NCBI GenBank assembly: GCA_033764315.1 | Contig: JANRJA010000170.1 | Span: 1-64,000, forward strand | From: Oculatellaceae cyanobacterium bins.114 | Lineage (GTDB): Bacteria > Cyanobacteriota > Cyanobacteriia > Elainellales > Elainellaceae | Reading direction: 5' to 3' | Length of the DNA stretch: 64,000 bases | Part shown: positions 1 to 64,000 of the stretch, piece after piece | How positions within the stretch are numbered: position 1 is the stretch's first letter | How the letters are laid out: every line of letters starts with the position of its first letter | Program-made: the position numbers and the translations under genes | The notes under the pieces: generated by a model | Database searches by the model: none | Seen by the model: only the letters and a program-made list of their open reading frames with translations | Told to the model about the DNA's origin: nothing

Positions 1-24
1 GCGGTTCAAGTCCGCCTCCTGGCA
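1..24 (+). tRNA. 3' end of tRNA-Phe(GAA); the 5' part lies outside the window; attL of the integrated element
   Basis: GCGGTTCAAGTCCGCCTCCTGGCA is a T-arm plus acceptor 3' strand; the longer copy at 12373 carries the anticodon arm GAGGA-CTGAAAA-TCCTC. Confidence 0.85.
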
Positions 25-255
25 TTATTCCTCGACTGGGAAAACAGTGTTGCAGTTAACGCACTCAACAATGTACTCAGATTCATCTTCATCAACCACT
101 ACGCCAGCTTCCCATCCATGATTTTCAAGGCATAGTGGGCAGCTTCCATCTGGGTATTGCTCACATTTCTCCTGAGCTGTCATTACTTCACCATTGTTTT
201 TTATGAAATAAGTCATCTTGTTTACCTGCGTAGTAGAGCAATTAGTCAAGCTCAA
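25..255 (-). CDS. Small CxxC...CxxC zinc-ribbon protein (start uncertain)
   Basis: CPLC and CVNC motifs; stop codon abuts the att repeat. Confidence 0.5.
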   Translation of the reverse strand: MSLTNCSTTQVNKMTYFIKNNGEVMTAQEKCEQYPDGSCPLCLENHGWEAGVVVDEDESEYIVECVNCNTVFPVEE

Positions 256-350
256 AGGCTCGATTTTCCGTTGTCAGTAGCATCGATGCTGAACGAGAGA
301 ATGAGGCTTTCAGACCATAACCGAGCGGTTATATAGTCCAAATTTAGTCC

Positions 351-1259
351 TTAGAATTCTGGGATGTTAATGATCCGGTTTCTTCCCACGTAGTGTTCGT
401 AAAGAACCTTTACAGAAACTCGTCCCAAATAGGACACATCTTGAGGGCTAAGGTGGTTCAACGCTTCAGTAAGCCAGGTATGACGGCAATGGTACTGACT
501 CAGGTAGAACGCGATTTTCCCTTCATCTACCAATCTCTCTACAAGTGGTTTCCAATGCCGTGTCTGAAAATTTTTGTAGTCAAATTCCCCTCCCTCGATG
601 CCAGTAAAAACAGGTGATTTACGATCGCACTGGAGATGATACAGGTCAGCTAAAAGGTCTTGAAGCCTTTGATTACAAGGAAAGCGAGTGCTTTTCCCGT
701 TTTTGGTGCCCTGCCGGATCTTCACATCGATGGGCAATGCTTCCTCAAACAGGATCTCTTTAAAGCCACCCGCGATATGTCCCCACCTCAGTGCGGCTGC
801 TTCCTCTGGACGGCAACCCGTCCAAAAAAGGAACTTCACCCAGTGGGAGTAGAAAAAATCATGCTTGTCAAACTCCTCAATGATGCGATCGCGTTCCTCA
901 ACCGTGAACGCTGCCCATGCTTTCTCGCCTGGTTGCTTGGCTCTTATCTGTCTAGCCAAACCGTCAAACGGGTTGAATTTGATGATGTTTGAAAACATTG
1001 CCCACCCTCCACACGCCTGGAGCTGGACCAAGGTACGGCGTGCTATCTCTGCTGAGTAGTGTTGCATGAGGTAGTCTCGAATCTCAACACTTGTCGCCAA
1101 CAGTGGGGCAATCGCGTTCATCTTCTCCAGCCGTCGAGTAATTTTTTGATAGTCCCGTTGGTAAGTAGATGGTGCAACCTGCCCGCGTCGAAACTCTGTG
1201 TACTGAGTCCACAGTTCACAGACCTGGATGGGATTAATTGAACGTCTCCTATCGTTCAT
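351..1259 (-). CDS. int: Tyrosine recombinase/integrase
   Basis: TGCRPEEAAALRW (catalytic R), TKNGK, YHCRHT, C-terminal HY tyrosine; next to the att site. Confidence 0.93.
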   Translation of the reverse strand: MNDRRRSINPIQVCELWTQYTEFRRGQVAPSTYQRDYQKITRRLEKMNAIAPLLATSVEIRDYLMQHYSAEIARRTLVQLQACGGWAMFSNIIKFNPFDGLARQIRAKQPGEKAWAAFTVEERDRIIEEFDKHDFFYSHWVKFLFWTGCRPEEAAALRWGHIAGGFKEILFEEALPIDVKIRQGTKNGKSTRFPCNQRLQDLLADLYHLQCDRKSPVFTGIEGGEFDYKNFQTRHWKPLVERLVDEGKIAFYLSQYHCRHTWLTEALNHLSPQDVSYLGRVSVKVLYEHYVGRNRIINIPEF

Positions 1260-1504
1260 CCATCTCTCAACTCTTGTATCTTTGACAAAGCTTCATTTCT
1301 TAACTGATTTACTCGCGTGATTTCGTGCCGTTTGACCTGGTGTGAGCACCGACCATTCATAAACCGCCCTATTAAACTGAAGTAGTAAGCTTCTCTCACT
1401 TCCCAAAACATCAACTCCATAGACGATGACTTGGTTGGTGGGGGAAGAGGGTTTATGACAGGCTCAGGAACATAAGTAAGCAGGTCTAACTGAGTGTGGT
1501 TCAT
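1256..1504 (-). CDS. Hypothetical element protein
   Basis: 4-bp overlaps with both neighbours suggest translational coupling. Confidence 0.6.
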   Translation of the reverse strand: MNHTQLDLLTYVPEPVINPLPPPTKSSSMELMFWEVREAYYFSLIGRFMNGRCSHQVKRHEITRVNQLRNEALSKIQELRDG

Positions 1505-1791
1505 CGCTTGCCCTCATGTGGGAACTCTGCGGTTCTAAGCTTTTCCTCTAAGACCGCGATCGCCTTGTCGCTTAGTAATTGCCTCAACATCCACCACTGA
1601 CGCGCCAGGGGGCGATCGCCAATCATCCTTCTTACCTGTGCTTCCTCTCTGCCTTTACGCACGAGAGCCACGATCGCCCATGCCACTAATCGGGGGGTGG
1701 GGTCACTGCCTTTCAACTGGCATCGGGTGATGTGAATTTGGATGCTGGTGAGGGTATCTAGGAGGTCTATCACTCCGTAGTCTCCTTCCAA
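1501..1791 (-). CDS. Hypothetical element protein
   Basis: Lies in the same operon, between the replicase and the integrase. Confidence 0.55.
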   Translation of the reverse strand: MEGDYGVIDLLDTLTSIQIHITRCQLKGSDPTPRLVAWAIVALVRKGREEAQVRRMIGDRPLARQWWMLRQLLSDKAIAVLEEKLRTAEFPHEGKR

Positions 1792-3221
1792 GGGGGATCG
1801 AAATGGCTCAAACCCTCTACAGGCAATGTGTTACACCCTGTTTCCTCAAAATTCCAGCCCTGAAACCACCTCGAACCCTTATCAGAGCTAGGGTTACACT
1901 CCCTTTCAGACAATAAGCTTTTAGCGAATTCTCGCTCACTCGCTCCTTCAGAGCTAGAGTGAGCAGATTCGATATTTCCAGAGGGGGGGTGCGGGGGGGT
2001 TTTCCACAGGTGCCGAGGGTGCCAAAGGTCGATGTGATATTCGTGGTAAAGCGTCTCACCACTGAACCCAAATTCCGTGGTTAAAACCGTGAATCTCTCC
2101 CTCGTTTCTGCGGGTAAGCGTCCCTGGTTCAGGAGCTGGGCGATCGCAAAGCAGATCCTTTCTCGTGCCCTTGCCTTGTGAAATTGGTTCCATTGGTTGA
2201 CGGCTGCCTCAACAGTCGTCGGCTCCGGTTCCTTCTTGCTCTCCCCATAGGGGTAATATCGGGAGTTCTCTACACACCGTACCCACTCCTCAGCCCGTTG
2301 GAAAATTTCATGCTTATGCCTACACCACTCGTGATAACCAGGTGCTCTGGTAGCCACTTTCACGATTTCCAGCACCAGGCGTTCACCCTCTAACGGCTTG
2401 CCTCCCACCAGGCGATGCCCAAACACATACGATCGTAGAGTGATGCGACCGAGTAGATAGTTTGTCTGCCCTGGACCTGTCCACCCTGTTTCTATTTCGG
2501 TGTTGAGGTCGTTAAGGAATTTTTCACCCTTGTAACCCAACTTGAAGTAAGTCCGGGTTGCTTCCTTGAGAACTCTGTTAAATAAGACCTGATTGATCTG
2601 GTTTCGTCGTTCGCACCAACCCCATTGACGACAAAACTCAATCTGAGTAGACCATTTTGGTGCCCACCAATCATCGAGAATGTAACTACCCGTTTGCAGT
2701 GGGAGGCGATGCCCTTTATAAAGTGAGGTGCCTCCCTCTGCGTCGTAGTTGCGAACGTTGGGGAAGATTTCTAGTAACCCATCCTCAACCATGAAGCCTT
2801 TATATTTGAGAATTTGGGCGACGACGGCGGCAATCTGCCAGGTGAGGAGAGGACGAGGTAACGGGAAATAGATATGGATTCCACCGCTGTAACTGCTGGT
2901 GATGGCGATGTGGTCGGTTATACCCAAAAGTTCTAAGGCTTCAATAATTCGTCCGGTTGCGAATCGGTCACGCTTGGGGTGATAGGGTGAGTTTCGATCA
3001 ATGTCAAGCATGAAATAGCTGGTTTCTATGCCAAACCTCACACCATATAGGTATTTACCCTCTTGTAGGTGTCGATCGCTGAGTGGGTGCCTGTCTTCGG
3101 TGTGCCACTCGGTTTTCTCACCTGGTTGGTGATGGGGTGCCCAAAGGTAATCCCATCTGTGGGGGAATAGCTCAAGAAATTGGTCTGTTTCGGGAATGTA
3201 ACGAGATAATGTGTTCGTCAT
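1770..3221 (-). CDS. Putative replication protein with an archaeo-eukaryotic primase (AEP/prim-pol)-like N-terminal domain
   Basis: hhhDhD motif (FMLDID), SxSGGxHhY motif (SSYSGGIHIYF), later HRLPLQ; no Walker A helicase domain seen. Confidence 0.7.
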   Translation of the reverse strand: MTNTLSRYIPETDQFLELFPHRWDYLWAPHHQPGEKTEWHTEDRHPLSDRHLQEGKYLYGVRFGIETSYFMLDIDRNSPYHPKRDRFATGRIIEALELLGITDHIAITSSYSGGIHIYFPLPRPLLTWQIAAVVAQILKYKGFMVEDGLLEIFPNVRNYDAEGGTSLYKGHRLPLQTGSYILDDWWAPKWSTQIEFCRQWGWCERRNQINQVLFNRVLKEATRTYFKLGYKGEKFLNDLNTEIETGWTGPGQTNYLLGRITLRSYVFGHRLVGGKPLEGERLVLEIVKVATRAPGYHEWCRHKHEIFQRAEEWVRCVENSRYYPYGESKKEPEPTTVEAAVNQWNQFHKARARERICFAIAQLLNQGRLPAETRERFTVLTTEFGFSGETLYHEYHIDLWHPRHLWKTPPHPPSGNIESAHSSSEGASEREFAKSLLSERECNPSSDKGSRWFQGWNFEETGCNTLPVEGLSHFDPPWKETTE

Positions 3222-3288
3222 TTTTTACGTACCGGTTCACACACACATAAAAGAGGCGATCGCCGTTTTACCGACGATCGCCCAATTT

Positions 3289-3546
3289 CTAAGCTTCGAC
3301 TTTTGTTAGAGGTAGCCTAACTACCTTCATCTCTTCCCTGGTGTTCATCTGCATCACGCAGGCATTACAAAGCAGTGCCCAAACAAAATCAGCCTCATCC
3401 CCATAAAAATGCTCTGTCTCTTTGTTGCCAAGCCAGATAATCAACTCTCTATCTTTGTCGGTGTCATCCTCAGTTGGAGTGTAATAGTGAGCCTGACAAA
3501 CTGCCTCAAGATTGATGATGGTGTTTCTAACTCGAAATAGTTGCAT
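3289..3546 (-). CDS. Hypothetical protein, first gene of the leftward operon
   Basis: ATG start with AAGGAA upstream; 85 aa. Confidence 0.6.
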   Translation of the reverse strand: MQLFRVRNTIINLEAVCQAHYYTPTEDDTDKDRELIIWLGNKETEHFYGDEADFVWALLCNACVMQMNTREEMKVVRLPLTKVEA

Positions 3547-3588
3547 TGTGCTATTCCTTTAAGTAGGTGGATTAGTTTTGTCAAAGTG

Positions 3589-3619
3589 AAGGGCATCCCT
3601 CGGCGGGGGTGCCCTTTTT
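3589..3619 (+). terminator. Intrinsic terminator-like hairpin
   Basis: AAGGGCATCCC...GGGGTGCCCTT followed by a T-run. Confidence 0.55.
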
Positions 3620-3761
3620 AGTGCGAGTGTGGTTATCCGTCTAAGCAATCTCCTGTAACGAAATGGGTAGCAATTGGATCATTTGGTATGCACAGCAAGG
3701 GGTAGCGATGACCGTCAAAGCCCCTCGCTGTGCTGCACTACCAAAACATGAGGTCTAAGAA

Positions 3762-4022
3762 ATGAGTGAATGGATGGCTTTAAACGCCGAAGATGTGATA
3801 ACTGTTGACACTGGCAAATTTGCTTGTATGAACTCTCCAACATTCAAAGCATCTGAATTGTTAGAGAGAGCTGATGCTGTCTTGGTAGCCAGGGGGCAAT
3901 TTCCTGGATTAACTACAGAGGGGCAATCATGCAAAGTGCTTAAGCCAGGGGACAACTGGCAACGGGTCAAAGTCAGAGTCAAGGTTGAATTGACTGTCGA
4001 GTACACGATCGAGGACCAATAA
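3762..4022 (+). CDS. KGK-domain-like cyanobacterial protein
   Basis: EGQSCKVLKPGDNWQRVKVRVKVELTVEY resembles the KGK-family C-terminal pattern. Confidence 0.6.
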   Translation: MSEWMALNAEDVITVDTGKFACMNSPTFKASELLERADAVLVARGQFPGLTTEGQSCKVLKPGDNWQRVKVRVKVELTVEYTIEDQ

Positions 4023-4037
4023 CAAGTTCAGCTATGC

Positions 4038-4071
4038 AAGCAGTCAGATTCCCCCATCTGGCTGCTTTTTT
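4038..4071 (+). terminator. Intrinsic terminator after the KGK-like gene
   Basis: AAGCAGTCAGAT/ATCTGGCTGCTT stem followed by a T-run. Confidence 0.65.
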
Positions 4072-4096
4072 GGTTTATATAAGTCACCTCCTTTGA

Positions 4097-4258
4097 AACC
4101 TCAAATGATTTGAGGTTCAATATTTTGTAGTGCGAGTAGATCTAACCCTGACTCGCACCACAGCCCTAGAAAATGAGCTAAACCTAATTTACCTCAAATC
4201 CTTTGAGGTAGATCAAGTTTTCCTCAAATTCTTTTACCTATATTTGATTTGAGGTAAA
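4097..4258. promoter_or_regulatory. Repeated palindromic operators ACCTCAAA-N3-TTTGAGGT upstream of the Xre gene
   Basis: Palindromes at 4097-4117 and 4190-4210; further half or degenerate sites at 4221-4229 and 4235-4256. Confidence 0.75.
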
Positions 4259-4519
4259 ATGAGAGATGAAGCGAATCCTAATTCTGTGTTTGTTCAACTT
4301 AGACGGCAGTTAAAACTCACTCAAAAGAACGTTGCTGATGAATTGGGCATCAGCGAACAGACCGTTCGTAACTGGGAAAACGGAAAAACTACCCCACAGT
4401 TGACCATTCCCCAGATGAAACGCCTATGCAATTTGCTGCAACGTTCTTTAGAGGAAGTGCCTGACTATTTCGGACCTATTGAAAATGCCGATCACATAAA
4501 TGCGATCGGCATGAATTGA
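4259..4519 (+). CDS. Xre/Cro-family HTH transcriptional regulator
   Basis: LRRQLKLTQKNVADELGISEQTVRNWENG is a classic HTH_3 motif. Confidence 0.9.
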   Translation: MRDEANPNSVFVQLRRQLKLTQKNVADELGISEQTVRNWENGKTTPQLTIPQMKRLCNLLQRSLEEVPDYFGPIENADHINAIGMN

Positions 4520-4620
4520 GATAAGGAGGTGAACTAACTAAAACTTGCTTTGAATTCTGGAGGAGGGTGAATGCTTGGCGGCTCCCCTCCTCTTACCCCG
4601 TTTAAAGGAGCAATTTGATC

Positions 4621-4995
4621 ATGACACGAGCAAAGACAATCATTCCAATATTGCTTTGGGCATTTTCCCAAGGCGTTTTTTTGTCCGGTTGCATTGATGA
4701 AACGACAGCATCAACCAGTTCACCAAGAACAGCTCTGGTTGTAAACGGTGAACCCGTTACAGAATGGCGACAAATCACCAGGGATGAGCACGATAAACTC
4801 ATGCGCTTGGCAGGTGGATTAGATGAAATCGGTCGGTTTAAGAACCCCATCCTCTTAAGTGATGTGGGGCTATCTCCAAGCACAGCTAACGGCTGGCTGT
4901 TAATGCGGTTCAACTGGGACCCAACGAACGGCATTGCCGTGAACGTTGAGGATGGGTATCTAACCCAGTCCATTTTCTATATTCCCCGTCAGTAA
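4621..4995 (+). CDS. Putative lipoprotein
   Basis: Hydrophobic signal ending in an LSGC lipobox; AAGGAG RBS upstream. Confidence 0.6.
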   Translation: MTRAKTIIPILLWAFSQGVFLSGCIDETTASTSSPRTALVVNGEPVTEWRQITRDEHDKLMRLAGGLDEIGRFKNPILLSDVGLSPSTANGWLLMRFNWDPTNGIAVNVEDGYLTQSIFYIPRQ

Positions 4996-4996
4996 A

Positions 4997-5410
4997 TTGA
5001 GTGAGGAGAACAGACATACTATGATGACATCGAACCCGATCGCTCAATTTACTGAAGCTGTGCTCTACGTCCTTGATTACCTGGTAGAGGGTGAGAAGAA
5101 GAGAACCATTCTTCAACCTGTTGACGCTGAATATGGCGTAATCCTTGAAGAAACATCTGATGGGAGTGACCTGATGAGAGGGTTACTTGCCAATGGGAAA
5201 CGTATTTTTGTTCCCATGTCACAAGTCCTTCATGTTGAAGAATGGAAGGTTCAAGTTAAAGCAGGTTATCTCGGCAGCGGCAGCCGGACGCTTCATCTAA
5301 ATGAGAAACAGATGGAACGTCTGGTTAACAATTTCCCACGCGATCAGGAAACTGGAGAGGTGAAGGGAATTGCCAATTTTGAAAAGGTAGAGCGGGACAA
5401 GAAAGAATAG
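4997..5410 (+). CDS. Hypothetical protein (probable start ~5021)
   Basis: ORF directly follows the lipoprotein gene; GAGGAG lies upstream of the internal ATG. Confidence 0.55.
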   Translation: MSEENRHTMMTSNPIAQFTEAVLYVLDYLVEGEKKRTILQPVDAEYGVILEETSDGSDLMRGLLANGKRIFVPMSQVLHVEEWKVQVKAGYLGSGSRTLHLNEKQMERLVNNFPRDQETGEVKGIANFEKVERDKKE

Positions 5411-5502
5411 ATAACGGCTAACATAGTGCTCAAAGACACCACTTCTACTAACCTTCCTCATGGAAGGTTTTTTTGTTGGGTCATTTGTCCCCAGTTGGGT
5501 AC

Positions 5503-5829
5503 TCATTTTTGTGGCCGCATGGGTTTTAGGCACGTCCAAACAGTTCCTTGTTTTGTGCAACCCAAATCTTGAAACAACTTGGGCGATCGCTCAGATACCT
5601 TCTGCCCACTGCAAAATCTATCTTCTACTGCTTCCTCTGAGATGGAATGATTGGGATTTATCCAATCACCCCAAACTGTTGTCTTAATACAGTTTTCCTC
5701 AAAACTATAGTCAGTTAAAAAACTAAATCCCCAACCATAAAAAACCCCTTTTTCTTCATTTGTGAAAATTTGTATTGCTAGAGTTGGGATGAAAATCAAA
5801 CCGATAATTACAAATAGTAATCTACGCAT
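5503..5829 (-). CDS. Small membrane-anchored or secreted hypothetical protein
   Basis: N-terminal hydrophobic helix, Cys-containing C-terminus, AT-rich sequence. Confidence 0.5.
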   Translation of the reverse strand: MRRLLFVIIGLIFIPTLAIQIFTNEEKGVFYGWGFSFLTDYSFEENCIKTTVWGDWINPNHSISEEAVEDRFCSGQKVSERSPKLFQDLGCTKQGTVWTCLKPMRPQK

Positions 5830-5838
5830 AAATCCTGA

Positions 5839-8010
5839 TTGATGGTTGAATCAAATCGTGGTGATTGTCCATTCGGAAGTGAACCCCGACCCAACGCCGA
5901 TCCAAATGCGGGTGTAATTGCCTTTGCCGATTTAGGAATACCGACCAGACCACGGGGAACTGGTCCAACAAGGATAGGACCGTTTCAATTTAACGATAAT
6001 GGCGCATTCCTTGATGTGGCAGACCTGACATCAGGTGCATACGACTTTAATATTGTTTATGTTGATGACCTCACTGGTTTTTGTAGCAAACCACCTCCCA
6101 CAGCTAACCAGATTTTAGATGTCAGTGGCTACCCTGATTCTGTACTAGCCCTCTTTAGAGAGAAAGCAGCGGCGATCGCGGCTCGACGGTGGAATCAAAA
6201 CTGTATCTGTGCCAGTGGCACCCCTGACCCGAACGCTTGCCGATATTGGGGAGGTAGGGGGCAATGCCCTGGCACTGCTTACGCATGGGAGGTAAATTAT
6301 TCAATCTCTCAATACAACACTATTGACGGCTCGTTCATCCAAACAAACTCAGCAGGGGGAACTTATGGATTGCCCCAAAATGGGAAGTTGTACTACGGAC
6401 CGATCGGGAGTCCACAATTTGTCGTCCAAGATGGCATCGCTAAATATATAGTGACCTATTACGATGACCCATTAGGGCAACAACCCAACACAGTAGATCT
6501 CACCCCATCCGCTAACATTGACCAAAATCAAGGTGTTTTTTACTATGTTTTCGATACCTTTGCCGCTTCCAACATGAGGGCAATCTTAGGGCAACGTGAT
6601 GATTGTTGCTCTACACCTCCAGCCCCACCCGATTACAACGATGACGTAGAAGATCCCAACAACATCATAGAAATTGATGGACCCGACTCACCCACAGGAG
6701 AACCCTTGACTATTATCGTGTTGCCCCTTCCCGGCATTGAAGGCGCACCAGGCGCACCAGGCGCACCAGGTGAACCAGGTGTTCCAGGGTCAAGAGGACC
6801 ACAAGGGGAACCAGGCATTCCTGGACCGCAAGGACCAGAGGGACCGAAGGGCGATCAGGGGAACCCTGGACCACCAGGTGAGCCTGGACCGTGCCCTAAT
6901 ATCACAGGAAGCCTTCAAATAGTGACGGAAGAACAGCCGTCACTAGAAGTAGAGAAGGTTGGACCATGCGATTATCTATTCAAATTTGCATTAAGAAATG
7001 AAGAAATGGAAGAAGTAATTATACAAGGTGTATTGAATATACAGAACTGTGATGGAAGTACTTTGTCAGTTCCATATGAAGGCAAAAACTTTGTAGGATT
7101 ACAGTCATTCTCACAGTCACTTTCAACAGCTTTGAAAGTGATGTCAGAGAATCAGTGTCCAGAAATAAAAGGTAAGACTGAACTACCAAATTGTTTTGAT
7201 TCAGAAGAAGATGCAAATGTCTTTATAGACACATTGGTAAGCTTCATAGTAGGTAAAATTGTAGACTTAGTAATTCTCTATTTTACAAAAGGAAAAGCAA
7301 CATTAAATCCTGTCTTAATGGAGTTTTTGAGTGCTCTAATTACAAATTTAATTATTGATATATTAGGCAGATTCATAGAAGCAACAACGGCACCACCACC
7401 ACTAGAATATGAAGGATATGGAATTTTAGGAATCAATAACAGAATCACCAATATAGAAACAATGCTGAAACAAATTGGTGAAGCTACATGTCCTGTAAAG
7501 CCACCTGAAGGAAGATATGAACAACCCAGTTGTATGGTGCTTCTACCATCAGAGCAATACAACGAATTCCAAATCATCAAACAGTTAATCATCACTTTCG
7601 GTTTGAATTACCCTCAAGATGTTGGTTCAAGATGGCATATTCACATTCCCGACCCAATAGACGGATTAAATTGGTGTACACACTTCGACAGCTTACAAAG
7701 AACTGTTGTGAATCGTGATTCTGAAACTCGTTATAGCGGGCGTATTTTTTGGGCAAATACATCGTTGTGGACGGGGGGTTACTTTGCCGGACGTGATGAA
7801 GCTAAAGAATTCTTAGAGCAAATTGCACAATTATCAAAGCTCACTCCCTCAGCTATCCGCATCTCCGAGAAAATACGTCCCGGTGGTCAATCGCTTGATG
7901 TATCGTCTCGTGATGTCAGAGCAGTGAGAGCCGTTGTTTCTCAACGTGCCGAAGATGAAGAAACAGCAGATTTAATACTATGTCTTGCCCCTCCTAAAGA
8001 GGGTTGTTAG
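5839..8010 (+). CDS. Large collagen-repeat protein, putative virion spike or attachment/entry protein
   Basis: 18 Gly-X-Y triplets (6733-6894), Cys-rich domains, two hydrophobic/amphipathic segments. Confidence 0.75.
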
Positions 8011-8215
8011 CGTTGTCATAGTCGGGATTCGTTGCCACGTACAACCGTCCCTTAAACTTTTTAGCCACAATCACACGCGACCTTAAAAGCGTCTTCACCT
8101 GGTTGCGAGTGTAAAAATTTTCCTTAAGCCATCTCGATAGTGGCACCAGTTGCAGCGATCCATCAGATCTACACCCCTCACAATAAAAATTGAATCGATC
8201 AGCAGGTGTAGGCAC
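7994..8215 (-). CDS. Small winged-helix (excisionase-like) DNA-binding protein
   Basis: [38 protein letters not shown] fits a Xis/HTH_17-like pattern. Confidence 0.5.
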
Positions 8216-8346
8216 AATTGACCCTCTTCTATTTCTGTCTTGTCGTATCTTACATACGACGATATCCTTCTTTGTGTCTTCTGTTGGCTCTAACTCAGTC
8301 AGAGAGCATACTTGAGAACAACTGTACTTAATTATTTGGGAACATT

Positions 8347-9123
8347 ATGACTCTAGCTATTGAGTATTTTAGTACCTCAGGAAATGCCACTGCTGCGGGT
8401 GTTTATATCCCGATCGCATCCCTACCAGGCTTAACATCTACAGAGCTTGAGAGTGGTGATGCAGATAAAGAGAGCAAAGTGCTTTTAGCTCTATGCAATA
8501 AGATTTTTGATGTATTGAACCCTACAAACTTTGACAAGCTAGGGTTTGCAGTTACCAAAGGTCAACCGACCGGGGCAGGAACTGACATCATCAACCAAAA
8601 CTACAGCTATACCAATACGTTTGTAGTCAATCATGCCGCTAACACTTTACTGCAAATTCCAGTCCCCTCATCAGGGTCATTCTCTGATGTTGGAAAATTC
8701 CGAATCGTTGAGGTATTCCCCAATGCGGTGGCAGTTGCAGCGAGTGGATCAGTCGCGGGCGCAGGTATCGTCATTAATGCATTGACGGCATATGGTGGAC
8801 CCACTCAATCAGAGGTTAGTAGTTCTATCGGTGATGCAGATGGCGACGATCGCCAGTGGTTTGCAGCACTGCTACAAATGCTGGTGAACGATTCCACCGT
8901 TCGCACAACTGACACTGCATCAGCCGTTATCGTAAAATCTCGCTCTAATGCGGCTGGTGTTGCTCCGTCTACGGCATTTACTGATGCAACCAACCCCACC
9001 ACTGGCATCACATCGGCTCAGTTGCCTTTGCGCTCATTCTTTAGCATTACCTATTCGATCACGTTGCAATTGGCTCTAAATCAAGCAACACAGACCTTTG
9101 ACGTCAGACACGTCACAGCATAA
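8347..9123 (+). CDS. Unknown protein with an internal duplication; candidate major structural protein
   Basis: A/G/T/S-rich; first gene of the putative late operon; two similar halves. Confidence 0.65.
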   Translation: MTLAIEYFSTSGNATAAGVYIPIASLPGLTSTELESGDADKESKVLLALCNKIFDVLNPTNFDKLGFAVTKGQPTGAGTDIINQNYSYTNTFVVNHAANTLLQIPVPSSGSFSDVGKFRIVEVFPNAVAVAASGSVAGAGIVINALTAYGGPTQSEVSSSIGDADGDDRQWFAALLQMLVNDSTVRTTDTASAVIVKSRSNAAGVAPSTAFTDATNPTTGITSAQLPLRSFFSITYSITLQLALNQATQTFDVRHVTA

Positions 9124-9175
9124 TCGTTTGATTTTCAGTTCTAACCAATAAAACACGATTGAGAGGTACTTAGAT

Positions 9176-9892
9176 ATGCCAAATATGGCAGTGGGTTTGA
9201 TTCCTACCTATTCCGATGATTTAGGTAGAGCGGTCACAGATGTAAGGTTTAAGATTCGAGGTGACAAACTACAGGTTTCTGGGTTTGGGCTTGCTCCGGC
9301 TGGTGGGTGCACTGGCACAGGGAATTTATTCACGCTACGTCACGCAGTGGCACAATATGCTGACGGCAGCACGATACGATATCCCATTGATAACCCTGTA
9401 AATACCATCACAGTGGTTCAAGCAGCGGTTGCGGATGGTGCGGTCTGCGTTCACGTTGAGGGTGAACGTTGGTCTTTCATTCCTCCTAACATCGTAGGAG
9501 CACAGGGAGGGAATCAGCAGACTTATGTGGTTAACCCTGGATTCGCTGACAAAGAAACGGGTCTATTCACATACAACTCCAATATCGTTGGAGCTGGGGT
9601 AAATGCTCGGTACGCGATCGAACTTTCACCCACTAACATCTCTGATGCGATTCGTGGCTGTCTCACTGCTCCGGTGGTCGGGACGGCTCCATGCTCTCTA
9701 GCAGGCGGAACCACACCCCGTTACTTGACTGTGTTAGCCAATAAGTTGGGGGGTGGACAAGTCGCACGACAGGCAAAGGTCAGTGATTGGGGTCTTCCTG
9801 TACGTACCTGTGCGGCTGCTCTCTATGCCGTTGGGTTCTGCGTCAAATATCAGGGTGAAAGTTATCGTAATGCTCACTTAGTATTGCCATAA
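9176..9892 (+). CDS. Unknown protein with an internal duplication; candidate structural protein
   Basis: GAGAGGT RBS; halves end CVHVEGE and CVKYQGE. Confidence 0.65.
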   Translation: MPNMAVGLIPTYSDDLGRAVTDVRFKIRGDKLQVSGFGLAPAGGCTGTGNLFTLRHAVAQYADGSTIRYPIDNPVNTITVVQAAVADGAVCVHVEGERWSFIPPNIVGAQGGNQQTYVVNPGFADKETGLFTYNSNIVGAGVNARYAIELSPTNISDAIRGCLTAPVVGTAPCSLAGGTTPRYLTVLANKLGGGQVARQAKVSDWGLPVRTCAAALYAVGFCVKYQGESYRNAHLVLP

Positions 9893-9893
9893 G

Positions 9894-10262
9894 ATGCTTG
9901 AACAGCAATTGAGACAACTTAGCAAATTTAGATTTGCTATCACCTACCCTAAATTGCCTGGATTTATTCTCAGGCTCAATTTTGAGCCTATTATCCTTAG
10001 TCACAATATAGAGGGCAATTATGCTCTTTTACATTGGCAAGCGATGCCAAAGGGAGAAAGAAGATGGGGATGTTTTTGCATGAAAGATGGTGAAACATCC
10101 TATCAATCTTTCATTGAATTAAATCCAGTTTCAGGGGTCACTTTAAGAGGTATTCAAATCGATGAAACCTTCTTTACTTTTGTGCCTACTGCCGTCATCC
10201 ATTGTCCAAACTGCTTTCTATCTGTTGATGGGGATTTCGGGATTCTTAAATTGATTGAATGA
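9894..10262 (+). CDS. Hypothetical element protein
   Basis: Tightly packed in the operon; HWQAMPKGERRWG motif of unknown meaning. Confidence 0.6.
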   Translation: MLEQQLRQLSKFRFAITYPKLPGFILRLNFEPIILSHNIEGNYALLHWQAMPKGERRWGCFCMKDGETSYQSFIELNPVSGVTLRGIQIDETFFTFVPTAVIHCPNCFLSVDGDFGILKLIE

Positions 10263-10978
10263 CGTGGAATCTTGCATACGATGGTGAGATAGATGTTTTG
10301 GCACTGCAATGTCAACCCTTTTTTATTGACACTGTTGTAGGTCAAAGATTGGTGATTTGTGCTGATAATCCTTTTGCTCAACCAAATTGGAATGTTGCAT
10401 TTTATCTAACAGTAATCACAACAATTTCAGACTTTCAAGGAACTGTGATTCCAGTTGAAGCACTCAAGCAAACGATTAGTTTAGGAGAAAACGCATATGT
10501 AGAAATACCTCAGTTTGTAACAGTTTATAAGCTGAAATTAGAGTTCCCTAAGTGGCATAAAGGCATGAAGCTTCAAATATGGGCACAAGAGCTACAGATA
10601 TCAGGTGAATTCTTCTCAGCCGAAACACAATCAGCGGTCGTCTCAGGACAACCCTTAATTCTTCAAATAACTGGAAAATTGGCTCTTGCAAGAAATGATG
10701 ATTTCGCTCTTTCCTTTGCAACCTGCTTCGGTGCCAGTGATGCCAATCCAACCGAACCCGCAAGCTATATCACCGAAGGGCAAATTTTTAGAGGTGATTG
10801 GAGTCCTGTAGTAGGGGTGCCTTCACTCATCCCAGGGGCAACTTACTATCTTGCTTCGACACCAGGCACCATGAGTGCGATCGCACCAACCGACCCCGGT
10901 TATGTGGTGGTGGCACTCGGAAAAGCCTTGACCACAAACCTGTTCGATATCGAAATTCAATCCCCAATTCTCTTATAA
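10259..10978 (+). CDS. Two-domain virion accessory protein (C-terminal decoration/fibre-like domain)
   Basis: C-terminus is paralogous to the next gene (PGATYYLAS..PG...AP...VVALGKAL). Confidence 0.6.
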   Translation: MTWNLAYDGEIDVLALQCQPFFIDTVVGQRLVICADNPFAQPNWNVAFYLTVITTISDFQGTVIPVEALKQTISLGENAYVEIPQFVTVYKLKLEFPKWHKGMKLQIWAQELQISGEFFSAETQSAVVSGQPLILQITGKLALARNDDFALSFATCFGASDANPTEPASYITEGQIFRGDWSPVVGVPSLIPGATYYLASTPGTMSAIAPTDPGYVVVALGKALTTNLFDIEIQSPILL

Positions 10979-10980
10979 CT

Positions 10981-11463
10981 ATGGCTCTCATTAAACCTCT
11001 GGTCATCATTAATGGACTTGTTCAACAACTCTCAGCGGCTGACACCCTTGATGCTGCTGTATCAGAGGTAGATGTAGTTTCCCTTACCAACAACCAGGGA
11101 ACCGCAGTGGTGATTGGTACTCCCGTCTATTCCAATGCCACTGGACAATACCGGAGCGCACAGGCTAACGCAAGCGGAACTGTTCAGGTTATTGGATTGG
11201 CAAAGGATGTATCAGTTGCTAACGCTGCATCAGGACTTGTTCAAACCGATGGTGTGATGGTCGCAACTACAACTCAGTGGGATGCTATAACCGGACAAAC
11301 AGGGGGGTTAACCGCTGGCTCTCCCTACTTCCTCTCAGCTTCGACCGCTGGCAGGCTAACTGTAACGGCTCCCTCTACCGTTGGTCAATTCGTCGTTCGC
11401 GTAGGAATTGCTCTGAGTGCCACTCAAATGGATATTACTGTTCAACCTCCTATAGGGCTTTAA
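10981..11463 (+). CDS. Virion decoration/fibre-associated protein (DUF2190-like)
   Basis: ATG at 10981; G-x-PVY...VIGLA...GLTAGSPYFLS...VVRVGIA pattern seen in phage accessory proteins. Confidence 0.6.
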   Translation: MALIKPLVIINGLVQQLSAADTLDAAVSEVDVVSLTNNQGTAVVIGTPVYSNATGQYRSAQANASGTVQVIGLAKDVSVANAASGLVQTDGVMVATTTQWDAITGQTGGLTAGSPYFLSASTAGRLTVTAPSTVGQFVVRVGIALSATQMDITVQPPIGL

Positions 11464-12131
11464 TGACTCGTTTCTTGGCTATAGTAAGCGGTCGTCCAAC
11501 GATGACAGACCTGGCAGTGCGATCGGCAGGTTTCATCATGCCGCGCATTCGTGCCACTCCCCTCGCTGCCTTTATCCTTGAGTACGATGGTTATTGGGTG
11601 CAATTGAGCGGTGATAGCACTCCTAGAACGATCGGCAATGCCTCATCAGGAGCGGCAACGGCTCAAAGCTGGACGAGCATTCTATACACACTCATTTGGA
11701 ATAATTACACACAAACTCAGTGTCCAGTCCTCACATCTGGGGGGGGTGCTTCGACGAGAGGGGCAAGTGCTAGTGCAGACTATTCAGCTAATAAACGGCT
11801 CACATTGCCTGATTTTAGGGGGCGATCGCTCATTGGAACCGGGACCGCTCCCAGTGGGACTACCAGAGTTGCAGGGGATACGATCGGTTTAGAGAGTGTA
11901 ACACTCACCACAGATCAGCTTCCATCGCACCGTCACAGACTAAATGCTTTGGGTACAGCAGGGGGTTCATTTAGAAATGTGAACGTTGCGACGGCAGGAA
12001 CCCTTGATCAATACGTTGATTCATCCGGTGGAGCCGCCTATGTTGAAAATACGGGTTCAGGACTTCCATTCAACATCATTCAACCTTGTCACGTTGTTGA
12101 CTACTGGATATCGGCAGGAGCACGAGCATGA
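11463..12131 (+). CDS. Phage tail-collar/fibre-family protein
   Basis: LTLPDFRGRSLIGTG, GLESVTLTTDQLPSHRH and ENTGSGLPFNIIQP motifs; TAATG coupling to the upstream gene. Confidence 0.75.
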   Translation: MTRFLAIVSGRPTMTDLAVRSAGFIMPRIRATPLAAFILEYDGYWVQLSGDSTPRTIGNASSGAATAQSWTSILYTLIWNNYTQTQCPVLTSGGGASTRGASASADYSANKRLTLPDFRGRSLIGTGTAPSGTTRVAGDTIGLESVTLTTDQLPSHRHRLNALGTAGGSFRNVNVATAGTLDQYVDSSGGAAYVENTGSGLPFNIIQPCHVVDYWISAGARA

Positions 12132-12373
12132 CCAGTGACAGTCTAGAAATATTAGCAACCGTTTTGGGTATCACTTCGCTGATTGCGGGGGGGATTGCCT
12201 GGTATCGTGGATCGGTTCAAAAAGCCTATGCCGCAGAACGTGAGATGGGGCATATCAAGCAAAACCTTCAACAATTAGGGCAGGGTTTAGGCTCAATCGA
12301 CAAGGAACTTGAGGAACTTAATCGGGTGATTGTCGAGATTAAAGCGTTAATATTGGCACAGACGAGGCATTAA
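12128..12373 (+). CDS. Holin-like small membrane protein
   Basis: One N-terminal TM helix plus a coiled coil; last gene of the operon; ATGA overlap. Confidence 0.5.
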   Translation: MTSDSLEILATVLGITSLIAGGIAWYRGSVQKAYAAEREMGHIKQNLQQLGQGLGSIDKELEELNRVIVEIKALILAQTRH

Positions 12374-12422
12374 GAGGACTGAAAATCCTCGTGTCGGCGG
12401 TTCAAGTCCGCCTCCTGGCATT
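12373..12422 (+). repeat. attR: duplicated 3' part of tRNA-Phe (anticodon arm to 3' end)
   Basis: AGAGGACTGAAAATCCTCGTGTCGGCGGTTCAAGTCCGCCTCCTGGCATT; lacks the acceptor 5' strand and D-arm. Confidence 0.92.
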
Positions 12423-12530
12423 TTTAATTGCTATTGTGTCGTGTAAATTTTAGGAAACCGCAGGTTTACCCTTGCTTCTCAGCAATGAGATGTCAAGATC
12501 AAGATAAGATGCAGCCTGTTTCGAGATCTT

Positions 12531-14069
12531 ATGCCTGAACTTCAAGGTTCCATTGCTTATCATTATCACGAGCGCACCAAATACGACCCGGAAACGCTCG
12601 CAGGAAAGGCACATGAGCCAGATTGGAACAACCCACCAGTGCCCTTTAAGGAATACAAATTAGGGACTTCCTTTGATCTGAAGCCCTATATGACTGGCAA
12701 TGCAGATATTTCCACCGAAGAGGGGCAATATTGGCGACGCTTATCTCGTTTTTTGTTTTGCAGCTATGGGTTAACGCTAAGAATGATGACCCTCAATGGA
12801 GATCCGCTCTATTTGAGGGCGGCTCCATCGGCAGGTGGGCTTTATCCGGCTGAAGTATATCTGATCTCTCGCGGCACTCCCTTGTTACCCGCTGGGCTAT
12901 ATCACTATCAACCCCAAACCCATTCGCTGCTTTACTTTTGGGAGAATGAGGTGTGGAAGAGTTTGCAGAATGCCTGTTTTTGGAATTCCACCCTCGATAA
13001 CACTCAAATTGCAGTCGTCGTGACGGCAATCTTCTTTCGCTCAGCATGGCGTTATCAAGACCGAGCCTATCGCCGCATTTTTCTAGACTCTGGGCATTTG
13101 TTAGGAAATATTGAACTGGCAGCTGCCATTAATGATTATCGACCTCACTTAATTGGCGGGTTTGCAGACGAAGCTGTCAATGAGCTGCTTTATTTAGATA
13201 CGGCACAAGAAGGGGCGATCGCTGTCATTCCCCTAGCTGATCGCCTCCAAATTCGGGAGAATTTACCTCTGGCAGCCACGGCTCTGCCCTCTGCCACACA
13301 GACCACCTATCCTTACATTGCCGATGGAGATTTGCTGGCCTACCTGCATCGAGCTACACAAATTCCCAGTAATCAGCCATTTTCTAAACAGGATCTACTA
13401 AAACCCATAGCACCTGCTGAGCAAACGTTAGAAGATAAATACAATTTCCCGTTTTGTTTGAAGGTGCCGACGATTAGCACAGCCATTCAATGGGGCAATG
13501 AGCTAACCGATCTAGAGAAAACGATTCTTAAGCGGCGATCGACGCGGGCTTATACCGGGGATGATCTGACGCTAGATGAACTCAAACTCTTGCTCGACTT
13601 TACCTATCAGCCCAATCACTATGTCGATCAGGGGCTAGATCCCAGTCCTGATTATTTTGATCTTGACTTGATTCAGACTTTTATTGCGATTTCAGGGGTC
13701 GAGGGTTTAGAGGAAGGTTGCTACTACTATGCTCCTAAGGCTCAAGAGCTAAGGCAAATTCGCTTTAAGAACTTTCGACGAGAGCTACATATGCTCTGCT
13801 TGGGGCAAAATTTGGGGCGCGATGCTGGAGCTGTCTTGTTCCACACGGCTGATTTGCAGTTGGCTGTCAAGCAATATGGCGATCGCGCCTACCGCTATTT
13901 ACACATGGATGCTGGACATCTAGGGCAACGGCTCAACCTGGCTGCCATTCACCTGGGTTTAGGCGTGAGCGGCATTGGTGGTTTCTTCGATGACCAGGTC
14001 AATGAAGTGTTAGGCATTCCCACCGATGAAGCTGTGTTGTACATCACGACTTTAGGGAGACCGGGGTAA
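12531..14069 (+). CDS. SagB/ThcOx-family nitroreductase-like dehydrogenase (two domains)
   Basis: RAAPSAGGLYPAEVY, RAYRRIFLDSGH, RRSTRAY, DRAYRYLHMDAGH. Confidence 0.88.
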   Translation: MPELQGSIAYHYHERTKYDPETLAGKAHEPDWNNPPVPFKEYKLGTSFDLKPYMTGNADISTEEGQYWRRLSRFLFCSYGLTLRMMTLNGDPLYLRAAPSAGGLYPAEVYLISRGTPLLPAGLYHYQPQTHSLLYFWENEVWKSLQNACFWNSTLDNTQIAVVVTAIFFRSAWRYQDRAYRRIFLDSGHLLGNIELAAAINDYRPHLIGGFADEAVNELLYLDTAQEGAIAVIPLADRLQIRENLPLAATALPSATQTTYPYIADGDLLAYLHRATQIPSNQPFSKQDLLKPIAPAEQTLEDKYNFPFCLKVPTISTAIQWGNELTDLEKTILKRRSTRAYTGDDLTLDELKLLLDFTYQPNHYVDQGLDPSPDYFDLDLIQTFIAISGVEGLEEGCYYYAPKAQELRQIRFKNFRRELHMLCLGQNLGRDAGAVLFHTADLQLAVKQYGDRAYRYLHMDAGHLGQRLNLAAIHLGLGVSGIGGFFDDQVNEVLGIPTDEAVLYITTLGRPG

Positions 14070-14129
14070 GAGAAAAGAAAGAAGAGAAAAGATATTTTGC
14101 CTTCTTTTTTCTCTCTTCTTTCTTTTTTC

Positions 14130-14696
14130 TTATGCCACTCCAGCAGTGGCAAACAAAGCTGTCTCGATTTGTGCTAAGGCCTTATCCAAATCATCGTTAA
14201 TGATTTGAGTGTCAAACTCACTGGCAGCCGCAATTTCAGCTTTGGCGTGGTTGAGCCGACGGGCGATCGCCTCCTCAGAGTCTTGTCCTCGTCCGCGCAG
14301 GCGAAACTCTAACTCAGTCAACGAGGGAGGCAAGATAAAGATTTGCAAGGCTTCTGGGAAGGTCTGCCGAATTTGCCGTGCCCCTTGCAGTTCGATTTCT
14401 AAAACGACCCACTCTCCTTGTTGAATGTGCTGCTCCACAGCACGACGAGGAGTGCCATAGTAGTTACCAGCAAACTCTGCCCACTCTAACAATTCGCCAT
14501 TGGCAACCATGCGCTCAAAGTCGTCTCGACTGGTGAAGTAGTAATGCTTGCCATTGATTTCACCAGGACGAGGCGATCGCGTTGTGGCTGAGACTGAAAA
14601 GTACAGCTCAGGATGACGCTGGAGGAGCGATCGCATCAATGTGCCTTTTCCAACTCCGCTAGGTCCAGTTAATACAATCAGCCTACCGAGTCCCAT
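14130..14696 (-). CDS. gmk: Guanylate kinase
   Basis: [10 protein letters not shown]-loop, [15 protein letters not shown]. Confidence 0.95.
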
Positions 14697-14786
14697 GCGC
14701 CTCCACTGGTTTGATTTCACAAATAGGTACTCTATTGTACAGACGGATGACAAAAAAAGGGGGAAGGAAGGCAGAAGGGTTGAGAG

Positions 14787-14861
14787 AACTCAAAACTCAA
14801 AACTCAAAACTCAAAACTCAAAACTCAAAACTCAAAACTTAAAACTCAAAACTCAAAACTC
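14787..14861. repeat. Heptamer tandem repeat (AACTCAA) x~10, STRR-type
   Basis: Seen directly. Confidence 0.9.
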
Positions 14862-14892
14862 TCTTACCCATCCCCCATCTCCCCCTTCCAAG

Positions 14893-15510
14893 TCACTCCT
14901 CCACATCTCGACTAGACATAAAGCGATTAGCGACTGTTTCGGGTTGAATGGCAGAAAGAATGACATGCCCTGAATCTGTAATAATGACAGCTCTAGTGCG
15001 ACGACCATACGTTGCGTCTACCAACTGTCCGCGATCGCGAGCATCGCTAATAATCCGTTTGATGGGGGCAGACTCTGGGCTAACGATAGCAATAACTCGG
15101 TTGGCAGAGACAATGTTGCCAAAACCAATATTGATCAGCTTGATGTCCATAACGGCTAATAGCCCATGTGAATTGGGGGACGGTGAATGGCTATATCGGC
15201 TGAAAACAAGACGTTGGGCAACCGTTTCGGGTTGAATCGCTGATAAGATGATGTGCTCTACAGGCGTGTGGCTATCCGGGTTTGACCCAGAGGATAGAGC
15301 ACGGCTCCCCCCTGACCAAAACTGACGGATATTATGGATAATAATCGCTGCTCGTGCTGGACGACCCTCCGTAGCGTCTTTGAATCTGCCTTGTTGTTGT
15401 GCATCCGTAATCATGCACTGCATTGAAGTTGACTCAGGGTCAATCACAGCAACCACCTCATCGGCAGGTATGGTGTTGCCAAAGCCGAAGTTGATTCGCT
15501 GAAAGCCCAT
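14893..15510 (-). CDS. remA: RemA/DUF370 family protein with two tandem domains (canonical copy starts at 15150)
   Basis: [28 protein letters not shown]...[12 protein letters not shown]...[10 protein letters not shown]; upstream of gmk. Confidence 0.88.
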
Positions 15511-15687
15511 GATAAGGTGAGAGCTAAGGAGAGCGTTGGAAATGAATTTGTTTCAATAGTATCTGCAAAAATTTTGCTCAACAAGATTGATTTGCTTTGA
15601 CAGCAATCTACAGCCCCATTTTTTGTTTGAAGCGAAATAGTACTCTTGATGCTTGCTCCTAATTTTTAATGATTAAGGTTTTTAAAA

Positions 15688-17466
15688 GTGCAGCCTGTTG
15701 ATTTCACGACTCTCACGGCTATTTGTGTTGAACTGCGGGCAGAGTGGCTTCCTGCTCGGTTAGAACAGGTTTATCAACGCGATCGCTACACTATTGCTCT
15801 TAGTTTGCGCACCCTAAACAAGCGAGGCTGGCTCACTTTGGGCTGGCATCCTCAAGCGGCACGAGTTTGTATCAGTGACCCACCCCCCCGGACTCCGGAC
15901 ACCTTCACCTTTAGCCAGCAACTCCGCCATCAGCTCAATGGACTGGCATTAATCGCAATCGAGGCGATCGCCCCTTGGGAGCGAGCATTAGACTTTCAGT
16001 TTGCGCGTCGTCCGGGTGATCCCCCGATGTGGCATCTCTATGTTGAGGTGATGAACAAATACAGCAATGTCATTTTGACGACAGCAGACCAGTTAATCGT
16101 TACAGCGGCGCATCAAGTCAGTAGCCAACAATCGAGTGTTCGCCCGATTCAAACAGGGCAACCTTACGAATTTCCACCCGCTCTAACTGACCCCATGCCA
16201 TCGTTAAAGGAGCCTCAAGCGCAATGGCAAGAACGGGTGAGCCTGATTCCTGGAAGCTTAAAACGCAACCTGGTAAAAAATTATCGAGGACTCAGCACCG
16301 TGTTAGTGACCTCTATGGTGCAAGCGGCAGACCTTGACCCTGAGCAATCAACTGATAGTCTGACTCAGCAGGAATGGCAACGGCTTTTTGATCGCTGGCA
16401 AGACTGGCTTAAGAAGTTAGAACAGCACCAGTTTGATCCCGGTTGGTTGCCAGTTGGTTATACGGTTATCGGGTGGGGAGCGATGCGAGGCAGTTCTCCA
16501 GATGGGGTAATCACCCCAGCATCATCCGTTCAAGAACTGATCAATCGCTATTACACCGATCAACTCAATCTACAAGAGTTTAATCAATTGCGGCATCAAA
16601 TCAGCCAACGGTTGATCAACTTGCTCAAAAAGCTCTACATCAAGGCAAATGATTTCAAAGCTCGGTTGCAGCAATCCGCTCAGGCAGACGAGTATCGCGC
16701 TCAAGCTGACTTATTGATGGCCCATTTACACGAGTGGCAGCCTGGAATGAAAGCTATCACGCTAAAAGATTTTGAAACAGAGGAGCCAGTCAAAATTTCA
16801 CTCGATCCAGAGAAAAATGCAGTGCAAAATGCCCAGGCTTTTTATAAACGGCATCAAAAATTGAAGCGATCGCGCCTAGCGTTAGAGCCGCTGTTAGCCG
16901 AGGTGCAAACAGAGATTGATTACTTAGAACAAGTAGAAGTGGCGATCGCTCAACTCAATCGTTATCAAACCTCAAACGATTTAGGGTCCCTAGAAGAAAT
17001 CCGAGATGAGTTGATTCAGCAGCAATACATGACCGATCCGGAACAACGACATCGCCCCACGACAAGTCAAACTGACTTTCGCCGCTATCAAACCCCCAAT
17101 GGCTTTGAAGTGCTAGTGGGTCGTAATAATCGCCAAAATGACCAACTGACGTTCCGACTGGCAGGTGATTATGACCTTTGGTTTCATGCACAAGAAATTC
17201 CGGGTAGCCATGTGCTCTTACGTCTGTCTGCCGGAATAGCTCCAGATGAAGTTGACTTAAAATTCACCGCTGATCTGGCAGCTTATTACAGTCGTGCCCA
17301 GCAGAGCGAGCAGGTTCCCGTGATTTACACCGAACCCAAACACGTCTATAAACCCAAAGGAGCCAAACCAGGGATCGCCATCTATAAACAAGAAAGAGTT
17401 CTTTGGGGGCAACCTCAACAGATTGCTGAGCATCTCCCCTCTGCTGTGGTCACGCCCACCCCTTAA
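15688..17466 (+). CDS. NFACT/FbpA (RqcH) family protein
   Basis: DFTTL N-terminus, VGRNNRQND, WFHAQEIPGSHV, AAYYS. Confidence 0.9.
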   Translation: MQPVDFTTLTAICVELRAEWLPARLEQVYQRDRYTIALSLRTLNKRGWLTLGWHPQAARVCISDPPPRTPDTFTFSQQLRHQLNGLALIAIEAIAPWERALDFQFARRPGDPPMWHLYVEVMNKYSNVILTTADQLIVTAAHQVSSQQSSVRPIQTGQPYEFPPALTDPMPSLKEPQAQWQERVSLIPGSLKRNLVKNYRGLSTVLVTSMVQAADLDPEQSTDSLTQQEWQRLFDRWQDWLKKLEQHQFDPGWLPVGYTVIGWGAMRGSSPDGVITPASSVQELINRYYTDQLNLQEFNQLRHQISQRLINLLKKLYIKANDFKARLQQSAQADEYRAQADLLMAHLHEWQPGMKAITLKDFETEEPVKISLDPEKNAVQNAQAFYKRHQKLKRSRLALEPLLAEVQTEIDYLEQVEVAIAQLNRYQTSNDLGSLEEIRDELIQQQYMTDPEQRHRPTTSQTDFRRYQTPNGFEVLVGRNNRQNDQLTFRLAGDYDLWFHAQEIPGSHVLLRLSAGIAPDEVDLKFTADLAAYYSRAQQSEQVPVIYTEPKHVYKPKGAKPGIAIYKQERVLWGQPQQIAEHLPSAVVTPTP

Positions 17467-17482
17467 ATTGCTTGAACAACAA

Positions 17483-18123
17483 TTAATTGGGCTGATCTGC
17501 CAAGTGTCGGCGCAACTCTCGAATTGCGACTCCAATTCCTTGCTCTGATGCAACCTGAAATATTTGAGCAATCAGCGATGGCAAATCTACTTCTGGAAAA
17601 TAACGACTAGAGGATTGCTGTTGATAGCTCTGCCCTTGCAGACTGTAAATTTTGAGTCCACTGTTTTGAACAACCACACTTCTGGAACGAGATAGGGGGC
17701 GTAGTCCTCAATCGCCGTATAGGTGGTGACATCGATTTCAATCACCAAATCAGGGGGTGGGTCAATCTGCCAATCCAGGCGGTCTTTACCAACCGCCGCT
17801 TGCCAATTATCGATGTAAAAATAATAATCTGGCTCAATCCCTCCCTCGTCAGGAATATCCATCGTAATGGGTGTGAAAGCCTCATAGTTGCGGAGTTCAC
17901 TGTCTAGCCATGTTTCGACAACTCTGGCAAGTAAATGGGCTTCACGTCCGTGACGAGGTAAAGGACTCATCAGTAAAATCTCACCATTGCGATATTTAAT
18001 CCGGGGGATGGAACCATTGCCTCGGCTATCACGCAAAGTGCAGTAGTCGTGCCATGTTCCGGGCATTCTCACTACTGTGCCAGGAGGAAGTTGGGTCTTA
18101 TCACGAGAAATTAAGGCATACAT
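17483..18123 (-). pseudogene. Uma2-family endonuclease split by a 1-nt frameshift near 17665
   Basis: EPDYYFYI, PPDLVIEID, Y..VPEVW; the C-terminus (LKIYSL..Y..SRYFP) is in another frame. Confidence 0.75.
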
Positions 18124-18260
18124 AGAACAGTTCTTCTCATGAACTTGCAACGCTTTGCACTTAGCTTGATTAAGTTAAGACGGATCGACTGAAGACCCTA
18201 CAGTTAGCTCATTTTAGAAGATTTCAGGGGTTTTAGAATCTTTACTCGATCAACAAGGCC

Positions 18261-18334
18261 AAAAATATAGGGGCAAACTATGACAGCAAAATTTAGGTTT
18301 AACCCTAACTCCGCTATCACAGTTTGCCCCTATA
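18261..18334 (-). terminator. Long hairpin terminator / 3' stability element of psaFJ
   Basis: 14-bp perfect outer stem, G-U-compatible inner stem on the minus strand, followed by a U-run. Confidence 0.7.
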
Positions 18335-18358
18335 GCAAAACCCAACTTGAACCAAGCT

Positions 18359-18487
18359 CTAAGGGAGAGGATGGAACAATAAGTCAGGGAAAAAGCGATT
18401 GAACTCAATTAAAATGCCAGCAGTAACAAACAGCAACGCTGTTGCTAACACTGGAGCCGTGGAAAGGTATTTCAAGAAATCTTGCAT
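18359..18487 (-). CDS. psaJ: Photosystem I subunit IX (absent from the ORF track)
   Basis: Translated by hand: [42 protein letters not shown]. Confidence 0.95.
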
Positions 18488-18538
18488 GGTTATGCTCCAA
18501 AAAAGATAGAGGAGATAGAGAATCAATCAGGCTTTAAA

Positions 18539-19012
18539 CTAGCGAGGTGAAACTGGAATCTCCTCGTCTTTTGCAGTCAAATCACCAGTGGTGAATTCTT
18601 TTAGGGCAGCGAGGGGCCACAAAAAGCCAGACAGCATCAACGAAACCGCACGTGGAACATCGATAATGATTTCACTCATTTCGGGTTCCTTGTCTTTTTT
18701 GACCGAGCGGATGTAGGAACGACCAACCCAACCAATCCAACCTGCAATGAAGAGGAACAGAATGCTAGGAATGAGGAATTCGCCAGCATGGTTGAGGCTA
18801 CCATCCACGATCAGGTGGGGCAACCCTTCGGGTCCACATTGCAGAACAGAGTAATTTTCAAATCGCAGTTTTGCCTGTTCAGTACGAGCTTTCGCAGCCC
18901 GTTGCTGGAAAGCTGGAGATTCGCTGCAAGGGGTCAGCACGTCAGCCGAAGCTGGGGGAGCAAAACCAACCCACAGGAAGAGAACTAGCACTAGAGCAAA
19001 CAATCGACGCAT
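18539..19012 (-). CDS. psaF: Photosystem I subunit III
   Basis: [41 protein letters not shown]. Confidence 0.97.
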
Positions 19013-19472
19013 GGAATTGTTTCCCTTTATTACAAAAAGCGAAGAGTTTTGTACAAAATATTAAGTTCTTTGTACAAACAGAATTTGAACTTCAGAGCAA
19101 TCATACTCCTCAAGGGAATCTCCGTAAAGTTAAGCTTTTAAAAGAAGTTGTAATTTCAGAAATTGATGCTCTCTATTGATATTTCACCCTCTTGTATTTT
19201 TGTTAAGAACAATTCACTAAAGCACCTTGCTATATAGGCAGGACGTGGTTTTTAAGGGTACGATCGCGCCCATTTGGTTCGATCAAACCTGGACTTACCC
19301 CCACATCATTGTTCTTGGTTTGTTAACTTTTTGAAACAGTTCTCAATAGTTTAGAATTTATTTTCTTGGAGTTAAGGGCGATCGCTAGAAAAGACATTTG
19401 TTTTCTTGTAATCGATCGGATTCAACTCTTTCAAACCTCTGATTAACAGTGTCCTTTGGATTGATTTTTGCT

Positions 19473-20513
19473 ATGTCAACGGTTTTAGCTCTGGAAACAA
19501 GTTGCGATGAAACAGCCGTGGCAATTGTGCGCGATCGCCAGGTATTGAGTAATGTGGTCTCTTCTCAGATTGCCATCCATCAACCCTATGGTGGTGTAGT
19601 GCCAGAGGTAGCATCACGGCAGCATGTGGAAATCTTAAATGAGGCGATCGCTCAAGCGTTTCAACAGGCGGCGTTGTCCTGGCAAGACATTGATGGGGTG
19701 GCAGCAACCTGTGCCCCAGGGTTGGTGGGGGCGTTGCTGGTGGGGCTAACAGCAGGCAAAACGCTGGCAATGGTGCATCAAAAGCCCTTGATCGGGGTTC
19801 ATCACTTAGAAGGGCATATTTATGCCTCCTATCTCAGTTCACCCGATTTACACCCTCCGTTTCTGTGTCTATTAGTGTCAGGGGGACACACCAGCCTGAT
19901 TTATGTCAAAGATTGTGGACACTACGAAACATTAGGGCAAACCCGCGATGACGCAGCGGGTGAGGCGTTTGATAAAGTGGCTCGGTTGATGAATTTGGGC
20001 TACCCCGGTGGACCTGTGATCGATCGCTTAGCGAAAGAGGGCAATCCCCAGGCGTTTCAGTTACCAGAGGGACAAGTCTCGTTGCCCGGAGGTGGCTATC
20101 ACCGCTATGACTCCAGCTTTAGTGGTCTAAAAACAGCCGTGTTGCGCTTAACCCAAAAATTACAAGGGGAAGAGGAACTGCCTGTTGCCGATTTAGCCGC
20201 CAGTTTTCAAGATGCAGTAGCACGAGCCTTGACCAAACGGGCGATCGCCTGTGCTCTCGATTATGGATTAGACACCATTGCTGTCGGAGGAGGAGTAGCG
20301 GCTAATAGTGGCTTGCGTCAACAGTTGCAAACCGCCGCCGCGCAACACAATCTGCGAGTCCTCTTTCCCCCGCTCAAGTTTTGCACCGACAACGCCGCCA
20401 TGATTGGCTGTGCTGCTGCCGATCACCTCAGTCGAGGTCATACCTCTCCTTTGACGTTGGGGGCAAGCTCCCGCATGGCAATCGCCGATGTGATGCAGTT
20501 GTATCAGAAATAA
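19473..20513 (+). CDS. tsaD: tRNA N6-threonylcarbamoyltransferase
   Basis: [41 protein letters not shown]. Confidence 0.96.
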
Positions 20514-20538
20514 CTTAAAGGGACGCGATTAACCGAAG

Positions 20539-20556
20539 GACGCGATTAATCGCGTC
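20539..20556. repeat. REP-like palindrome GACGCGATTAATCGCGTC (also at 25584, 33322; degenerate at 23406, 23443)
   Basis: Same palindrome in several intergenic regions. Confidence 0.8.
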
Positions 20557-20573
20557 CCTTCTTCGTGTCTTAC

Positions 20574-22628
20574 TTACGTTTCCAGGTAGGTATAGCGGCT
20601 CAGCGATCGCTCGTAGTTTTGCAACAACAACTGCGACTCTTGAATCGTGATGCGCTTTTCCTGGAGGGCTTGTTCAGACTGCCGCCGGATGCTCTCTAAG
20701 AGGTCTTCGGAGTCGTATTGCACATATCCCAAGACTTCCCGCATGGTGTCACCTTTTACCACATGCTCAATCTGATAGCCCTTAGGCGTCAGTTTGATGT
20801 GGACAGTGTTGGTATCTCCAAACAGGTTGTGCAAGTTGCCCATAATTTCCTGATACGCACCTCCTAGAAATAGACCCAGATAGTAGGGTTTGTGGGAAGA
20901 GGTAGGAGCCGCAGTCGGAGTGTCTTGATGCTGGATGCTAGGAGGCATGCTTTCCAAAGCATGCAGCTCTAACACATACTTAACGTCACGCAGGTCAATA
21001 AACTGGTCAATCTTGCCGTCACTGTCACAGGTCAAATCTGCCAGAGTGGCTCGTTTGGTGGGTTCTTCATCGAGTCGATGAATTGGCATGATCGGAAACA
21101 GTTGATCGATCGCCCAACTATCAGGAGCCGATTGAAAGACCGACAGGTTGACATAGTAGATCGACGCCATGATCTTTTCTAGATCTTCGAGATCATCGGG
21201 GACGTATTCTTGCTGCCGAGCGATCGCCAAAATCTTGCCACAGCAAGCCCAATACAACTGCTCTGCCCGTGCCCGATCGGTCAAGCTGAGATAACCAAAG
21301 TTAAACAGACTTGTCGATTCTTCCTTAAACTGAGTGGCGTCGTGAAACGCTTCCTGGTAGTTGTCTGCGGTGATGGACTGATAGGTCTCGTAGAGATTGC
21401 GAATGATCAGGTGTTCTTTCTCTTCGATCGCTTCAGGTGGTTGGGTCATGACATCACTGGTGCCCAACACATCAAATACCAAAACAGACTGGTGAGACGC
21501 GATCGCCCGTCCACTTTCACTAATCAGAGTGGGCACTGTCAAGCCGCGTTCTTCACAAGCTTCCTTAATCTCAGCAACCACGTCACTGGCGTAGTTCTGC
21601 ATGTTGTAGTTCTTGGAAGCATAGAAATTAGTCTTAGAGCCGTCGTAGTCAACGCCTAAGCCACCACCCACGTCTAGATATTTCATGTCGGCTCCCAGAC
21701 GAGCTAACTCGACATAGATCTGACTGGCTTCGCGAATGGCATCTTTAATCACGGCGATCGAAGAGATTTGAGAGCCGATGTGATAATGCAACAACTGCAA
21801 TGAACTCAGCATCTCAACCCGACGCAGTTGTTCTACTGCCCGGATAATTTCAGGAACCGTCAGACCAAACTTGGCGCGATCGCCTGCTGAAGTGCCCCAA
21901 CGTCCAACGCCTTTGCTGCTCAACTTGGCACGCACCCCTAAAATTGGCTGAATCCCCAGCTTACGACTCGCCTCAATCACCAGATCAACTTCTTCAATCT
22001 GTTCCAAAACAATGATGGGCGTGTGTCCGAGTCGCTGCGCCAACATCGCTGTCTCAATGTATTCTCGGTCTTTATAACCATTGCAGATCAGCAGTGCTCC
22101 AGGAGTACTCAGCGTCGCCAGAGCAATCATCAATTCTGGTTTTGATCCGGCTTCTAAACCAAACTGGTGGGGTTTGCCAAAGCGCACTAAATCTTCGACC
22201 AGGTGTCGCTGCTGGTTACATTTCACGGGAAACACACCGCGATAAACCCCAGGATAGCTGTAACGGGTAATGGCTCTTGCAAAACAGGCATTCAATCGCT
22301 CAATGCGATCTTCCAGAATGTCTGAAAAACGAATCAGCAAGGGCAACCCCAAATTCCGTTGTTTCAACGCATTGACTAACTCAAACAAATCGAGTGAGCC
22401 GCCGCGATCGCCTTGAGGAGAAACAGTCACATGACCTGCGGCATTAATGGAGAAATACGGCTCTCCCCAGCCGTTGATGCGATATAGCTCTTCACTGTCT
22501 TCGATCGCCCACTTTTTTGCAGGGCTTGCCTCTCGAAGTTTTCGTCCGTCCACCAAAGCATCCGGTTCAATTTTTCCAACATCAACAGGCAGCATTTTTG
22601 ATTGAATTCCCATTCGAGATAACCTCAA
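20574..22628 (-). CDS. speA: Biosynthetic arginine decarboxylase (start uncertain)
   Basis: FPVKCNQ, GLEAGSKPEL, HIGSQI, DVGGGLGVDYDGS, TCDSDG. Confidence 0.95.
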   Translation of the reverse strand: MRLSRMGIQSKMLPVDVGKIEPDALVDGRKLREASPAKKWAIEDSEELYRINGWGEPYFSINAAGHVTVSPQGDRGGSLDLFELVNALKQRNLGLPLLIRFSDILEDRIERLNACFARAITRYSYPGVYRGVFPVKCNQQRHLVEDLVRFGKPHQFGLEAGSKPELMIALATLSTPGALLICNGYKDREYIETAMLAQRLGHTPIIVLEQIEEVDLVIEASRKLGIQPILGVRAKLSSKGVGRWGTSAGDRAKFGLTVPEIIRAVEQLRRVEMLSSLQLLHYHIGSQISSIAVIKDAIREASQIYVELARLGADMKYLDVGGGLGVDYDGSKTNFYASKNYNMQNYASDVVAEIKEACEERGLTVPTLISESGRAIASHQSVLVFDVLGTSDVMTQPPEAIEEKEHLIIRNLYETYQSITADNYQEAFHDATQFKEESTSLFNFGYLSLTDRARAEQLYWACCGKILAIARQQEYVPDDLEDLEKIMASIYYVNLSVFQSAPDSWAIDQLFPIMPIHRLDEEPTKRATLADLTCDSDGKIDQFIDLRDVKYVLELHALESMPPSIQHQDTPTAAPTSSHKPYYLGLFLGGAYQEIMGNLHNLFGDTNTVHIKLTPKGYQIEHVVKGDTMREVLGYVQYDSEDLLESIRRQSEQALQEKRITIQESQLLLQNYERSLSRYTYLET

Positions 22629-22809
22629 AATAATAATCGAATAGACTAGTCTATCTTATTTGCTTAAAGCTTGCCTTGGCTGTATTTAGGACAGAAGTTT
22701 GGATTAACGAGGGGTTAAACTCTGGGTAAGAATAACGGGTGCCTACTTTACAACGGTTCATATTTTTCTGAGCATAGAGAAGGTCTAAACCCGTTAGGAG
22801 CAGAAATTA

Positions 22810-23259
22810 GTGGAACGGACATTTATCGCAATCAAACCCGATGGCGTTCAGCGTGGGCTAGTGGGTGAAGTTATCCGTCGGTTTGAGTCCAAGGGCTTTA
22901 CCTTGATTGGTTTAAAGCTCATGACTGTGAGCCGAGAACTAGCAGAACAGCACTATGGGGTTCACAAAGAGCGACCCTTTTTCCCAGGGTTGGTCAACTT
23001 TATTACCTCTGGTCCTGTTGTGGCAATGGTTTGGGAAGGAGACGGAGTCATTGCGACAAGCCGCAAGATGATTGGTGCGACCAATCCCCTTAATGCCGAG
23101 CTAGGCACCATTCGGGGAGATTTTGGGGTCAGTGTTGGACGCAACCTGATCCACGGCTCAGATGCCCCTGAAACCGCTCAAAGCGAAATTAGCCTCTGGT
23201 TCAAGGATGAGGAACTGATGGACTGGAAGCCCACTATGACGCCTTGGCTGTATGAGTAG
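22810..23259 (+). CDS. ndk: Nucleoside diphosphate kinase
   Basis: [22 protein letters not shown]. Confidence 0.97.
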
Positions 23260-23263
23260 AGGT

Positions 23264-23319
23264 TTAAGTTCTAAGTTCTAAGTTCTGAGTTCTGAGTTCT
23301 GAGTTCTAAATTCTGAGTT
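23264..23319. repeat. Heptamer tandem repeat (TTCTRAG)n
   Basis: Seen directly after ndk. Confidence 0.8.
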
Positions 23320-23478
23320 GTGGGGTAAACAAGGGGATGAGAGGGTGTGATGACGCTTGGTCATGGGTCACTGATCAATTGTTAATCTGCTCTTTCATCC
23401 CTCTCAGACGCGATTAATCGTTCTCCTTTCCTCCCGCAGCACAGACGCGATAATCGTGTCTCTCCCCATCACACCATC

Positions 23479-24270
23479 TCACTCTGCTGAGACTTCCTGC
23501 GCTTCTTTTCCAGGTTCAATAGGGTTTACCGAGTCGGTTGAGGTGGCATCCTTGAGAGGAGTTGCAAGGGATTCGTTTTGCACGGTTGAAGATGGCTCGC
23601 TGCGCTTTGAAAAGCCCCAGGCAAACAGAACAGCGATCGCACTGATCATCACCCACTGAGGAGGCACAAAATCTTCACTAATGACCTTTAACAGCAATCT
23701 CAACCCCACAAAAGCAACGGTAATGTAACCCGCATCTTCCAAATGCTCATACTCGGTGAGCCAGCGAATAAACAGCCCTGCCATTAACCGCAGTGTCAAA
23801 ATACCGATAGCTCCACCGACTAAAACAATCCAGGTTTCTTGAGAAACGGCGATCGCTGTCGTCACACTATCAAGCGAAAATGCCACATCCGTCAGGGCAA
23901 TCATCGGAATTGCTTGCCACAGCGAAGTAAATCGAGGGCCGTGGTGCTCGTGCCCATCTTCGGTTTTGTTTGAGGTGAAGTATTGAAATACTAACCACAG
24001 CAAGTAGGCAGCACCTAGCAATTCAAACTGCCAAAATTGAATGACCCATGTTGCGGTCAAGATCAGAGTGACCCGTAAAACAAAAGCAACAACTAAGCCC
24101 AAATTGAGTGCTTGGCGTTGCATTTTGCTATCACTCATGCCTTGGGCTAATGCCGCTAGGGCGATCGCATTATCAGCCGACAATACCGCCTCTAATGCAA
24201 TCAGCACCAATAACACCAGCAGGGTATCTAGCCCAAAATTGGGAGAAAGGTCTAGCAGTTTATCCAGCAT
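23479..24270 (-). CDS. TerC family membrane protein
   Basis: LEAVLSADNA, DVAFSLDSV. Confidence 0.9.
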   Translation of the reverse strand: MLDKLLDLSPNFGLDTLLVLLVLIALEAVLSADNAIALAALAQGMSDSKMQRQALNLGLVVAFVLRVTLILTATWVIQFWQFELLGAAYLLWLVFQYFTSNKTEDGHEHHGPRFTSLWQAIPMIALTDVAFSLDSVTTAIAVSQETWIVLVGGAIGILTLRLMAGLFIRWLTEYEHLEDAGYITVAFVGLRLLLKVISEDFVPPQWVMISAIAVLFAWGFSKRSEPSSTVQNESLATPLKDATSTDSVNPIEPGKEAQEVSAE

Positions 24271-24540
24271 TAATCAGGAGTTCTCTACAGTCATTAACAA
24301 ATCTTAATATCTAAAACCAATATAAACTCACCAAGACTAAACTTGTCATTCTAACCTTGCTTCTCTAATGTCAAGATTGAATCTACAAAGCATTGACTTG
24401 GGTTATAAGAGCAACGAGACTGATGTCTTGTGTCCTTTTCTCAGCTTAACGCTTGCCAGCCCTAAAGGGGTAATGCAATAAAATACACACTTAAGAAATA
24501 AAGTCAATAGAAAAAGTTAACACATTTTCTTCATAGCCCT

Positions 24541-25572
24541 TTGGAGTATCCATTGTCACTGAGTTCTTTTACGCTTCAAACATTGTTTGCCCAGTTTCAG
24601 ACCCGTTATCCTATGGGCAGTCTGATTTCTGAGTTTTTGACTATCCACGATGGCGTGTATGCGGTGCGAGCGATCGCTCAAATTGGCCCAACTATCCTAG
24701 CCACGGGAATGGCAGCCCACCCCGATCTAGAAGCCGCCGAGGATCGGGCAAAAGTTCGGGCGTTAGAGGCATTGGCAATGCCCAGCCCAGCAGCATCCCT
24801 GGCAGAAGCACCAACCCTGCATCAGTCATCCCAGGCTTCTACTCAATTTGAGCCTGCCTCGCAGCCTGCTCCTCAGCGATCGCCTGAAGTGACGACATCA
24901 GACTTGATCAGCAAGGATGCGATAACTCAAGATTTGATAGCCAGAGGGCTGATTACTAAAGGGTTTACAGCTAACGTATCCCTGCAAAACTCCAGTTCCA
25001 CACCCAGTGTCCCCAGTGGTGATATCCCCACAGAATCACCCCTATCTTCTTTGACTCCCCCTCTCCAATTGGCTACTTCGGCAGATGTAGCAGCAGATGT
25101 AGCAACAGTGGCGGGTTCGACAATAACAGATTCGACAATGCCGAGTTCAACAATACCAAGTTCGACAATGCCGAGTTCGACGGTTGTTGACTCAGTAGTG
25201 GCTGATTTCTATTCCCACATCAATGCAGATGCAGATGAGGTTCCTGATATTGCTGCGAGTTGGGCGATCGCTGAGACCCCGTCAGCCAGTGATAAGACTT
25301 CAGAAAACCCTGCAACTCATAGCCCTCCGACTGCGGCGGTGAATGGTAAACCTCGTCGCAAAACAGCCACATCAACTGAACAGAGCACCTCTAGCCCTGC
25401 ATCAGTTGACCTATCTGATGTGATTGCTCAAACCGATGTTGAGTTGGCACGACTAGGCTGGAACAAGGTACAGGGTCGAGAGCACCTCAAACAAACCTAT
25501 GGCAAGCGATCGCGTCAAGAACTCAATGAAACTGAACTCTACGACTTTTTGCACTACTTACAAGCGCAATAA
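24541..25572 (+). CDS. Hypothetical protein with a low-complexity middle and conserved-looking ends
   Basis: Long ORF; 15-bp repeats near 25117-25182; C-terminal DLSDVIAQTDVELARLGW. Confidence 0.7.
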   Translation: MEYPLSLSSFTLQTLFAQFQTRYPMGSLISEFLTIHDGVYAVRAIAQIGPTILATGMAAHPDLEAAEDRAKVRALEALAMPSPAASLAEAPTLHQSSQASTQFEPASQPAPQRSPEVTTSDLISKDAITQDLIARGLITKGFTANVSLQNSSSTPSVPSGDIPTESPLSSLTPPLQLATSADVAADVATVAGSTITDSTMPSSTIPSSTMPSSTVVDSVVADFYSHINADADEVPDIAASWAIAETPSASDKTSENPATHSPPTAAVNGKPRRKTATSTEQSTSSPASVDLSDVIAQTDVELARLGWNKVQGREHLKQTYGKRSRQELNETELYDFLHYLQAQ

Positions 25573-25614
25573 AAAACAGGAGAGACGCGATTAATCGCGT
25601 CTCTCCTGTTTTTT
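25571..25614. terminator. 44-bp perfect palindrome, likely a bidirectional terminator built on the REP-like core
   Basis: A6-CAGGAGAGACGCGATTAATCGCGTCTCTCCTG-T6 between convergent genes. Confidence 0.75.
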
Positions 25615-25640
25615 TCGTCTCTCCTGTTTTTCCTTCTATG

Positions 25641-26246
25641 CTATTTGACGACCGCCGGACGTGCCCCGATCGCCTGTCGATTAATGACCTGATCAATCAA
25701 CCCATAATCTGCGGCTTCTTGCGCTGACATAAAGAAGTCGCGATCGGTGTCTCGCTCAATTCTCTCTAACGGCTGTCCAGTGTTTTTGGCTAGAGCATCA
25801 TTTAGCTGCTGCTTAAGATATAAAATCTCTCGTGCTTGAATCTCAATATCAGTTGCCTGCCCTTGAGCACCTCCTAAGGGTTGGTGAATCATAATACGAG
25901 AATGGGGCAAACTCATACGCTTGCCTTTTGCTCCCGCCGCCAACAAAAAGGCACCCATGCTGGCGGCTAATCCAACACAAATCGTACAAACATCAGGGCG
26001 AATGTGATTCATCGTGTCAAAAATGCCTAGACCTGCACTGACAGATCCGCCAGGAGAGTTGAGATAGAGATAAATATCCTTCTCAGGGTCTTCCGCTTCT
26101 AAAAACAGCAGTTGAGCCACGACCAGGTTAGCGACATCCGCATCAATGGGTTGACCCAAAAATACAATTCGCTCACGCAATAGTCGGGAATAGATGTCAA
26201 AGGCGCGTTCGCCACGTCCGGATTGTTCAATAACGGTAGGAATCAT
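25641..26246 (-). CDS. clpP: ATP-dependent Clp protease proteolytic subunit
   Basis: [37 protein letters not shown]. Confidence 0.97.
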
Positions 26247-26285
26247 GTGTCTGCTGTCTCGACAAATCTTTATCTAATCTAAATT

Positions 26286-26636
26286 CTACTGATTGACGGA
26301 ATTCTCGTGTTTGGCGGAGTCCTCTCCATCAGTAAGTTCGGTCAAGAGTTGACTCATGATCGATTGCAGTTTCATGCGAGGAATATAGGGCCATCCCCCT
26401 TCAGCTTCCATATCTTTCAACATACTGTAAAGGGCTTGACGGTTGTCTGGCAAACAGTCTTGAAACAGCCCATCCCGAATTTCGCGATGGAGTACTTCTA
26501 ACTGACGCAACAAGGCTAACAATGCTAGTCCATCTCCCTGTCTGTGTTCAGCAGATTGCCAAACGGTAGCTGCGATCGCCTCTAAATCAGATGAATTGGG
26601 CGATCGCTTCACCTCATTTTTACCTTGATGACTCAT
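26286..26636 (-). CDS. Hypothetical protein
   Basis: LLALLRQLE...LPDNRQALY...GGWPYIPRM. Confidence 0.7.
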   Translation of the reverse strand: MSHQGKNEVKRSPNSSDLEAIAATVWQSAEHRQGDGLALLALLRQLEVLHREIRDGLFQDCLPDNRQALYSMLKDMEAEGGWPYIPRMKLQSIMSQLLTELTDGEDSAKHENSVNQ

Positions 26637-27101
26637 GCGACCTCTCGTTTTTCCACAACCACCCTACCTAAAACCTCAGTAAACCTATGTACAGCTTTAA
26701 CATCTTTTTCCATCAGTTCAAAATAAAGGTGACAAGGTCTTGTAAAATTCTGAGATGAGACCTTGAGGCAATTCATTCCAGGCTTCTCTAGTAATAAACC
26801 TCTGGTAAAACGTCAGTTAAACTCATTCATTTTGTTTCGTGCATTAACTTCACACTCTCTAGAGGTCTCATTCGCAATTCAGCCTGGTTAAGAGTCCAAC
26901 AGGTCTTTTGGGCAGCTTCACCCAGTTATACCGCTTCAAGTGTGCTCTCCAGCCACTTTGAGTTAAAAACAGGGTTATCTACCCAGCAAGTGACTCAAAT
27001 GTCACAAAACCGTTATCCGTAGATATTTCTATCTAAACCACCAACTTACATTTTTGAGATAACACTGGCAGGGATTTTTGACATTGACATTGAGGTTGAC
27101 C

Positions 27102-27923
27102 ATGAGGTATCGCGCTCTAATCATCGCATTCCTAGCAATTTGTGTGAGTTTTTTGACAGCTTGTAGTGAAAGCGTATCGGCTGCAACCGGTCCTTTGACC
27201 TATGAGCAAATTCGGGGCACGGGTCTTGCAAATACCTGTCCCCAATTAGGTGAGACTAGCCGGGGTTCAATTCCCATTGATTCCAGCAAAACTTATGTGA
27301 TCAAGGGCCTGTGTCTAGAACCTACAAGCTACTTCATCAAAGAAGAACCAACCAATAAGCGCCAAACTGCTGCGTTTGTTCCCGCTAAAGCACTCACCCG
27401 CTACACTTCTTCCATCGATCAGGTGATGGGCTCGTTAAAGGCTAATTCCAAAGGAGGTTTAACCTTCGTTGAGGAAGACGGCTTTGACTTCCAAGCAACC
27501 ACTGTGCAACTGCCCGGTGGCGAACGAGTTCCTTTCCTCTTTACAATTAAAAACTTGGTTGCTACCGCTCAAACAGCAGACAGCATCAACACTTCAACTG
27601 ACTTTGAAGGTGATTTTAAGGTTCCTTCCTATCGGACTTCTAACTTCCTAGATCCAAAGGGACGGGGCTTAACGACGGGGTACGACAACGCAGTAGCTCT
27701 GCCAGCACAAGCTGACAGTGAAGAGTTAGTGCGAGAAAATTTCAAAACGTTTGATATTGGTCAAGGCAAAATTTCTCTCCAAGTTGCCAAAGTTGATAAC
27801 ACCACTGGTGAAATCGCAGGTACCTTTGAGAGCATTCAACCATCTGATACCGATATGGGCGGTAAAGAGCCTGTAGACGTTAAGATTCGCGGCATCTTTT
27901 ATGCTCGCGTTGAGCCAGCCTAA
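27102..27923 (+). CDS. psbO: PSII manganese-stabilising protein
   Basis: GTGLANTCP, QLPGGERVPFLFT, FLDPKGRG. Confidence 0.97.
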   Translation: MRYRALIIAFLAICVSFLTACSESVSAATGPLTYEQIRGTGLANTCPQLGETSRGSIPIDSSKTYVIKGLCLEPTSYFIKEEPTNKRQTAAFVPAKALTRYTSSIDQVMGSLKANSKGGLTFVEEDGFDFQATTVQLPGGERVPFLFTIKNLVATAQTADSINTSTDFEGDFKVPSYRTSNFLDPKGRGLTTGYDNAVALPAQADSEELVRENFKTFDIGQGKISLQVAKVDNTTGEIAGTFESIQPSDTDMGGKEPVDVKIRGIFYARVEPA

Positions 27924-27983
27924 CCTGATATCTAGGTCTTTGACCCAGTAGGTCTTCAAAACCAGACAAGAATATTGACCTGT

Positions 27984-28024
27984 AGCAGCACTGTCCTTAA
28001 TTAGGATAGTGCTGCTTCTGTTTT
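27984..28024 (+). terminator. psbO terminator
   Basis: AGCAGCACTGTCCT/AGGATAGTGCTGCT stem followed by a T-rich tail. Confidence 0.65.
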
Positions 28025-28353
28025 GTAAAGGTCAGCATGTTTCAAGCCTACCCCCTCATCTTTAACCCAGCCTTAAAAAACGTCTTCTTCATATTTTTTT
28101 TCTGTGAATACACCGATAAACACTAACAAGAACGAACTTACCTATGCCAATCTTGATTTAACCAGCTCTCAGGGTTACTGCAAGGTCACTGACTTCGTCG
28201 GAACTGCAGCCTTCTACCAAAACCTGTGCTCATAAAGCAGTTGGCTTGGCGATACAAAGCTGTTTCCCCTTGGGGAGAATCGCCCACTCAACCCATAAAG
28301 CCAACCTAAAGCAACTACCAGGTCTACGTATTTGACTGCCAGCCTCCCTCACA

Positions 28354-29685
28354 GTGATCAACCCCAACAGGAGAGAAAAAATGAAGGAAAATCGGCTCCA
28401 GATGACTGTAAACCGTGAATCAACGGTCATCAGCCTAGCCTTTGCCACTCCCCACTCTGATCTACCTGACAGCAATTTAGTAGGAGCAGATTTACATAAT
28501 GTCGATTTGAGCGGTGCTGATTTAAGTGGCGTTGACTTAAGAAACGCCAATCTGCGAGGAGCCGATCTGCGGGGCGCAAATCTTGTCGGTGCCGATCTCA
28601 GAGGTGCCGCACTGACAAACGCTAACTTAAGAGGAGCCAACCTCGGTCGTGCCATGCTCAGCGGTGCCACATTGAGCGGCACTAATCTAACAGGAGCTGA
28701 CTTGAGCAACACCATTCTCAGTGGTGCTAACTTGTGGGATGCCAATCTGAGCGGTGCTACTCTCGATCGCGCCAATTTATGGGACGCCAACTTGAGTGGT
28801 GCTGACCTGAGCGGTGCCAATCTCAAAGGAGCCATTCTCAGTAGCTGTGATTTGAGAAGTGCCAACTTGAGCCGGAGCAGCCTTTGGGGAGTCAATCTTA
28901 ATGGAGCCAACTTGAGCCGCGCTAAACTTTCTAACGTTGACTTTAGTAGTACTGACCTCAGTGCGTCAAATCTCTGGAACGCTGACTTGACTAGCTCTGA
29001 CTTGAGTTCGGCTTTAGTACAAGACACCCGGTTTGGTCAAAATCAGGGGCTGACTGAACCAACCAAGGTTGATTTGAGACAGCGTGGCGCAATCTTTGTC
29101 AATACCCTAGCAGACCGTAAACCTGCAACTGGTTCTCAATTTGCTAGCAAAAATGAAGTGAGCCAAGTTGATTCAATACCAGAATCGGCACCGAGTGAGC
29201 TACCGCAACAAGTTCTCCTACCCAGCAAAGCAGCTTCGATCTTAGTGGCGACAGAAAACCTCCACAAAGCCCCTGTATCGATTGCAGTATCAGCATCAAA
29301 CAAGATAGCCCACCCGATTAGGCATTCCGAGGTGCACTACGCACCTCAGTCACAGCCACTACCAGACACAGACATTGATATATTCCTTGGCTCCTCTGCT
29401 TCGATCACCGTTGAGTTAAACAGTGCGGCAACCGAAGCACCTCAGGAAACCCAATATAACGAACCCAACTGGATACCAGAATATGATGACCTAAACTCAG
29501 AGGAGCCAACGGAAAGCAGCTCATGGGCAACCGAGGCAGAAATTGAATCTACAGATCGCTATGTCTCTCCCATTGCTCGTACAGCCGCCGAAATTCGTAG
29601 CCGTCGCGCGAGATTACAAGCAAAAAATGGTAAGCAAAATTGCAAAATCGAGCACTCTACGATGAACTTTAGTTATCGGTTTTAG
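28354..29685 (+). CDS. Pentapeptide-repeat protein with a disordered C-terminus
   Basis: Long run of A(D/N)LxG repeats. Confidence 0.85.
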   Translation: MINPNRREKMKENRLQMTVNRESTVISLAFATPHSDLPDSNLVGADLHNVDLSGADLSGVDLRNANLRGADLRGANLVGADLRGAALTNANLRGANLGRAMLSGATLSGTNLTGADLSNTILSGANLWDANLSGATLDRANLWDANLSGADLSGANLKGAILSSCDLRSANLSRSSLWGVNLNGANLSRAKLSNVDFSSTDLSASNLWNADLTSSDLSSALVQDTRFGQNQGLTEPTKVDLRQRGAIFVNTLADRKPATGSQFASKNEVSQVDSIPESAPSELPQQVLLPSKAASILVATENLHKAPVSIAVSASNKIAHPIRHSEVHYAPQSQPLPDTDIDIFLGSSASITVELNSAATEAPQETQYNEPNWIPEYDDLNSEEPTESSSWATEAEIESTDRYVSPIARTAAEIRSRRARLQAKNGKQNCKIEHSTMNFSYRF

Positions 29686-30322
29686 CAAGTCAGGTCGATT
29701 AACTTGTATATTACCGAGTCAAATTCATCATGAAGCGACTCCAAGATTCGGATTGATGGTGAATATCAAATAGTGAATATCACATATTACATGAGGTAGT
29801 TCACTTGTATGGGGTCATTAACTCATACCAATTATTGTGATGAACATGATGTGACGTGCATCAATGGCATGGAGGTCAGAATATGTAATTGTTTTAATGT
29901 TGAGTTTTGAAAACTGATAGTCAGTGTATGTGCTTAGATGCACTATCACCCACTGAAACATCTCAATGACTTAATAAGTTTTTGCAATACCCTATCGCTA
30001 AGTATGTTGATTTGATGAAGCAAAATCGATGTGAGTTAGAGAGATGTCCAGTTTTCGATATAGTTTCAGTAAAAATGCCGTTGTTACTAACCTCTCTGAC
30101 CGAATAAGTTGAACTTGCGAATTTATAAAGTTGGTTTAGTAGCATTTTCCCTGCTTAAACCTTCCTCGTCCAAGACTACTTGTGTTAGTTCAAATTTCAT
30201 TTTTAATGAACACTAGATTCGTACTATCAACTGATTAATCCGGTTATTTATGCCGGGGATTTGATTAAGAGCCAATTCATTGTTCCGTTCAAGTCACGTA
30301 CTTTTTTTACCTGAATCTCGTC

Positions 30323-31096
30323 ATGTATACCCCGATCGCCAGTGAACTCAAGAGTGAAAGCTTACAGTTGTTGCGGGAATATCAAAAAACTCCCTCCGCT
30401 GAAATTCGCAATCAGTTAGTCCAACTCAATTTTGGTCTGGTTCGGAAAGAGGCTCATCATTGGGTTAATCAATGTACTGAGAGCTACGAAGATTTATTGC
30501 AAGTGGGTAGCTTGGGTTTAATTCGCGCGATCGAACGGTTTGATATGTCAAAAGGACATGCCTTTAGTTCCTTTGCAATTCCCTATATTCGAGGCGAAAT
30601 TCAACATTATTTACGCGATAAAGGGGCTCCTGTTCGGATTCCTCGCCGTTGGCAAGCGTTACGCCATCAAGCAACTGGTGTGATTCGAGAGCTACAAGTC
30701 GAGTTAAACCGCCCACCCAATGATGCCGAGATTGCGGTTGCCCTCGAAATTTCGTTAGAAGAATGGCAAGAGATTAAATTAGCTTGTCGCAATCGGGCTC
30801 CCCTCAGCTTAGATGCGCCGATGCGTGATGAAGAAGAAGGCTCGACTTCTCTAGGAGATTTGCTGCCCGATACACAATATCGCAGTTTTCAGCTGGCTCA
30901 GGAAGACCAAATTCGCTTACAGCAAGCGTTAGTGCAACTAGAGCAACGCACCCGCGATGTCTTAGAGTTTGTCTTTTTGCATGACTTGACTCAAAAAGAA
31001 ACCGCCGAGCGTTTGGGCATTAGTGCTGTTACTGTTTCGCGCCGAGTCAAGAAAGGCTTAAAGCTTTTGAAAAAGTCTATGATTGGTGTCTCATAG
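30323..31096 (+). CDS. sigF: Group 3 RNA polymerase sigma factor SigF
   Basis: RNQLVQLNFGLV, FSSFAIPYIRGEIQHYLRD, region 4 HTH. Confidence 0.9.
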   Translation: MYTPIASELKSESLQLLREYQKTPSAEIRNQLVQLNFGLVRKEAHHWVNQCTESYEDLLQVGSLGLIRAIERFDMSKGHAFSSFAIPYIRGEIQHYLRDKGAPVRIPRRWQALRHQATGVIRELQVELNRPPNDAEIAVALEISLEEWQEIKLACRNRAPLSLDAPMRDEEEGSTSLGDLLPDTQYRSFQLAQEDQIRLQQALVQLEQRTRDVLEFVFLHDLTQKETAERLGISAVTVSRRVKKGLKLLKKSMIGVS

Positions 31097-31363
31097 CCCT
31101 CAATACTCTTGAGTGAAGACTTGAGTGAAGAGCATCCCGCTTTGATCAATCATTGACAGTTCTATCAATCATTGACCCTCTTATCAATCATTGAAGGGAA
31201 TGGCAAGCGTAAGGTCCCCGAATTCTTTAAGAAATCGGGGACTTTGGTCGTCAAGCTCTAGCCACTAATTAATCTGCCACACCAGAGGTCAAACATCATT
31301 TATCCAGGTAAGCACTGAACAGATGGTAATTTTCTAAGATAGAGGTAGTTTTTATTCGCCACA

Positions 31364-33262
31364 ATGTCAGACTCTCCTTCACTGCGCGATCGCTACTTAG
31401 AACTGATTGACCAGATTGTGCAAATGACGCTCAAGGGTCAAATTCGTTCTAAAGAACAGGTTTTTCAAATGCTGTCCGATAGTGTTGCTGTCGGCACAGG
31501 GGAAATCTTTGAGCGATGTTTGGGCGATCGCCTGGAAACCTTTCAGCAACAGAGTAACACTCAAGATGAGTTGAAACAGGCAAAAGCTGCTCGAAGCCTG
31601 CGAGCCCTACAAACTATTCGAGGCGAGTGGGAGCGGTGGCAACAACAAAATCAGGCGAGTGCCATTCTATTAACTGCCGTCAAAGAGGTGCTGGGGTCGG
31701 GGACGGGGGATGATGCTGCTGGGCGTCTTCAGGCATTGTTGCGGGTCTTAGACCCCAATCGTCCTCATCCTCTAACCTTGCCTCAATGTCAACAACTCGC
31801 GAAATTGCTGCCTCAACAGGTTCTACAACTGGCGATCGCGACTCCAGAGTTGCAGGTTGAGATTCAAGATATTGCTCAGGGAATAACCCAGGGCTTAGAC
31901 AACTGGCATCGATTAGAAAATCATCTAGTCAGTTGGATTTATGAACAAGGGCAGGGACAACTGGGGTTTGGCGGAGTTCCGGGCGATCGCGGTCCTTGGG
32001 CACTGTGGGCAAAACAGGTGAATAGCCCCCTCCTAAAAGCCTTCTTTCAACAGTTAGCCCTGGAGCAGTCGGTTACTGACTGGATTGGCCATACACCTGA
32101 CTTTGGCGTTGCTTCGTTGGTTGAGTGGGTGGTGGTGTTGCGCTGTTTGCAGCAAGGGTTAGTGACTTGGTTTGACAAGCTGGTGTATGACTCAAAAGTG
32201 GGAGCAAAGCTTTCCATTTCAACCTTTTTGGGTTTTGCGGTGATTTGGTCACAGTTGGGGCATGGGCTGACCCGCTCCACTCACTTAAATTCGGTCAATC
32301 GCAGTCGTTTGGCAGATGGATGCCTGCAAGTGACGTTGCAGATTTTGCGGACGTTTGCCCAGCGGGATTATTTTCCTCTGTATGGTGGAATTTTTGCCTC
32401 CTTCTCAGGGCAATTTCTCCGAGATGCACTCAATTATCTGGATGAACCTCTAAAGCGAGCTGAGGGGACTCAAGAAAAAGCCCGGATTCTAACTTTGTTG
32501 GGCTACTCACAACGGGCACAAGGACGAACTGAACAGGCGATCGCCTTTCATCAACAAGCCCTGATCATTGCCAGAGAAGCAGGCGATTCTGTCTGTGAGA
32601 TTGCCAGCCTCAATCACCTCAGTCGTACCTACGTAGCACAATCAAACTACAGTGAGGCGATTAACTACAGCCAGAGAGCTTTGATTTTGAGCCGTCAGAC
32701 AGGCGATCGCCCCGGTGAAGCCAATGCTCTAGCCAATTTGGGGTATAGCGAAGTCTTTCAAGCGCAGCAGCTAGAGGCAGAGCCAGAGATTTACGAAATG
32801 GCCGTGAGCTATCTGCAACAGGGATTGCAGTTGTCAGAACGGTTGGGCGATCGCCAGAGCCAAGCCCTTTGTCTCAGCAGTTTGGGCATTGCCTATGTGG
32901 TTTTAGAGCAATTAACCGAGGCGATCGCTGGTTTAGAAAAAGGGGTTCAAGCGGCTCAGTTTTCAGGTGATTTGTACCTCCAGGGCATCAGTCTGGCATA
33001 CTTAGCCGAAGCCCATTATCGGCTGCAACACCATCCTCAGGCGATCGCTTTTGGCTGTATCGGCATGTACTTACTAGAACAAATCATGTCTACCAGTTGG
33101 CGACAACCTGCCGGATTACTCACCGTGTTGCGAGGTCAATTGGGAGATGAAGCGTTTCGCACGCTTTTAGGACAACAGCGATCGCAAATCATCACGGTGA
33201 TTGGGGTCGATGGGTATGATTATTTGCCGGAGTTGCTAAAGCGATATCAACAGGAGGGATGA
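31364..33262 (+). CDS. Tetratricopeptide-repeat protein
   Basis: Multiple TPR motifs in the C-terminal half. Confidence 0.85.
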   Translation: MSDSPSLRDRYLELIDQIVQMTLKGQIRSKEQVFQMLSDSVAVGTGEIFERCLGDRLETFQQQSNTQDELKQAKAARSLRALQTIRGEWERWQQQNQASAILLTAVKEVLGSGTGDDAAGRLQALLRVLDPNRPHPLTLPQCQQLAKLLPQQVLQLAIATPELQVEIQDIAQGITQGLDNWHRLENHLVSWIYEQGQGQLGFGGVPGDRGPWALWAKQVNSPLLKAFFQQLALEQSVTDWIGHTPDFGVASLVEWVVVLRCLQQGLVTWFDKLVYDSKVGAKLSISTFLGFAVIWSQLGHGLTRSTHLNSVNRSRLADGCLQVTLQILRTFAQRDYFPLYGGIFASFSGQFLRDALNYLDEPLKRAEGTQEKARILTLLGYSQRAQGRTEQAIAFHQQALIIAREAGDSVCEIASLNHLSRTYVAQSNYSEAINYSQRALILSRQTGDRPGEANALANLGYSEVFQAQQLEAEPEIYEMAVSYLQQGLQLSERLGDRQSQALCLSSLGIAYVVLEQLTEAIAGLEKGVQAAQFSGDLYLQGISLAYLAEAHYRLQHHPQAIAFGCIGMYLLEQIMSTSWRQPAGLLTVLRGQLGDEAFRTLLGQQRSQIITVIGVDGYDYLPELLKRYQQEG

Positions 33263-33441
33263 GGAGGAGAGAAATATAAAGGCTGAAGAATAATAAAAAG
33301 AAAAAATAAAGGGTGAGAAGAGACGCGATTAATCGCGTCTGTACGGCAAGGTGGCAATATCTAATGAAGGCAGAAAGCTGAGGGGAATAGGTATCGCCCT
33401 AGAGCGGCGAATCCGGCAAATTGAGCCAGATGAGAATTGAA

Positions 33442-34257
33442 TTAATTCCTACTGTTGGGTAGAGCTGTCATGCAGCCATAGTCTGAAAGGGCTTGAGTGA
33501 CCTGCGGGATGAGGGATTCCGGTAATTCAGCAGGCACCGTAGGAGGCGACGTGGCGGCAACCGTGCGAATAGTGCCCTGATTATCTATCACACTCATGAA
33601 CAATACTGGGTATGGTTCACTACCCACGGCATATCGTGCCAATGCTGTAGCCGATCCGACAGAACGAATTTGGTTGCTCCGCAGTTGCCCACCTTGCACA
33701 GTGGCGATCGAAACCGACAGGATTTGCTCACTAATCACATCCGTGCCGTACTCCCCTGTGACCTCATTCAAAATCTGGAGGCTCCATTCAGGCTTAAACT
33801 CCAGGACACACACTTGGTCTGGCGTGTTGGCAGGGAAAATCGTTAAGGAATAGGGGTAGGCTTCATCATTGTGCCACGACCCGACGAAGGTAGAGACATC
33901 GGGGTTGACAGCGGCCCACACGGCTCGATAATCCTGAAGTGCTTCTGAAAAGGGTGGAGGAGCCGGTACTTTATCAAGTCCAGCCAACCCAAACCAGGTA
34001 TCAATACCTAAAGTTAATTGGGTCTGTAGGGTTTCGACCTCAGCCTCAGACAATGGAGGCAAGAGAGAAGCGGTGCTGATTGGCAAAGAAGGCTCCTCCA
34101 CTACTGGTTCTGTTCCCACAGTTGGGGTTGAGGAATTTTCAGCGGGACTGGGTTGACACACGAAAAGCCCAATAGCCAGTAAGCTGAGGCTAGCCGAAAC
34201 TCGCAATATGTTGACTTTCATAAGAGACAGAGAAGGCAAAGGGCAGACCGTGAACAA
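33442..34257 (-). CDS. Secreted hypothetical protein (probable start ~34221)
   Basis: Signal-peptide-like N-terminus. Confidence 0.65.
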   Translation of the reverse strand: MFTVCPLPSLSLMKVNILRVSASLSLLAIGLFVCQPSPAENSSTPTVGTEPVVEEPSLPISTASLLPPLSEAEVETLQTQLTLGIDTWFGLAGLDKVPAPPPFSEALQDYRAVWAAVNPDVSTFVGSWHNDEAYPYSLTIFPANTPDQVCVLEFKPEWSLQILNEVTGEYGTDVISEQILSVSIATVQGGQLRSNQIRSVGSATALARYAVGSEPYPVLFMSVIDNQGTIRTVAATSPPTVPAELPESLIPQVTQALSDYGCMTALPNSRN

Positions 34258-34506
34258 TAATCACTGTTTCTATTTAAGACACTACGAAGGATGCTTTCGA
34301 GTTTTCGTACAGCCTGGATAATAAATCTCCTCTCAAAGGGGCGATCGCAGAACCCATCAATCGCAGAATCCATGAAGAGATAACTAACACCCTCCCTCAT
34401 TTCCTCCCTCTCTCTCCTTCTCATGACGCTCTGGGAAGTGGCACAGATGCACATCTTTCTAAAATTGGCAACGATAGGATATGAAGTAACAAAAGTTATA
34501 TAAGAG

Positions 34507-34923
34507 ATGGAGAGTATGAACGCTCGTCGTTGGACTGTTATTCCCGCTGCACTGACTATCGCATTGGCGATCGCTACCTCTGCCCATGCTGATACCGTGC
34601 GAACCCCTCTCCAGTCTGCGGTGGTCGTCACTGGAAGTTCTGGTGGTTCTCAATCTAGTGCTTGTGGATTTATCTCAGGTACACCCAGCCAGGTTGTGGT
34701 TGTTGACCAACCCACTCCACTGCGTTTTGTGGTTGAAAGTCAGGGACAACCCACTCTGTTGATCACTGGTTCAGGTCAAAACCGCTGTGCTATGGCAGAT
34801 GCTTATTCTGGTGGTACGGTGCAGATTCCTGGTGTGTTAAATCCAGGCACCTATTCGGTGTTTGTAGGCGATCGCGACCAGGGTAGTCATTCTTATACCT
34901 TACGCATCACTCAAGGCAACTAA
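34507..34923 (+). CDS. Secreted hypothetical protein
   Basis: Signal peptide ending AHA; beta-rich domain. Confidence 0.7.
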   Translation: MESMNARRWTVIPAALTIALAIATSAHADTVRTPLQSAVVVTGSSGGSQSSACGFISGTPSQVVVVDQPTPLRFVVESQGQPTLLITGSGQNRCAMADAYSGGTVQIPGVLNPGTYSVFVGDRDQGSHSYTLRITQGN

Positions 34924-34944
34924 TCTCTCCCTGATCGGGGGCAG

Positions 34945-35325
34945 CTAGTCTTCAATTTGCCGAGCAGGTACTTCTACCGCCTCAATGTCTACCGTCCCCG
35001 GTGGAGTAAGGCGGTGGATTTCCCCTTTTTCCACTTTAAGCGGTTCACTGCAATTGGGGCATCGCAGTTGAGTGCCATTAATCCCTGCTAACTCATAGTG
35101 GCAAACGGGACAGGCTTGCTCAACCAGATTGCGTTTGAGCCACCAACGAAAGCCCAAAAAACCGATGATGGGCGCGATGATGATGAAGCCAATTACGATA
35201 AAAAAAGATTTAACCAACCAGCCCAGACCAATGGAACCCAGGAGCCACGCGATCGCCAATAGAGTGATCCAAAAACTTAACCCTGACAGGTTCAATTGCC
35301 AGCTTCTGTAACTGTTTTGATTCAT
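34945..35325 (-). CDS. Membrane protein with a zinc ribbon
   Basis: Two TM helices; CPVC...CPNC. Confidence 0.75.
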   Translation of the reverse strand: MNQNSYRSWQLNLSGLSFWITLLAIAWLLGSIGLGWLVKSFFIVIGFIIIAPIIGFLGFRWWLKRNLVEQACPVCHYELAGINGTQLRCPNCSEPLKVEKGEIHRLTPPGTVDIEAVEVPARQIED

Positions 35326-35438
35326 AGCAATCTCCTACAAGGCTTCAGGAATTGAATTTAAAAAAATGCTCCATTATTGGGATCATACCAACTACAGCGG
35401 CTCCTGTGCCTATCTGCCCTGAAGACGAACAATTTTTA

Positions 35439-36617
35439 TCAACTGAAGAGCTGCTCTAACCGTTTGACAAACGCATCTCGACCAAAGTGTGAAATAGCTT
35501 GTTGACGCAGCCAAGAGCCATCAGTGCGGCGAGATAGGGCACCTTCTTGATGAGCAGTTGCTGCAGCAGTGCTTAATTCCTGCAAAATTTCGATGCAGGC
35601 TTGAGCCACAGCATCAGGGTCACGATGAGGTACTCGCCACCCCAATTGACCATCCTGAAGCGGGTCAGCCGAACCATCGGTATCTCCCGCTAAAACAGGT
35701 TTGCCACATGCCATCGCTTCTAAATAAACAATTCCAAATCCCTCTTGCGACGGCATGACATAGACATCGGCCAGACGATAATGATCTGCTAAATCGTCGG
35801 TCGCCACATAACCAGCAAAGACAACGCGATCGCTTACTTCTAAATCAACGGCTAACTGAGCCAATCGGGGTTGGTCATCCCCCCGACCAATCACCAAATA
35901 TTTCACTTGAGGAAAAACTTGGGCGATCGCAGGCAACGCTCGAATCGTGACATCCACCCCTTTATAAGCGTCTCCTGCCCATAGCCGAGCGACAGTCATC
36001 AACACGGTGGCTTCAGCAAGACCATATTTTTCAACCCAGTGGGTGGGTTTAGTCCCAGGGGTAAACCGATCGCCATCGACAGCACACGGCAAGACCTGAA
36101 ACAAGTGAGAGTCAAGATCGTTAGAGGTACACGCTTGATCGCGGCTAAAGCGGCTAATTGTCCAAATGGTGGTTGCCCGTTGTAAAGCACGAAGACTGGC
36201 TGTTGGCAGCGATGTCCACACTTCTTTGCCATAGGTCAACACCGTGTAGGAAATTCCCAAGGGTTGACACAGCATTTGCACTAGGGGGGCCAGTTTGACG
36301 TGACCACAAAAGACTCGTTGAGGGCGATATTTGAGCAAATAGAACAGCAGGGCGATCGCCAGTCGAATCCGATCTAAACGAGCAGACTTGGTCTTGAAAT
36401 AATGAAACTGAAATGAGGGAGACGACTCAAATGGGTTTTGACAATGAGGCTCGTCTCGCAACAAAAAAATATCAGCCAGAGGTTGATGCTTCAGGGCAGA
36501 ATATCCCTGTAACACGTCTTTGATATAGGATTGGATGCCTCCCTCGCTGCTAAAGATTTCTAGAAAAACAAAGCAATAGCGCGATTGAGTAGGAGAGTGG
36601 GTTGCAGAATGTGACAT
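35439..36617 (-). CDS. Glycosyltransferase family 4
   Basis: EGFGIVYLEAMACGKPV; TAATG coupling to gmd. Confidence 0.9.
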   Translation of the reverse strand: MSHSATHSPTQSRYCFVFLEIFSSEGGIQSYIKDVLQGYSALKHQPLADIFLLRDEPHCQNPFESSPSFQFHYFKTKSARLDRIRLAIALLFYLLKYRPQRVFCGHVKLAPLVQMLCQPLGISYTVLTYGKEVWTSLPTASLRALQRATTIWTISRFSRDQACTSNDLDSHLFQVLPCAVDGDRFTPGTKPTHWVEKYGLAEATVLMTVARLWAGDAYKGVDVTIRALPAIAQVFPQVKYLVIGRGDDQPRLAQLAVDLEVSDRVVFAGYVATDDLADHYRLADVYVMPSQEGFGIVYLEAMACGKPVLAGDTDGSADPLQDGQLGWRVPHRDPDAVAQACIEILQELSTAAATAHQEGALSRRTDGSWLRQQAISHFGRDAFVKRLEQLFS

Positions 36618-37612
36618 TAGGGTTGCTGGGGGACAGCGGGGGTAATGGTTCCTGATTTCAAACGTTCTAAGTCGGTCAACACCATTTCTTCGATCAAACT
36701 GGCAAAGGTCACTTGGGGTTGCCATCCTAAATGACGCTTTGCTTTGGCAGGGTTAGCCACCAGGTGAAAATGTTCATCTGAGCGAATCAGCTTTAAATCG
36801 ACCGTGACATATCGAGTCCAATCTAAATCCAAACAGCCAAATGCGGTTTCAACTAAATCTTGAACACTGTGCAACTGCCCTGTGCCAATCACGTAATCTT
36901 CAGGGGTTTCGGCTTGTAACATGCGCCACATTGCCTCTACATGGTCGTTTGCATGTCCCCAGTCTCGCTTGGCCTGAAGGTTGCCCATCTCTAGGCGATC
37001 GCTCAACCCCAGCTTAATCGAAGCGGCTGCTACCGAAACTTTGCGAGTGACAAAGGCGGGTAAGCGCATGGGCGACTCATGATTATATAAAATGCCACTG
37101 CAAGCAAATAATCCATACCGCTGACGATGATGCACCATCATCCAGTGAGCATGGAGTTTGGCCGCTGCATAGGGATTCATCGGGCGAAACGGGGTATTTT
37201 CATCCTGAGGAGATTGATCCACCTGACCAAACATTTCAGAACTGCTCGCCTCAAACACCCGTGTATTTAGCCCTAACTGATGAATGGCTGCCAATAGCCG
37301 AGTGGCACTGCCAGTAATCAAATCCAAGGTGCCGAGCGGGTCATTCCACGAATCAGGGACAAAGCTAGGAGCCGCTAAATTGTAGATTTCATTGGGGCAA
37401 AACTGCTCAACGAGTTCTAACAGTGCTGTGGCATCCGTCAAAGCAACTGGATAAATTTCAATTTGCTCAATTAGATTACCGAGCTTGACTACATTATTCC
37501 GACGGTGCGGAGCCACCAGGCCAATGACGCGATATCCTTTTTTTAATAAAAATCGGCTCAAATAATATCCGTCTTGTCCTGTAATGCCTGTAATTAAAGC
37601 CGTTTTGATCAT
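36617..37612 (-). CDS. gmd: GDP-mannose 4,6-dehydratase
   Basis: ALITGITGQDG, ASSSEMFG, YAAAK, NHES, RDWG. Confidence 0.9.
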   Translation of the reverse strand: MIKTALITGITGQDGYYLSRFLLKKGYRVIGLVAPHRRNNVVKLGNLIEQIEIYPVALTDATALLELVEQFCPNEIYNLAAPSFVPDSWNDPLGTLDLITGSATRLLAAIHQLGLNTRVFEASSSEMFGQVDQSPQDENTPFRPMNPYAAAKLHAHWMMVHHRQRYGLFACSGILYNHESPMRLPAFVTRKVSVAAASIKLGLSDRLEMGNLQAKRDWGHANDHVEAMWRMLQAETPEDYVIGTGQLHSVQDLVETAFGCLDLDWTRYVTVDLKLIRSDEHFHLVANPAKAKRHLGWQPQVTFASLIEEMVLTDLERLKSGTITPAVPQQP

Positions 37613-37751
37613 GTGTAAGCTCTAAACCCATTACTCTTGAAACTGCCTTACTCAAAAGGAATTGCCCAATGTCACGGCTATGGCGTGTTCGTTGCTGGCA
37701 ACCCTATATCAGATGTTTTACTGAGGGAATGGTAGAAGCTCCGAGAAGAGT

Positions 37752-38909
37752 TTATGTTTTTTGGAAAAACTTTTCTAAATGGTTTGCGAGTCGTTGCTTA
37801 AAGCGATCGCGCCCATAGGCGTCAATCATTTTTTGACGCAACGCTTCGGGTTGATACATCAACGGATTGGGATACTGTTTCTGCAAAATCTGAGTGATGG
37901 TTTGGGCTATTGCGTTGACATCATCCGGATCAACCAATGCACCCAGTTCACCCTGACACAAGGCATCAATTGCCCCATCTTGATTACCACCTAAAACGGG
38001 TTTGCCACACGCCATCGCTTCCAGATAAACAATCCCAAACCCCTCCAGTTTGCTGGGCATGGCAAAGATATCGCAGAGATTGTAGTAATCACACAGCTCT
38101 TCATCGGGCACAAACCCTGCCAGCGTAACGCAATTTTGTAGCTGTTGAGTTGCTATGGCGTGCTCCAAACGGGGGCGATCGTCTCCTTTGCCGACAATAA
38201 GAAACCTTACATCGGGCAACGTTTGACGAATCAGGGGCATGGCCTCTAAAACTTTGTCGTAGCCACGATAGGTTTCACTGGCAGAGAGCCGATTAACGGT
38301 CAAAATAACGGGCTGATCCGCTTTGAGGTGATAGCGTTCGAGCAAATGAACAGGTTTAGGTTTAATGGCAAAGCGGCTCGTATCAAAGGTATTGGGTTGT
38401 AGCGTCACCTTTGCTGGGTCGAGGTGCTGTTCTTTGAGCAGGCGATCGCGGGTGTAGTGGCTGACTGATAAAATCTGATCCGCTGCATGCAGGGCAGCTT
38501 GCATCGAGGGCTTTTGGATATTCCAGGCTTCAACCCCGTGGGCGATCGCCCAATAGGGAATCCCCGTCAACCGCTTCAGCCAATGTGCCGCAGGCAGGTA
38601 ATTCAAATGAGTGGTAATCACCAGGTCTGGACGTTGCACAACGCCACTGGCGACAAGTTGTGCCGCAAACAGAGGGGTTCGCACAGAGGCAGGATACTGT
38701 CCCGCAAAATGCAATGTTGTATGGGGCGCAAAAGAGCGATCGTGGGGATACTGAGTATCGTTTTTTAGAAAAACGTCGTAGCGCAGATCTGGATACAACG
38801 CCTGCATTGTCTCTAACAAAAAGCCGGAGTAAACCTGGATTCCACCCTTAAACTCAAATATATCGGGAACCCAGAGATGAATTCGGGTGGAGTCGATGGC
38901 GGCTGGCAT
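37752..38909 (-). CDS. Glycosyltransferase family 4
   Basis: GGIQVY, EGFGIVYLEAMACGKPV. Confidence 0.9.
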   Translation of the reverse strand: MPAAIDSTRIHLWVPDIFEFKGGIQVYSGFLLETMQALYPDLRYDVFLKNDTQYPHDRSFAPHTTLHFAGQYPASVRTPLFAAQLVASGVVQRPDLVITTHLNYLPAAHWLKRLTGIPYWAIAHGVEAWNIQKPSMQAALHAADQILSVSHYTRDRLLKEQHLDPAKVTLQPNTFDTSRFAIKPKPVHLLERYHLKADQPVILTVNRLSASETYRGYDKVLEAMPLIRQTLPDVRFLIVGKGDDRPRLEHAIATQQLQNCVTLAGFVPDEELCDYYNLCDIFAMPSKLEGFGIVYLEAMACGKPVLGGNQDGAIDALCQGELGALVDPDDVNAIAQTITQILQKQYPNPLMYQPEALRQKMIDAYGRDRFKQRLANHLEKFFQKT

Positions 38910-39064
38910 AAGTAATATTCAAAAAGGCTGGAGCAGAGTTAAATTGGTGTTGCAAAACAGCTTCTCAAAGAGAGAAATCGCAACTGATTGACCAATATTG
39001 CCCCAAACCAGACAGATTGGAACTTGCGTCAGCTTAACTCAATATTTTTGAGGTGTCGAGGTGT

Positions 39065-39517
39065 CTAAGAGGGCACCTGTGACTGGAACGGTTGTTTAAC
39101 CCGATGTTTCACAATTAGCAGACAATTACGACCATCGGCACTGCGATCATAAACCACCTGATCGGCTAATCGCCTCAACAAAAACCAGCCATATCCACCT
39201 TTACGCAACGTCCCTGGCTGTGGCTCTTCGATCAAATCAGGGTTAAACGGTTGTCCCTGATCCCATATGCGAATTTCAATCCGCTCTTCCCAGAGGGATA
39301 AGTCAATGTCAATAGTTGTTTCTGAAGGTAGCTCGTGGTGAGCATGACGCACAGCATTGGTAAACCCTTCTGCCAATGCGAGGTTAAGAGGATAAAGTTG
39401 ACTCTGTAACCAGAGGAGTTGGGAACTATTTTGTAAACAAAACAGCTTAAACCACTCCTGTACCTGATTGAGGACAGTTAAGTCACTCCTAACAGTTAAG
39501 TAGGCTCGCTGTAACAT
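39065..39517 (-). CDS. Anti-sigma factor / HATPase-domain protein
   Basis: LAEGFTNAVRHAH, IWDQG, GGYGWFL. Confidence 0.85.
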   Translation of the reverse strand: MLQRAYLTVRSDLTVLNQVQEWFKLFCLQNSSQLLWLQSQLYPLNLALAEGFTNAVRHAHHELPSETTIDIDLSLWEERIEIRIWDQGQPFNPDLIEEPQPGTLRKGGYGWFLLRRLADQVVYDRSADGRNCLLIVKHRVKQPFQSQVPS

Positions 39518-39735
39518 ACACGTCGCCAGGAATTGACCCAACTGAAGGTACGCAAGATTACCCGAAATACACGAGATAGACATGACCCTGTCTGACTCAG
39601 CATACCCATCAATCGTAACTAGTAGTTGCACCAACACCTTAAAAATTCATGATTAAAAACTAACACCCGTGTTGATATTCCAATGATGCACCGGCATACC
39701 TGGAAAACCAACACGGGCGTCAGAAAAAACCACAT

Positions 39736-40218
39736 TTAGAACAAGCCAAGTGTCAAAGACTTGTCAATCGGAAAGGTTGCACCGATTCCAAGCCATAGGG
39801 TTGCTGCGGTGCCGATCAAAAAGACGGTCGTAGCGACTGGACGGCGGAAAGGGTTTTGGAACTTGTTAACGTTCTCGATGAAGGGAACCAACATCAAACC
39901 CAGAGGAATAGCCGTTTGAAGAGCAATTCCCAATAGTTTGTTGGGAACAATGCGAAGAATCTGGAAAGCAGGATATAAATACCACTCTGGCAGAATCTCT
40001 AACGGGGTTGCAAAGGGGTTGGCAGGTTCACCAACCACGGCAGGATCGAGCACTGCAAGCGACACACAGCAGGCGATCGTGCCTAAAATAACGACTGGAA
40101 AGATATAGAGCAAGTCATTAGGCCAAGCGGGTTCACCGTAATAGTTGTGACCCATGCCCTTTTTGAGCTTCTCACGTAAAACTGGATCGCTCAGATCCGG
40201 CTTCTTAATGGTTGCCAT
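39736..40218 (-). CDS. petD: Cytochrome b6f subunit IV
   Basis: [20 protein letters not shown]. Confidence 0.98.
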
Positions 40219-40348
40219 AATATTCGAGTGCTCTCCTTAGCAACAAAAATCGAGGTGGCTTCAGGCTAGTGCTAGGTATTAATTAAAGCTAGTGTAACGG
40301 GAATTAGAGTATCCCGCACCTAACAGGTGGACTAAATCTGGCGATCGC

Positions 40349-41017
40349 TTACAAAGGACCAGAGATACCCTGCTTGCGAATCATCAAGAAGTGCAACAGC
40401 ATGAAGACGGCGATCGCCCAGGGCAACACAAAGGTGTGCAGACTATAAAAGCGAGTCAGAGTAGATTGACCTACACTTTGACCGCCTCGCAGTAGCTCTA
40501 CCATGAAAGAACCGACCACAGGAATCGCTTCGGGTACACCAGAAACGATTTTAACCGCCCAATAGCCAACCTGATCCCAGGGCAGCGAATAGCCAGTTAC
40601 ACCAAATGACACGGTGATGACTGCCAAAATGACACCCGTAACCCAGGTCAACTCACGAGGCTTTTTAAAGCCACCGGTTAAATAAACCCGGAAAACGTGC
40701 AGGATCATCATCAGCACCATCATGCTGGCAGACCAACGGTGGATGGAGCGAATTAACCAGCCAAAATTGACGCTGGTCATCAAGTACTGTACTGATTCAA
40801 AGGCTTCAGTCACAGTGGGTTTGTAATAAAAAGTCATCGCAAACCCAGTGGCAAATTGGATGAGGAAGCAGGTTAGCGTGATCCCACCCAGGCAATAGAA
40901 GATGTTTACGTGAGGGGGAACATACTTGCTGGAGATGTCATCAGCGAGTGCCTGAATCTCCAACCGCTCCTCGAACCACTGGTATGCTTTTGAATCAGTT
41001 ACCTGCTTAGTAAACAT
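40349..41017 (-). CDS. petB: Cytochrome b6
   Basis: [33 protein letters not shown]. Confidence 0.98.
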
Positions 41018-41262
41018 GAAGCGAGAGTTCCAAAAAAATGTATTGCTGTCAATAAAAAATGTAACATAGCCTTTATCCACATTTCATAATGAAACCCTTT
41101 AATTACCAGGGTGTTTGTGTCGTGTTGGCTCCTAAATATCGGTTGCGATGCTTTACAGCCTTGGTTGAGCTTGAAACTCAGCTCTTGAGGTTGCTGATCA
41201 GATAAACGAGGAAAATGATTGGGAATGGTATTTAGCCTTTGCCAATGTTTAAGATATGTATC

Positions 41263-42507
41263 ATGACAAAGCGTTTTTTTCAGATTGGGTTGTTGCTCAT
41301 CGTCTCTTTGGTATTGGTGCTGAACAGTTGGGTTCCGGCAGCATACGCCTTTACGGATGAGCAAAAGTTGCTGAGTGAAGTTTGGCGAATTGTGGATCGA
41401 GCCTATATTGACGACACGTTTAACCATCAAAACTGGTGGTTTGTGCGCCAAAGGGCACTGCAACAGAATTTGCAGAACCGGGAACAAACCTATACCGCCA
41501 TTCAGAAGATGTTGGCGAGTTTAGATGATCCCTTTACTCGGTTGCTGAAGCCAGACCAATATCGCAGCCTGCAAACCAACACCTCTGGAGAACTGACCGG
41601 AGTGGGGTTACAAATTACACAAGATCCTGAAACAGGGGAATTGCGTGTGATTGCCCCCATCGATCGGTCTCCCGCTGATGAAGCTGGAATTCAACCGCGC
41701 GATCGCATTCTTAAAATTAATGGGGTATCCACCTTTGATTTCACCTTAGACGAAGCCGCTGAACGGATGCGTGGGCCGATTGGCAGTCAGGTGACGTTGA
41801 CCATTGCCCATGATGACGAAGTGCCTAAAGACGTTTTATTAGTCCGCAACCGGATTACGTTGAACCCCGTCTACGCCGAACTGCGTCCTCAATCAGAAGG
41901 CATGAAGGTGGGCTATGTTCGGCTGACTCAATTTAACGCCAATGCCGCTCAGGAACTGGCTCATGCCATTCATCATTTAGAAGATGAAGGAGCAACAGCA
42001 TATGTGCTAGACCTCCGTAACAATCCAGGAGGGCTGTTGCAAGCTGGGATTGAGATTGCTCGCCTGTGGCTAGACCAGGGCACTGTGGTCTATACCGTCA
42101 ACCGTGAGGGCATTCAAGACAGCTTTGTGGCAAATGGACCCGCGTTGACGGATGATCCACTCGTGGTATTGGTCAATCAAGGCACTGCCAGTGCTAGCGA
42201 GATTTTGGCAGGAGCTTTGCAAGATAATGGTCGGGCTCGATTAGTAGGTGAGAAAACGTTTGGCAAAGGCTTGATTCAGTCGTTGTTTAACCTGTCTGAT
42301 GGATCTGGATTAGCCGTGACGATCGCCAAGTATGAAACACCTGACCACCACGACATCAACCGCCAGGGAATCGTCCCAGATGTTGTGGTTTCTACGGAAC
42401 CCATCAGTCGTGATCAAATGGGCACCGCAATCGATCCCCAGTATCAAGCTGCATTAGAGGTCTTGCATCAGCCACTCGTGGTAGCTGACATGGATGCAGG
42501 GGAATAG
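41263..42507 (+). CDS. ctpA: C-terminal processing protease
   Basis: PDZ domain, DLRNNPGG, TASASEI, TFGKG; divergent from petB. Confidence 0.92.
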   Translation: MTKRFFQIGLLLIVSLVLVLNSWVPAAYAFTDEQKLLSEVWRIVDRAYIDDTFNHQNWWFVRQRALQQNLQNREQTYTAIQKMLASLDDPFTRLLKPDQYRSLQTNTSGELTGVGLQITQDPETGELRVIAPIDRSPADEAGIQPRDRILKINGVSTFDFTLDEAAERMRGPIGSQVTLTIAHDDEVPKDVLLVRNRITLNPVYAELRPQSEGMKVGYVRLTQFNANAAQELAHAIHHLEDEGATAYVLDLRNNPGGLLQAGIEIARLWLDQGTVVYTVNREGIQDSFVANGPALTDDPLVVLVNQGTASASEILAGALQDNGRARLVGEKTFGKGLIQSLFNLSDGSGLAVTIAKYETPDHHDINRQGIVPDVVVSTEPISRDQMGTAIDPQYQAALEVLHQPLVVADMDAGE

Positions 42508-42583
42508 GGCTGTACTCATCATTTAGTCAGGAGTAGACGGAGTGGAAGAGCGAAAGAGCCACTCTCATGCCCATTGATCGACT

Positions 42584-42859
42584 TCACTCATCTTCATTAC
42601 TCATCGTCTCTGGAGAATCGGGTTTGACCAAGTTAGTGGGGGGGCGATCGCTGCTCCATGCCCACCAGACGATGTCACACTGACACTCGTAAAATTCTTG
42701 CCATTTGCGACGGTGGTCTTCTGTAAAGACAGGCGATCGCCGATTAATCCAAACTCGTTTTGCTTCGGTACACAGCGAGCGACAGTTAGGGCAACAAAAC
42801 TCCCAGGCATGAACTGCCGATTGAGTCCAGGCGGGAGGGGTTGGATCAAATGCATTCAT
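42584..42859 (-). CDS. Small Cys/Trp-rich hypothetical protein
   Basis: CCPNC...FYECQC...WWAW. Confidence 0.7.
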   Translation of the reverse strand: MNAFDPTPPAWTQSAVHAWEFCCPNCRSLCTEAKRVWINRRSPVFTEDHRRKWQEFYECQCDIVWWAWSSDRPPTNLVKPDSPETMSNEDE

Positions 42860-43118
42860 GCAGCAAGAAATGGTGGCGTCTACTCACTATCCTACTCCTT
42901 CAAGATTAGTGAATTGGGAAGCGATCGCTTGAAAATGGGGTCTTCAAATGATCAAAGCGTTAAGTTCGGGTAAAAAATACGATTTTTAATCTAAATTCAC
43001 GCCTGAGTTGCACCAAAACCGCTATTTTTAAGTACTGTCTTGTATAAATCCCAAAATCGATCTCGATTTGATCGCTCCTACTTCTAAACCCCCGGTCTGT
43101 CAGGGAGGACTAAATCTA

Positions 43119-44687
43119 ATGCCATTGAACATTATTTCCTTTGTCGGCATTTTCGCGTTGTGCGCGATCGCCTGGTTCTTCTCTGAACGGCGCGATCTAA
43201 AGTATTTTCCCTGGCGTGTGGTGATCTGGGGAATTGTGTTGCAGTTAATCTTGGGGTTTCTAGTCTTTTGGTTTCCCCCCACCAAGTTTATTTTAAATGC
43301 GTTTAGCCAGCTGTTAAACAGCGTTTTTGCAGCGACTGACGTTGGGGCTAACTTCGTCTTTGGTCATGTGCTGGTTCCTACCCCGCTCAATCCTCCGCGC
43401 AACCCAATTGACCCCCTATTAGGGCCGTTAGCTGGAATATTTGCCTTTCGAGTATTACCCGCTGTCATTTTCTTTGGCGGTCTGATGTCACTGCTCTACA
43501 ACATTGGTGTGATTCAGCCCGTTGTCAATTTCTTTGCAAAAATTTTCTATGCATTCATGCGGCTGAGTGGAGCCGAGTCACTCAGTGGAGCTGCCAATAT
43601 CTTTGTCGGCATTGAAGCGGCGATCGTCGTTAAGCCCTTTTTACCCAAGATGACCCGCAGCGAACTGTGTGCCATCTTAGCCTGTTGCTTTGGCACAGCT
43701 GCTTCTTCGACATTGGCGATTTATGTAGGGGCACTAAGAGATGTTTTCCCCAACATTTTGGTGCATCTCGTATCGGCATCCATTATTGCCATTCCTGCCT
43801 GCTTCGTCTTATCAAAAATTCTTGTCCCAGAAACCGAAATTCCTCTCACAGCAGGGGGTATTCCAGCAGAAGAAACGGTTGTTGAACGCGATGAGTACGG
43901 AGTATCGAAAGAAACAGTCGGTGGAGAAGTCATCGAACGAGTTAGCCCTGTAGATGCGGCGATTTTAGGAACCATCGATGGCATGAAAATGGCAGTGACG
44001 ATCGCCGCTGTCTTAATTTTTATCGTGGGGTTTGTCTCTCTGATCAACCAACTGTTTCAAGGCTTAGCAGGACTGCAAACCTCAGAGATTTTGGTTTTGC
44101 AACCCATCGGTCAATTTTTTAGTGTCGTCACCTTAGAAAACATCTTAGGAGCGTTGTTTCTGCCATTGACCGTGTTGACAGGGGTTTCATTAGACTGGAA
44201 CGAACTGTGGATATCATCTGTGTTGATTGGTAGCCGTCTGTTAAAAACAGCAATTCCCTCCTACATCCAATTGGGTCAACTGGCAGGACAAGGAGCCATG
44301 AGCGATCGCGCTATTTTGATTATTAGCTATGCGCTCTCTGGTTTTGCTCATCTCGCATCGGTTGGCATCTTTGTAGGTGGCACGATCGCATTAATTCCCT
44401 CACGTCGCAAAGATATCTCTGAGTTGGGTTGGAAGGCTCTCTTTATCGGCACGCTTGCCACGATTATGATTTCGTGTGTAGCAGGTGTATTTGACACAGG
44501 CGACCCCAGCATTTTGGGTGAGCCTCCAGCACAGACTGCTCCTGCGGCAGCTCCTGCCAGCCCAAATCCGGCGGCGACCACAGTTCCGGCTCCCACAACA
44601 ACTACCGCTCCGGCTCCCACAGCGACCACAGTTCCGGCTCCAGCAGCAACCACAGCTCCCGCTCCAACAGTGAGTCCTACTCCCTAG
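43119..44687 (+). CDS. CNT/NupC-family nucleoside transporter with a Pro/Ala/Thr-rich tail
   Basis: FAFRVLPAVIFF, SGAESLSGAANIFVG, SYALSGFA. Confidence 0.88.
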   Translation: MPLNIISFVGIFALCAIAWFFSERRDLKYFPWRVVIWGIVLQLILGFLVFWFPPTKFILNAFSQLLNSVFAATDVGANFVFGHVLVPTPLNPPRNPIDPLLGPLAGIFAFRVLPAVIFFGGLMSLLYNIGVIQPVVNFFAKIFYAFMRLSGAESLSGAANIFVGIEAAIVVKPFLPKMTRSELCAILACCFGTAASSTLAIYVGALRDVFPNILVHLVSASIIAIPACFVLSKILVPETEIPLTAGGIPAEETVVERDEYGVSKETVGGEVIERVSPVDAAILGTIDGMKMAVTIAAVLIFIVGFVSLINQLFQGLAGLQTSEILVLQPIGQFFSVVTLENILGALFLPLTVLTGVSLDWNELWISSVLIGSRLLKTAIPSYIQLGQLAGQGAMSDRAILIISYALSGFAHLASVGIFVGGTIALIPSRRKDISELGWKALFIGTLATIMISCVAGVFDTGDPSILGEPPAQTAPAAAPASPNPAATTVPAPTTTTAPAPTATTVPAPAATTAPAPTVSPTP

Positions 44688-45102
44688 AACAGGATGAAGG
44701 ATAACTGAACTCTTGTATCTTGCTCACTCGAATCCGTTGCGGGCTAATCCTTAAAACCCATTGATAAAGGTTAAAAATTGATTTGGTAAAAGAAGTGCAA
44801 ACATCTCGCTCATGGGCAATATGCCCGCACTGCGGAATTGCCAAATTATTTCCTTACCTTCCATCAATGGGTTAAAGTTCCTTCGTTCAAGGATTTTAGT
44901 CTGTCTCAATGAATTTTGCTGAGTCAGCCTACCTTTAGTCACAGGTCGGCGTTGAAACAGCGATCGAGAGAAGATGCTTTAGAGCTAACGAACTTATTCT
45001 CAAAATGAGAAGTGCTGGACGCAAGATAACAATTCCCGAATGGCAATGAAACAGATAGAATGGTTGGTTCTACTCTACACAACCGATCCTCTCTGCTGAG
45101 CC

Positions 45103-45486
45103 ATGAATCAAACGACTGAGTCCCTTACCGCTTTGGATGACAAACTTTCCAAGCGATTTATTGAACTCGACCCTCAAGGCTATTTCATCATTTATCTAGA
45201 CCGAGAGGCAAAACTGATTTGCGCGAAACACTACAGCAACGTCATTAACGACAAGGGGTTAGCCTGTGATCCGGCAACTGGAGAGGTGTTGTCTGTTCGC
45301 AGTCCGGTTGAACGCATTCCCACAGCCATTTTTGCAGGCAGAACGGCGAAGGAACTGTGTATCAAAATCTTTGAAGAAACCAAACCTTGCCCCATTAGCT
45401 ATTTAGATCACGCTGCTTATTTAGGGCGAGAGTTTGTTAGAGCAGAGATCGCGTTAGTGCAGGGACAAACCTATGTTCAAGATTAA
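45103..45486 (+). CDS. DUF4346-domain protein
   Basis: LDPQGYFII, GRTAKEL, LDHAAYLGRE, YVQD. Confidence 0.8.
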   Translation: MNQTTESLTALDDKLSKRFIELDPQGYFIIYLDREAKLICAKHYSNVINDKGLACDPATGEVLSVRSPVERIPTAIFAGRTAKELCIKIFEETKPCPISYLDHAAYLGREFVRAEIALVQGQTYVQD

Positions 45487-46036
45487 AGAGCGATCGCCCA
45501 TCTCGCAAAGATTCTCTCTAGGTCGTCCGCTGCGGTGTCTATCCGTGGTGTTAACAACAGTGCCCCTGCTGTTTGCAACGGCATGCACTACGACCGATAC
45601 AACCCAGTATGAAGCCACCGCATTGACCACCTATACCTGGCAGGTCGATTACACCACAACGGTTGGGGGAGGAGACGATCGCCCGCCTCGTATCGAAGAG
45701 TTTGAGTCTACGTCATTGCTCAATCGCAATGGACAGCCACCCGATGGGGCGGTGACTGGACCTGATGACCAGGGTTTGTGGTGGGCTGAGTTGCCACCTC
45801 GCCCTTCATTAGAGGAAATGGAAGCCCAGAAACAAGCTTCTGAACGCTTTGGCACTCCTCGCTTAAACAAAAGCGTAGACTATTCCCTCACCTTTGATAA
45901 AGCAGGAGAAACCGTGACACTTCCTACTAATTACTCGGTTTACAGTCAAATTGCTCGTTTATATCCAGATCAGCCACCGTTGGAATTAACACTGGGAGTG
46001 GAGGAATCGTCTGTGGAGAAGGCAGAACCAAAGTAG
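45473..46036 (+). CDS. Putative lipoprotein
   Basis: Hydrophobic stretch ending ATAC. Confidence 0.65.
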   Translation: MFKIKERSPISQRFSLGRPLRCLSVVLTTVPLLFATACTTTDTTQYEATALTTYTWQVDYTTTVGGGDDRPPRIEEFESTSLLNRNGQPPDGAVTGPDDQGLWWAELPPRPSLEEMEAQKQASERFGTPRLNKSVDYSLTFDKAGETVTLPTNYSVYSQIARLYPDQPPLELTLGVEESSVEKAEPK

Positions 46037-46047
46037 AGAAACCCAAA

Positions 46048-46075
46048 GTAGGGACATAGCTTGCCATGTCCCTAC
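46048..46075. repeat. GTAG-type REP-like palindrome
   Basis: GTAGGGACAT...ATGTCCCTAC between convergent genes. Confidence 0.65.
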
Positions 46076-46114
46076 AGGTCTCTTCGCTTTGCAAGTGATT
46101 TAATACAAAATCCC

Positions 46115-49100
46115 CTATGCAAAGTAATTGGCGACAGTAAGCACTCCTGCTCTGGCATCGCCCGGTTGTAGCCCAATGCGAGTGACATTGACCACCAAAT
46201 CACTGGTTGCTGAGAAGCCTGCCCGATTGTCGTTAACTGACAGGTAGGTGCCGCCTCGCCAGCTAAACAACACCGCTTCGTTGCGACGCAAGCCTTGGTT
46301 GCCAGTGGTGCGCTGGTCTTTGTCAGCATAGGCAGAACGAGCGGCATCCACTAAGAGACTGCTGTTTTCTCGACCAGAGTTAAATAAACCCCGTGGCAGG
46401 TTGGCAGTCGCCAATCGGTTATCAAAGTCGAGCACAATGCGATCGCCCTCTCCCGGTTTAAAGTCAAAGATTTGATCGGGTGCCGTCACCAACGAGTTTG
46501 CCAGGGCTGCCTGTTGGGTGCGACCAGAGTAAATAAAGCGATCGGCTCCCCTACCGCCAGCCGTCACATCCGATCCTAAACCACCATTCAAGCTATCATC
46601 GCCGCCCAGCCCTAACAGGCGATCGTTACCCGCTAGCCCTAACAACAGATCACCTGTATTACCTCCTCGCAGGCGATCGTTTCGTCCCGTTCCTCGAACG
46701 GTGATCAAATCGTTGTCGGCGATCGTCAATGTAGCGATGTCTTGAGCGGCTAAAACAGCTCCATTCGTTGGACTAGCCAACGCTAATGACACAGTCTCTG
46801 CGGCTTCAGAGATCGCATCATCTGTAATGGCGAGGTTAGCCGTAGCCGTAGTTTGTCCATCCGCAAAAGTAACGGTAATAGGAGTTCCAGTAAAGTCTGT
46901 AGTGGCAGTGGCAGTGCCTCCAGTTGCGGTTAAGTTGACGCTTAAATTTCCCGATGACCCACCCGTGCGAACCAAATTTATGGCGATCGCCCCCCCATTT
47001 TCAGCCACAGTATAGGTTGCCGCCCCAAACGCCACTGCCCCAACAGGAGCTTCTGCGGCGGTTAGACCTGCGGAACCAGCGGTGCCTGCCCCAATGGCAC
47101 CCAATAGCGTTGCGGCTCCTGTACTCAGCTCAATGGCATAGAGATTATTCACACCTCCCACCGTCAATGCTGCCAATCCCCGTCCTGTGGCTGGTGTGTT
47201 AGAGGTCGTTACCTGCACCCCAGAAGGAATGTCAAAGCCATTCACCGCCGTAAAGTCCAACGATGTGCCGTTCAAGGTAACGGCAAGTGCAGCGGTTTGA
47301 GTGCCGTTATTAGGCGGGTTTTGAATCAGCAACCGATTACTGACAGAGTCAAGCGTATACTGTGTAGTGGTTGTGGCACCCCCAAAGTTGTTGGTATAAG
47401 CCGTCGCATCTACTCCTGTAGCTGCACCATTGACTCCAGAATCAGGGTTAATGCCTGCGGTGACAACATTCCCATCTACAGGTGCTCCTGTAATCGGGTT
47501 GAGCCGGAAGTTTAGACCTGAGCTAGTGACAACCCGAATACGATCGACGGTGGGGTTAAAGTCGATGCCATAGCCAGCCGTAGCTGGGTCGGGTAAATCA
47601 ATCGGAGCTCCTACCCCATCAACAAAGGCGACTTGTCCTGGTGTGCCCACCACGGTCGCAGCTCCCGTTTGTGGATCCAGAATGAGAACGCTCCCTGTAT
47701 CAGCAGTTGCATTGACACTCAGGGCAAAGAGCTGCCCCGTTGCTGGACGAAAGTCAATACCAACAACTGTTTCACCTGCTGGCACACCCGTAATCGCTGT
47801 TGTCACAACCGTTCCTGGAGTGGCACTGCTAAACCGCAAGAGGCTTGCTCCGTTACTAGACAACGAAATTAGAGGAGTGCCCGTGGTGGTCGTATCGTTT
47901 TGGATAGCAAACCCTTGCACAGGTAAACTCCCTGTGCCGAGCGTTCCAAGGGCAGTCGCAACTCCAGTAGATAGCTCAATGCCATACAATCCGGTTGTAC
48001 CGCCGACCGTCAAAGCGGCGATCGCCCGTCCAGTCGCAGCCGTGTTCGACGTTGTCACATTCACCCCAGCCGGAATGTCAAACCCATTCACTGCCGTAAA
48101 GTCAAGCGGGCTGCCATTTAAGGTGACAGGCAGTGGAGCCGTCTGCGTGCCATTGTTAGGTGGGTTTTGAATCAACAATTGATTGCTAACCGCATCCAGG
48201 GTGTATTGGGTTGTGACAGTAACGTTAGGTGCATTGTTGGTGTAGGCGGTTGCATCCACAGTGGTGCTTGCCCCACTAATCGTGCCATCGGGATTGACCC
48301 CCGCCAAAACTGCATTGCCGTCAATCAATGCTCCAGTATTGGGATTCATGCGGAAATTAAACCCGCCATCCGTGACTACCCGAAAGCGATCGACCGTGGG
48401 GTTAAAGTCCACGCCAAAATTGGTGCCTGTAATCGGGGCAGGGTTAACTCCATCCACGGTTAATTGCACAGGAGCAGCGGTTAGAGGAGTAGCCACCCCC
48501 GTTTGAGGACTGATGGCATACAGCCTCACAGCTCCAGCCCCATCCCGTGCCAATCCATATAACCTGCCATTTTGAGGACGGAAATCGATGCCTACCAAAG
48601 ATTCGCCCGCCACGACACCAGTGATTGGAACAGCCGCATTCGGGCTATCAGGATTCGTCGTATCAAAGGTAATCAAGCTGTTGTTGCTGAGGACGTAACC
48701 GATGGCAAATGTGCCCGTATAACTCTGTTGTAATGCTGGCGTAAAAGCAACCGTGGCTTTCACGTTGCCCAAACTGCGATCGAAATTCCATTGACCATTG
48801 CCCACCGTTTGACTCGATGCTGCGATATTAGCTCCGGTTAGGTTCTGGAGGATATGTGAAAACGCATTCCACCCTTGCTCTGCCAATCGACAACCATACA
48901 ACACTAAATCCGCGCCTTGAACCAACACCTGCCGCCATTGGCTCAAGGAAGTTGCATAGTGTTGAAGATTAGCAAGATTGATTTGAGTATTGCCGAGCTG
49001 TAGACAACCAGGGCTACCATGCGCGACAACATGAACCTCTGTCACGTCGTAGCTGGTTTGCAAAACCTCACTGATTTGGGTGATGCCATCGCGATCGCTC

Positions 49101-49219
49101 TCTAACACAACCGCTTGATAGCCCGGTTTGAGGTGAGCCACCAGGGTTGAATAATCCTGAACAGCGCGATCGATAAAAACGTATGCAGTTCCGTTCACTT
49201 GCAAATTCTCCTTAACCAT
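46115..49219 (-). CDS. Large secreted/surface protein: DUF4347, two DUF4394-like repeats, Calx-beta, RTX nonapeptides, C-terminal bluetail-like domain
   Basis: HGSPG/LYGC, twice GIDFRP..G.L and DFNPTVDR, YTVAENGG, GxxGNDxL repeats. Confidence 0.82.
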   Translation of the reverse strand: MVKENLQVNGTAYVFIDRAVQDYSTLVAHLKPGYQAVVLESDRDGITQISEVLQTSYDVTEVHVVAHGSPGCLQLGNTQINLANLQHYATSLSQWRQVLVQGADLVLYGCRLAEQGWNAFSHILQNLTGANIAASSQTVGNGQWNFDRSLGNVKATVAFTPALQQSYTGTFAIGYVLSNNSLITFDTTNPDSPNAAVPITGVVAGESLVGIDFRPQNGRLYGLARDGAGAVRLYAISPQTGVATPLTAAPVQLTVDGVNPAPITGTNFGVDFNPTVDRFRVVTDGGFNFRMNPNTGALIDGNAVLAGVNPDGTISGASTTVDATAYTNNAPNVTVTTQYTLDAVSNQLLIQNPPNNGTQTAPLPVTLNGSPLDFTAVNGFDIPAGVNVTTSNTAATGRAIAALTVGGTTGLYGIELSTGVATALGTLGTGSLPVQGFAIQNDTTTTGTPLISLSSNGASLLRFSSATPGTVVTTAITGVPAGETVVGIDFRPATGQLFALSVNATADTGSVLILDPQTGAATVVGTPGQVAFVDGVGAPIDLPDPATAGYGIDFNPTVDRIRVVTSSGLNFRLNPITGAPVDGNVVTAGINPDSGVNGAATGVDATAYTNNFGGATTTTQYTLDSVSNRLLIQNPPNNGTQTAALAVTLNGTSLDFTAVNGFDIPSGVQVTTSNTPATGRGLAALTVGGVNNLYAIELSTGAATLLGAIGAGTAGSAGLTAAEAPVGAVAFGAATYTVAENGGAIAINLVRTGGSSGNLSVNLTATGGTATATTDFTGTPITVTFADGQTTATANLAITDDAISEAAETVSLALASPTNGAVLAAQDIATLTIADNDLITVRGTGRNDRLRGGNTGDLLLGLAGNDRLLGLGGDDSLNGGLGSDVTAGGRGADRFIYSGRTQQAALANSLVTAPDQIFDFKPGEGDRIVLDFDNRLATANLPRGLFNSGRENSSLLVDAARSAYADKDQRTTGNQGLRRNEAVLFSWRGGTYLSVNDNRAGFSATSDLVVNVTRIGLQPGDARAGVLTVANYFA

Positions 49220-50578
49220 AAACGAGATTTAAACGGGTTTTTGAGAAGGGTTTTTGAGAACAAGGCTCTGCCTACCAATCTCAATGAATGGCAGAAAACA
49301 CTAATTCCATTGGTTGAGGGAAATAACGGTAAACCTAAAATGTTGCTGGAGCGTCACGAGTAGTGATTGTTGAAGGTATTACGCCAGAGCAACCCATCTA
49401 GATGCACTTCCATTCAAAAATGGCGATCGCTTTGCTATAGATCTGATCAAGGCGATCAAGAAAGTGTATTCAGTAATACTAATTGAAAAGGCTTTAAATG
49501 GAATCGCTTGAGCACAAAAAGGGACTGAAATTACTCAGCCCCTATCAGAGAATAATGAGTTTCTAAAAAAATAGGTCTTACCAACGCGATCGCAAAAAAC
49601 CTAAATTACGCCATAGACCAAGACGACTGACATGTCTGAAGGCAAACTTTAGCGAGATCACGGCAAAGAGGGGCGATCGCAACTGGAAATGAGGTAGCAA
49701 TCCGCTCAATGCGATCGTCTAAAGTCAGGTCTGCAACGTCGTGAGATTGCTTGTGAATCAGCACAATCAAATCTGTAATGGCTCGAAAGATTAACGCCGC
49801 ATCATTGTTGTTAACGGGATATTGCACTGCCATCTCCAACCAATACTGCTTAAAAGTCGCTAACGCAAGGGGTTGAGCATTCATCTTCCAATCTCCATGA
49901 AGAACTTGAGTGAGTTTCAAGGGAGCGCAAGCAGAGCTAGATAGGTTTCTTTTGCTTGCTTCTTCAGGGAATACGGAGACAACCCGCGCGATCGCCATCA
50001 AGAGGAGATGAACGATTGTAAAGCTTTTGTAAAAAGTGCTCTCATCATCTACCACTAGCCCATGACTTCGGTGTAGTGTGCTTTTACTGACTCAGTAATT
50101 TTTCTCTCAAAATAGGGCAAAGCTGTGACCGATCGGTTCTATCCTTTGGGAGATAGCGTATGAGCAGATGGAATGATGAGAATAGCAACAGCAGATTGGA
50201 GAATTAAATGTAACTTCAATTTTGATAATATCTTTCAGGTCGCATCCCCATTTTAATAATTCGGCTTTGTTGTAAACACCTATGTTTGAAGTTTCTGCTC
50301 TTGCGCTGTGGCTCGCTTTGTTGACCGTTCTCTCATCTCTTCCAAAAGACTGTGGCATTAAAAGCAATTATCCCAATGGAGAAAGTGCTTTACATCCCCT
50401 GCCTGTTACTCCCTCTAAGTCAAGAGCACAATAACCCCTTTCTCTAGAGTGATTCACACCTTAAGGATGAAATCTTAGGAAGAGTTAGGTTCCTATATAT
50501 GCTGTACAAATTTTCAAATAAGCTCTAATGTGGCAACGGCACCCTTTAAACTGCCGTTTATGCTACAGGAGAGACGCA

Positions 50579-51376
50579 ATGTTGATTAGTCTGATTGCAG
50601 ACTACGGTACAGGCGATCCTGCCTTTATGGAGGTCACTCAGCGTCTTCTAACTGCTTTACCTGAAGCGCGAGTTCACTGGCTTTCGGTGCCTCCATTTAG
50701 CACCCTAGCAACTGGATTTTGGATCGCTCAATTAGGGCTGAACCCGGGCCCTCAGGAACGGTTAGTTTATCACAACTGTGCCCCTCGTCAAGACGACCCA
50801 GAGGCACGCCGCGATAACGAAGGCGAAGGATTAACCTATGCGTTGTTATCTAATGGAGTCAAAGTGGTTGGCGTGAATGCAGGCTTTACCCTTTCATTTA
50901 TCAAACACCACGCCAAACAGTTGCACACCATCAACGTCTCACGCGGGGGTTCCCAGTTTCGTTCGCGTGATGTGTTTCCGGTGGCGGCAACTGCGATCGC
51001 CCAAGATGACTTTAACCTTTTAGGCAATGCCTTTAGCCCAGACCAAATTCCTGATGCTCCGCTCGATCGGGTTGCCTGGATCGATGGCTATGGCAACATT
51101 AAAACTACCATTCCTGCCCATACTGTCAACTTAGAACCCGAAAGAAAAGTGGTGATTCGGATTGGGGATGTCGTCAGTGACGCGATTTACTCTGACGGTA
51201 GTTTTAAAGTCTCTGAAGGCACCCTTGCCTTTTCTCCCGGTAGTTCTGGTTGGACTGCCCCCGATGGCACTGAACTGCGCTGGATGGAATTATTTTTGCG
51301 CGGTGGCAATGCCTGGGAACGCTTTGCCCGCCCCAAAGTCAATCAACGAGTTGCCATCATTCCCAACGCCGCTTGA
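50579..51376 (+). CDS. SAM hydrolase/halogenase (DUF62)-like protein
   Basis: ISLIADYGTGDP, FRSRDVF, WIDGYGNIKT. Confidence 0.7.
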   Translation: MLISLIADYGTGDPAFMEVTQRLLTALPEARVHWLSVPPFSTLATGFWIAQLGLNPGPQERLVYHNCAPRQDDPEARRDNEGEGLTYALLSNGVKVVGVNAGFTLSFIKHHAKQLHTINVSRGGSQFRSRDVFPVAATAIAQDDFNLLGNAFSPDQIPDAPLDRVAWIDGYGNIKTTIPAHTVNLEPERKVVIRIGDVVSDAIYSDGSFKVSEGTLAFSPGSSGWTAPDGTELRWMELFLRGGNAWERFARPKVNQRVAIIPNAA

Positions 51377-51511
51377 GGAAAAATGAGAAGATAGGGATTG
51401 GTTAATGGTCAGTGGTTAATAGTCAATAGTTGATGGTAGGGTGGGCAATGTCCACCATCTTTAAGTCTGCCACTCTCTTCTTTTTTCCTTCTTTTTTCTC
51501 CCTACTCGCCT

Positions 51512-52462
51512 GTGTTCTTCAGCATCGTTATTCCTACTTATAATCGCAAGCCGATCCTAGAGAAGTGTTTGAAAGCTCTAGAGCATCAGCACATCACTTC
51601 GAGCAACTTGATTTTGGGTTATGAAGTTGTCGTAGTTGATGATGGCTCCACCGATGACACTATAGAGTGGTTGCGATCGCATCCCTCTGAGTTTGCCCAT
51701 GTCCGATTATTTGAGCAAGCCCACCAGGGACCTGCGGCAGCCCGAAATCTAGGAGTTGAGCAAGCAAAAGGAGACACGATCATCTTTATTGACAGCGATT
51801 TAGTGGTGACAGATCAGTTTTTGCAGGCCCACGCCCATGCCTTACAGGAAGGACAACAGCGACTGGGAAGCGATCGCCTCTTTACCTACGGTCGAGTCAT
51901 TAATACCTGCAATTTCGATGACCCCACCCGTGAGCCATTCAAAGTCACGGATTTTTCAGCGGCCTATTTTGCTACGGGCAATGTGGCGATCGCCCGTCAC
52001 TGGTTAGAACAAGTCGGGTTATTTGACACCCGCTTTCAACTCTATGGTTGGGAAGATTTAGAGTTGGGCGTTCGACTCAAGCAATTAGGCTTAACGCTAA
52101 TCAAGTGCCCAGATGCAGTGGGATATCATTGGCACCCCCCCTTTGCGCTGAGCCAGGTTCCTAAACTGATTGACCAAGAAATTCAACGAGGACGCATGGG
52201 GGTGCTGTTTTATCAAAAACACCCCACCTGGGAAGTGCGGATGATGATTCAAATGACCTGGTTGCATCGGGTGCTGTGGGGGGTTTTGTCCCTGGGTGGT
52301 AGCTTAAACGAGCGCACAATGGCACCTCTGCTGCAATGGCTGATCAATCGTGGCAAACCCCAACTGGCCTTGGAAGTCGCTCGCATCTTTTTAAACTGGT
52401 ACAACGTTCAGGGCGTCTATGAGGCTTATTCAAAGGCGACAGTGCTACCTGGTAAGAGTTGA
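51512..52462 (+). CDS. Glycosyltransferase family 2
   Basis: SIVIPTYNR, VVDDGSTD, FIDSD, GWEDLELG. Confidence 0.92.
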   Translation: MFFSIVIPTYNRKPILEKCLKALEHQHITSSNLILGYEVVVVDDGSTDDTIEWLRSHPSEFAHVRLFEQAHQGPAAARNLGVEQAKGDTIIFIDSDLVVTDQFLQAHAHALQEGQQRLGSDRLFTYGRVINTCNFDDPTREPFKVTDFSAAYFATGNVAIARHWLEQVGLFDTRFQLYGWEDLELGVRLKQLGLTLIKCPDAVGYHWHPPFALSQVPKLIDQEIQRGRMGVLFYQKHPTWEVRMMIQMTWLHRVLWGVLSLGGSLNERTMAPLLQWLINRGKPQLALEVARIFLNWYNVQGVYEAYSKATVLPGKS

Positions 52463-52546
52463 GGCGATCGCTCAAATTAAGCTTTTATTGGGTGTGATCT
52501 CGTGGTGCAATGGAAACAGCAACGTGCTGATAGGGTATAGCAAGCC

Positions 52547-52957
52547 ATGATCCGAATCGTTTTAGCGGTAATTCTTATGACCGTGTTGACGGCCTGTAGT
52601 TTTGGTAGTCCGACTCAAACTGTGGTTGAACAGGCGATCGCCCTGCAACTCAACCAAACTCAGCAAGAGTTAGGGCAATTACTCTATGCCGATGCGCCTG
52701 AGACACCCGCCACTACGATCAACCACATTAAAGTCGTTCGCCGCGATCCCCTGATGATTCAAGGTTTAAATGCCTATCATCTACAGGGCACTTATGACTT
52801 GACTCTCAATTTTTCAGATCACCACATTACTCAACGACAAAATCCCTTTGAGATTTATCTCCAGCAAATCGGTGACAAGATGTGGAGCCTAGCCCGACCT
52901 AAACGCAATAGTGAAACTGAAGACTGGGCAATCACAGCGATCGATCCCCAAACCTAA
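52547..52957 (+). CDS. Putative lipoprotein
   Basis: LTAC lipobox. Confidence 0.7.
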   Translation: MIRIVLAVILMTVLTACSFGSPTQTVVEQAIALQLNQTQQELGQLLYADAPETPATTINHIKVVRRDPLMIQGLNAYHLQGTYDLTLNFSDHHITQRQNPFEIYLQQIGDKMWSLARPKRNSETEDWAITAIDPQT

Positions 52958-53424
52958 CTCAATTTCGCCATACACTCTAACAGCAACCGCTGATTCTCAA
53001 TCGCGTAGGGTTGAATCTCCAGTGCCCTCCGAAAGGCTTGAATGGCAGCGGTATACTCTCCCAATGCTAAATAACACAACCCCTGCCCATGAATTGCCCC
53101 AAAGTGAATTGGGTTCAAATCAAGCACTTGTTCACAATCCGCCAAAGATTGCCGATACCGCTTTTGTAGATAATAAAGGACAGCACGACGATTCCAGGCT
53201 TCTGCAAAATCAGGTTGATCTTGAATCACCTCTGTTAATAATTCCTCAGCCTGATTGACTGCCCCTGATTCTAAGAGGGTTTGACTACGACCCAACAACG
53301 CCAATCCATAAGCTCCTTTTTGCTGAAACCAAAGTTGCCAGAGGTCGTGGGTTGCTTGCTGCCGCACAGTCTCATCAGGGTTTTTCAAATTTTCTAACAG
53401 CGATTCAATTGAAGTCTCATCCAT
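52954..53424 (-). CDS. TPR protein
   Basis: PDFAEAWNRRA, HFGA..G.G. Confidence 0.85.
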   Translation of the reverse strand: MDETSIESLLENLKNPDETVRQQATHDLWQLWFQQKGAYGLALLGRSQTLLESGAVNQAEELLTEVIQDQPDFAEAWNRRAVLYYLQKRYRQSLADCEQVLDLNPIHFGAIHGQGLCYLALGEYTAAIQAFRRALEIQPYAIENQRLLLECMAKLS

Positions 53425-53573
53425 ACAGTGCTAAGAAACTGAGAACTTGAGCGTTCTATAAAGAGCATTTCTATTCTGTATTCTGTCATGAGATTCGGCT
53501 GTTGATTGGGATCAAAGGAATTTTTGCTGATCCCCGACGTTTGAGGGTAATTAAGCCTACTGATTTCTAGGAA

Positions 53574-53873
53574 TTAAATGTAGGCTCCGATGTCTTCGCC
53601 GCACACATCTGCTAGGTAACACAGTGCACGGAATCGCAACCCAACCAACTGATCGTAGAGGGGGTTGAATTTGCAAAGAGGGGGAATGTGGGCGATCGTG
53701 CGACCCAAAATTTTGACATCACGCTCAAAAGGACATTGAGCCGGAATTAATGTAGCGATACGGTGAGCAATTTTAGAATCTTGAACTTCAAACTGGTCTA
53801 ACCATTGACGAACAGGGTTGAGAATATCTGCGGAAGACCTGTTGTTTGATGGGCGTAATGACGAGTCGTTCAT
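53574..53873 (-). CDS. Mo-dependent nitrogenase C-terminal-domain protein (cyanobacterial family; not evidence of nitrogenase)
   Basis: IPAQCPFERD, IPPLCKFNPLYDQLVGLRFRALCYL. Confidence 0.85.
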   Translation of the reverse strand: MNDSSLRPSNNRSSADILNPVRQWLDQFEVQDSKIAHRIATLIPAQCPFERDVKILGRTIAHIPPLCKFNPLYDQLVGLRFRALCYLADVCGEDIGAYI

Positions 53874-54772
53874 AGTCTCAGAACAGGGCAATCTAGCGAT
53901 CGCCGTTAGGTTGATGTTTTCAGGATACAAACGAAATTAAGGGTTTTATTAAAGGAATGAAGAAAAGCATTAAAGGTTCCCTAAAGTTGGGATGAATTAT
54001 TACTTGTAACGCTCTTAAATGTCACTCAAGACAGCTCTGGAATAGGTAGAGCCTGGTTGAATTCAGAATTTTTATCACTATTTATTAGCGTGATGATCAA
54101 GATGATATCGCGAACTTAAAACGCTGGCATCATCCCCTTAGCATCATCCACTTGGGTGAATCGTGAATACAAATTTAAGCCAGCTTTATGACTGTCCTAA
54201 GTAGTTTTTAAAGTCACGCAGTTCTTTCTATGACAATACCAAGTGAAAACAAATTTATTTCGTATCCCTCACTACAATCCTAACTACCAAATCTACAAAT
54301 GGGGTCGCAAAAATGATGAGTTTACACACACTTCATCATCTCAAAAGTCTCCCTACCAACGTGATAGAAAGTACTAGAAAAAAGTAGCATAAAACACACA
54401 TTTAGTTGTTCTAAATAGTTCGCAAAAGTTCTATATCTTTTGATTGCAAATCTTTATATGTTGCTTTTAGGCAGCCTAGAACCACCGAGATCCGACTCCA
54501 AGTTTGCCCATAACTCGCGATCGCTTCTGTGTCGATGAGGGCGATCGCTTGAATTGCTGATGCAGGTGTACAAACAACACGCTGCAAAACAACAGCAGCG
54601 CAATCCAGGCAATGCAGAAATAGGGATAGCTACTTTTCCACAAATATTGAAACGCTTTGATGCTTCTGTCCACTGGATAAAGCAACCGAGACGGATGAAT
54701 AGTCTGAAAAGGGTTAGCTCGTGTAGCGATGGTCATTGATGCAAATTTTTATAGAGGAGTGGTGGCAAATAC

Positions 54773-54798
54773 TACGGTAAACCTATCAAGTTACTGTA
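54773..54798. promoter_or_regulatory. Inverted repeat TACGGTAA-N10-TTACTGTA upstream of the Rrf2 gene
   Basis: 7 of 8 positions symmetric; ~80 bp upstream of the start codon. Confidence 0.45.
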
Positions 54799-54876
54799 TA
54801 TTTGTAGCAGAAGTATGACATAGTCTTCTTCTGAAGGCAAGCGAAACAAGTACTTTTCCGATGCAATACAACTCTT

Positions 54877-55308
54877 ATGGAACTTTCTGCCAAAGTTGAA
54901 TATGCCCTGATCGCTCTATTGGAGCTAGCCAGCCAACCCAGCCAAAATGGGCCAATGCAAATCAAACAAATTGCTGAACGACAAAAGATTCCAGATCGCT
55001 ATTTGGAACAGGTGTTTGCTATTTTGCGTCAAGCTGGAATTGTCTATAGTCAGCGAGGCAACAAAGGGGGATACATGCTCGCTCGTGAACCCTGGCAAAT
55101 TACTCTATTAGAAATTTTTAGCTGCTTAGAAGAATTAAAGGGTTCAAAACGACTTCAAGCCAATGCCCCTTCAGATTCTCTTTTAGTTCAAGATGTTTGG
55201 AAGGAAGCTCAACAAACGGCAAGAGAGGTATTGCAGCGATATACCTTGAGGGATTTGTGTCAGCAACGAGAAGCTCGACAACGGTTGGGTGGCATGTATT
55301 ACATTTAA
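54877..55308 (+). CDS. Rrf2-family regulator (CymR-like, no Fe-S Cys triad)
   Basis: IPDRYLEQV, SQRGNKGGY, C-terminal MYYI. Confidence 0.9.
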   Translation: MELSAKVEYALIALLELASQPSQNGPMQIKQIAERQKIPDRYLEQVFAILRQAGIVYSQRGNKGGYMLAREPWQITLLEIFSCLEELKGSKRLQANAPSDSLLVQDVWKEAQQTAREVLQRYTLRDLCQQREARQRLGGMYYI

Positions 55309-55329
55309 GGCTGCTGGGTATACACGTCT

Positions 55330-55660
55330 TTGTTGAACAAGGATGTACCCCTAATTTTTGCCCTAAAACACTAGGCTCTCAAGGGAATGGATTTTCCTTG
55401 ATAGAGTGTAGTTGCTCCCCGCTTGCCGTTTATGGGGCGTGAAGATTCCCATACCTTTGCTGATCTTTTAGCAAGTTTCGGATTTGATCAGACTTCATTA
55501 TTACAAAGCCATTTATGATACTGGCAAGATATTCTTAAAGCCGTCAATCTTGATTTGGTCATTACGGATCACGCACCGGGGTTAATCTTAGCTGCACATG
55601 GATTGCTACTAACCATTGTGGTTGGCAGCCATTTTGCAGTGCTCTCTTCGATTGAGATAG
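55330..55660 (+). pseudogene. Degraded GT-B glycosyltransferase fragment
   Basis: Frame from 55441 reads EDSHTFADLLASFGF...HL*YWQDILKAVNLDLVITDHAPGLILAAHG...VVGSHF, with an internal stop. Confidence 0.5.
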
Positions 55661-56113
55661 AGCAACAAAGCAATCAACCTTTCAAAATTTTTGTCAGTCA
55701 AGCAGATTTAATCTACAGTTCATTTCATTCAGCAATTTGGGGACTGTGAATTCAATACCCTCTTCCATCATCCCTACAACACTCCTATTTGAACTGTGAA
55801 CAGACAAAGGGTGTATGAATGTTAAAAAATTAATTTGGTAAAAGAAGTGCAGGCATCTTACCCACGGACAAGACATTCAAACTACAGAATTGTCAAATTA
55901 CCTGAACTTCCTTAAGCCTCTGGTTCCTGACTGCCGTTTAGACTTAGTTTTACCGAGAGCTAGAAATCTTCAGTGCAAAGTAATGATCAAGCTTGAGATA
56001 GGCTCTAAGCTAGGAGAACTAGTACTAGTGCATTTCTTTCCCCTAGCTGTCTACAGTGTTTTAGTCAACTTCTGTAGTGCTTACATACCGAATTCTTTGC
56101 CCTGATTCAGTCT

Positions 56114-57739
56114 ATGAAGCGATTTACACTTCTTTTTCAACAAATTGATGAAACCACCTCTACTAATGAGAAAGTCAGTGCATTACAGCACTATTTTCAG
56201 GAGGAAGAACCTGCTAATGCTGTATGGGCACTTTATCTATTGTTGGGCAAGACACGTAAACGATTAATTACCTCTAACACTCTACGAAAGATTTTTTTGC
56301 AGATTTCAGACATTCCAGAGTGGTTATTTGAAGATTGTTATGCCCATGTTGGAGATACAGCTGAAGTTATTTCGTTGTTACTCACAGACACAGCTTTGAC
56401 TGTCAAAACTGGTTCTGACATTCCACTAAGGGAGTGGATGGAAAAAATTATTCCAGTTGTCAAACAGATTGAGTCAGAGGATGAATTGACACAATTAGTT
56501 GTCTCCTGGTGGTCTTCTCTAACCGCATTTGAGGTGTTTATTCTCAATAAACTTCTCACTGGGGCATTTCGTGTCGGTGTCTCAGGAAAGTTGGTGATTA
56601 AAGGACTTTCAGCCGCATTCAATATTTCCGAACCCGACTTAACCCACCGTTTAATGGGTGACTTTGAACCCACAGTTGAGTTCTATCAGCAACTGATTCA
56701 AGATGAGCATATTACTCACTCACCCAGTAGACCCTATCCCTTTTTTCTAGCTTCTCAATTAGAAGAAGATCGATTTCAAACGGAAGATTTTGTGGCTTGG
56801 CGAGCCGAGTGGAAATGGGATGGCATTCGGGCGCAAATGATTCGTCGCGCCAATCAATTGTTTATCTGGTCACGCGGTGAGGATCTCATTACTCATCAAT
56901 TTCCAGAGTTTGAACACGCTTTTGCTGACATTCCCAATGGCTATGTGCTAGATGGTGAGATTTTGGGGTGGGAGGATAATCACCCCATGAACTTTAATGC
57001 GTTGCAAAAACGATTGGGACGTAAGCGTGTGACCCCTAAGATGATTGAGCAAAACCCCACTCGGTTTATTGCCTATGATTTACTGGAGCATGACGGGCAA
57101 GACATTCGAGACAAACCCCTGAGCGATCGCCGCGCACTACTCTTAGAGTTGCTTCAAGTTTATACCTCTCCCTTAATCGGCACATCAGATTGGCTCAATT
57201 TTGCCTCGTGGGAGGAGTTGACTCAGTTAAGGGAAGCCTCCCGTGAACAGGGTGCTGAGGGATTGGTGATCAAAGCGGTGGATAGTCCCTATTTAGTCGG
57301 TCGTAAACGGGGCTATTGGTGGAAATACAAAGTTGATCCGATGTCGTTGGATGCAGTGCTGATTTACGCCCAAGCCGGAACTGGTAAACGAGCTAATCTT
57401 TTTACAGATTATACGTTTGCTCTGTGGAATGGTGAGGCATTAGTTACTTTTGCCAAAGCTTATTCAGGATTGGACAACACAGAAATTGAAGAACTGGATA
57501 AGTGGATTCGTAAACACACGGTTGAGAAATTTGGCCCGGTGCGATCGGTGGAGCCTATCCAGGTGTTTGAAATTGCGTTTGAGGGCATTGCCGAATCCAA
57601 GCGTCATAAATCAGGCATTTCGGTGCGGTTTCCTCGGATCTTGCGGTGGCGTAAAGACAAACCTGCCGCAGAAGCAGACACCCTTGAAACCGCACAAACT
57701 TTATTGCGCGGTCATTCCTCCATCAGCAGAGATGATTGA
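56114..57739 (+). CDS. ATP-dependent DNA ligase (ligase-associated repair cluster type)
   Basis: EWKWDGIRAQ, LDGE, EGLVIK, WWKYK, RFPRI. Confidence 0.93.
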   Translation: MKRFTLLFQQIDETTSTNEKVSALQHYFQEEEPANAVWALYLLLGKTRKRLITSNTLRKIFLQISDIPEWLFEDCYAHVGDTAEVISLLLTDTALTVKTGSDIPLREWMEKIIPVVKQIESEDELTQLVVSWWSSLTAFEVFILNKLLTGAFRVGVSGKLVIKGLSAAFNISEPDLTHRLMGDFEPTVEFYQQLIQDEHITHSPSRPYPFFLASQLEEDRFQTEDFVAWRAEWKWDGIRAQMIRRANQLFIWSRGEDLITHQFPEFEHAFADIPNGYVLDGEILGWEDNHPMNFNALQKRLGRKRVTPKMIEQNPTRFIAYDLLEHDGQDIRDKPLSDRRALLLELLQVYTSPLIGTSDWLNFASWEELTQLREASREQGAEGLVIKAVDSPYLVGRKRGYWWKYKVDPMSLDAVLIYAQAGTGKRANLFTDYTFALWNGEALVTFAKAYSGLDNTEIEELDKWIRKHTVEKFGPVRSVEPIQVFEIAFEGIAESKRHKSGISVRFPRILRWRKDKPAAEADTLETAQTLLRGHSSISRDD

Positions 57740-58501
57740 ACCTGTGATAAAGGAGGCTTCATCAGAAGCTAGAAACAAGGCAAGATGAGCAATTTCTCGC
57801 GGCTCACCGGGACGACCAATGGGTTGAAACGAATCGATCGAGGCATAGATTTTGTCTAACCCACCCATCATGTCGGCATGGGCATAGTTAATAGGAGTAT
57901 CGACCCAGCCCGGACAAATTGCGTTACAGCGGATCCCCTGTTTGGCATAGTCGAGAGCAATGCCGCGAGTGAGCATAACGACACCTCCTTTAGATGCTGA
58001 ATACACGGCTAAAAACGGCTCAGATACCAATCCATTAACGCTAGAGATATTGACGATCGCCCCTTTTCCAATTCGCAACATATAGGGAATTGCTGCACGG
58101 CACCCATACATCGTGCCTTTGAGGTTGACATTCAGGGTTTTATCAATCACCGCATCAGAGACTTCATGAAACACTCCTGGAATGTTGACTCCAGCATTGT
58201 TGACCAATACATCAATTTGTCCATAATGCTCGACGCAAAATGCCACAAATGCATTGACCTGCAAAGGGTCACTGACATCGGCGGCAAATGCCTCAGCCAC
58301 ACCTCCGCTCTTTTGAATGGTTTCCGCTGTGGCGATCGCCGTGTCCTGGTTTAGATCAACACAGATGACTTTGCCCCCTTCTTCTGCCAATCGTTCAGCG
58401 ATCGCCCGCCCAATGCCTGACCCTGCCCCTGTCACTACACAAGCTTTCCCCTCGACTCGTCCCATCGCTGTCGCTATCCTTGATTTAATCGCACTGCTCA
58501 A
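57701..58501 (-). CDS. SDR family oxidoreductase
   Basis: TGAGSGIG, NNAG, YSASK. Confidence 0.92.
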   Translation of the reverse strand: MSSAIKSRIATAMGRVEGKACVVTGAGSGIGRAIAERLAEEGGKVICVDLNQDTAIATAETIQKSGGVAEAFAADVSDPLQVNAFVAFCVEHYGQIDVLVNNAGVNIPGVFHEVSDAVIDKTLNVNLKGTMYGCRAAIPYMLRIGKGAIVNISSVNGLVSEPFLAVYSASKGGVVMLTRGIALDYAKQGIRCNAICPGWVDTPINYAHADMMGGLDKIYASIDSFQPIGRPGEPREIAHLALFLASDEASFITGSIISADGGMTAQ

Positions 58502-58852
58502 TGTCTACTGTAGTCGTTGGGCTATGCTTAAGCTAGATCAACTGGAGTAGAATCGGGATGACTGAAGCCCGACTCAAAATGCATTAGCTCAAACTAAACT
58601 GGCTCCAGCAGGATTGCCCCCTCCATTTCTTGACCACACACAGCTACGCATACAGCTACACACACAGTTACCAGAGTCAGGGGGATGAAGACATTCGGCG
58701 ATCGCCCCAAAGCAATGCGCTGAAACCGCAGAAGAAAAAGTAAGCAGATTAGCAGCGGTTGGAAGAATTGGGGGTTGACCCGATTTGGTGTAAGTTTTTT
58801 GTGGCCTGTAGAATCAGTATTAGGGGGTTGTGCCGCTCTTTGAGGTTTCTGT

Positions 58853-61312
58853 GTGCCACGTCATCGCAAAAAAGAGCCTGTTCTAAACGCTGATCTGAGC
58901 TGTTTGCAGCCGATTCTGGCTTGGTTTGAGACTCAGGGGTGGCAACCGTTGCCATTCCAACTGGAGGCGTGGCAAGCCGTTCTAGCGGGTGAGAGCGGCA
59001 TGATTCAGGTGCCTACAGGGTCGGGCAAAACCTATGCTGCTGTGATGGGGGCGATCGCCGCTATGCTCGATACCCCTAAGACTGGATTGCAACTCCTCTA
59101 CATCACACCGTTGCGGGCACTATCTCGTGATATTGAGCAAGCCATTCTGCGTCCCATTCAAGAGATGGGTTGGAAGCTACGAGTTGAGTCTCGTACCGGA
59201 GATACCACCTCTTCGCGCAAAACTCGACAACTCAAAAACATGCCCGATATTCTGATCACGACCCCTGAGTCGCTTTCAGTGATGTTGTCTTACGAAGGCA
59301 GTCGGGAGCGGTTCCAATCACTGCGAGTGGTGATTTTGGATGAATGGCATGAGTTGCTTAGCTCTAAACGGGGAACTCAAACCGAATTGTGTCTGTCCCA
59401 GTTGCGATCGCTTCAACCTAACCTGCAAACCTGGGCAATTTCGGCAACGTTGGGCAATCCCGTTGAGGCAGCACAGGTTGCCGTGGGGTTGGGAGTAACA
59501 CCCACCATTATTCAGGCTAATTTGCAGCGTCAGACTGTTATTAAGAGCGTCTTACCAGAGTCGGTAGATAGCTTTCCGTGGGCAGGGCACTTGGGTCTAA
59601 GGATGCTTGATGAACTGGTGGAAGCGTTGGATATTGAAGTCTCTACGTTGATTTTTACCAACACGCGATCGCAATCTGAACGGTGGTATCAAGCACTTCT
59701 GTTTGCAGTTCCAGAGTATGGCGATCGCATTGCCTTACATCATGGATCAATTGATGTCAAAGAACGTGAGGCGATCGAGGCTGGGGTCAAAGCGGGAGTC
59801 ATCAAGTGGGTCGTTTGCACCTCATCTCTAGATTTGGGAGTGGACTTTCAGCCTGTTGAGCGGGTAGTACAAATTGGCAGTGCCAAAAATTTAGCACGTT
59901 TATTGCAGCGGGCAGGGCGATCGGCACATGTTCCCCAAGGAACCTCTGAGATTTTGTTTTTGCCGACCAATGCCCTAGAGTTGCTAGAAATTTCAGCCAT
60001 ACGACATGGGTTAGAAGCCGGAGAGATTGAAGTTCGACGTGCCCTTAATAAACCTTACGATGTACTAATTCAGCATTTAGTCACGTTATCGTGTGGCGAT
60101 GGATTCAAAGCAGAAGATATTTTACAAACTATTCAAAAAACAGTCTCTTACCGTGAGATTACAGAGCAAGAATTAAAGTGGATTTTAGAATTTATCACGA
60201 CTGGGGGAAAGTGTTTAAATGCTTATCCTCGCTACAAAAAAGTGATTTTAGAGAATGATATCTATAAAGCTGCCGATGCCCAAATCATCAAAATGCATCG
60301 AATGGGAGTGGGTACGATCGCCTCCAATCAAGCGGTTCGGATTGTCTACACCAATCGCAAAGAGATCGGTACTGTCGAAGAAAACTTTGTCTCAAAGCTC
60401 AAAAAAGGAGATGTCTTCTTCTTTGCTGGAAAACAACTAGAATTCTTCATGATGAAGGACATGGTAGTTTACGTCAAAGGAAGCACTAAGAAATCTACTG
60501 TCACACCCATTTGGTATGGGGGCAACTTAACTATCTCTGACACGCTTAGTCATCAACTAAGACAAGAGATTACCGCCGTTAAACAGCACACTAAATTGAA
60601 CACAGAACTGGAGTGCATTCAACCTATTCTTTCGGCTCAAGCGCGGATCTCCCAGCTTCCGGCTCAAGATGAATTGTTGATTGAGTGCTGCAAGACCCGC
60701 GAAGGGCAACATCTCTATATCTTTCCATTTGAAGGACGCTTTGTACATGAAGGGTTGGGGCTATTGTGGGGCTATCGCTTTGCCCACCAAAAACATGCCA
60801 CGTTTACAATTTCAGTCAATGATTATGGGTTTGAAATTTTGGCACCCAAAGACTACCCCTTCAAAGATCTGTTCTCTCGCGAGTTTTTTGACCTGGAACA
60901 ACTCCAAGAAGATATGAAGGCTAGCTTGAATTTATCTGAACTGACAAGCCGCAAATTTCGGGGCATCGCTCAAGTTGCAGGACTGGTGTTTAAGGGTTAT
61001 CCATCGGCTCAAAAAACATCGAGTCAGCTTCAGGTGAGTTCCTCATTGATTTATGATGTTTTTTCAAAATACGAGCCTGATAATCTGTTATTGAAACAAG
61101 CTGAGAAAGAGGTGCTTGAGGATCAATTAGAAGTTCACCGTTTAACCAAAACCCTCAACCGCATGAGGCAATTGGCGATCGCCTGGAAAGATACCAAACG
61201 TCCATCCCCCTTTGCTTTTCCGTTGTTGGTCGAGCGGCTCAGCTCTCGCATGTCAAATGAAAGCTTGTTAGAAAGAATTGGGCGTCTCAAAGATCTCTGG
61301 GTTAACAAATAA
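58853..61312 (+). CDS. Ligase-associated Lhr-like DEXH-box helicase
   Basis: PTGSGKT, DEWH, SATLGN, HHGS, QRAGRS. Confidence 0.92.
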   Translation: MPRHRKKEPVLNADLSCLQPILAWFETQGWQPLPFQLEAWQAVLAGESGMIQVPTGSGKTYAAVMGAIAAMLDTPKTGLQLLYITPLRALSRDIEQAILRPIQEMGWKLRVESRTGDTTSSRKTRQLKNMPDILITTPESLSVMLSYEGSRERFQSLRVVILDEWHELLSSKRGTQTELCLSQLRSLQPNLQTWAISATLGNPVEAAQVAVGLGVTPTIIQANLQRQTVIKSVLPESVDSFPWAGHLGLRMLDELVEALDIEVSTLIFTNTRSQSERWYQALLFAVPEYGDRIALHHGSIDVKEREAIEAGVKAGVIKWVVCTSSLDLGVDFQPVERVVQIGSAKNLARLLQRAGRSAHVPQGTSEILFLPTNALELLEISAIRHGLEAGEIEVRRALNKPYDVLIQHLVTLSCGDGFKAEDILQTIQKTVSYREITEQELKWILEFITTGGKCLNAYPRYKKVILENDIYKAADAQIIKMHRMGVGTIASNQAVRIVYTNRKEIGTVEENFVSKLKKGDVFFFAGKQLEFFMMKDMVVYVKGSTKKSTVTPIWYGGNLTISDTLSHQLRQEITAVKQHTKLNTELECIQPILSAQARISQLPAQDELLIECCKTREGQHLYIFPFEGRFVHEGLGLLWGYRFAHQKHATFTISVNDYGFEILAPKDYPFKDLFSREFFDLEQLQEDMKASLNLSELTSRKFRGIAQVAGLVFKGYPSAQKTSSQLQVSSSLIYDVFSKYEPDNLLLKQAEKEVLEDQLEVHRLTKTLNRMRQLAIAWKDTKRPSPFAFPLLVERLSSRMSNESLLERIGRLKDLWVNK

Positions 61313-61323
61313 TCTTTTAAAGC

Positions 61324-61971
61324 ATGGAATTGAGTATCTGTAATTTTGATCTAAAGCTGTTACCTGAAAAGGCCATTTATATCAAACAGTTCAATAGTTT
61401 ATTAGTCTCTGATATCCATCTCGGCAAATCAGAAACCTTTCAACAGGCAGGTATTCCCATCCCAAATAGCATCAACGCTCAAACACTCGATCGCCTACAA
61501 AAATTATGCTCTCAACTCCAGCCCGATCATCTGTTTATCCTGGGTGATCTATTTCACTCTCGTTTTGCGTTGGTTGATGAGGTATTAGACAGTTGGCTTA
61601 ACTTTCTTAATGGTGTGAAGATAGGCGTGACACTCATTATTGGAAATCACGATCGCTATTTGACTCAACAATTAGACACCTTATCAATTCACTATTCAAT
61701 TCATAAAATTCAAATCGACGATCTGATTTTGAGCCATGAACCCTCTCCACAAACCGATTGTTTGAATATTTGTGGACATATTCATCCCTGTCTTAAGATT
61801 AAGACGAAATTGGATAGCTTGCGATTACCCTGTTTCTATTTCAACAAAACTCAAAACCTTTTGATACTGCCTTCTTTTGGAGAATTCACAGGAGGATATG
61901 AAATGGAACTAACCTCTAACTCGACTGCTTATGTCATCGCAGAAGATGCGATCGTTCCATTTCAGGGGTAA
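61324..61971 (+). CDS. pdeM: Ligase-associated metallophosphoesterase/endonuclease
   Basis: SDIHLGK, LGDLFH, GNHD, GHIHP, LPSFGEFTGG. Confidence 0.88.
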   Translation: MELSICNFDLKLLPEKAIYIKQFNSLLVSDIHLGKSETFQQAGIPIPNSINAQTLDRLQKLCSQLQPDHLFILGDLFHSRFALVDEVLDSWLNFLNGVKIGVTLIIGNHDRYLTQQLDTLSIHYSIHKIQIDDLILSHEPSPQTDCLNICGHIHPCLKIKTKLDSLRLPCFYFNKTQNLLILPSFGEFTGGYEMELTSNSTAYVIAEDAIVPFQG

Positions 61972-61985
61972 AGTTCTCCAGACCG

Positions 61986-62291
61986 CTATCTTGCTGCAAA
62001 ACCAAAGCGGCGACGAATTTCATCTGTAATCGGTTCTACCTCAGTTGGGTTTGGGCAAACAGGCATAATTCGATTTTGACACGTGTGCATTACAACGTAG
62101 GGATGTTCCCAAGTACAACAGGGATAAACCTCTAAGTTTGAGAACGGATCAATCTGGTCTTCTTTTGGTTTACAATTCGCCAAAACTAGCAACTCTCTAC
62201 CCTGTTCATTTAATTGATGAATAGCAAAGCCAGGGTAAGCCGTGTGACGGTCAAAAAAATAGATTGGTTTTGCTTTTAATGGTGTTTTCAT
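61986..62291 (-). CDS. Hypothetical protein
   Basis: 101-aa ATG ORF convergent with pdeM. Confidence 0.45.
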   Translation of the reverse strand: MKTPLKAKPIYFFDRHTAYPGFAIHQLNEQGRELLVLANCKPKEDQIDPFSNLEVYPCCTWEHPYVVMHTCQNRIMPVCPNPTEVEPITDEIRRRFGFAAR

Positions 62292-62891
62292 AACAGTTTT
62301 AACTAAAATTTTAGAATCAAGTAGTGGGTGTTATTAATTGTAAGACGCATTTCGACTCGCTCAAAACAAGCCGCTCAACCCACTCAATCTCCCTGACAGC
62401 AGGTTGAGTGGAGTCGAAACCCGAATTCTGAACTGAGTTTAATGAATTAGGGTCTCCTCCTTATGACTCATTAAAGAGTGACACAGTTAGAGATCATACT
62501 GAATTCAGCAAAGCATCTCTAAAGATTCTTTGCATTACTTAAGATGTCAGGCAGATGCTTAAGCACGTTATTTCTATAGCACTTATTCCCGATATTTTGT
62601 GAGTTCAACAAATGGACAACCCACTCACCTCACAACTGATTTATAACGGCTATACATTGAGATATTTTTAGCTTAAGGGGATGGAGTTTCTCAGTCAATC
62701 TATCTGTTAACAGATGTCTTAAGAAACAAGCTTTGGAGCTATTTTGATAACCGCTCTTAATGGTTGGCAAAACGAATGGTTAGCACGACGGGTCTCTGTT
62801 CTCGTGTCATGGGTACTCAATTAAACGCTCTACTTAAATAAACGCTTCACTTAAATGAAAGTTAAGACGCTTGCGTTTAATAGGGCTATTC

Positions 62892-63407
62892 TTAATGATT
62901 GTCAATCTTTAAGCCGACAATAACCAGATCTTTCATTTGGTTGTCTAACTCCGCGATCGCTGGCAAAAACCCCCATTGGTTAAATCCAAGTTTTTCTAGC
63001 ATTCGCAGACTGGGGGTGTTGTGACCAAAGACAAATCCTAACAGAGTCGTGACTCCAAAATCAGAACAGCGGCTGATTAGAGTTCGCACCAAATGGGCAC
63101 CGATTCCCTGCCCTTGATAGTCAGCATCCACATAGATGCTCACCTCGGCAGTGGCATGATAGGCAGGACGACCATAAAAAGAGCTGAGACTAATCCAGGC
63201 AACAATGTTGCCATTGCGCTCTAGCACCCAAATTGGGCGCGTCTTCAGGTCGTGTTGCTGAAACCAGGCAACCCGACTAGCAACTGTTACAGGTTCTGTG
63301 TCGGCAGTTGCCATGCGTCCGGGAATTGAGCCGTTGTAAATCTCAACAATTCTGGGTAAATCAGCTGCGGTTGCATCACGGATAACATCAGTTGTGGTCA
63401 TGCTCAT
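62892..63407 (-). CDS. GNAT N-acetyltransferase (phosphinothricin acetyltransferase-like)
   Basis: IYN..I, RPAY..TAEVSIYV, QGQGIG. Confidence 0.9.
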   Translation of the reverse strand: MSMTTTDVIRDATAADLPRIVEIYNGSIPGRMATADTEPVTVASRVAWFQQHDLKTRPIWVLERNGNIVAWISLSSFYGRPAYHATAEVSIYVDADYQGQGIGAHLVRTLISRCSDFGVTTLLGFVFGHNTPSLRMLEKLGFNQWGFLPAIAELDNQMKDLVIVGLKIDNH

Positions 63408-63588
63408 ATCATCACAAATGTCCCTAAGCGATCGCTCAGTTTTTGAGAAAAGGATCGGATGAGCCGTCGTCCTGCTGCATCAGATGAAGCTTCAGCTTTT
63501 ACAAAAATGGGAGTGCTGGTGAACAAAGGCTGCCTTAGGAAATGAGGGTTCAGCCAGAATTATAGAGGGTTGGATATGAAAATTTGAA

Positions 63589-64000
63589 TCAAAAGCGACC
63601 TAGCCACTTAAACAACCCTAATGCAGTGATAGTTCCCACAAAATGGGCTGTAATGCCATTCACATTGGCCATCGCCACAAAAATATCGAGCGACCGAATG
63701 AGCCGTTGTGGATCGTAAATCGCGACCCCTTGGGGTTGGGTAATCGACTTTGCTAGTAGCACCCCCAATGTCGCACCACTCCCCAAAATGGTGAACAGCA
63801 TACCCGCTACGCCTGTCATAATCACCAGTTGCAAAAATTGCATGACCGTTGCTCTTGAGGGGTGTCTTGCGGGATCAGGATGGCGGAGTTGTCTGGCAAA
63901 TCGAGTCAAGCGAAACGCCAAAAACAAGCTAAATAGCAAGGCGGCAATCCCAGCGATCGCCCAAAAAATTCCAATGCCAATGCCCGGTGACCCTCCCTCA
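63589..64000 (-). CDS. DUF3611-family membrane protein, 5' end outside the window
   Basis: GMLFTILG...G.LLAKS..QPQG...LDIFVAMANVNGITAHF. Confidence 0.7.
   Translation of the reverse strand, partial: EGGSPGIGIGIFWAIAGIAALLFSLFLAFRLTRFARQLRHPDPARHPSRATVMQFLQLVIMTGVAGMLFTILGSGATLGVLLAKSITQPQGVAIYDPQRLIRSLDIFVAMANVNGITAHFVGTITALGLFKWLGRF

Follow-up and report, generated by a model that had tools for sequence, protein, structure and literature searches.

The first 12,422 nucleotides of the 64,000-nt stretch of Oculatellaceae cyanobacterium bins.114 analysed here (positions 1-64,000 of contig JANRJA010000170.1, hereafter the window) hold a compact, intact-looking element of 12.4 kb, inserted in a cyanobacterial chromosome at a tRNA-Phe site. 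Bases 1-26 are identical to bases 12397-12422 (28 of 29 positions agree over 1-29) at a spacing of 12,396 bp, as a first-pass annotation of this DNA had claimed for its two att sites; the 24-nt repeat core is present in the 64 kb in two copies at up to three mismatches, with matches in 0 of 100 shuffled sequences. The left att repeat (1-26) corresponds to the 3'-terminal 24 nt of tRNA-Phe followed by 2 nt and is cut by the window start inside the T-stem: the 3' strand of this stem (CCGCC) lies at 13-17 and only four of its five partner bases fall inside the window, so this copy extends further left, the repeat is at least 26 nt long, and its left junction is out of view. The right att (12374-12422, + strand) comprises a 47-nt 3' tRNA-Phe remnant (anticodon arm, T arm and acceptor 3' strand) followed by 2 nt. 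A tRNA-Phe called here by ARAGORN (12346-12420) was rejected as a whole tRNA, since it scores 21.5 bits against an Rfam cut-off of 29, its acceptor stem is unmatched and it opens with 28 nt that still belong to the g19 reading frame. Because only 12374-12420 is tRNA-like, the right end is a displaced 3' remnant; no tRNA at or above the Rfam cut-off was found in the whole window, and the intact tRNA-Phe gene presumably lies to the left of base 1. The tRNA-Phe site proposed earlier thus stands as far as tRNA-Phe 3' sequence is present at both ends, but the two ends had been read the wrong way round.

Near the left end, the small product of g01 (25-255, -) contains two Cys pairs and matches no family at usable score in Pfam, PHROGs or NCBIfam. 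The neighbouring gene (351-1259, -) encodes a tyrosine integrase (phrog_1, E 2.3e-25), as the earlier reading had it; its PF00589 match (E 9.7e-5, 22.6 bits) is under the cut-off of 27.1, the motif residues R150, K186/189, R259 and Y287 could be located, and in an alignment by eye Tyr and Arg occupy the two usual His positions. Between the integrase and the replication initiator (1770-3221, -) lie g03 (1256-1504, -) and g04 (1501-1791, -), translationally coupled and with no family match in Pfam, PHROGs or NCBIfam; overlaps along the int/g03/g04/rep block are 4, 4 and 22 nt. The initiator belongs to a cyanobacterial plasmid Rep family: 74 plasmid records match it by tblastn, cyanobacterial throughout by organism name among the matches listed, and 60 of these cover 80% or more of the query, with identities of 29-53%. 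Homologues are found on the 44,343-bp Synechocystis PCC 6803 plasmid NC_020288.1 and on Nostoc PCC 7120 plasmids, and one is annotated 'replication-related protein'; unlike those, the Rep considered here resides within an element that integrates and has a switch of phage type. The AEP-like replicase of the first-pass annotation is therefore a replicase indeed, but its AEP character was a motif reading, with no sequence match in Pfam, NCBIfam or PDB. Its identification as CyRepA was rejected, as CyRepA is described as carrying DUF3854 and DEXDc domains (PMC10079941) and this protein shows no Pfam domain.

Two small genes precede the regulatory region: g06 (3289-3546, -), followed by a terminator-like hairpin at 3283-3254, and g07 (3762-4022, +), a weak KGK-domain protein (PF08872, E 1.7e-4, below cut-off) with a terminator-like hairpin of its own at 4038-4067. 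The operator cluster (4098-4258) lies directly ahead of the gene of a Cro/CI-type HTH repressor (4259-4519, +; HTH_3, E 1.4e-12; phrog_3 transcriptional repressor, E 6.8e-11) and contains six ACCTCAAAT half-sites within 4098-4255, two 19-bp palindromes among them (4098-4116 and 4191-4209). The half-sites at 4221-4229 and 4247-4255 overlap a promoter-like site (4233-4260), and four of the five exact ACCTCAAAT sites in the 64 kb fall within the cluster. A repressor with putative operators, as suggested previously, is thus recovered. Further to the right are g09 (4615-4995, +), with a lipoprotein-like N-terminus (a hydrophobic stretch ending in Cys), g10 (4997-5410, +) with a terminator-like hairpin 3' of it (5450-5469), and g11 (5503-5829, -), whose small product has a hydrophobic segment at its N-terminus; an overlapping + strand frame (5460-5687) makes the call of g11 uncertain.

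The remainder is dominated by a rightward late operon. Its first large gene is g12 (5839-8010, +; 723 aa). The N-terminal part of the product varies, residues 299-351 form collagen triple-helix repeats (PF01391, E 1.8e-9), and the C-terminal part is conserved and has hydrophobic helices at 460 and 491; over residues 390-723 there is 36% identity to the counterpart on a Leptolyngbyaceae MAG contig, and the family has six relatives, self included. Both g12 and g14 are Cys-rich. The small antisense-oriented g12b (7994-8215, -) is 45% identical to 7244-7438 (-) of the same MAG contig (phmmer, E 6e-16) and is possibly a DNA-binding regulator. From g13 to g19 the intergenic gaps range from -4 to +52 bp, in accordance with the tight coupling noted before, and the absence of frameshifts also holds, with no broken frame among the ORFs of the element. 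Downstream of g13 and g14, g15 (9894-10262, +) is the third core protein, found in all four elements known to us from this analysis, whereas g16 (10259-10978, +) and g17 (10981-11463, +) have no counterpart in the three relatives and are specific to this copy; the latter two have a common 60-aa C-terminal domain (39% identity in BLASTP, E 4e-8), and g17 matches phrog_12121 (E 6.4e-6). A tail-fibre or tail-collar-like protein is encoded by g18 (11463-12131, +; phrog_8763 tail protein, E 3.3e-19; Gp10_C, E 1.1e-4, below cut-off), which matches five phage records, including tail-collar proteins of three Bordetella phages; together with the collagen-repeat g12 it accounts for the fibre-like genes seen at first. 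The terminal g19 (12128-12373, +; 81 aa) has one N-terminal hydrophobic helix and a homologue on the MAG contig, and in its position agrees with the holin-like last gene of the first reading. No N-terminal hydrophobic segment or signal-type N-terminus was found in g12-g18, so that their products could leave the cell only by lysis.

Conservation centres on g13 and g14. The protein g13 (8347-9123, +) has 17 relatives, self included, one of them at 75% identity on a 12,884-bp contig, and its AlphaFold model is confident (pLDDT 87.8, pTM 0.88); g14 (9176-9892, +) is the most conserved core protein (129 representative clusters; pLDDT 95.7, pTM 0.91) and a tandem duplication of a domain of about 115 aa, the halves aligning at 97.3% probability (E 2.8e-11) and sharing Y, C, R, C and GE at corresponding sites. 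Both models are mixed alpha/beta and have no PDB match at E<=0.001. For g13, structure comparison gave only weak hits, to proteins of tail completion, the minor capsid and the neck (probability 0.2-0.6), and viral labels attach to its relatives: one BFVD match is a 'Bacteriophage sp.' protein (E 6.3e-13), family member P0011 carries the UniRef name 'Virion structural protein', and the nearest ESM Atlas cluster, possibly that of g13 itself, is 84% labelled viral. Among 50,697 phage records there is no relative of g13 or g14, and hence no isolated virus vouches for this module.

The absence of viral hallmark genes reported initially was borne out. Terminase, portal and capsid families were found in none of 22 ORFs (Pfam, PHROGs) or 20 ORFs (NCBIfam), no capsid fold was found for the proteins of the element, and its six frames contain no Walker A motif; the loose pattern GK[ST] matches only HTH and integrase proteins, outside P-loop contexts. 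With no portal, terminase, capsid fold or P-loop protein found, a dsDNA particle would need an unfamiliar packaging route. Nor did we find a recognisable lysin in this copy, a small terminase or capsid-size gene, or, by Pfam and NCBIfam, any secretion, pilus or conjugation gene in the element, and the remaining 51 kb of the window contain no prophage.

The core g13-g14-g15 recurs in three other cyanobacterial elements, as a search for conserved synteny revealed: plasmid P1 of Microcystis aeruginosa NIES-298 (CP046059 / PV068373), plasmid pGM3709_05 of Geminocystis sp. NIES-3709 (NZ_AP014826.1) and the Leptolyngbyaceae MAG contig. P1 was described in 2025 as a 'phage-like plasmid', a circular episome with a geNomad virus score of 0.69 that is 87% identical in nucleotide sequence to contigs submitted under the label of uncultured phage and has been stably maintained as a plasmid over years of culture (PMC12510456). 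It shares with our element g13 (25% identity), g14 (27%), g15 (35%) and a collagen-repeat protein in conserved order, a tyrosine integrase, an HTH regulator and the want of recognisable capsid or packaging genes, and differs in its size (17-18 kb), in a VapE primase-helicase in place of the plasmid Rep and in lacking g16-g18; its g12 counterpart has a weak tape-measure match (E 2.8e-6). The Geminocystis plasmid keeps, in conserved order, a g13 reduced to its N-terminal part, g14 (27%) and g15 (31%), and at the g19 position a small membrane protein followed by a GH19 lysin, but is larger (32.5 kb), with an SSB, DEAD helicase, DUF3987 primase, Gp157, methyltransferase, serine recombinase and large proteins of 860, 410 and 331 aa. 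Both complete relatives were deposited as plasmids and typed non-mobilizable; metagenomic family members mostly occupy contigs 10-16 kb long. All three relatives keep, between g14 and g15, four small genes (A-D) that are absent from the whole window, so the earlier description of the element as complete is doubtful. No terminase, portal or capsid match was obtained in the 17-kb circle, the 32-kb circle or the MAG contig; relatives in the form of much larger tailed prophages were not encountered. One core in four elements, combined with three unrelated replication modules (plasmid Rep; VapE; DEAD helicase with DUF3987 primase), is the distribution expected of a lineage-defining virion module.

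Small tailless temperate dsDNA phages of the jelly-roll type have a double or single jelly-roll capsid and a packaging ATPase as group marker. Like such phages (Corticoviridae/PM2-like proviruses, Tectiviridae, Matsushitaviridae), our element is of this genome size class, integrates in an aquatic bacterium and has adjacent genes for two mid-sized structural-type proteins as well as spike/fibre genes; it differs in lacking the marker ATPase, in its few small membrane proteins and in the mixed alpha/beta models of g13 and g14.

Taken together, the data support an integrative element that is discrete and undecayed, has a switch of the lysogeny type and carries particle-like genes in a late operon. 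We tentatively assign it, as a temperate member, to a so far uncharacterised group of small virus-like cyanobacterial episomes, and suggest that it makes its own particle, a reading somewhat short of probable. In its favour are the core shared across differing replication modules, the geNomad score of P1 and its identity to phage-labelled contigs, the lack of N-terminal hydrophobic segments in g12-g18, the coding share of 91.6%, the coupled genes and the HIP1 density (0.73 per kb against 1.69 in the flank), the widespread, confidently folded and internally duplicated g14, the viral labels on g13 relatives with their small contigs, and the lysin-terminated operon of the Geminocystis plasmid. 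Against it stand the missing capsid fold, portal, terminase, P-loop protein and lysin, the weak g13 leads, the four missing genes, the maintenance of P1 as a plasmid, the want of g13 or g14 relatives among the phage records and the substituted integrase His positions. The intact small tailless virus or capsid-forming satellite envisaged at first is in keeping with an undecayed element devoid of recognisable tailed-phage, inovirus and double-jelly-roll hallmarks, but stays a candidate reading, as no capsid fold was found, the weak g13 leads are of neck or tail-completion type and four family genes are absent. We do not take the element for what is left of a tailed prophage: decay of a larger one with loss of head and packaging genes is very improbable, for although the recognisable homologies are only tail-type (g18, collagen repeats), four family genes are missing and the left junction is out of view, the frames are unbroken with overlapping starts and stops, neither att copy is damaged, the relatives, themselves small, have no head genes, and a close g13 sits on a contig of similarly modest length.

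A helper-dependent satellite, excising and replicating by itself and packaged in capsids of a helper cyanophage, with the late operon supplying adsorption, tail-tip, neck or capsid-redirecting parts, is the main alternative, if an unlikely one. Like P4-like satellites, PICI, marine VEIMEs and tycheposons, the element has about 12 kb, an integrase, a replicase, a repressor and a tRNA att site but no capsid or terminase. More than half of the element, however, is a conserved structural-type operon without known folds (about 6.5 kb, far above what satellites are known to carry), capsid-remodelling and small-terminase genes were not found in it, no helper is known, no prophage lies elsewhere in the window, and g13 and g14 have no counterpart in the phage collection. 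Its size does match phage satellites (7-20 kb; PMC13376191), as does its layout, and the true tail-fibre relative g18, the neck and tail-completion leads, the tape-measure match, the missing lysin and the four absent genes would suit dependence. The Geminocystis plasmid has a complete replication set of phage type and a lysin as well, yet likewise no capsid or terminase match, which makes hallmark absence a family trait rather than a sign of reduction. Doubtful, too, is an integrative plasmid with non-virion cargo, moving as plasmids do, whose operon makes a released or surface structure (fibrils, an adhesin complex, a bacteriocin-like particle): the plasmid-borne Rep family, the deposited plasmids, the stability of P1 and the Cys-rich proteins agree with it, but the missing signal-type N-termini and secretion, pilus or conjugation genes, the phage layout from repressor to holin-position gene, the lysin of Geminocystis and the viral labels do not. 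We lean towards a self-made particle of a new type; the element could represent a small virus of a novel kind, or else rely on a helper.

For the self-made particle, the following course can be envisaged. The integrase would have recombined the att of the element with the 3' end of the chromosomal tRNA-Phe gene, and the repressor, bound to the palindromes before its own gene, would hold the switch. The excised circle would replicate by its plasmid-family Rep, an episomal state suggested by the circular relatives. The rightward operon may then build the particle, with g13 and the tandem-repeat g14 as main building blocks alongside g15, and with the collagen-stalked g12 and three fibre/knob proteins (g16-g18) for attachment, while the small membrane protein g19 could aid release.

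The element covering the first 12,422 bases of the window is bounded by an exact 26-nt direct repeat (1-26 and 12397-12422), which corresponds to the 3' end of tRNA-Phe, and its two copies lie 12,396 bp apart, just as the first-pass annotation had described for the two att sites. The 24-nt core of the repeat occurs twice in the 64 kb when up to three mismatches are allowed, and matches were seen in none of 100 shuffled sequences. About 20 ORFs, many of them with overlapping starts and stops, fill the space between the repeats (91.6% coding), and not one of their frames is broken, in agreement with the earlier remark that the element is free of frameshifts. Right of position 12422 follows an ordinary cyanobacterial chromosome, encoding guanylate kinase, TsaD, SpeA, ClpP, SigF, CtpA and others. 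HIP1 sites amount to 0.73 per kb in the element compared to 1.69 per kb in this flank, and in tetranucleotide usage the element correlates with the flank at 0.85, where equally sized host segments give 0.86-0.95; the low HIP1 density, together with a correlation near the host range, argues for an element that is foreign, but host-adapted.

The tRNA-Phe gene initially placed at the right end does not hold up. ARAGORN calls a tRNA-Phe(GAA) at 12346-12420, but with the Rfam tRNA model this region scores 21.5 bits, short of the cut-off of 29, its D arm is aberrant and the match spans only model positions 10-63, so that the call has no acceptor stem; no tRNA at the Rfam cut-off was found anywhere in the 64-kb window. 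The first 28 nt of the call are the end of the protein-coding ORF g19, and the tRNA-like portion (12374-12420), which begins with the anticodon stem and extends to the 3' end, directly follows the g19 stop codon (12371-12373). The call is an att remnant, namely 47 nt of tRNA at the right copy, read as a gene, and it is not the integration target, since its 5' part would then fall inside the element. Consistent with these data is a reading in which 12374-12422 is derived from att and the functional tRNA-Phe lies to the left, its last base being window base 24. The window start cuts the left copy inside the T-stem, four of the five partner bases for CCGCC (13-17) being present, and the true repeat may therefore reach about 49 nt. 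With the tRNA-Phe left of the window, the integrase gene would adjoin the intact tRNA, which is the usual arrangement in such integrations.

The integrase (351-1259, minus strand) is probably a divergent tyrosine recombinase, matching phrog_1 with an E value of 2.3e-25 but staying below the Pfam cut-off (22.6 bits, cut-off 27.1). In a by-eye alignment R150, K186/189, R259 and Y287 are present, while Tyr and Arg occupy the two usual His positions. Two small genes couple it to the replicase (1770-3221, minus strand), which found no match in Pfam, NCBIfam or the PDB sequences. Homologues of the replicase are carried by 74 plasmid records, whose listed organism names are all cyanobacterial; in 60 of these the alignment spans 80% of the query or more (29-53% identity), and the annotation of one reads "replication-related protein". 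The label "AEP-like" derives solely from a by-eye reading of an Asp-x-Asp and a Gly-Gly-x-His motif. An identity with CyRepA was ruled out: as described in PMC10079941, CyRepA carries DUF3854 and DEXDc domains, neither of which Pfam detects in the replicase. A 13-kb plasmid of Leptolyngbya boryana was rejected as a relative of the element, the Rep being all they have in common.

The regulatory region supports, on sequence grounds, the proposed repressor with operators. A putative repressor of the HTH_3 family (4259-4519, plus strand; E 1.4e-12) is preceded by two 19-bp palindromes (4098-4116 and 4191-4209), and two more half-sites overlap a promoter-like site just ahead of its start codon. The exact sequence ACCTCAAAT occurs five times in 64 kb, four of these sites being located within the 158 bp before the HTH_3 gene. 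Terminator-like hairpins are found 3' of g06, g07 and g10. Both control regions share a 14-nt word (13/14 identical; 3615-3628 and 4124-4137) beside stem-loops, with hairpins at 3589-3616, 3690-3733 and 4126-4162; the word could belong to a replication origin, to a small RNA or to the site of a second regulator. PADLOC returned nothing apart from the HTH protein.

The late operon contains g12, a protein of 723 aa with a variable N-terminal part, collagen repeats at residues 299-351 and, C-terminal to them, a conserved part containing two hydrophobic helices. The interval between g12 and g13 holds the antisense gene g12b (7994-8215, minus strand; 73 aa), with a 17-nt overlap at the g12 stop; its product may act within the operon as a small DNA-binding regulator or as an excision factor. 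The operon continues with g13 (8347-9123), g14 (9176-9892) and g15 (9894-10262), all on the plus strand and the latter two separated by a single base, followed by g16-g18. A 60-aa C-terminal domain is common to g16 and g17, whereas g18 matches phrog_8763 (E 3.3e-19) as well as tail-collar proteins of three Bordetella phages and two Arthrobacter phage records. Judged by these matches, g18 is a real tail-fibre relative, as the first reading of a fibre-like late gene had it. At the holin position, g19 encodes 81 aa with a single hydrophobic helix.

Searches for the hallmark genes of known viruses gave a uniformly negative picture. No terminase, portal or HK97-fold capsid was detected among 22 ORFs (Pfam, PHROGs) or 20 ORFs (NCBIfam); none of the 22 element ORFs matches a PHROGs head or packaging family, and 17 of them are without any PHROGs match. 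A Walker A motif is missing from all six frames of the element, and a loose P-loop pattern matches only HTH and integrase proteins, in contexts that are not P-loops. The first-pass statement that terminase, portal, HK97 capsid and Walker-A ATPase are not recognisable was thus borne out by family as well as motif searches. Neither a double jelly-roll capsid nor an FtsK/HerA-type ATPase could be found, there being no P-loop in six frames and the models of g13 and g14, the two proteins modelled, containing helices and hairpins and having no match in the PDB. The marks of Inoviridae (Zot/pI ATPase, small hydrophobic coat protein) are likewise lacking, as judged from the absence of a P-loop protein and of any such family in Pfam/PHROGs, and no lysin is recognisable in the element. 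An internal-membrane virus was considered and seems unlikely, the small late proteins of the element and its three relatives mostly being devoid of membrane-type segments.

Both g13 and g14 yielded confident models (pLDDT 87.8 and pTM 0.88; pLDDT 95.7 and pTM 0.91, respectively). Foldseek found no PDB match at E<=0.001 for either (best E 0.044 for g13 and 0.28 for g14), and searching the PDB sequences with their profiles gave none as well. The one real match of g13 in BFVD is to a 216-aa "Bacteriophage sp." protein (E 6.3e-13, TM 0.67/0.79); all others are weak and concern proteins of the tail-completion and minor-capsid types (probability 0.3-0.6), in line with weak PDB matches to a Mu tail terminator and a Chi neck protein (probability about 0.2). 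These weak resemblances should be regarded as leads rather than findings. An internal duplication characterises g14, residues 6-102 aligning with 128-233 (probability 97.3%, E 2.8e-11), and each half retains its Tyr, Cys, Arg, Cys and Gly-Glu positions in 78-91 of the 91 family members. The two proteins are not paralogues of each other (probability 0.3%). No PHROGs match was obtained for any of 91 g14-family or 17 g13-family members, nor a Pfam match for the 91, nor a usable match for g14 in the ESM Atlas, and 50,697 phage records did not contain any match to three g14-family queries or to g13.

An exhaustive profile search with g14 retrieved 129 representative clusters, 102 of them at E<=1e-10. 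A 1604-aa protein (P0107) was discarded as a g14 relative: it contains 15 JmjC domains, each aligning with 48 residues of the g14 profile, and the match was judged an artefact because the scores of the repeats sum over a short Gly-Glu motif. Word-based searches found 17 proteins for g13 and six for the g12 C-terminus, the window's own protein counted in each. Seven of the 16 g13 relatives are located on contigs of 10-16 kb, seven on shorter ones and two on contigs above 60 kb, and three of the five g12 relatives on contigs of 13.4-13.9 kb. The closest g13 relative (75% identity) resides on a contig of 12,884 bp, and for another one UniRef gives the name "Virion structural protein".

Among 72,556 plasmids, g14 has two matches, plasmid P1 of Microcystis aeruginosa NIES-298 (circular, 17,272 bp) and plasmid pGM3709_05 of Geminocystis sp. 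NIES-3709 (circular, 32,475 bp). A pattern scan of the genome collection gave one locus out of eight pattern matches, a 13.5-kb contig of a Leptolyngbyaceae MAG carrying counterparts of the g12 C-terminal part, g12b, g13, g14, g15 and g19 at 36-47% identity; its g12b counterpart occupies the same place and is 45% identical. The synteny search suggested at the outset recovered a core, g13-g14-g15, whose order is identical in all four elements. Their replication genes differ: a plasmid Rep in the window element, VapE in NIES-298 P1, and a DEAD helicase with DUF3987 in pGM3709_05. Terminase, portal and capsid found no match in any of the three relatives, in which P-loops are confined to replication helicases. 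Only four of the 28 late proteins of the two plasmids match a PHROG, all weakly or unrelated to heads, and one of the 28 matches Pfam; on the Leptolyngbyaceae contig, once chromosomal and toxin-antitoxin genes are set aside, the 13 remaining ORFs are without meaningful Pfam match. On that contig, a nucleotidyltransferase and HepT-type toxin-antitoxin pair (2990-3689) directly adjoins the late operon, and no integrase or Rep is visible. In pGM3709_05 the shared operon ends with a small membrane protein and then a GH19 lysin.

Uncultured-phage contigs have reportedly been described by Morimoto in 2019 and by McKindles in 2020. We found no paper defining the family or its core proteins, and only a 2025 study of Microcystis plasmids touches it (PMC12510456). 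In that study, NIES-298 P1 is described as a "phage-like plasmid" of 18,380 bp (the 2019 record being 1,108 bp shorter), which is stable across re-sequencing, has a geNomad virus score of 0.69, shares 87% identity over 71% of its length with "uncultured phage contig NODE385" and resembles "Bacteriophage sp." contigs; a phage, a reduced phage-plasmid and a plasmid with acquired genes are considered there, and no choice is made among them (Stark et al. 2025; PMC12510456). The window element shares the syntenic g13-g14-g15 core with such phage-like plasmids, but differs in four small, mostly soluble proteins of 126-187 aa (A-D), whose genes lie between g14 and g15 in all three relatives; in the whole 64-kb window, nothing above noise was obtained for A-D by tblastn at E<=1, and phmmer found no match.

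Taken together, the gene content would best fit a member of a temperate virus-like family, because the core operon persists while replication modules are swapped and a lysogeny switch is present, and also because of the gene at the holin position (one relative carries a lysin as well), the labelling of relatives as viral and a genome size that is small and conserved. The same features speak against a decayed remnant of a tailed prophage, which we regard as highly improbable; the absence of hallmark genes seems to be a family trait and not a loss in the window element, since the 32-kb pGM3709_05, although equipped with a complete set of phage-type genes for replication and lysis, still is without head genes. 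This latter observation also counts in favour of a self-made particle of a new type, whereas the lack of any known capsid fold or ATPase, the faint tail-like fold leads, and the missing A-D genes and recognisable lysin in the window element count against it, and we propose such a particle tentatively, at somewhat less than an even chance. The first-pass description as an unclassified small virus is accordingly retained in part: the virus-like affiliation stands as best fit.

A satellite depending on a helper would combine integrase, replication and regulation genes within 7-20 kb without a capsid gene set, a description which the window element fits; the rest of the 64-kb window contains no prophage, and no helper phage is known for the element. 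We consider this explanation somewhat unlikely. A plasmid with non-virion cargo we consider unlikely. If particles do not exist, the family would amount to satellites or plasmid cargo of a new class, scored viral by detection pipelines, which matters for the reading of cyanobacterial viromes.

For a self-made particle, a more specific proposal can be formulated, which as a whole is speculative and improbable in all its parts at once: g13-g14-g15 would serve as virion module for a new lineage of dsDNA viruses of bacteria, residing in cyanobacteria as prophage or plasmid, with a shell of g13 and of the tandem-repeat protein g14, whose fold is absent from the PDB. The duplication in g14 would give rise to pseudo-hexameric capsomers by the same logic as in double jelly-roll proteins, packaging would proceed without a P-loop ATPase, and replication modules (plasmid Rep, VapE, helicase-primase) would be swapped freely. 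To our knowledge, capsid architectures among the dsDNA viruses of bacteria described so far are very few, and nearly all of these viruses rely on a P-loop ATPase for packaging their DNA. The g14 family, comprising at least 129 clusters, combines a confident non-PDB fold with absence from the phage records searched and a location in temperate-phage-like elements; particles, if they exist, would be virions of a new type, in a phylum of major ecological importance to which bloom-forming Microcystis belongs. NIES-298 P1 makes the family testable now in a culturable strain.

Several host genes in the window deserve mention. The first one beside the right att copy (12531-14069, plus strand) encodes a SagB-family peptide dehydrogenase (E 7.9e-62), a sequence match that hints at a peptide natural-product locus beside the integration site. 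The ORF at 14893-15510 (minus strand, 205 aa) matches the RemA family only at residues 121-202, in two stretches, and its start codon or N-terminal half may have been misjudged. A putative surface protein of 1034 aa with a C-terminal 'bluetail' domain (E 1.4e-20) is encoded at 46115-49219 (minus strand), and a complete ligase-associated DNA damage response cluster, consisting of ATP-dependent ligase, DEXH helicase and PdeM phosphoesterase, is located at 56114-61971 (plus strand).

Follow-up and report, generated by a model that had tools for sequence, protein, structure and literature searches.

In phage lambda, gene D precedes gene E. The coat protein of MS2-type leviviruses forms an interlocked dimer in which one sheet runs across the dyad and two helices lie on one side; the sheet has a basic, RNA-binding face, and the genome is RNA. 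Decoration proteins are described, in the part of the review used here, as accessory proteins with a cementing role and with Ig-like add-ons, and five folds are named there: beta-tulip, beta-tadpole, OB, Ig-like and knotted helical (PMC7602432). According to the available portion of PMC13552765, the Varidnaviria share a conserved FtsK/HerA-type packaging ATPase. Plasmid P1 of the cyanobacterium Microcystis aeruginosa NIES-298 (NZ_CP046059.1) encodes a 218-aa protein, WP_103113464.1 (apparently gene 4730 of PMC12510456), which is homologous to the protein studied here, CAP1, has both of its units (E 2e-10 and 2e-12 against N- and C-terminal CAP1 profiles, respectively), and occupies the same slot, ahead of a homologue of the adjoining gene CAP2.

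The element and its genes

The window is the whole stretch of 64,000 nucleotides that was analysed, and CAP1 lies near its start in a 12.4-kb element flanked by a 29-bp att repeat, the right copy of which is at the 3' end of a tRNA-Phe gene (Table 1). The start of the contig coincides exactly with the left att repeat, and this assembly break may reflect excision or a repeat. CAP1 heads the likely structural operon of this virus-like element and, as the initial annotation had it, is the first gene after a gap of about 130 bp, lying 131 bp from the start (at 8215) of a divergent basic gene whose charge and position suggest that it is likely a DNA-binding regulator. The inverted repeat in this gap may be an operator or a terminator. 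The repressor gene is preceded by two 19-bp repeats (4098-4116 and 4191-4209) that are near-palindromic and likely operators. The element's gene for replication is interchangeable, the window encoding an unclassified protein of 483 aa at 1770-3221, and relatives encoding VapE-type or DnaB/AAA_25-type helicases (for example at L013:4135-6705, L121:1852-4335 and L122:15812-17413, the prefix denoting the locus of a relative).

Table 1. Features of the CAP1 element, with positions in the window
Feature	Position	Strand	Remarks
Left att repeat	1..29	+	28/29 bases identical to 12397-12425
Tyrosine integrase	351..1259	-	phrog_1, E 2e-25
HTH repressor	4259..4519	+	Pfam/PHROGs
Collagen-repeat protein, 723 aa, spike- or fibre-like	5839..8010	+	C-terminal domain common to both subtypes (89%)
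73-aa basic gene, divergent from CAP1	7994..8215	-	Same position in many relatives
Divergent intergenic region, 131 bp	8216..8346	.	7-bp inverted repeat at 8242-8260
CAP1	8347..9123	+	258-aa ORF, two-unit fused pseudo-dimer, net charge -7
CAP1 unit 1, residues 1-108	8347..8670	+	Closest to single-unit relatives
CAP1 unit 2, residues 122-258	8710..9120	+	Same elements as unit 1
Insertion in unit 2 only, about 22-25 residues (about 203-228, conserved NPxTG)	8953..9030	+	Adjoins predicted interface A
CAP2, 238 aa, family c2	9176..9892	+	Gene after CAP1; rival candidate main shell protein
Three fibre- or decoration-like genes (239, 160 and 222 aa)	10259..12131	+	Pfam/PHROGs
81-aa gene, N-terminal hydrophobic segment	12128..12373	+	Probably holin-like, from sequence and position
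tRNA-Phe (12346-12420) with att repeat at its 3' end	12346..12425	+	Right element end

Among the fibre- or decoration-like genes, that of 222 aa matches the tail protein PHROG 8763 (E 3e-19), and that of 160 aa has a weak match to Phage_cement_2 (E 0.017, below the cut-off). Within 10259-11463, the 160-aa gene and the C-terminal portion of its 239-aa neighbour resemble, by eye, paralogous domains of cement or fibre type. Searches of Pfam and PHROGs at E 0.1 revealed no capsid or HK97 coat, portal or terminase gene among the 19 ORFs of the element, the single exception in the search for an HK97 module being a cross-match of a small-terminase HTH to the repressor, and on these grounds an HK97-fold (Caudoviricetes) head module was rejected. 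A search with all 141 members of the CAP1 family against PHROGs gave two single weak matches. No Walker A motif occurs in the ORFs of at least 80 aa at positions 1-12425. P-loop genes of 441-495 aa lie at the edges of certain related elements (L016:1491-2972, L119:757-2082, L116:11069-12508 and L122:12187-13674); those of L016 and L119 are related to each other (31%) and HerA-like, the latter with weak HerA/FtsK matches, and the Walker A genes beside L116 and L122 are unclassified.

Duplication, predicted fold and predicted self-assembly of CAP1

It had been proposed, from alignment by eye, that CAP1 is a fused pseudo-dimer of two diverged halves. Aligned to itself, the single sequence gives a modest score of 51, shuffled sequences averaging about 30 (for cuts at residues 100-130, z is 4.0-4.4 and 3-15 of 3000 shuffles match the score), and a cut at 135 lowers z to 1.8. 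Homologues were compared as profiles, residues 1-108 or 1-121 being set against the remainder. With the 17 homologues first collected the match of the two halves was only 26%, but the later search yielded 142 clusters at E 0.001 or better, and an alignment of 141 full-length homologues, excluding fragments, fusions and one half-length match, gave 94% (E 1e-7; 99 columns, score 44.2), whereas the highest of 60 column shuffles scored 15.5. The pairings of AGVYIP with AGIVIN, of the two long helices, and of NYSYT with TYSIT all fall in the register of this profile match. The pairing of the two GDAD motifs has no homology signal, since G162-D163-A164 is gapped in 137-138 of the 141 homologues; D38 is retained in only 15 and D40 in 11. 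The richness in small residues that had also been pointed out is real (Ala, Gly, Ser, Thr and Asn make up 47% of CAP1), but it is not distinctive by itself, because two fibre-like genes of the element reach 48-49%.

Unit 1 comprises short strands, a short helix, a 17-residue helix (41-57) and strands at 67-78, 81-95 and 100-103. Half-length relatives are known as 54 proteins of 102-147 aa, and genes of 101-125 aa fill the CAP1 slot in other elements; the single-unit profile matches unit 1 (99%) better than unit 2 (91%). The KxxPxGxG..NQ motif of the single unit is retained in unit 1, and its FP and DxR motifs in unit 2, where D167 is found in 134 and R169 in 139 of the 141 homologues. A quick tree, in which the careful search was incomplete, was built from 96 rows and 117 columns, namely every fifth of the 141 doubles as halves without the insertion, every second of 53 singles, and 11 paralogues. 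Each of the four groups, N-terminal halves (support 98), C-terminal halves (98), singles (89) and paralogues (96), is set apart from the rest by a branch, which is consistent with one ancient event; self-duplication and fusion of two paralogues would both fit. The profile match, the structure model, the register of covariation, the single-unit relatives and the tree together uphold the fused pseudo-dimer, and it is well supported that CAP1 consists of two ancient, diverged copies of one domain of about 105 residues.

Single-unit paralogues of CAP1 (family c13, 97% profile match) lie immediately upstream of fibre-like genes, sometimes as two adjacent genes (L011:5380-5724, L056:11376-12094, L062:4750-5193, L068:9363-10063 and L126:8214-8986), and are possible vertex or fibre-base pieces. 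At L015:9456-10638 a single-unit and a double-unit CAP1 stand side by side, adjoining a holin-like gene. A second family found in the CAP1 slot, g3, has no detected homology to CAP1 and occurs either as a single unit of 79-83 aa (L104:675-914, L126:2259-2510 and L127:6315-6566) or as a tandem double of 167-181 aa with visibly similar halves (L068:3635-4138, L090:975-1481, L109:2133-2639 and L123:10327-10839); its doubling is a separate duplication event within the same slot.

The monomer model of CAP1 (pLDDT 97.8, pTM 0.93) predicts an antiparallel pairing of homologous strands from the two units across the dyad (83-241, 91-233 and 95-229; 18-142 and 20-140), in a register supported by covariation; the outcome is a single sheet that carries both helices on one side and is lined on its open face with Ser, Thr, Asn and Gln. 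These four residues make up 0.60-0.91 at alternate positions of the open face, and there is no basic face. Foldseek and VIA-align listed no significant match to a solved structure, an absence that by the tools' own statement excludes no family but agrees with the earlier suggestion of an uncharacterised fold; among the weak, non-significant matches, many are tail terminators, a class that includes lambda gpU with its hexameric ring.

Self-assembly is likewise predicted. Three copies of CAP1 scored 0.64, against 0.00 for the best of three controls. Of proteins with structures solved as pairs, 20 of 30 attained the mark set for this score, compared with 1 of 23 solved as single chains, counts that apply to CAP1 only approximately; runs agreed in at least 85% of contacts, with pLDDT of at least 92. 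In the best model one copy sits at the centre of an open chain and there is no ring, though as a single prediction it is compatible with a ring. Interface A is formed by residues 92-101, 148-150, 177, 181, 199-207 and 227-234 of both copies, and the second interface by residues 27-28, 51, 71-82 and 244-252 of both copies; both are self-complementary, and the patches are equivalent under the internal repeat. CAP1 is thus predicted to chain end to end, each end meeting the same end of its neighbour, into an open ribbon. Covariation was tested for 16 of the 25 listed interface pairs, and the three with z >2 may reflect contacts within the chain; conservation at interface A is below average (entropy 3.04 against 2.44 bits).

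Relatives of the element and the role of CAP1

Across 32 loci the same gene order is kept: large spike-like genes, the small basic divergent gene, CAP1, and one of two types of CAP2, c2 and c3, which have no detectable homology to each other. Both subtypes have CAP1, and the large gene's C-terminal domain is likewise common to them. With a charge of +4 per 100 residues the c3 proteins are basic; those of c2 are neutral. Four invariant cysteines are kept in c2, and this family has single-unit paralogues of its own (c8 and c5, profile matches of 95% and 80%), which are absent from this element and lie directly downstream of c2 in most relatives (for example L011:11221-12044). Elsewhere, c3 genes stand in tandem (L015, L116 and L127) or are split into two overlapping ORFs of 134 and 104 aa (L016:10115-10733), and at L063:5488-6030 a third family, basic and 180 aa long, fills the CAP2 slot behind a 244-aa CAP1. 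The CAP1 family was found in 9/401, 5/57 and 22/401 genomes searched, the last count including paralogues and weak matches. The named homologues and the Atlas taxa indicate that the host of the element is a cyanobacterium.

To avoid choosing loci by CAP1 itself, the same sample of 401 genomes was searched with c2 and c3, which were present in 12 and 50 genomes, respectively. The 37 c3 elements examined (30 listed loci and seven more, out of the 50 genomes with a match) have in the CAP1 slot CAP1 proper in six cases, all of them inputs to the c3 profile, g2 in 17 and g3 in seven; in the other seven the slot is empty. Family g2 is a divergent single unit that is probably homologous to CAP1, since its weak match to the CAP1 profile is above that of shuffles, it is enriched among weak matches, and it is also found in the paralogue position. 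Three of the seven elements with an empty slot carry a c13-type paralogue elsewhere and two a g3 gene, and in the remaining two (L116 and L122) no CAP1-related or same-slot-type gene was detected. Of the c2 matches, one of the twelve had stops and was dropped; CAP1 is present in ten of the eleven loci with an ORF, nine of these ten having first been found through CAP1, and one slot is empty. The slot is therefore empty in 8 of the 48 elements that keep the downstream gene (7/37 c3 and 1/11 c2), so that CAP1 appears dispensable in some relatives, although several genomes are close kin and these counts are not independent. In L015 CAP1 is displaced. The family is acidic, with a charge of -10 +/- 5 that is never positive in 141 members. 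Long C-terminal extensions occur in 3 of 142 matches, two of them with a choice-of-anchor R domain (E 3e-37 and 1e-39), to which one of the two adds a weak Ig-like match; such add-on domains suggest surface display.

These results weaken the proposal of the initial annotation that CAP1 is the major capsid protein, both through the empty slots and the acidic family beside a neutral or basic CAP2, and through reach, c3 occurring in 50/401 genomes and CAP1 in 22/401. A protein that is dispensable, acidic, mobile and furnished with surface-type add-ons fits decoration or cementing better than a sole coat. The reading we favour, to which we give an even chance, is that CAP1 is an interlocked pseudo-two-fold dimer that chains end to end and, in an accessory capacity, cements or forms an outer layer on the putative particle of a tail-less element. 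Single-unit relatives would be homodimers with two equal ends, and fusion would have left two ends and two halves free to specialise; the ribbon would lie on a shell whose main component is the protein of the CAP2 slot, much in the way that capsids are stapled by decoration proteins, and would display the C-terminal domains in some relatives. Against this cementing role, ten of the eleven elements of c2, the subtype of the window, have the slot occupied (albeit with the ascertainment given above); CAP1 spans both subtypes despite their non-homologous CAP2 genes, as a main coat might; five of the seven c3 elements with an empty slot have a related or same-slot-type gene elsewhere; CAP1 is itself predicted to polymerise; and of the 16 interface pairs tested just three covary, perhaps within the chain, with interface A conserved below the average.

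Several of these points would suit CAP1 as the main coat, its dimers forming ribbons and these a helical tube or closed shell, in which a genome condensed by the basic protein of the CAP2 slot or of the small divergent gene would lie against the Ser/Thr-lined sheet. Its place as first gene of the operon, the open-ended polymer, its presence in both subtypes, the single-unit paralogues beside fibre genes, which could be end or vertex pieces, and the lack of a known capsid gene in the element all speak for this. We nevertheless consider it unlikely: besides the empty slots, no member was detected in the stretches of L116, L117 (which starts at a contig end) and L122, the acidic protein has no basic face, and the slot holds the fast-diverging families c0, g2 and g3 whereas c3 is readily found. 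CAP1 could still be abundant on the particle; codon bias, higher for CAP1 than for CAP2 in 11 of 26 cases, does not rank the two. There is a slim chance that CAP1 is instead a low-copy DNA-delivery tube or the base of a fibre or spike, its acidic, hydrophilic sheet lining a channel, as the composition of the open face, the paralogues upstream of fibre-like genes and the tail terminators among the weak fold matches might suggest. It is also improbable that CAP1 is no virion protein at all, but a scaffold or host-interaction protein, or that the element, as a satellite or an integrative plasmid, makes no particle of its own. The missing capsid, portal, terminase and packaging ATPase genes, the lack of any match in 50,697 phage records, and the circular NIES-298 plasmid, whose viral nature was left open by its authors (PMC12510456), would agree with this; it is opposed by the CHAP or peptidase M15 endolysins of relatives, the conserved collagen- and fibre-like genes, the homologues on three IMG/VR contigs, one viral protein matched in BFVD, and the add-on domains. 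From sequence and models, a structural role in the virion, summed over the cementing, main-coat and tube or fibre-base readings, is likely.

About an eighth of the cyanobacterial genomes searched yielded elements of this group (c3 50/401, c2 12/401). Since neither this element nor NIES-298 P1 has an annotated capsid or packaging gene, prophage finders that need such genes would likely overlook them or label them plasmids; CAP1, confidently modelled and with a fold that has no solved match, is a structural marker for the group, and cultured hosts with named homologues exist, such as NIES-298. If CAP1 is a cement, decoration proteins gain a fold in addition to the five listed, and the family offers a natural single-to-fused series for the evolution of pseudo-symmetry. 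If it is the coat, it represents a new virion architecture. It is doubtful, though conceivable, that CAP1 dimers build by way of ribbons the tube or shell of widespread, never-isolated small temperate DNA viruses of cyanobacteria, with packaging free of terminase and ATPase and an architecture absent from solved structures; the single and fused forms would then mirror, in an unrelated fold, the single-to-double step of jelly-roll capsids.

Comparison with known systems

The likeness of CAP1 to the levivirus MS2 coat and to the tube of baculovirus VP39 is an architectural analogy only, in that dimers, in the portions of the descriptions used, build shells or tubes; no structural match to either surfaced with Foldseek or VIA-align. 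CAP1 as a levivirus coat was rejected, its open face being lined with Ser, Thr, Asn and Gln rather than basic residues, and the element being integrase-bearing DNA. Closer in length, and likewise made of two homologous units, are the double jelly-roll proteins of PM2, NO16 (265 aa) and phiCjT23 (239 aa), whose phages, as far as the available portion of PMC13552765 describes them, resemble the element in being small, temperate and without tail hallmarks. Judged by its model, CAP1 is nonetheless not a double jelly-roll, for each unit has a helix of 14-17 residues and five or six strands in place of an eight-stranded beta-sandwich. Its units are helix-on-sheet and interlocked across a two-fold, whereas the double jelly-roll sets two beta-sandwiches side by side; its three-copy model is an open chain, whereas the double jelly-roll capsomer is a closed trimeric pseudo-hexamer, although one prediction excludes no ring; and the element, unlike the Varidnaviria, is without a packaging ATPase, as judged from Walker A motifs in ORFs of at least 80 aa. 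Neither solved double jelly-roll capsid proteins nor structures with a decoration fold are listed among the Foldseek and VIA-align matches of CAP1, an absence that excludes no family. A 216-aa protein of 'Bacteriophage sp.' in BFVD, A0A7G9A4T0, does match the CAP1 model (E 5e-12, TM 0.65/0.76).

CAP1 differs from decoration proteins in its predicted chain, where these are usually trimers, and in having no HK97 capsid to bind; its model is an alpha/beta interlocked dimer whose topology fits none of the five fold names given in the part of PMC7602432 used here. Its gene stands just ahead of that of a candidate coat, as D stands before E in lambda. As a decoration protein, CAP1 would attach to the mature particle from outside and stabilise it. 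The likeness to lambda gpD, T4 Soc and the P30 cage of PRD1, as these appear in the same part of the review, would be one of function, CAP1 being accessory and likely surface-bound, with add-on domains on some homologues, as on those of decoration proteins (PMC7602432).

Follow-up and report, generated by a model that had tools for sequence, protein, structure and literature searches.

The window analysed here is a 64,000-nt stretch of cyanobacterial DNA, and at its left end stands an element of 12.4 kb that lies between repeats of the 3' end of a tRNA-Phe gene and carries an integrase. Within this element lies p238, the gene that concerns us here. The features, in window coordinates, are the following (L002 and L003 are two of the related loci discussed below):

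1..29, plus strand: attL, formed by the 3' end of a tRNA-Phe gene, the rest of which precedes position 1; repeated directly at 12397-12425
351..1259, minus strand: tyrosine recombinase/integrase (Pfam Phage_integrase at E 9.7e-5, which misses the curated threshold; TIGR02224 XerC E 1.8e-4)
1770..3221, minus strand: putative replication protein of 483 aa, with no match in Pfam, NCBIfam, PADLOC or the PDB
4259..4519, plus strand: HTH_3 (XRE-type) regulator (Pfam HTH_3 E 1.4e-12), with a homologue in L002
5839..8010, plus strand: 723-aa collagen-repeat protein with 18 Cys (Pfam Collagen E 1.8e-9)
7994..8215, minus strand: p73, a basic protein of 73 aa (pI 9.8) adjoining the module, with homologues in L002 and L003
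8347..9123, plus strand: p258, an acidic protein of 258 aa, directly upstream of the p238 gene
9161-9166, plus strand: Shine-Dalgarno-like GAGAGG, nine bases 5' of the p238 ATG
9176..9892, plus strand: p238, a two-domain protein of 238 aa (ATG at 9176, stop codon at 9890-9892)
9176..9490, plus strand: N-domain of p238 (aa 1-105), carrying Y12, C45, R55, C91, G96 and E97
9542..9889, plus strand: C-domain of p238 (aa 123-238), carrying Y133, C173, R182, C222, G227 and E228
9894..10262, plus strand: p122, a protein of 122 aa without a family match, the third gene common to the related elements
10259..11463, plus strand: two fibre-like or decoration-like proteins of 239 aa and 160 aa (the latter from 10981), with a common C-terminal domain of ~60 aa
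11463..12131, plus strand: tail-fibre or receptor-binding-like protein of 222 aa (phrog_8763 'tail protein', E 3.3e-19)
12128..12373, plus strand: protein of 81 aa with one hydrophobic segment and a coiled coil, the last gene of the element (noise-level family hits only)
12374..12425, plus strand: attR, a partial tRNA-Phe that runs from the anticodon stem to the 3' end

The boundary repeats span 29 nt with 97% identity (1-29 against 12397-12425). ARAGORN places a tRNA-Phe at 12346-12420, which we reject as a whole tRNA: its 5' part is unpaired, and Rfam finds no tRNA there. Since this interval holds only the 3' part, the window opens inside the intact tRNA gene, at attL, and 12374-12425 is attR; to the right of attR follow host genes for a nitroreductase, guanylate kinase, RemA and NFACT. 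The 483-aa protein contains DIDR and GGIHIY motifs, which, on our own provisional reading of the sequence, may be primase-polymerase-like; single-sequence PDB searches with this protein, with the 222-aa protein and with p122 returned noise only. The 723-aa protein matches PHROG tail-fibre families through its collagen repeat only, and it also has a hydrophobic stretch and a conserved C-terminal domain, its last 260 aa matching a 452-aa protein of L003 (E 1e-13). The 239-aa and 160-aa proteins share their C-terminal domain at BLASTP E 4e-8 and match phrog_12121 (E 6e-6) and, weakly, Phage_cement_2 (E 0.017), and the 222-aa protein matches Pfam Gp10_C at E 1.1e-4, below cut-off. We also set aside known anti-phage defence as a function for the proteins of this element, none of the 18 matching a PADLOC defence model.

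p238 is a real, expressed-looking gene. The original prediction had pointed to a strong ribosome-binding site, and its duplex energy against a generic anti-Shine-Dalgarno sequence, -7.1 kcal/mol, is indeed the second strongest among the 14 element genes compared. The alignment of its relatives begins at the same methionine, so that the start codon is the conserved one, and the N-terminus, read by eye, shows no signal-peptide-like hydrophobic stretch. Six motifs, three to each half of the protein, had been singled out from the open reading frame, and all of them are present at the places described: TYSDDLG at aa 11 and TYNSNIVG at aa 132; the central Cys and Arg motifs GCTGTGNLFTLRH at aa 44 and PCSLAGGTTPRY at aa 172; and CVHVEGE at aa 91 and CVKYQGE at aa 222.

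An exhaustive profile search brought together 129 representatives of the p238 family at E<=1e-3, 102 of them at E<=1e-10. One of these, P0091, is an insect JmjC protein matched in 15 short stretches and is a false positive; the family hence comprises 128 credible representatives at 50% identity, nearly all of them 234-290 aa long and matched end to end. The named members are all cyanobacterial, with homologues in Leptolyngbya, a Synechococcaceae MAG, a Scytonema MAG, Tumidithrix and Pseudanabaena, and on plasmids of Microcystis and Geminocystis. The alignment used throughout contains 113 sequences, namely P0001 (p238 itself), P0003, P0005, P0006 and 109 of the 129 representatives; the other 20 hits, which were short, partial, multi-stretch or among the weakest, were dropped by eye before any test (P0010, 43, 82, 91, 92, 101, 102, 107, 109, 111, 112, 115, 119-121 and 130-134). 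At an overall identity of ~25%, six residues are invariant in all 113 sequences (C45, R55, G96, E97, R182 and G227) and six more are kept in 107-112 of them (Y12, C91, Y133, C173, C222 and Y225), and the residues picked out in the original prediction are the most conserved columns of the family.

The family is equally distinguished by what it does not resemble. No Pfam family matches any of the 113 members at E<=0.01, PF00936 included, and we accordingly reject a tandem BMC shell protein as an identity for p238. PHROGs, NCBIfam and PADLOC likewise gave no match to p238, the sole row in any of the four libraries (CBM_5_12, E 0.2) being noise, and the family profile found nothing among PDB sequences. 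Two queries of 50,697 isolated-phage records, among which accession LC425520.1 does not figure, detected no p238 homologue, and no relative of p258 was found there either. A search for related loci with an alignment of 15 p238 sequences recovered four loci; the same search with five sequences gave 52 pattern matches and zero relatives.

Compared as single sequences, the two halves of p238 align at BLASTP E 0.10 over 26 columns, which is not significant, and reach a Smith-Waterman score of 31, a value attained by 254-292 of 1000 shuffles (mean ~28.3, sd ~5). Half-profiles built from the five closest sequences align over 8-15 columns with P 0.05-0.1, and that alignment is the CVxxxGE stretch only. 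These null results are what one would see if the likeness of the halves were due to chance or low complexity and the open reading frame were not duplicated at all. The full alignment, however, argues strongly against such an explanation. Half-profiles from the 113 sequences match with a probability of 97.7-97.8% and E 0.9-1.4e-12 over 94-95 columns (102-104 in global mode), and the match holds with each of three cut points. The real score of 67.7 compares with a mean of 9.3 (sd 1.6) and a maximum of 15.9 for 60 column-shuffled C-halves, so that none of the 60 matches it or even attains a quarter of it, and with 10.7-10.8 for reversed halves. The register that emerges pairs Y12 with Y133, C45 with C173, R55 with R182, C91 with C222 and G96E97 with G227E228, which is exactly the register originally proposed. 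When the halves are themselves divided, the first quarters match at 83% (N1 with C1) and the second at 96.9% (N2 with C2), and the four cross pairs do not exceed 1.9%. Because only the collinear quarters match, a single duplication of a ~110-aa unit is indicated, and a finer (beta-beta-alpha)x2 repeat within each half was looked for and not found. With the identical order of secondary structure in the two halves of the predicted model described below, we find the chance explanation hardly credible. p238 consists of two homologous alpha/beta domains of ~110 aa that arose by one ancient tandem duplication predating the whole family, and the internal duplication first read from the six motifs is hence upheld.

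Given the 113 sequences, AlphaFold models p238 with pLDDT 95.8 and pTM 0.91, as against pLDDT 39 with five sequences; the ESM Atlas model is poor (pLDDT 0.34), and the Atlas offered no usable feature match. The fold, as modelled, is mixed alpha/beta, with two helices and about six strands per half, and within each half extra strands flank a beta-alpha-beta-beta-alpha-beta core. In the N-domain of the model, strands at 4-13 and 19-28 are followed by a helix at 29-35, strands at 55-60 and 66-71, a helix at 74-86 and a strand at 91-95; in the C-domain, strands at 126-135 and 139-149 are followed by a helix at 153-160, strands at 183-190 and 195-201, a helix at 207-217 and a strand at 222-226. All seven predicted elements thus recur in one order, at positions that agree with the register of the profile alignment, and the two halves share a predicted arrangement, as the duplication proposed from the sequence would have it. 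Foldseek yielded no significant neighbour for this model: the best PDB row is YkoF (E 0.15, TM 0.18-0.21), one of the tandem ferredoxin-like proteins (YkoF/ACT-like, ABM-like), which consist of two beta-alpha-beta-beta-alpha-beta units, followed by an anthrone-oxidase-like protein (E 0.25), the two rows together spanning TM 0.15-0.21; the best row in BFVD has E 0.039 and TM 0.16, and the highest query-normalised TM in either collection is 0.23.

The cysteines of the two domains follow a pattern of their own. Across the 113 sequences, whose counts are supportive rather than conclusive because the sequences are related and do not represent independent events, C45 is present in all and C91 in 112, C173 and C222 are each absent from three sequences, the same three in both cases, and an additional C-domain pair, C162 and C212, is present together in 85, absent together in 28 and discordant in none. 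Since the cysteines are gained or lost in pairs, the pattern fits disulfides, which the sequences would place at 45-91 and 173-222, equivalent places in the two domains, and at 162-212 in most C-domains. The conserved cysteine had been suggested to be structural, and pairwise covariation of this kind is as expected of disulfides. As p238 has no signal-peptide-like N-terminus, such bonds would arise once it has left the cell. A Cys4 metal site common to both domains was also considered and dropped, because C173 and C222 are lost in three sequences that keep C45 and C91.

Invariant residues may also be read in another way, namely that p238 is a non-structural enzyme or ligand-binder with a pseudo-twofold site of invariant Cys, Arg, Glu and Tyr. 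The strict invariance of polar residues in a family of such low overall identity is in keeping with this, the symmetric positions of Cys, Arg and Glu could mark a catalytic or ligand site, and the two top Foldseek rows, YkoF and the anthrone-oxidase-like protein, are small-molecule-binding tandem alpha+beta proteins. Those rows, however, are not significant (TM <=0.21); the cysteines are gained and lost in pairs, as disulfides would be and unlike the residues of one catalytic or metal site common to the halves, for the three sequences without C173 and C222 retain C45 and C91; the gene always lies within a late, structural-looking operon beside p258; and neither the 113 members nor the window protein match a Pfam, NCBIfam or PADLOC family. 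We consider an enzymatic or ligand-binding role improbable.

The original prediction was that p238 and its upstream neighbour, as two adjacent, apparently unrelated and self-duplicated proteins, could form a two-protein shell. In part this description stands. p258 and p238 are unrelated (hhalign probability 0.2%), and the pair, as will be seen, is retained at every locus compared. Self-duplication of p258 could not be confirmed, only 24 columns of its halves aligning, at a probability of 15-19%. p258 has 16 homologues, with a family pI of 4.2-5.0, and the protein has no match in the family libraries, nor its family profile in the PDB; Pfam and PHROG give no indication of an HK97-fold capsid protein, and the Atlas model of p258 has no neighbour above TM 0.32 except one unnamed 258-aa cluster. 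We note as a lead only that UniRef names the Tumidithrix homologue of p258 'Virion structural protein', a name whose source could not be traced in the libraries searched.

The shell itself fares less well, in that the predicted fold of p238 is neither a jelly roll nor HK97 and has no capsid match. Double jelly-roll capsid proteins, such as P3 of PRD1 and P2 of PM2, are ~240-400 aa long, comprise two homologous domains and thereby double their apparent symmetry, and they belong to small, tailless and sometimes integrated viruses. p238 resembles them in being one polypeptide of two homologous domains. Double jelly rolls, however, are all-beta, with two eight-stranded domains, whereas each half of p238 is modelled with about six strands and two helices; no such capsid protein appears among the Foldseek hits of p238, and the FtsK/HerA-type packaging ATPase of these viruses, which goes together with a single-jelly-roll penton gene, has no counterpart in the element. 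With an alpha/beta model, no Foldseek match and no linked ATPase, we reject p238 as a double jelly-roll capsid protein. In Thermus phage P23-77 and the haloarchaeal SH1 group, two adjacent single-jelly-roll capsid genes encode proteins of ~170-290 aa; their genomes are small, are also found integrated and include a linked packaging ATPase. The p258-p238 pair is like these in consisting of two adjacent, mutually unrelated genes, but adjacency alone does not define a family, the P23-77/SH1 capsid proteins are single vertical beta-barrels whereas p238 is predicted to be alpha/beta with two domains, and their packaging ATPase again contrasts with none in the p238 element. An HK97-fold capsid protein, with its A and P domains, spine helix and E-loop, is rejected for p238 as well, there being no Pfam, PHROG or Foldseek match and no portal or large terminase nearby.

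It is also possible to imagine p238 outside the shell, as a part of an adsorption or ejection apparatus such as a tail hub, an adaptor or a tube-like ring. Known phage hubs, and one known tail tube, contain tandem tube-like domains that turn a trimer into a pseudo-hexamer, and by analogy a trimer of the duplicated p238 would make a pseudo-sixfold ring; the T4 gp27 family and the tandem tube domains of T5 pb6 share with p238 the internal duplication. The order of helices and strands in those tube domains, however, differs from that predicted for p238, with no structural match. The tail-tube/hub superfamily (tube, Hcp and gp27 domains) has a tube-like beta-sandwich with one helix, and the only tail-tube rows returned by Foldseek are 9jgi, 8xkn and 9jgh, which at E 0.3-0.7 and TM 0.09-0.11 are noise; the PDB is rich in hub, tube and Dit structures, yet p238 matches none of them. 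Nor could any sheath, tube or tape-measure family be recognised, and the window element keeps p258, p238 and p122 but not the run of small genes that separates p238 from p122 elsewhere; as p238 is kept without that run, it is independent of those genes. We hence regard a place in a hub or ring as unlikely.

Seven loci were compared, all cyanobacterial: the window and six others, L001-L006. A p258 homologue stands directly upstream of the p238 homologue at every one of the seven (in Geminocystis it is only a 107-aa piece, E 1e-7), so that the adjacency seen in the window extends to all loci examined, and a p122 homologue lies downstream at six of them (the window, L001, L003, L004, L005 and L006), with none detected in L002. 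Homologues of p238 had been expected in mobile elements, and the mobile context is clear at five of the seven loci, the other two contigs being too short to judge. L002 and L003 are chromosomal islands with DUF3854-VapE or D5 primase-helicases, L005 is a circular Microcystis plasmid of 17,272 bp with an integrase and VapE, and L006 is a 32-kb Geminocystis plasmid whose module has a GH19 endolysin as its last member. The make-up of the module is not constant: the window element lacks the six small genes found between p238 and p122 elsewhere and has fibre-like genes instead. The replication genes vary as well, from the 483-aa protein of the window to the DUF3854-VapE or D5 primase-helicases of L002, L003 and L005, and a core of p258, p238 and p122 that stays while replication genes change is the pattern of a virion module. 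Neither the window element nor the related loci contain a recognisable HK97 or double jelly-roll capsid protein, portal or terminase, and no packaging ATPase family was found in the window element, L002, L003, L005 or L006. With no such capsid, portal or terminase to be recognised, the conserved trio is the best candidate for the core of a particle; that no packaging ATPase, portal or terminase is present to package 12-17 kb of DNA speaks against this.

One member of the family has already appeared in print. WP_103113465.1 (NZ_CP046059.1, gene 4731, on plasmid P1 of Microcystis aeruginosa NIES-298) is a true homologue of p238, with tblastn E 2e-14 at 27% identity over 97% of p238 and phmmer E 1.4e-20, and it lies on a small integrase-bearing element, where a p258-like gene precedes it and a p122-like gene follows. 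Stark et al. (2025, ISME Commun; PMC12510456) name gene 4731 a 'putative minor capsid protein', a label that rests on a non-significant structural hit. They call the plasmid 'phage-like', with a geNomad virus score of 0.69, and match it to an 'uncultured phage' contig at 71% coverage and 87% identity; this contig, according to other authors whom they cite, ranked with the most highly transcribed viral fragments of Microcystis in a bloom (PMC12510456). Our search of the literature found no other description of the family.

The absence of recognisable capsid genes invites a further explanation, in which the elements are capsid-less phage satellites and p258 and p238 act on the particle of a helper, as an external scaffold, in size redirection or as decoration. 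Satellites of the P4-like and PICI-like kinds are small, integrate at tRNA genes, and encode an integrase and a primase but no capsid, portal or terminase genes. The elements studied here are similar, with sizes of 12-17 kb, integration at a tRNA, an integrase, a primase-helicase or other replication gene, and the same capsid, portal and terminase genes missing. Table S10 of Stark et al. (PMC12510456) lists a small gene of the Microcystis plasmid with ~90% DNA identity to myophage Ma-LMM01, a phage that infects the very strain carrying the plasmid. Against this, no homology to satellite proteins was seen, and structural-looking genes, at eight to twelve, are numerous for a satellite and comprise fibre-like proteins that belong to the element and, in L006, an endolysin; p238 and p258 have no relatives in isolated phages, and no helper phage is known. 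A satellite origin strikes us as quite unlikely. Were it correct, the p258-p238 pair would represent a new way to exploit helper phages.

The reading we place first, at a probability somewhat short of even, is that p238 is a virion subunit that acts together with p258 and is most likely associated with the shell. We posit that p238 would be a structural subunit of the particle made by small (~12-17 kb), temperate, virus-like cyanobacterial elements, working with the acidic p258, the product of the gene immediately before it. Being a covalent pseudo-dimer, it would present two equivalent faces, and its oligomers would then show double the apparent symmetry, like other virion proteins that are duplicated. 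A disulfide-like pair would lock each domain, 45-91 in the first and 173-222 in the second, with 162-212 added in three quarters of the members, and these bonds would arise when the particle passes out of the reducing cytoplasm. Most likely p238 would form, together with p258, the shell or a layer attached to it, and adsorption would be served by the products of the variable genes that follow. What the data show is the gene, its duplication, a confident model with two domains, the covariation of the cysteines, the constant gene pair and the mobile setting; membership of a particle, oligomeric state, disulfide bonding and a part in the shell are what we infer, and a capsid-shell role is plausible but unproven.

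A bolder form of the same proposal, which we think doubtful and yet worth stating, is that an unrecognised structural lineage of bacterial DNA viruses builds its shell from p258, p238 and perhaps p122. To our knowledge, all well-studied icosahedral bacterial DNA viruses draw on a handful of capsid folds. The proposed lineage would consist of small temperate cyanobacterial viruses with neither HK97 nor jelly-roll capsids and with neither a portal-terminase nor an FtsK-type motor, in which disulfide-locked p238 would give pseudo-symmetric capsomers. The family is widespread, its confidently predicted fold has no known neighbour, and among the genes of these small integrating or plasmid-like elements, which carry fibres and, in one case, a lysin, that of p238 is conserved best. 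If p258 and p238 do build a particle, a new capsid architecture would exist in cyanobacteria that form blooms, Microcystis among them. Whether the elements are such viruses or satellites, the duplication, the cysteine pairs and the constant p258-p238 arrangement offer a way into experiments, and they supersede the 'minor capsid protein' label.

A last observation concerns the duplicated unit itself. It had been suggested that each half be searched separately for homologues of ~110 aa, but no established family of single-domain p238 homologues emerged, and the short hits are mostly truncated copies in clusters that also hold full-length proteins (137 against 271 aa, 154 against 246 aa, and 163 against 262 aa). 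Two clusters, of 123 and 124 aa, nevertheless look like free-standing C-domains with a methionine of their own; in the former both members are 123 aa long, and one of them lies on a 25-kb contig.

The core formed by the 238-aa two-domain protein p238 and its upstream 258-aa partner p258 is constant, and the replication module is exchanged around it. The element of the window carries at this place a 483-aa protein with no family match, the DIDR and GGIHIY motifs of which may resemble those of archaeo-eukaryotic primase-polymerases. In related elements its place is taken by DUF3854-VapE or D5 primase-helicases, and we therefore regard the replication module as swapped. The features of the element considered here are as follows.

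1-29, attL; the window starts inside the intact tRNA
1770-3221 (-), 483-aa protein with DIDR and GGIHIY motifs
4615-4995 (+), 126-aa protein with a lipoprotein-type signal and a strong RBS
5839-8010 (+), collagen-repeat protein with 18 cysteines, a hydrophobic stretch and a C-terminal part of 260 aa
10259-10978, 239-aa protein sharing a C-terminal domain with the 160-aa protein
10981-11463, 160-aa protein sharing a C-terminal domain with the 239-aa protein
12346-12425 region, attR; tRNA-Phe call by ARAGORN, 3' part only

Of the tRNA-Phe gene called by ARAGORN, just the 3' part is present, and Rfam gives no tRNA at 12346-12425. The intact tRNA is already under way where the window begins. With the ARAGORN call as attR and the window start as attL, the element therefore measures about 12.4 kb; the att repeat is visible only from position 1, and its full length may exceed the visible part.

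Downstream of the core, the six related loci (L001-L006) carry six small genes (~47-210 aa) between the homologues of p238 and of the 122-aa protein p122. At 9892-10262 these are missing from the window element, which instead has three fibre-like genes behind p122. The 239-aa and 160-aa proteins have a C-terminal domain of ~60 aa in common (BLASTP E 4e-8), and the latter bears a weak likeness to phrog_12121 and, with a Pfam E of 0.017, to a family of phage cement/decoration proteins.

Two metagenomic clusters of 123-124 aa (P0115 and P0134), known from protein sequences alone, resemble free-standing C-domains of the p238 family. Both have their own start methionine and the usual C-terminal end, and could be split or pre-fusion forms. 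In the circular Microcystis plasmid (L005), our analysis maps the p238 homologue as follows.

L005 12854-13621, p238 homologue

In Table S10 of Stark et al. 2025 (PMC12510456), this gene has 67% DNA identity to a related "uncultured phage" contig, most other genes among the table rows compared having 72-96% and gene 4757 69%. The values in that table hint that the p238-homologue gene may evolve faster.

The Tumidithrix homologue of p258 (P0150) is a "Virion structural protein" in UniRef but hypothetical in NCBI; an origin for the UniRef name was not found in Pfam, PHROGs or NCBIfam.

Upstream of the core, the gene of the 126-aa protein, which matches no family, has the best RBS of the element (-8.0 kcal/mol); its product has a hydrophobic N-terminus with LSGC at its end. 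The TTG start listed for the collagen-repeat protein is doubtful because an ATG comes immediately after. In this protein the repeat is followed by the hydrophobic stretch, which is long, and its C-terminal 260 aa are shared with a coiled-coil protein in the Tumidithrix element (E 1e-13).
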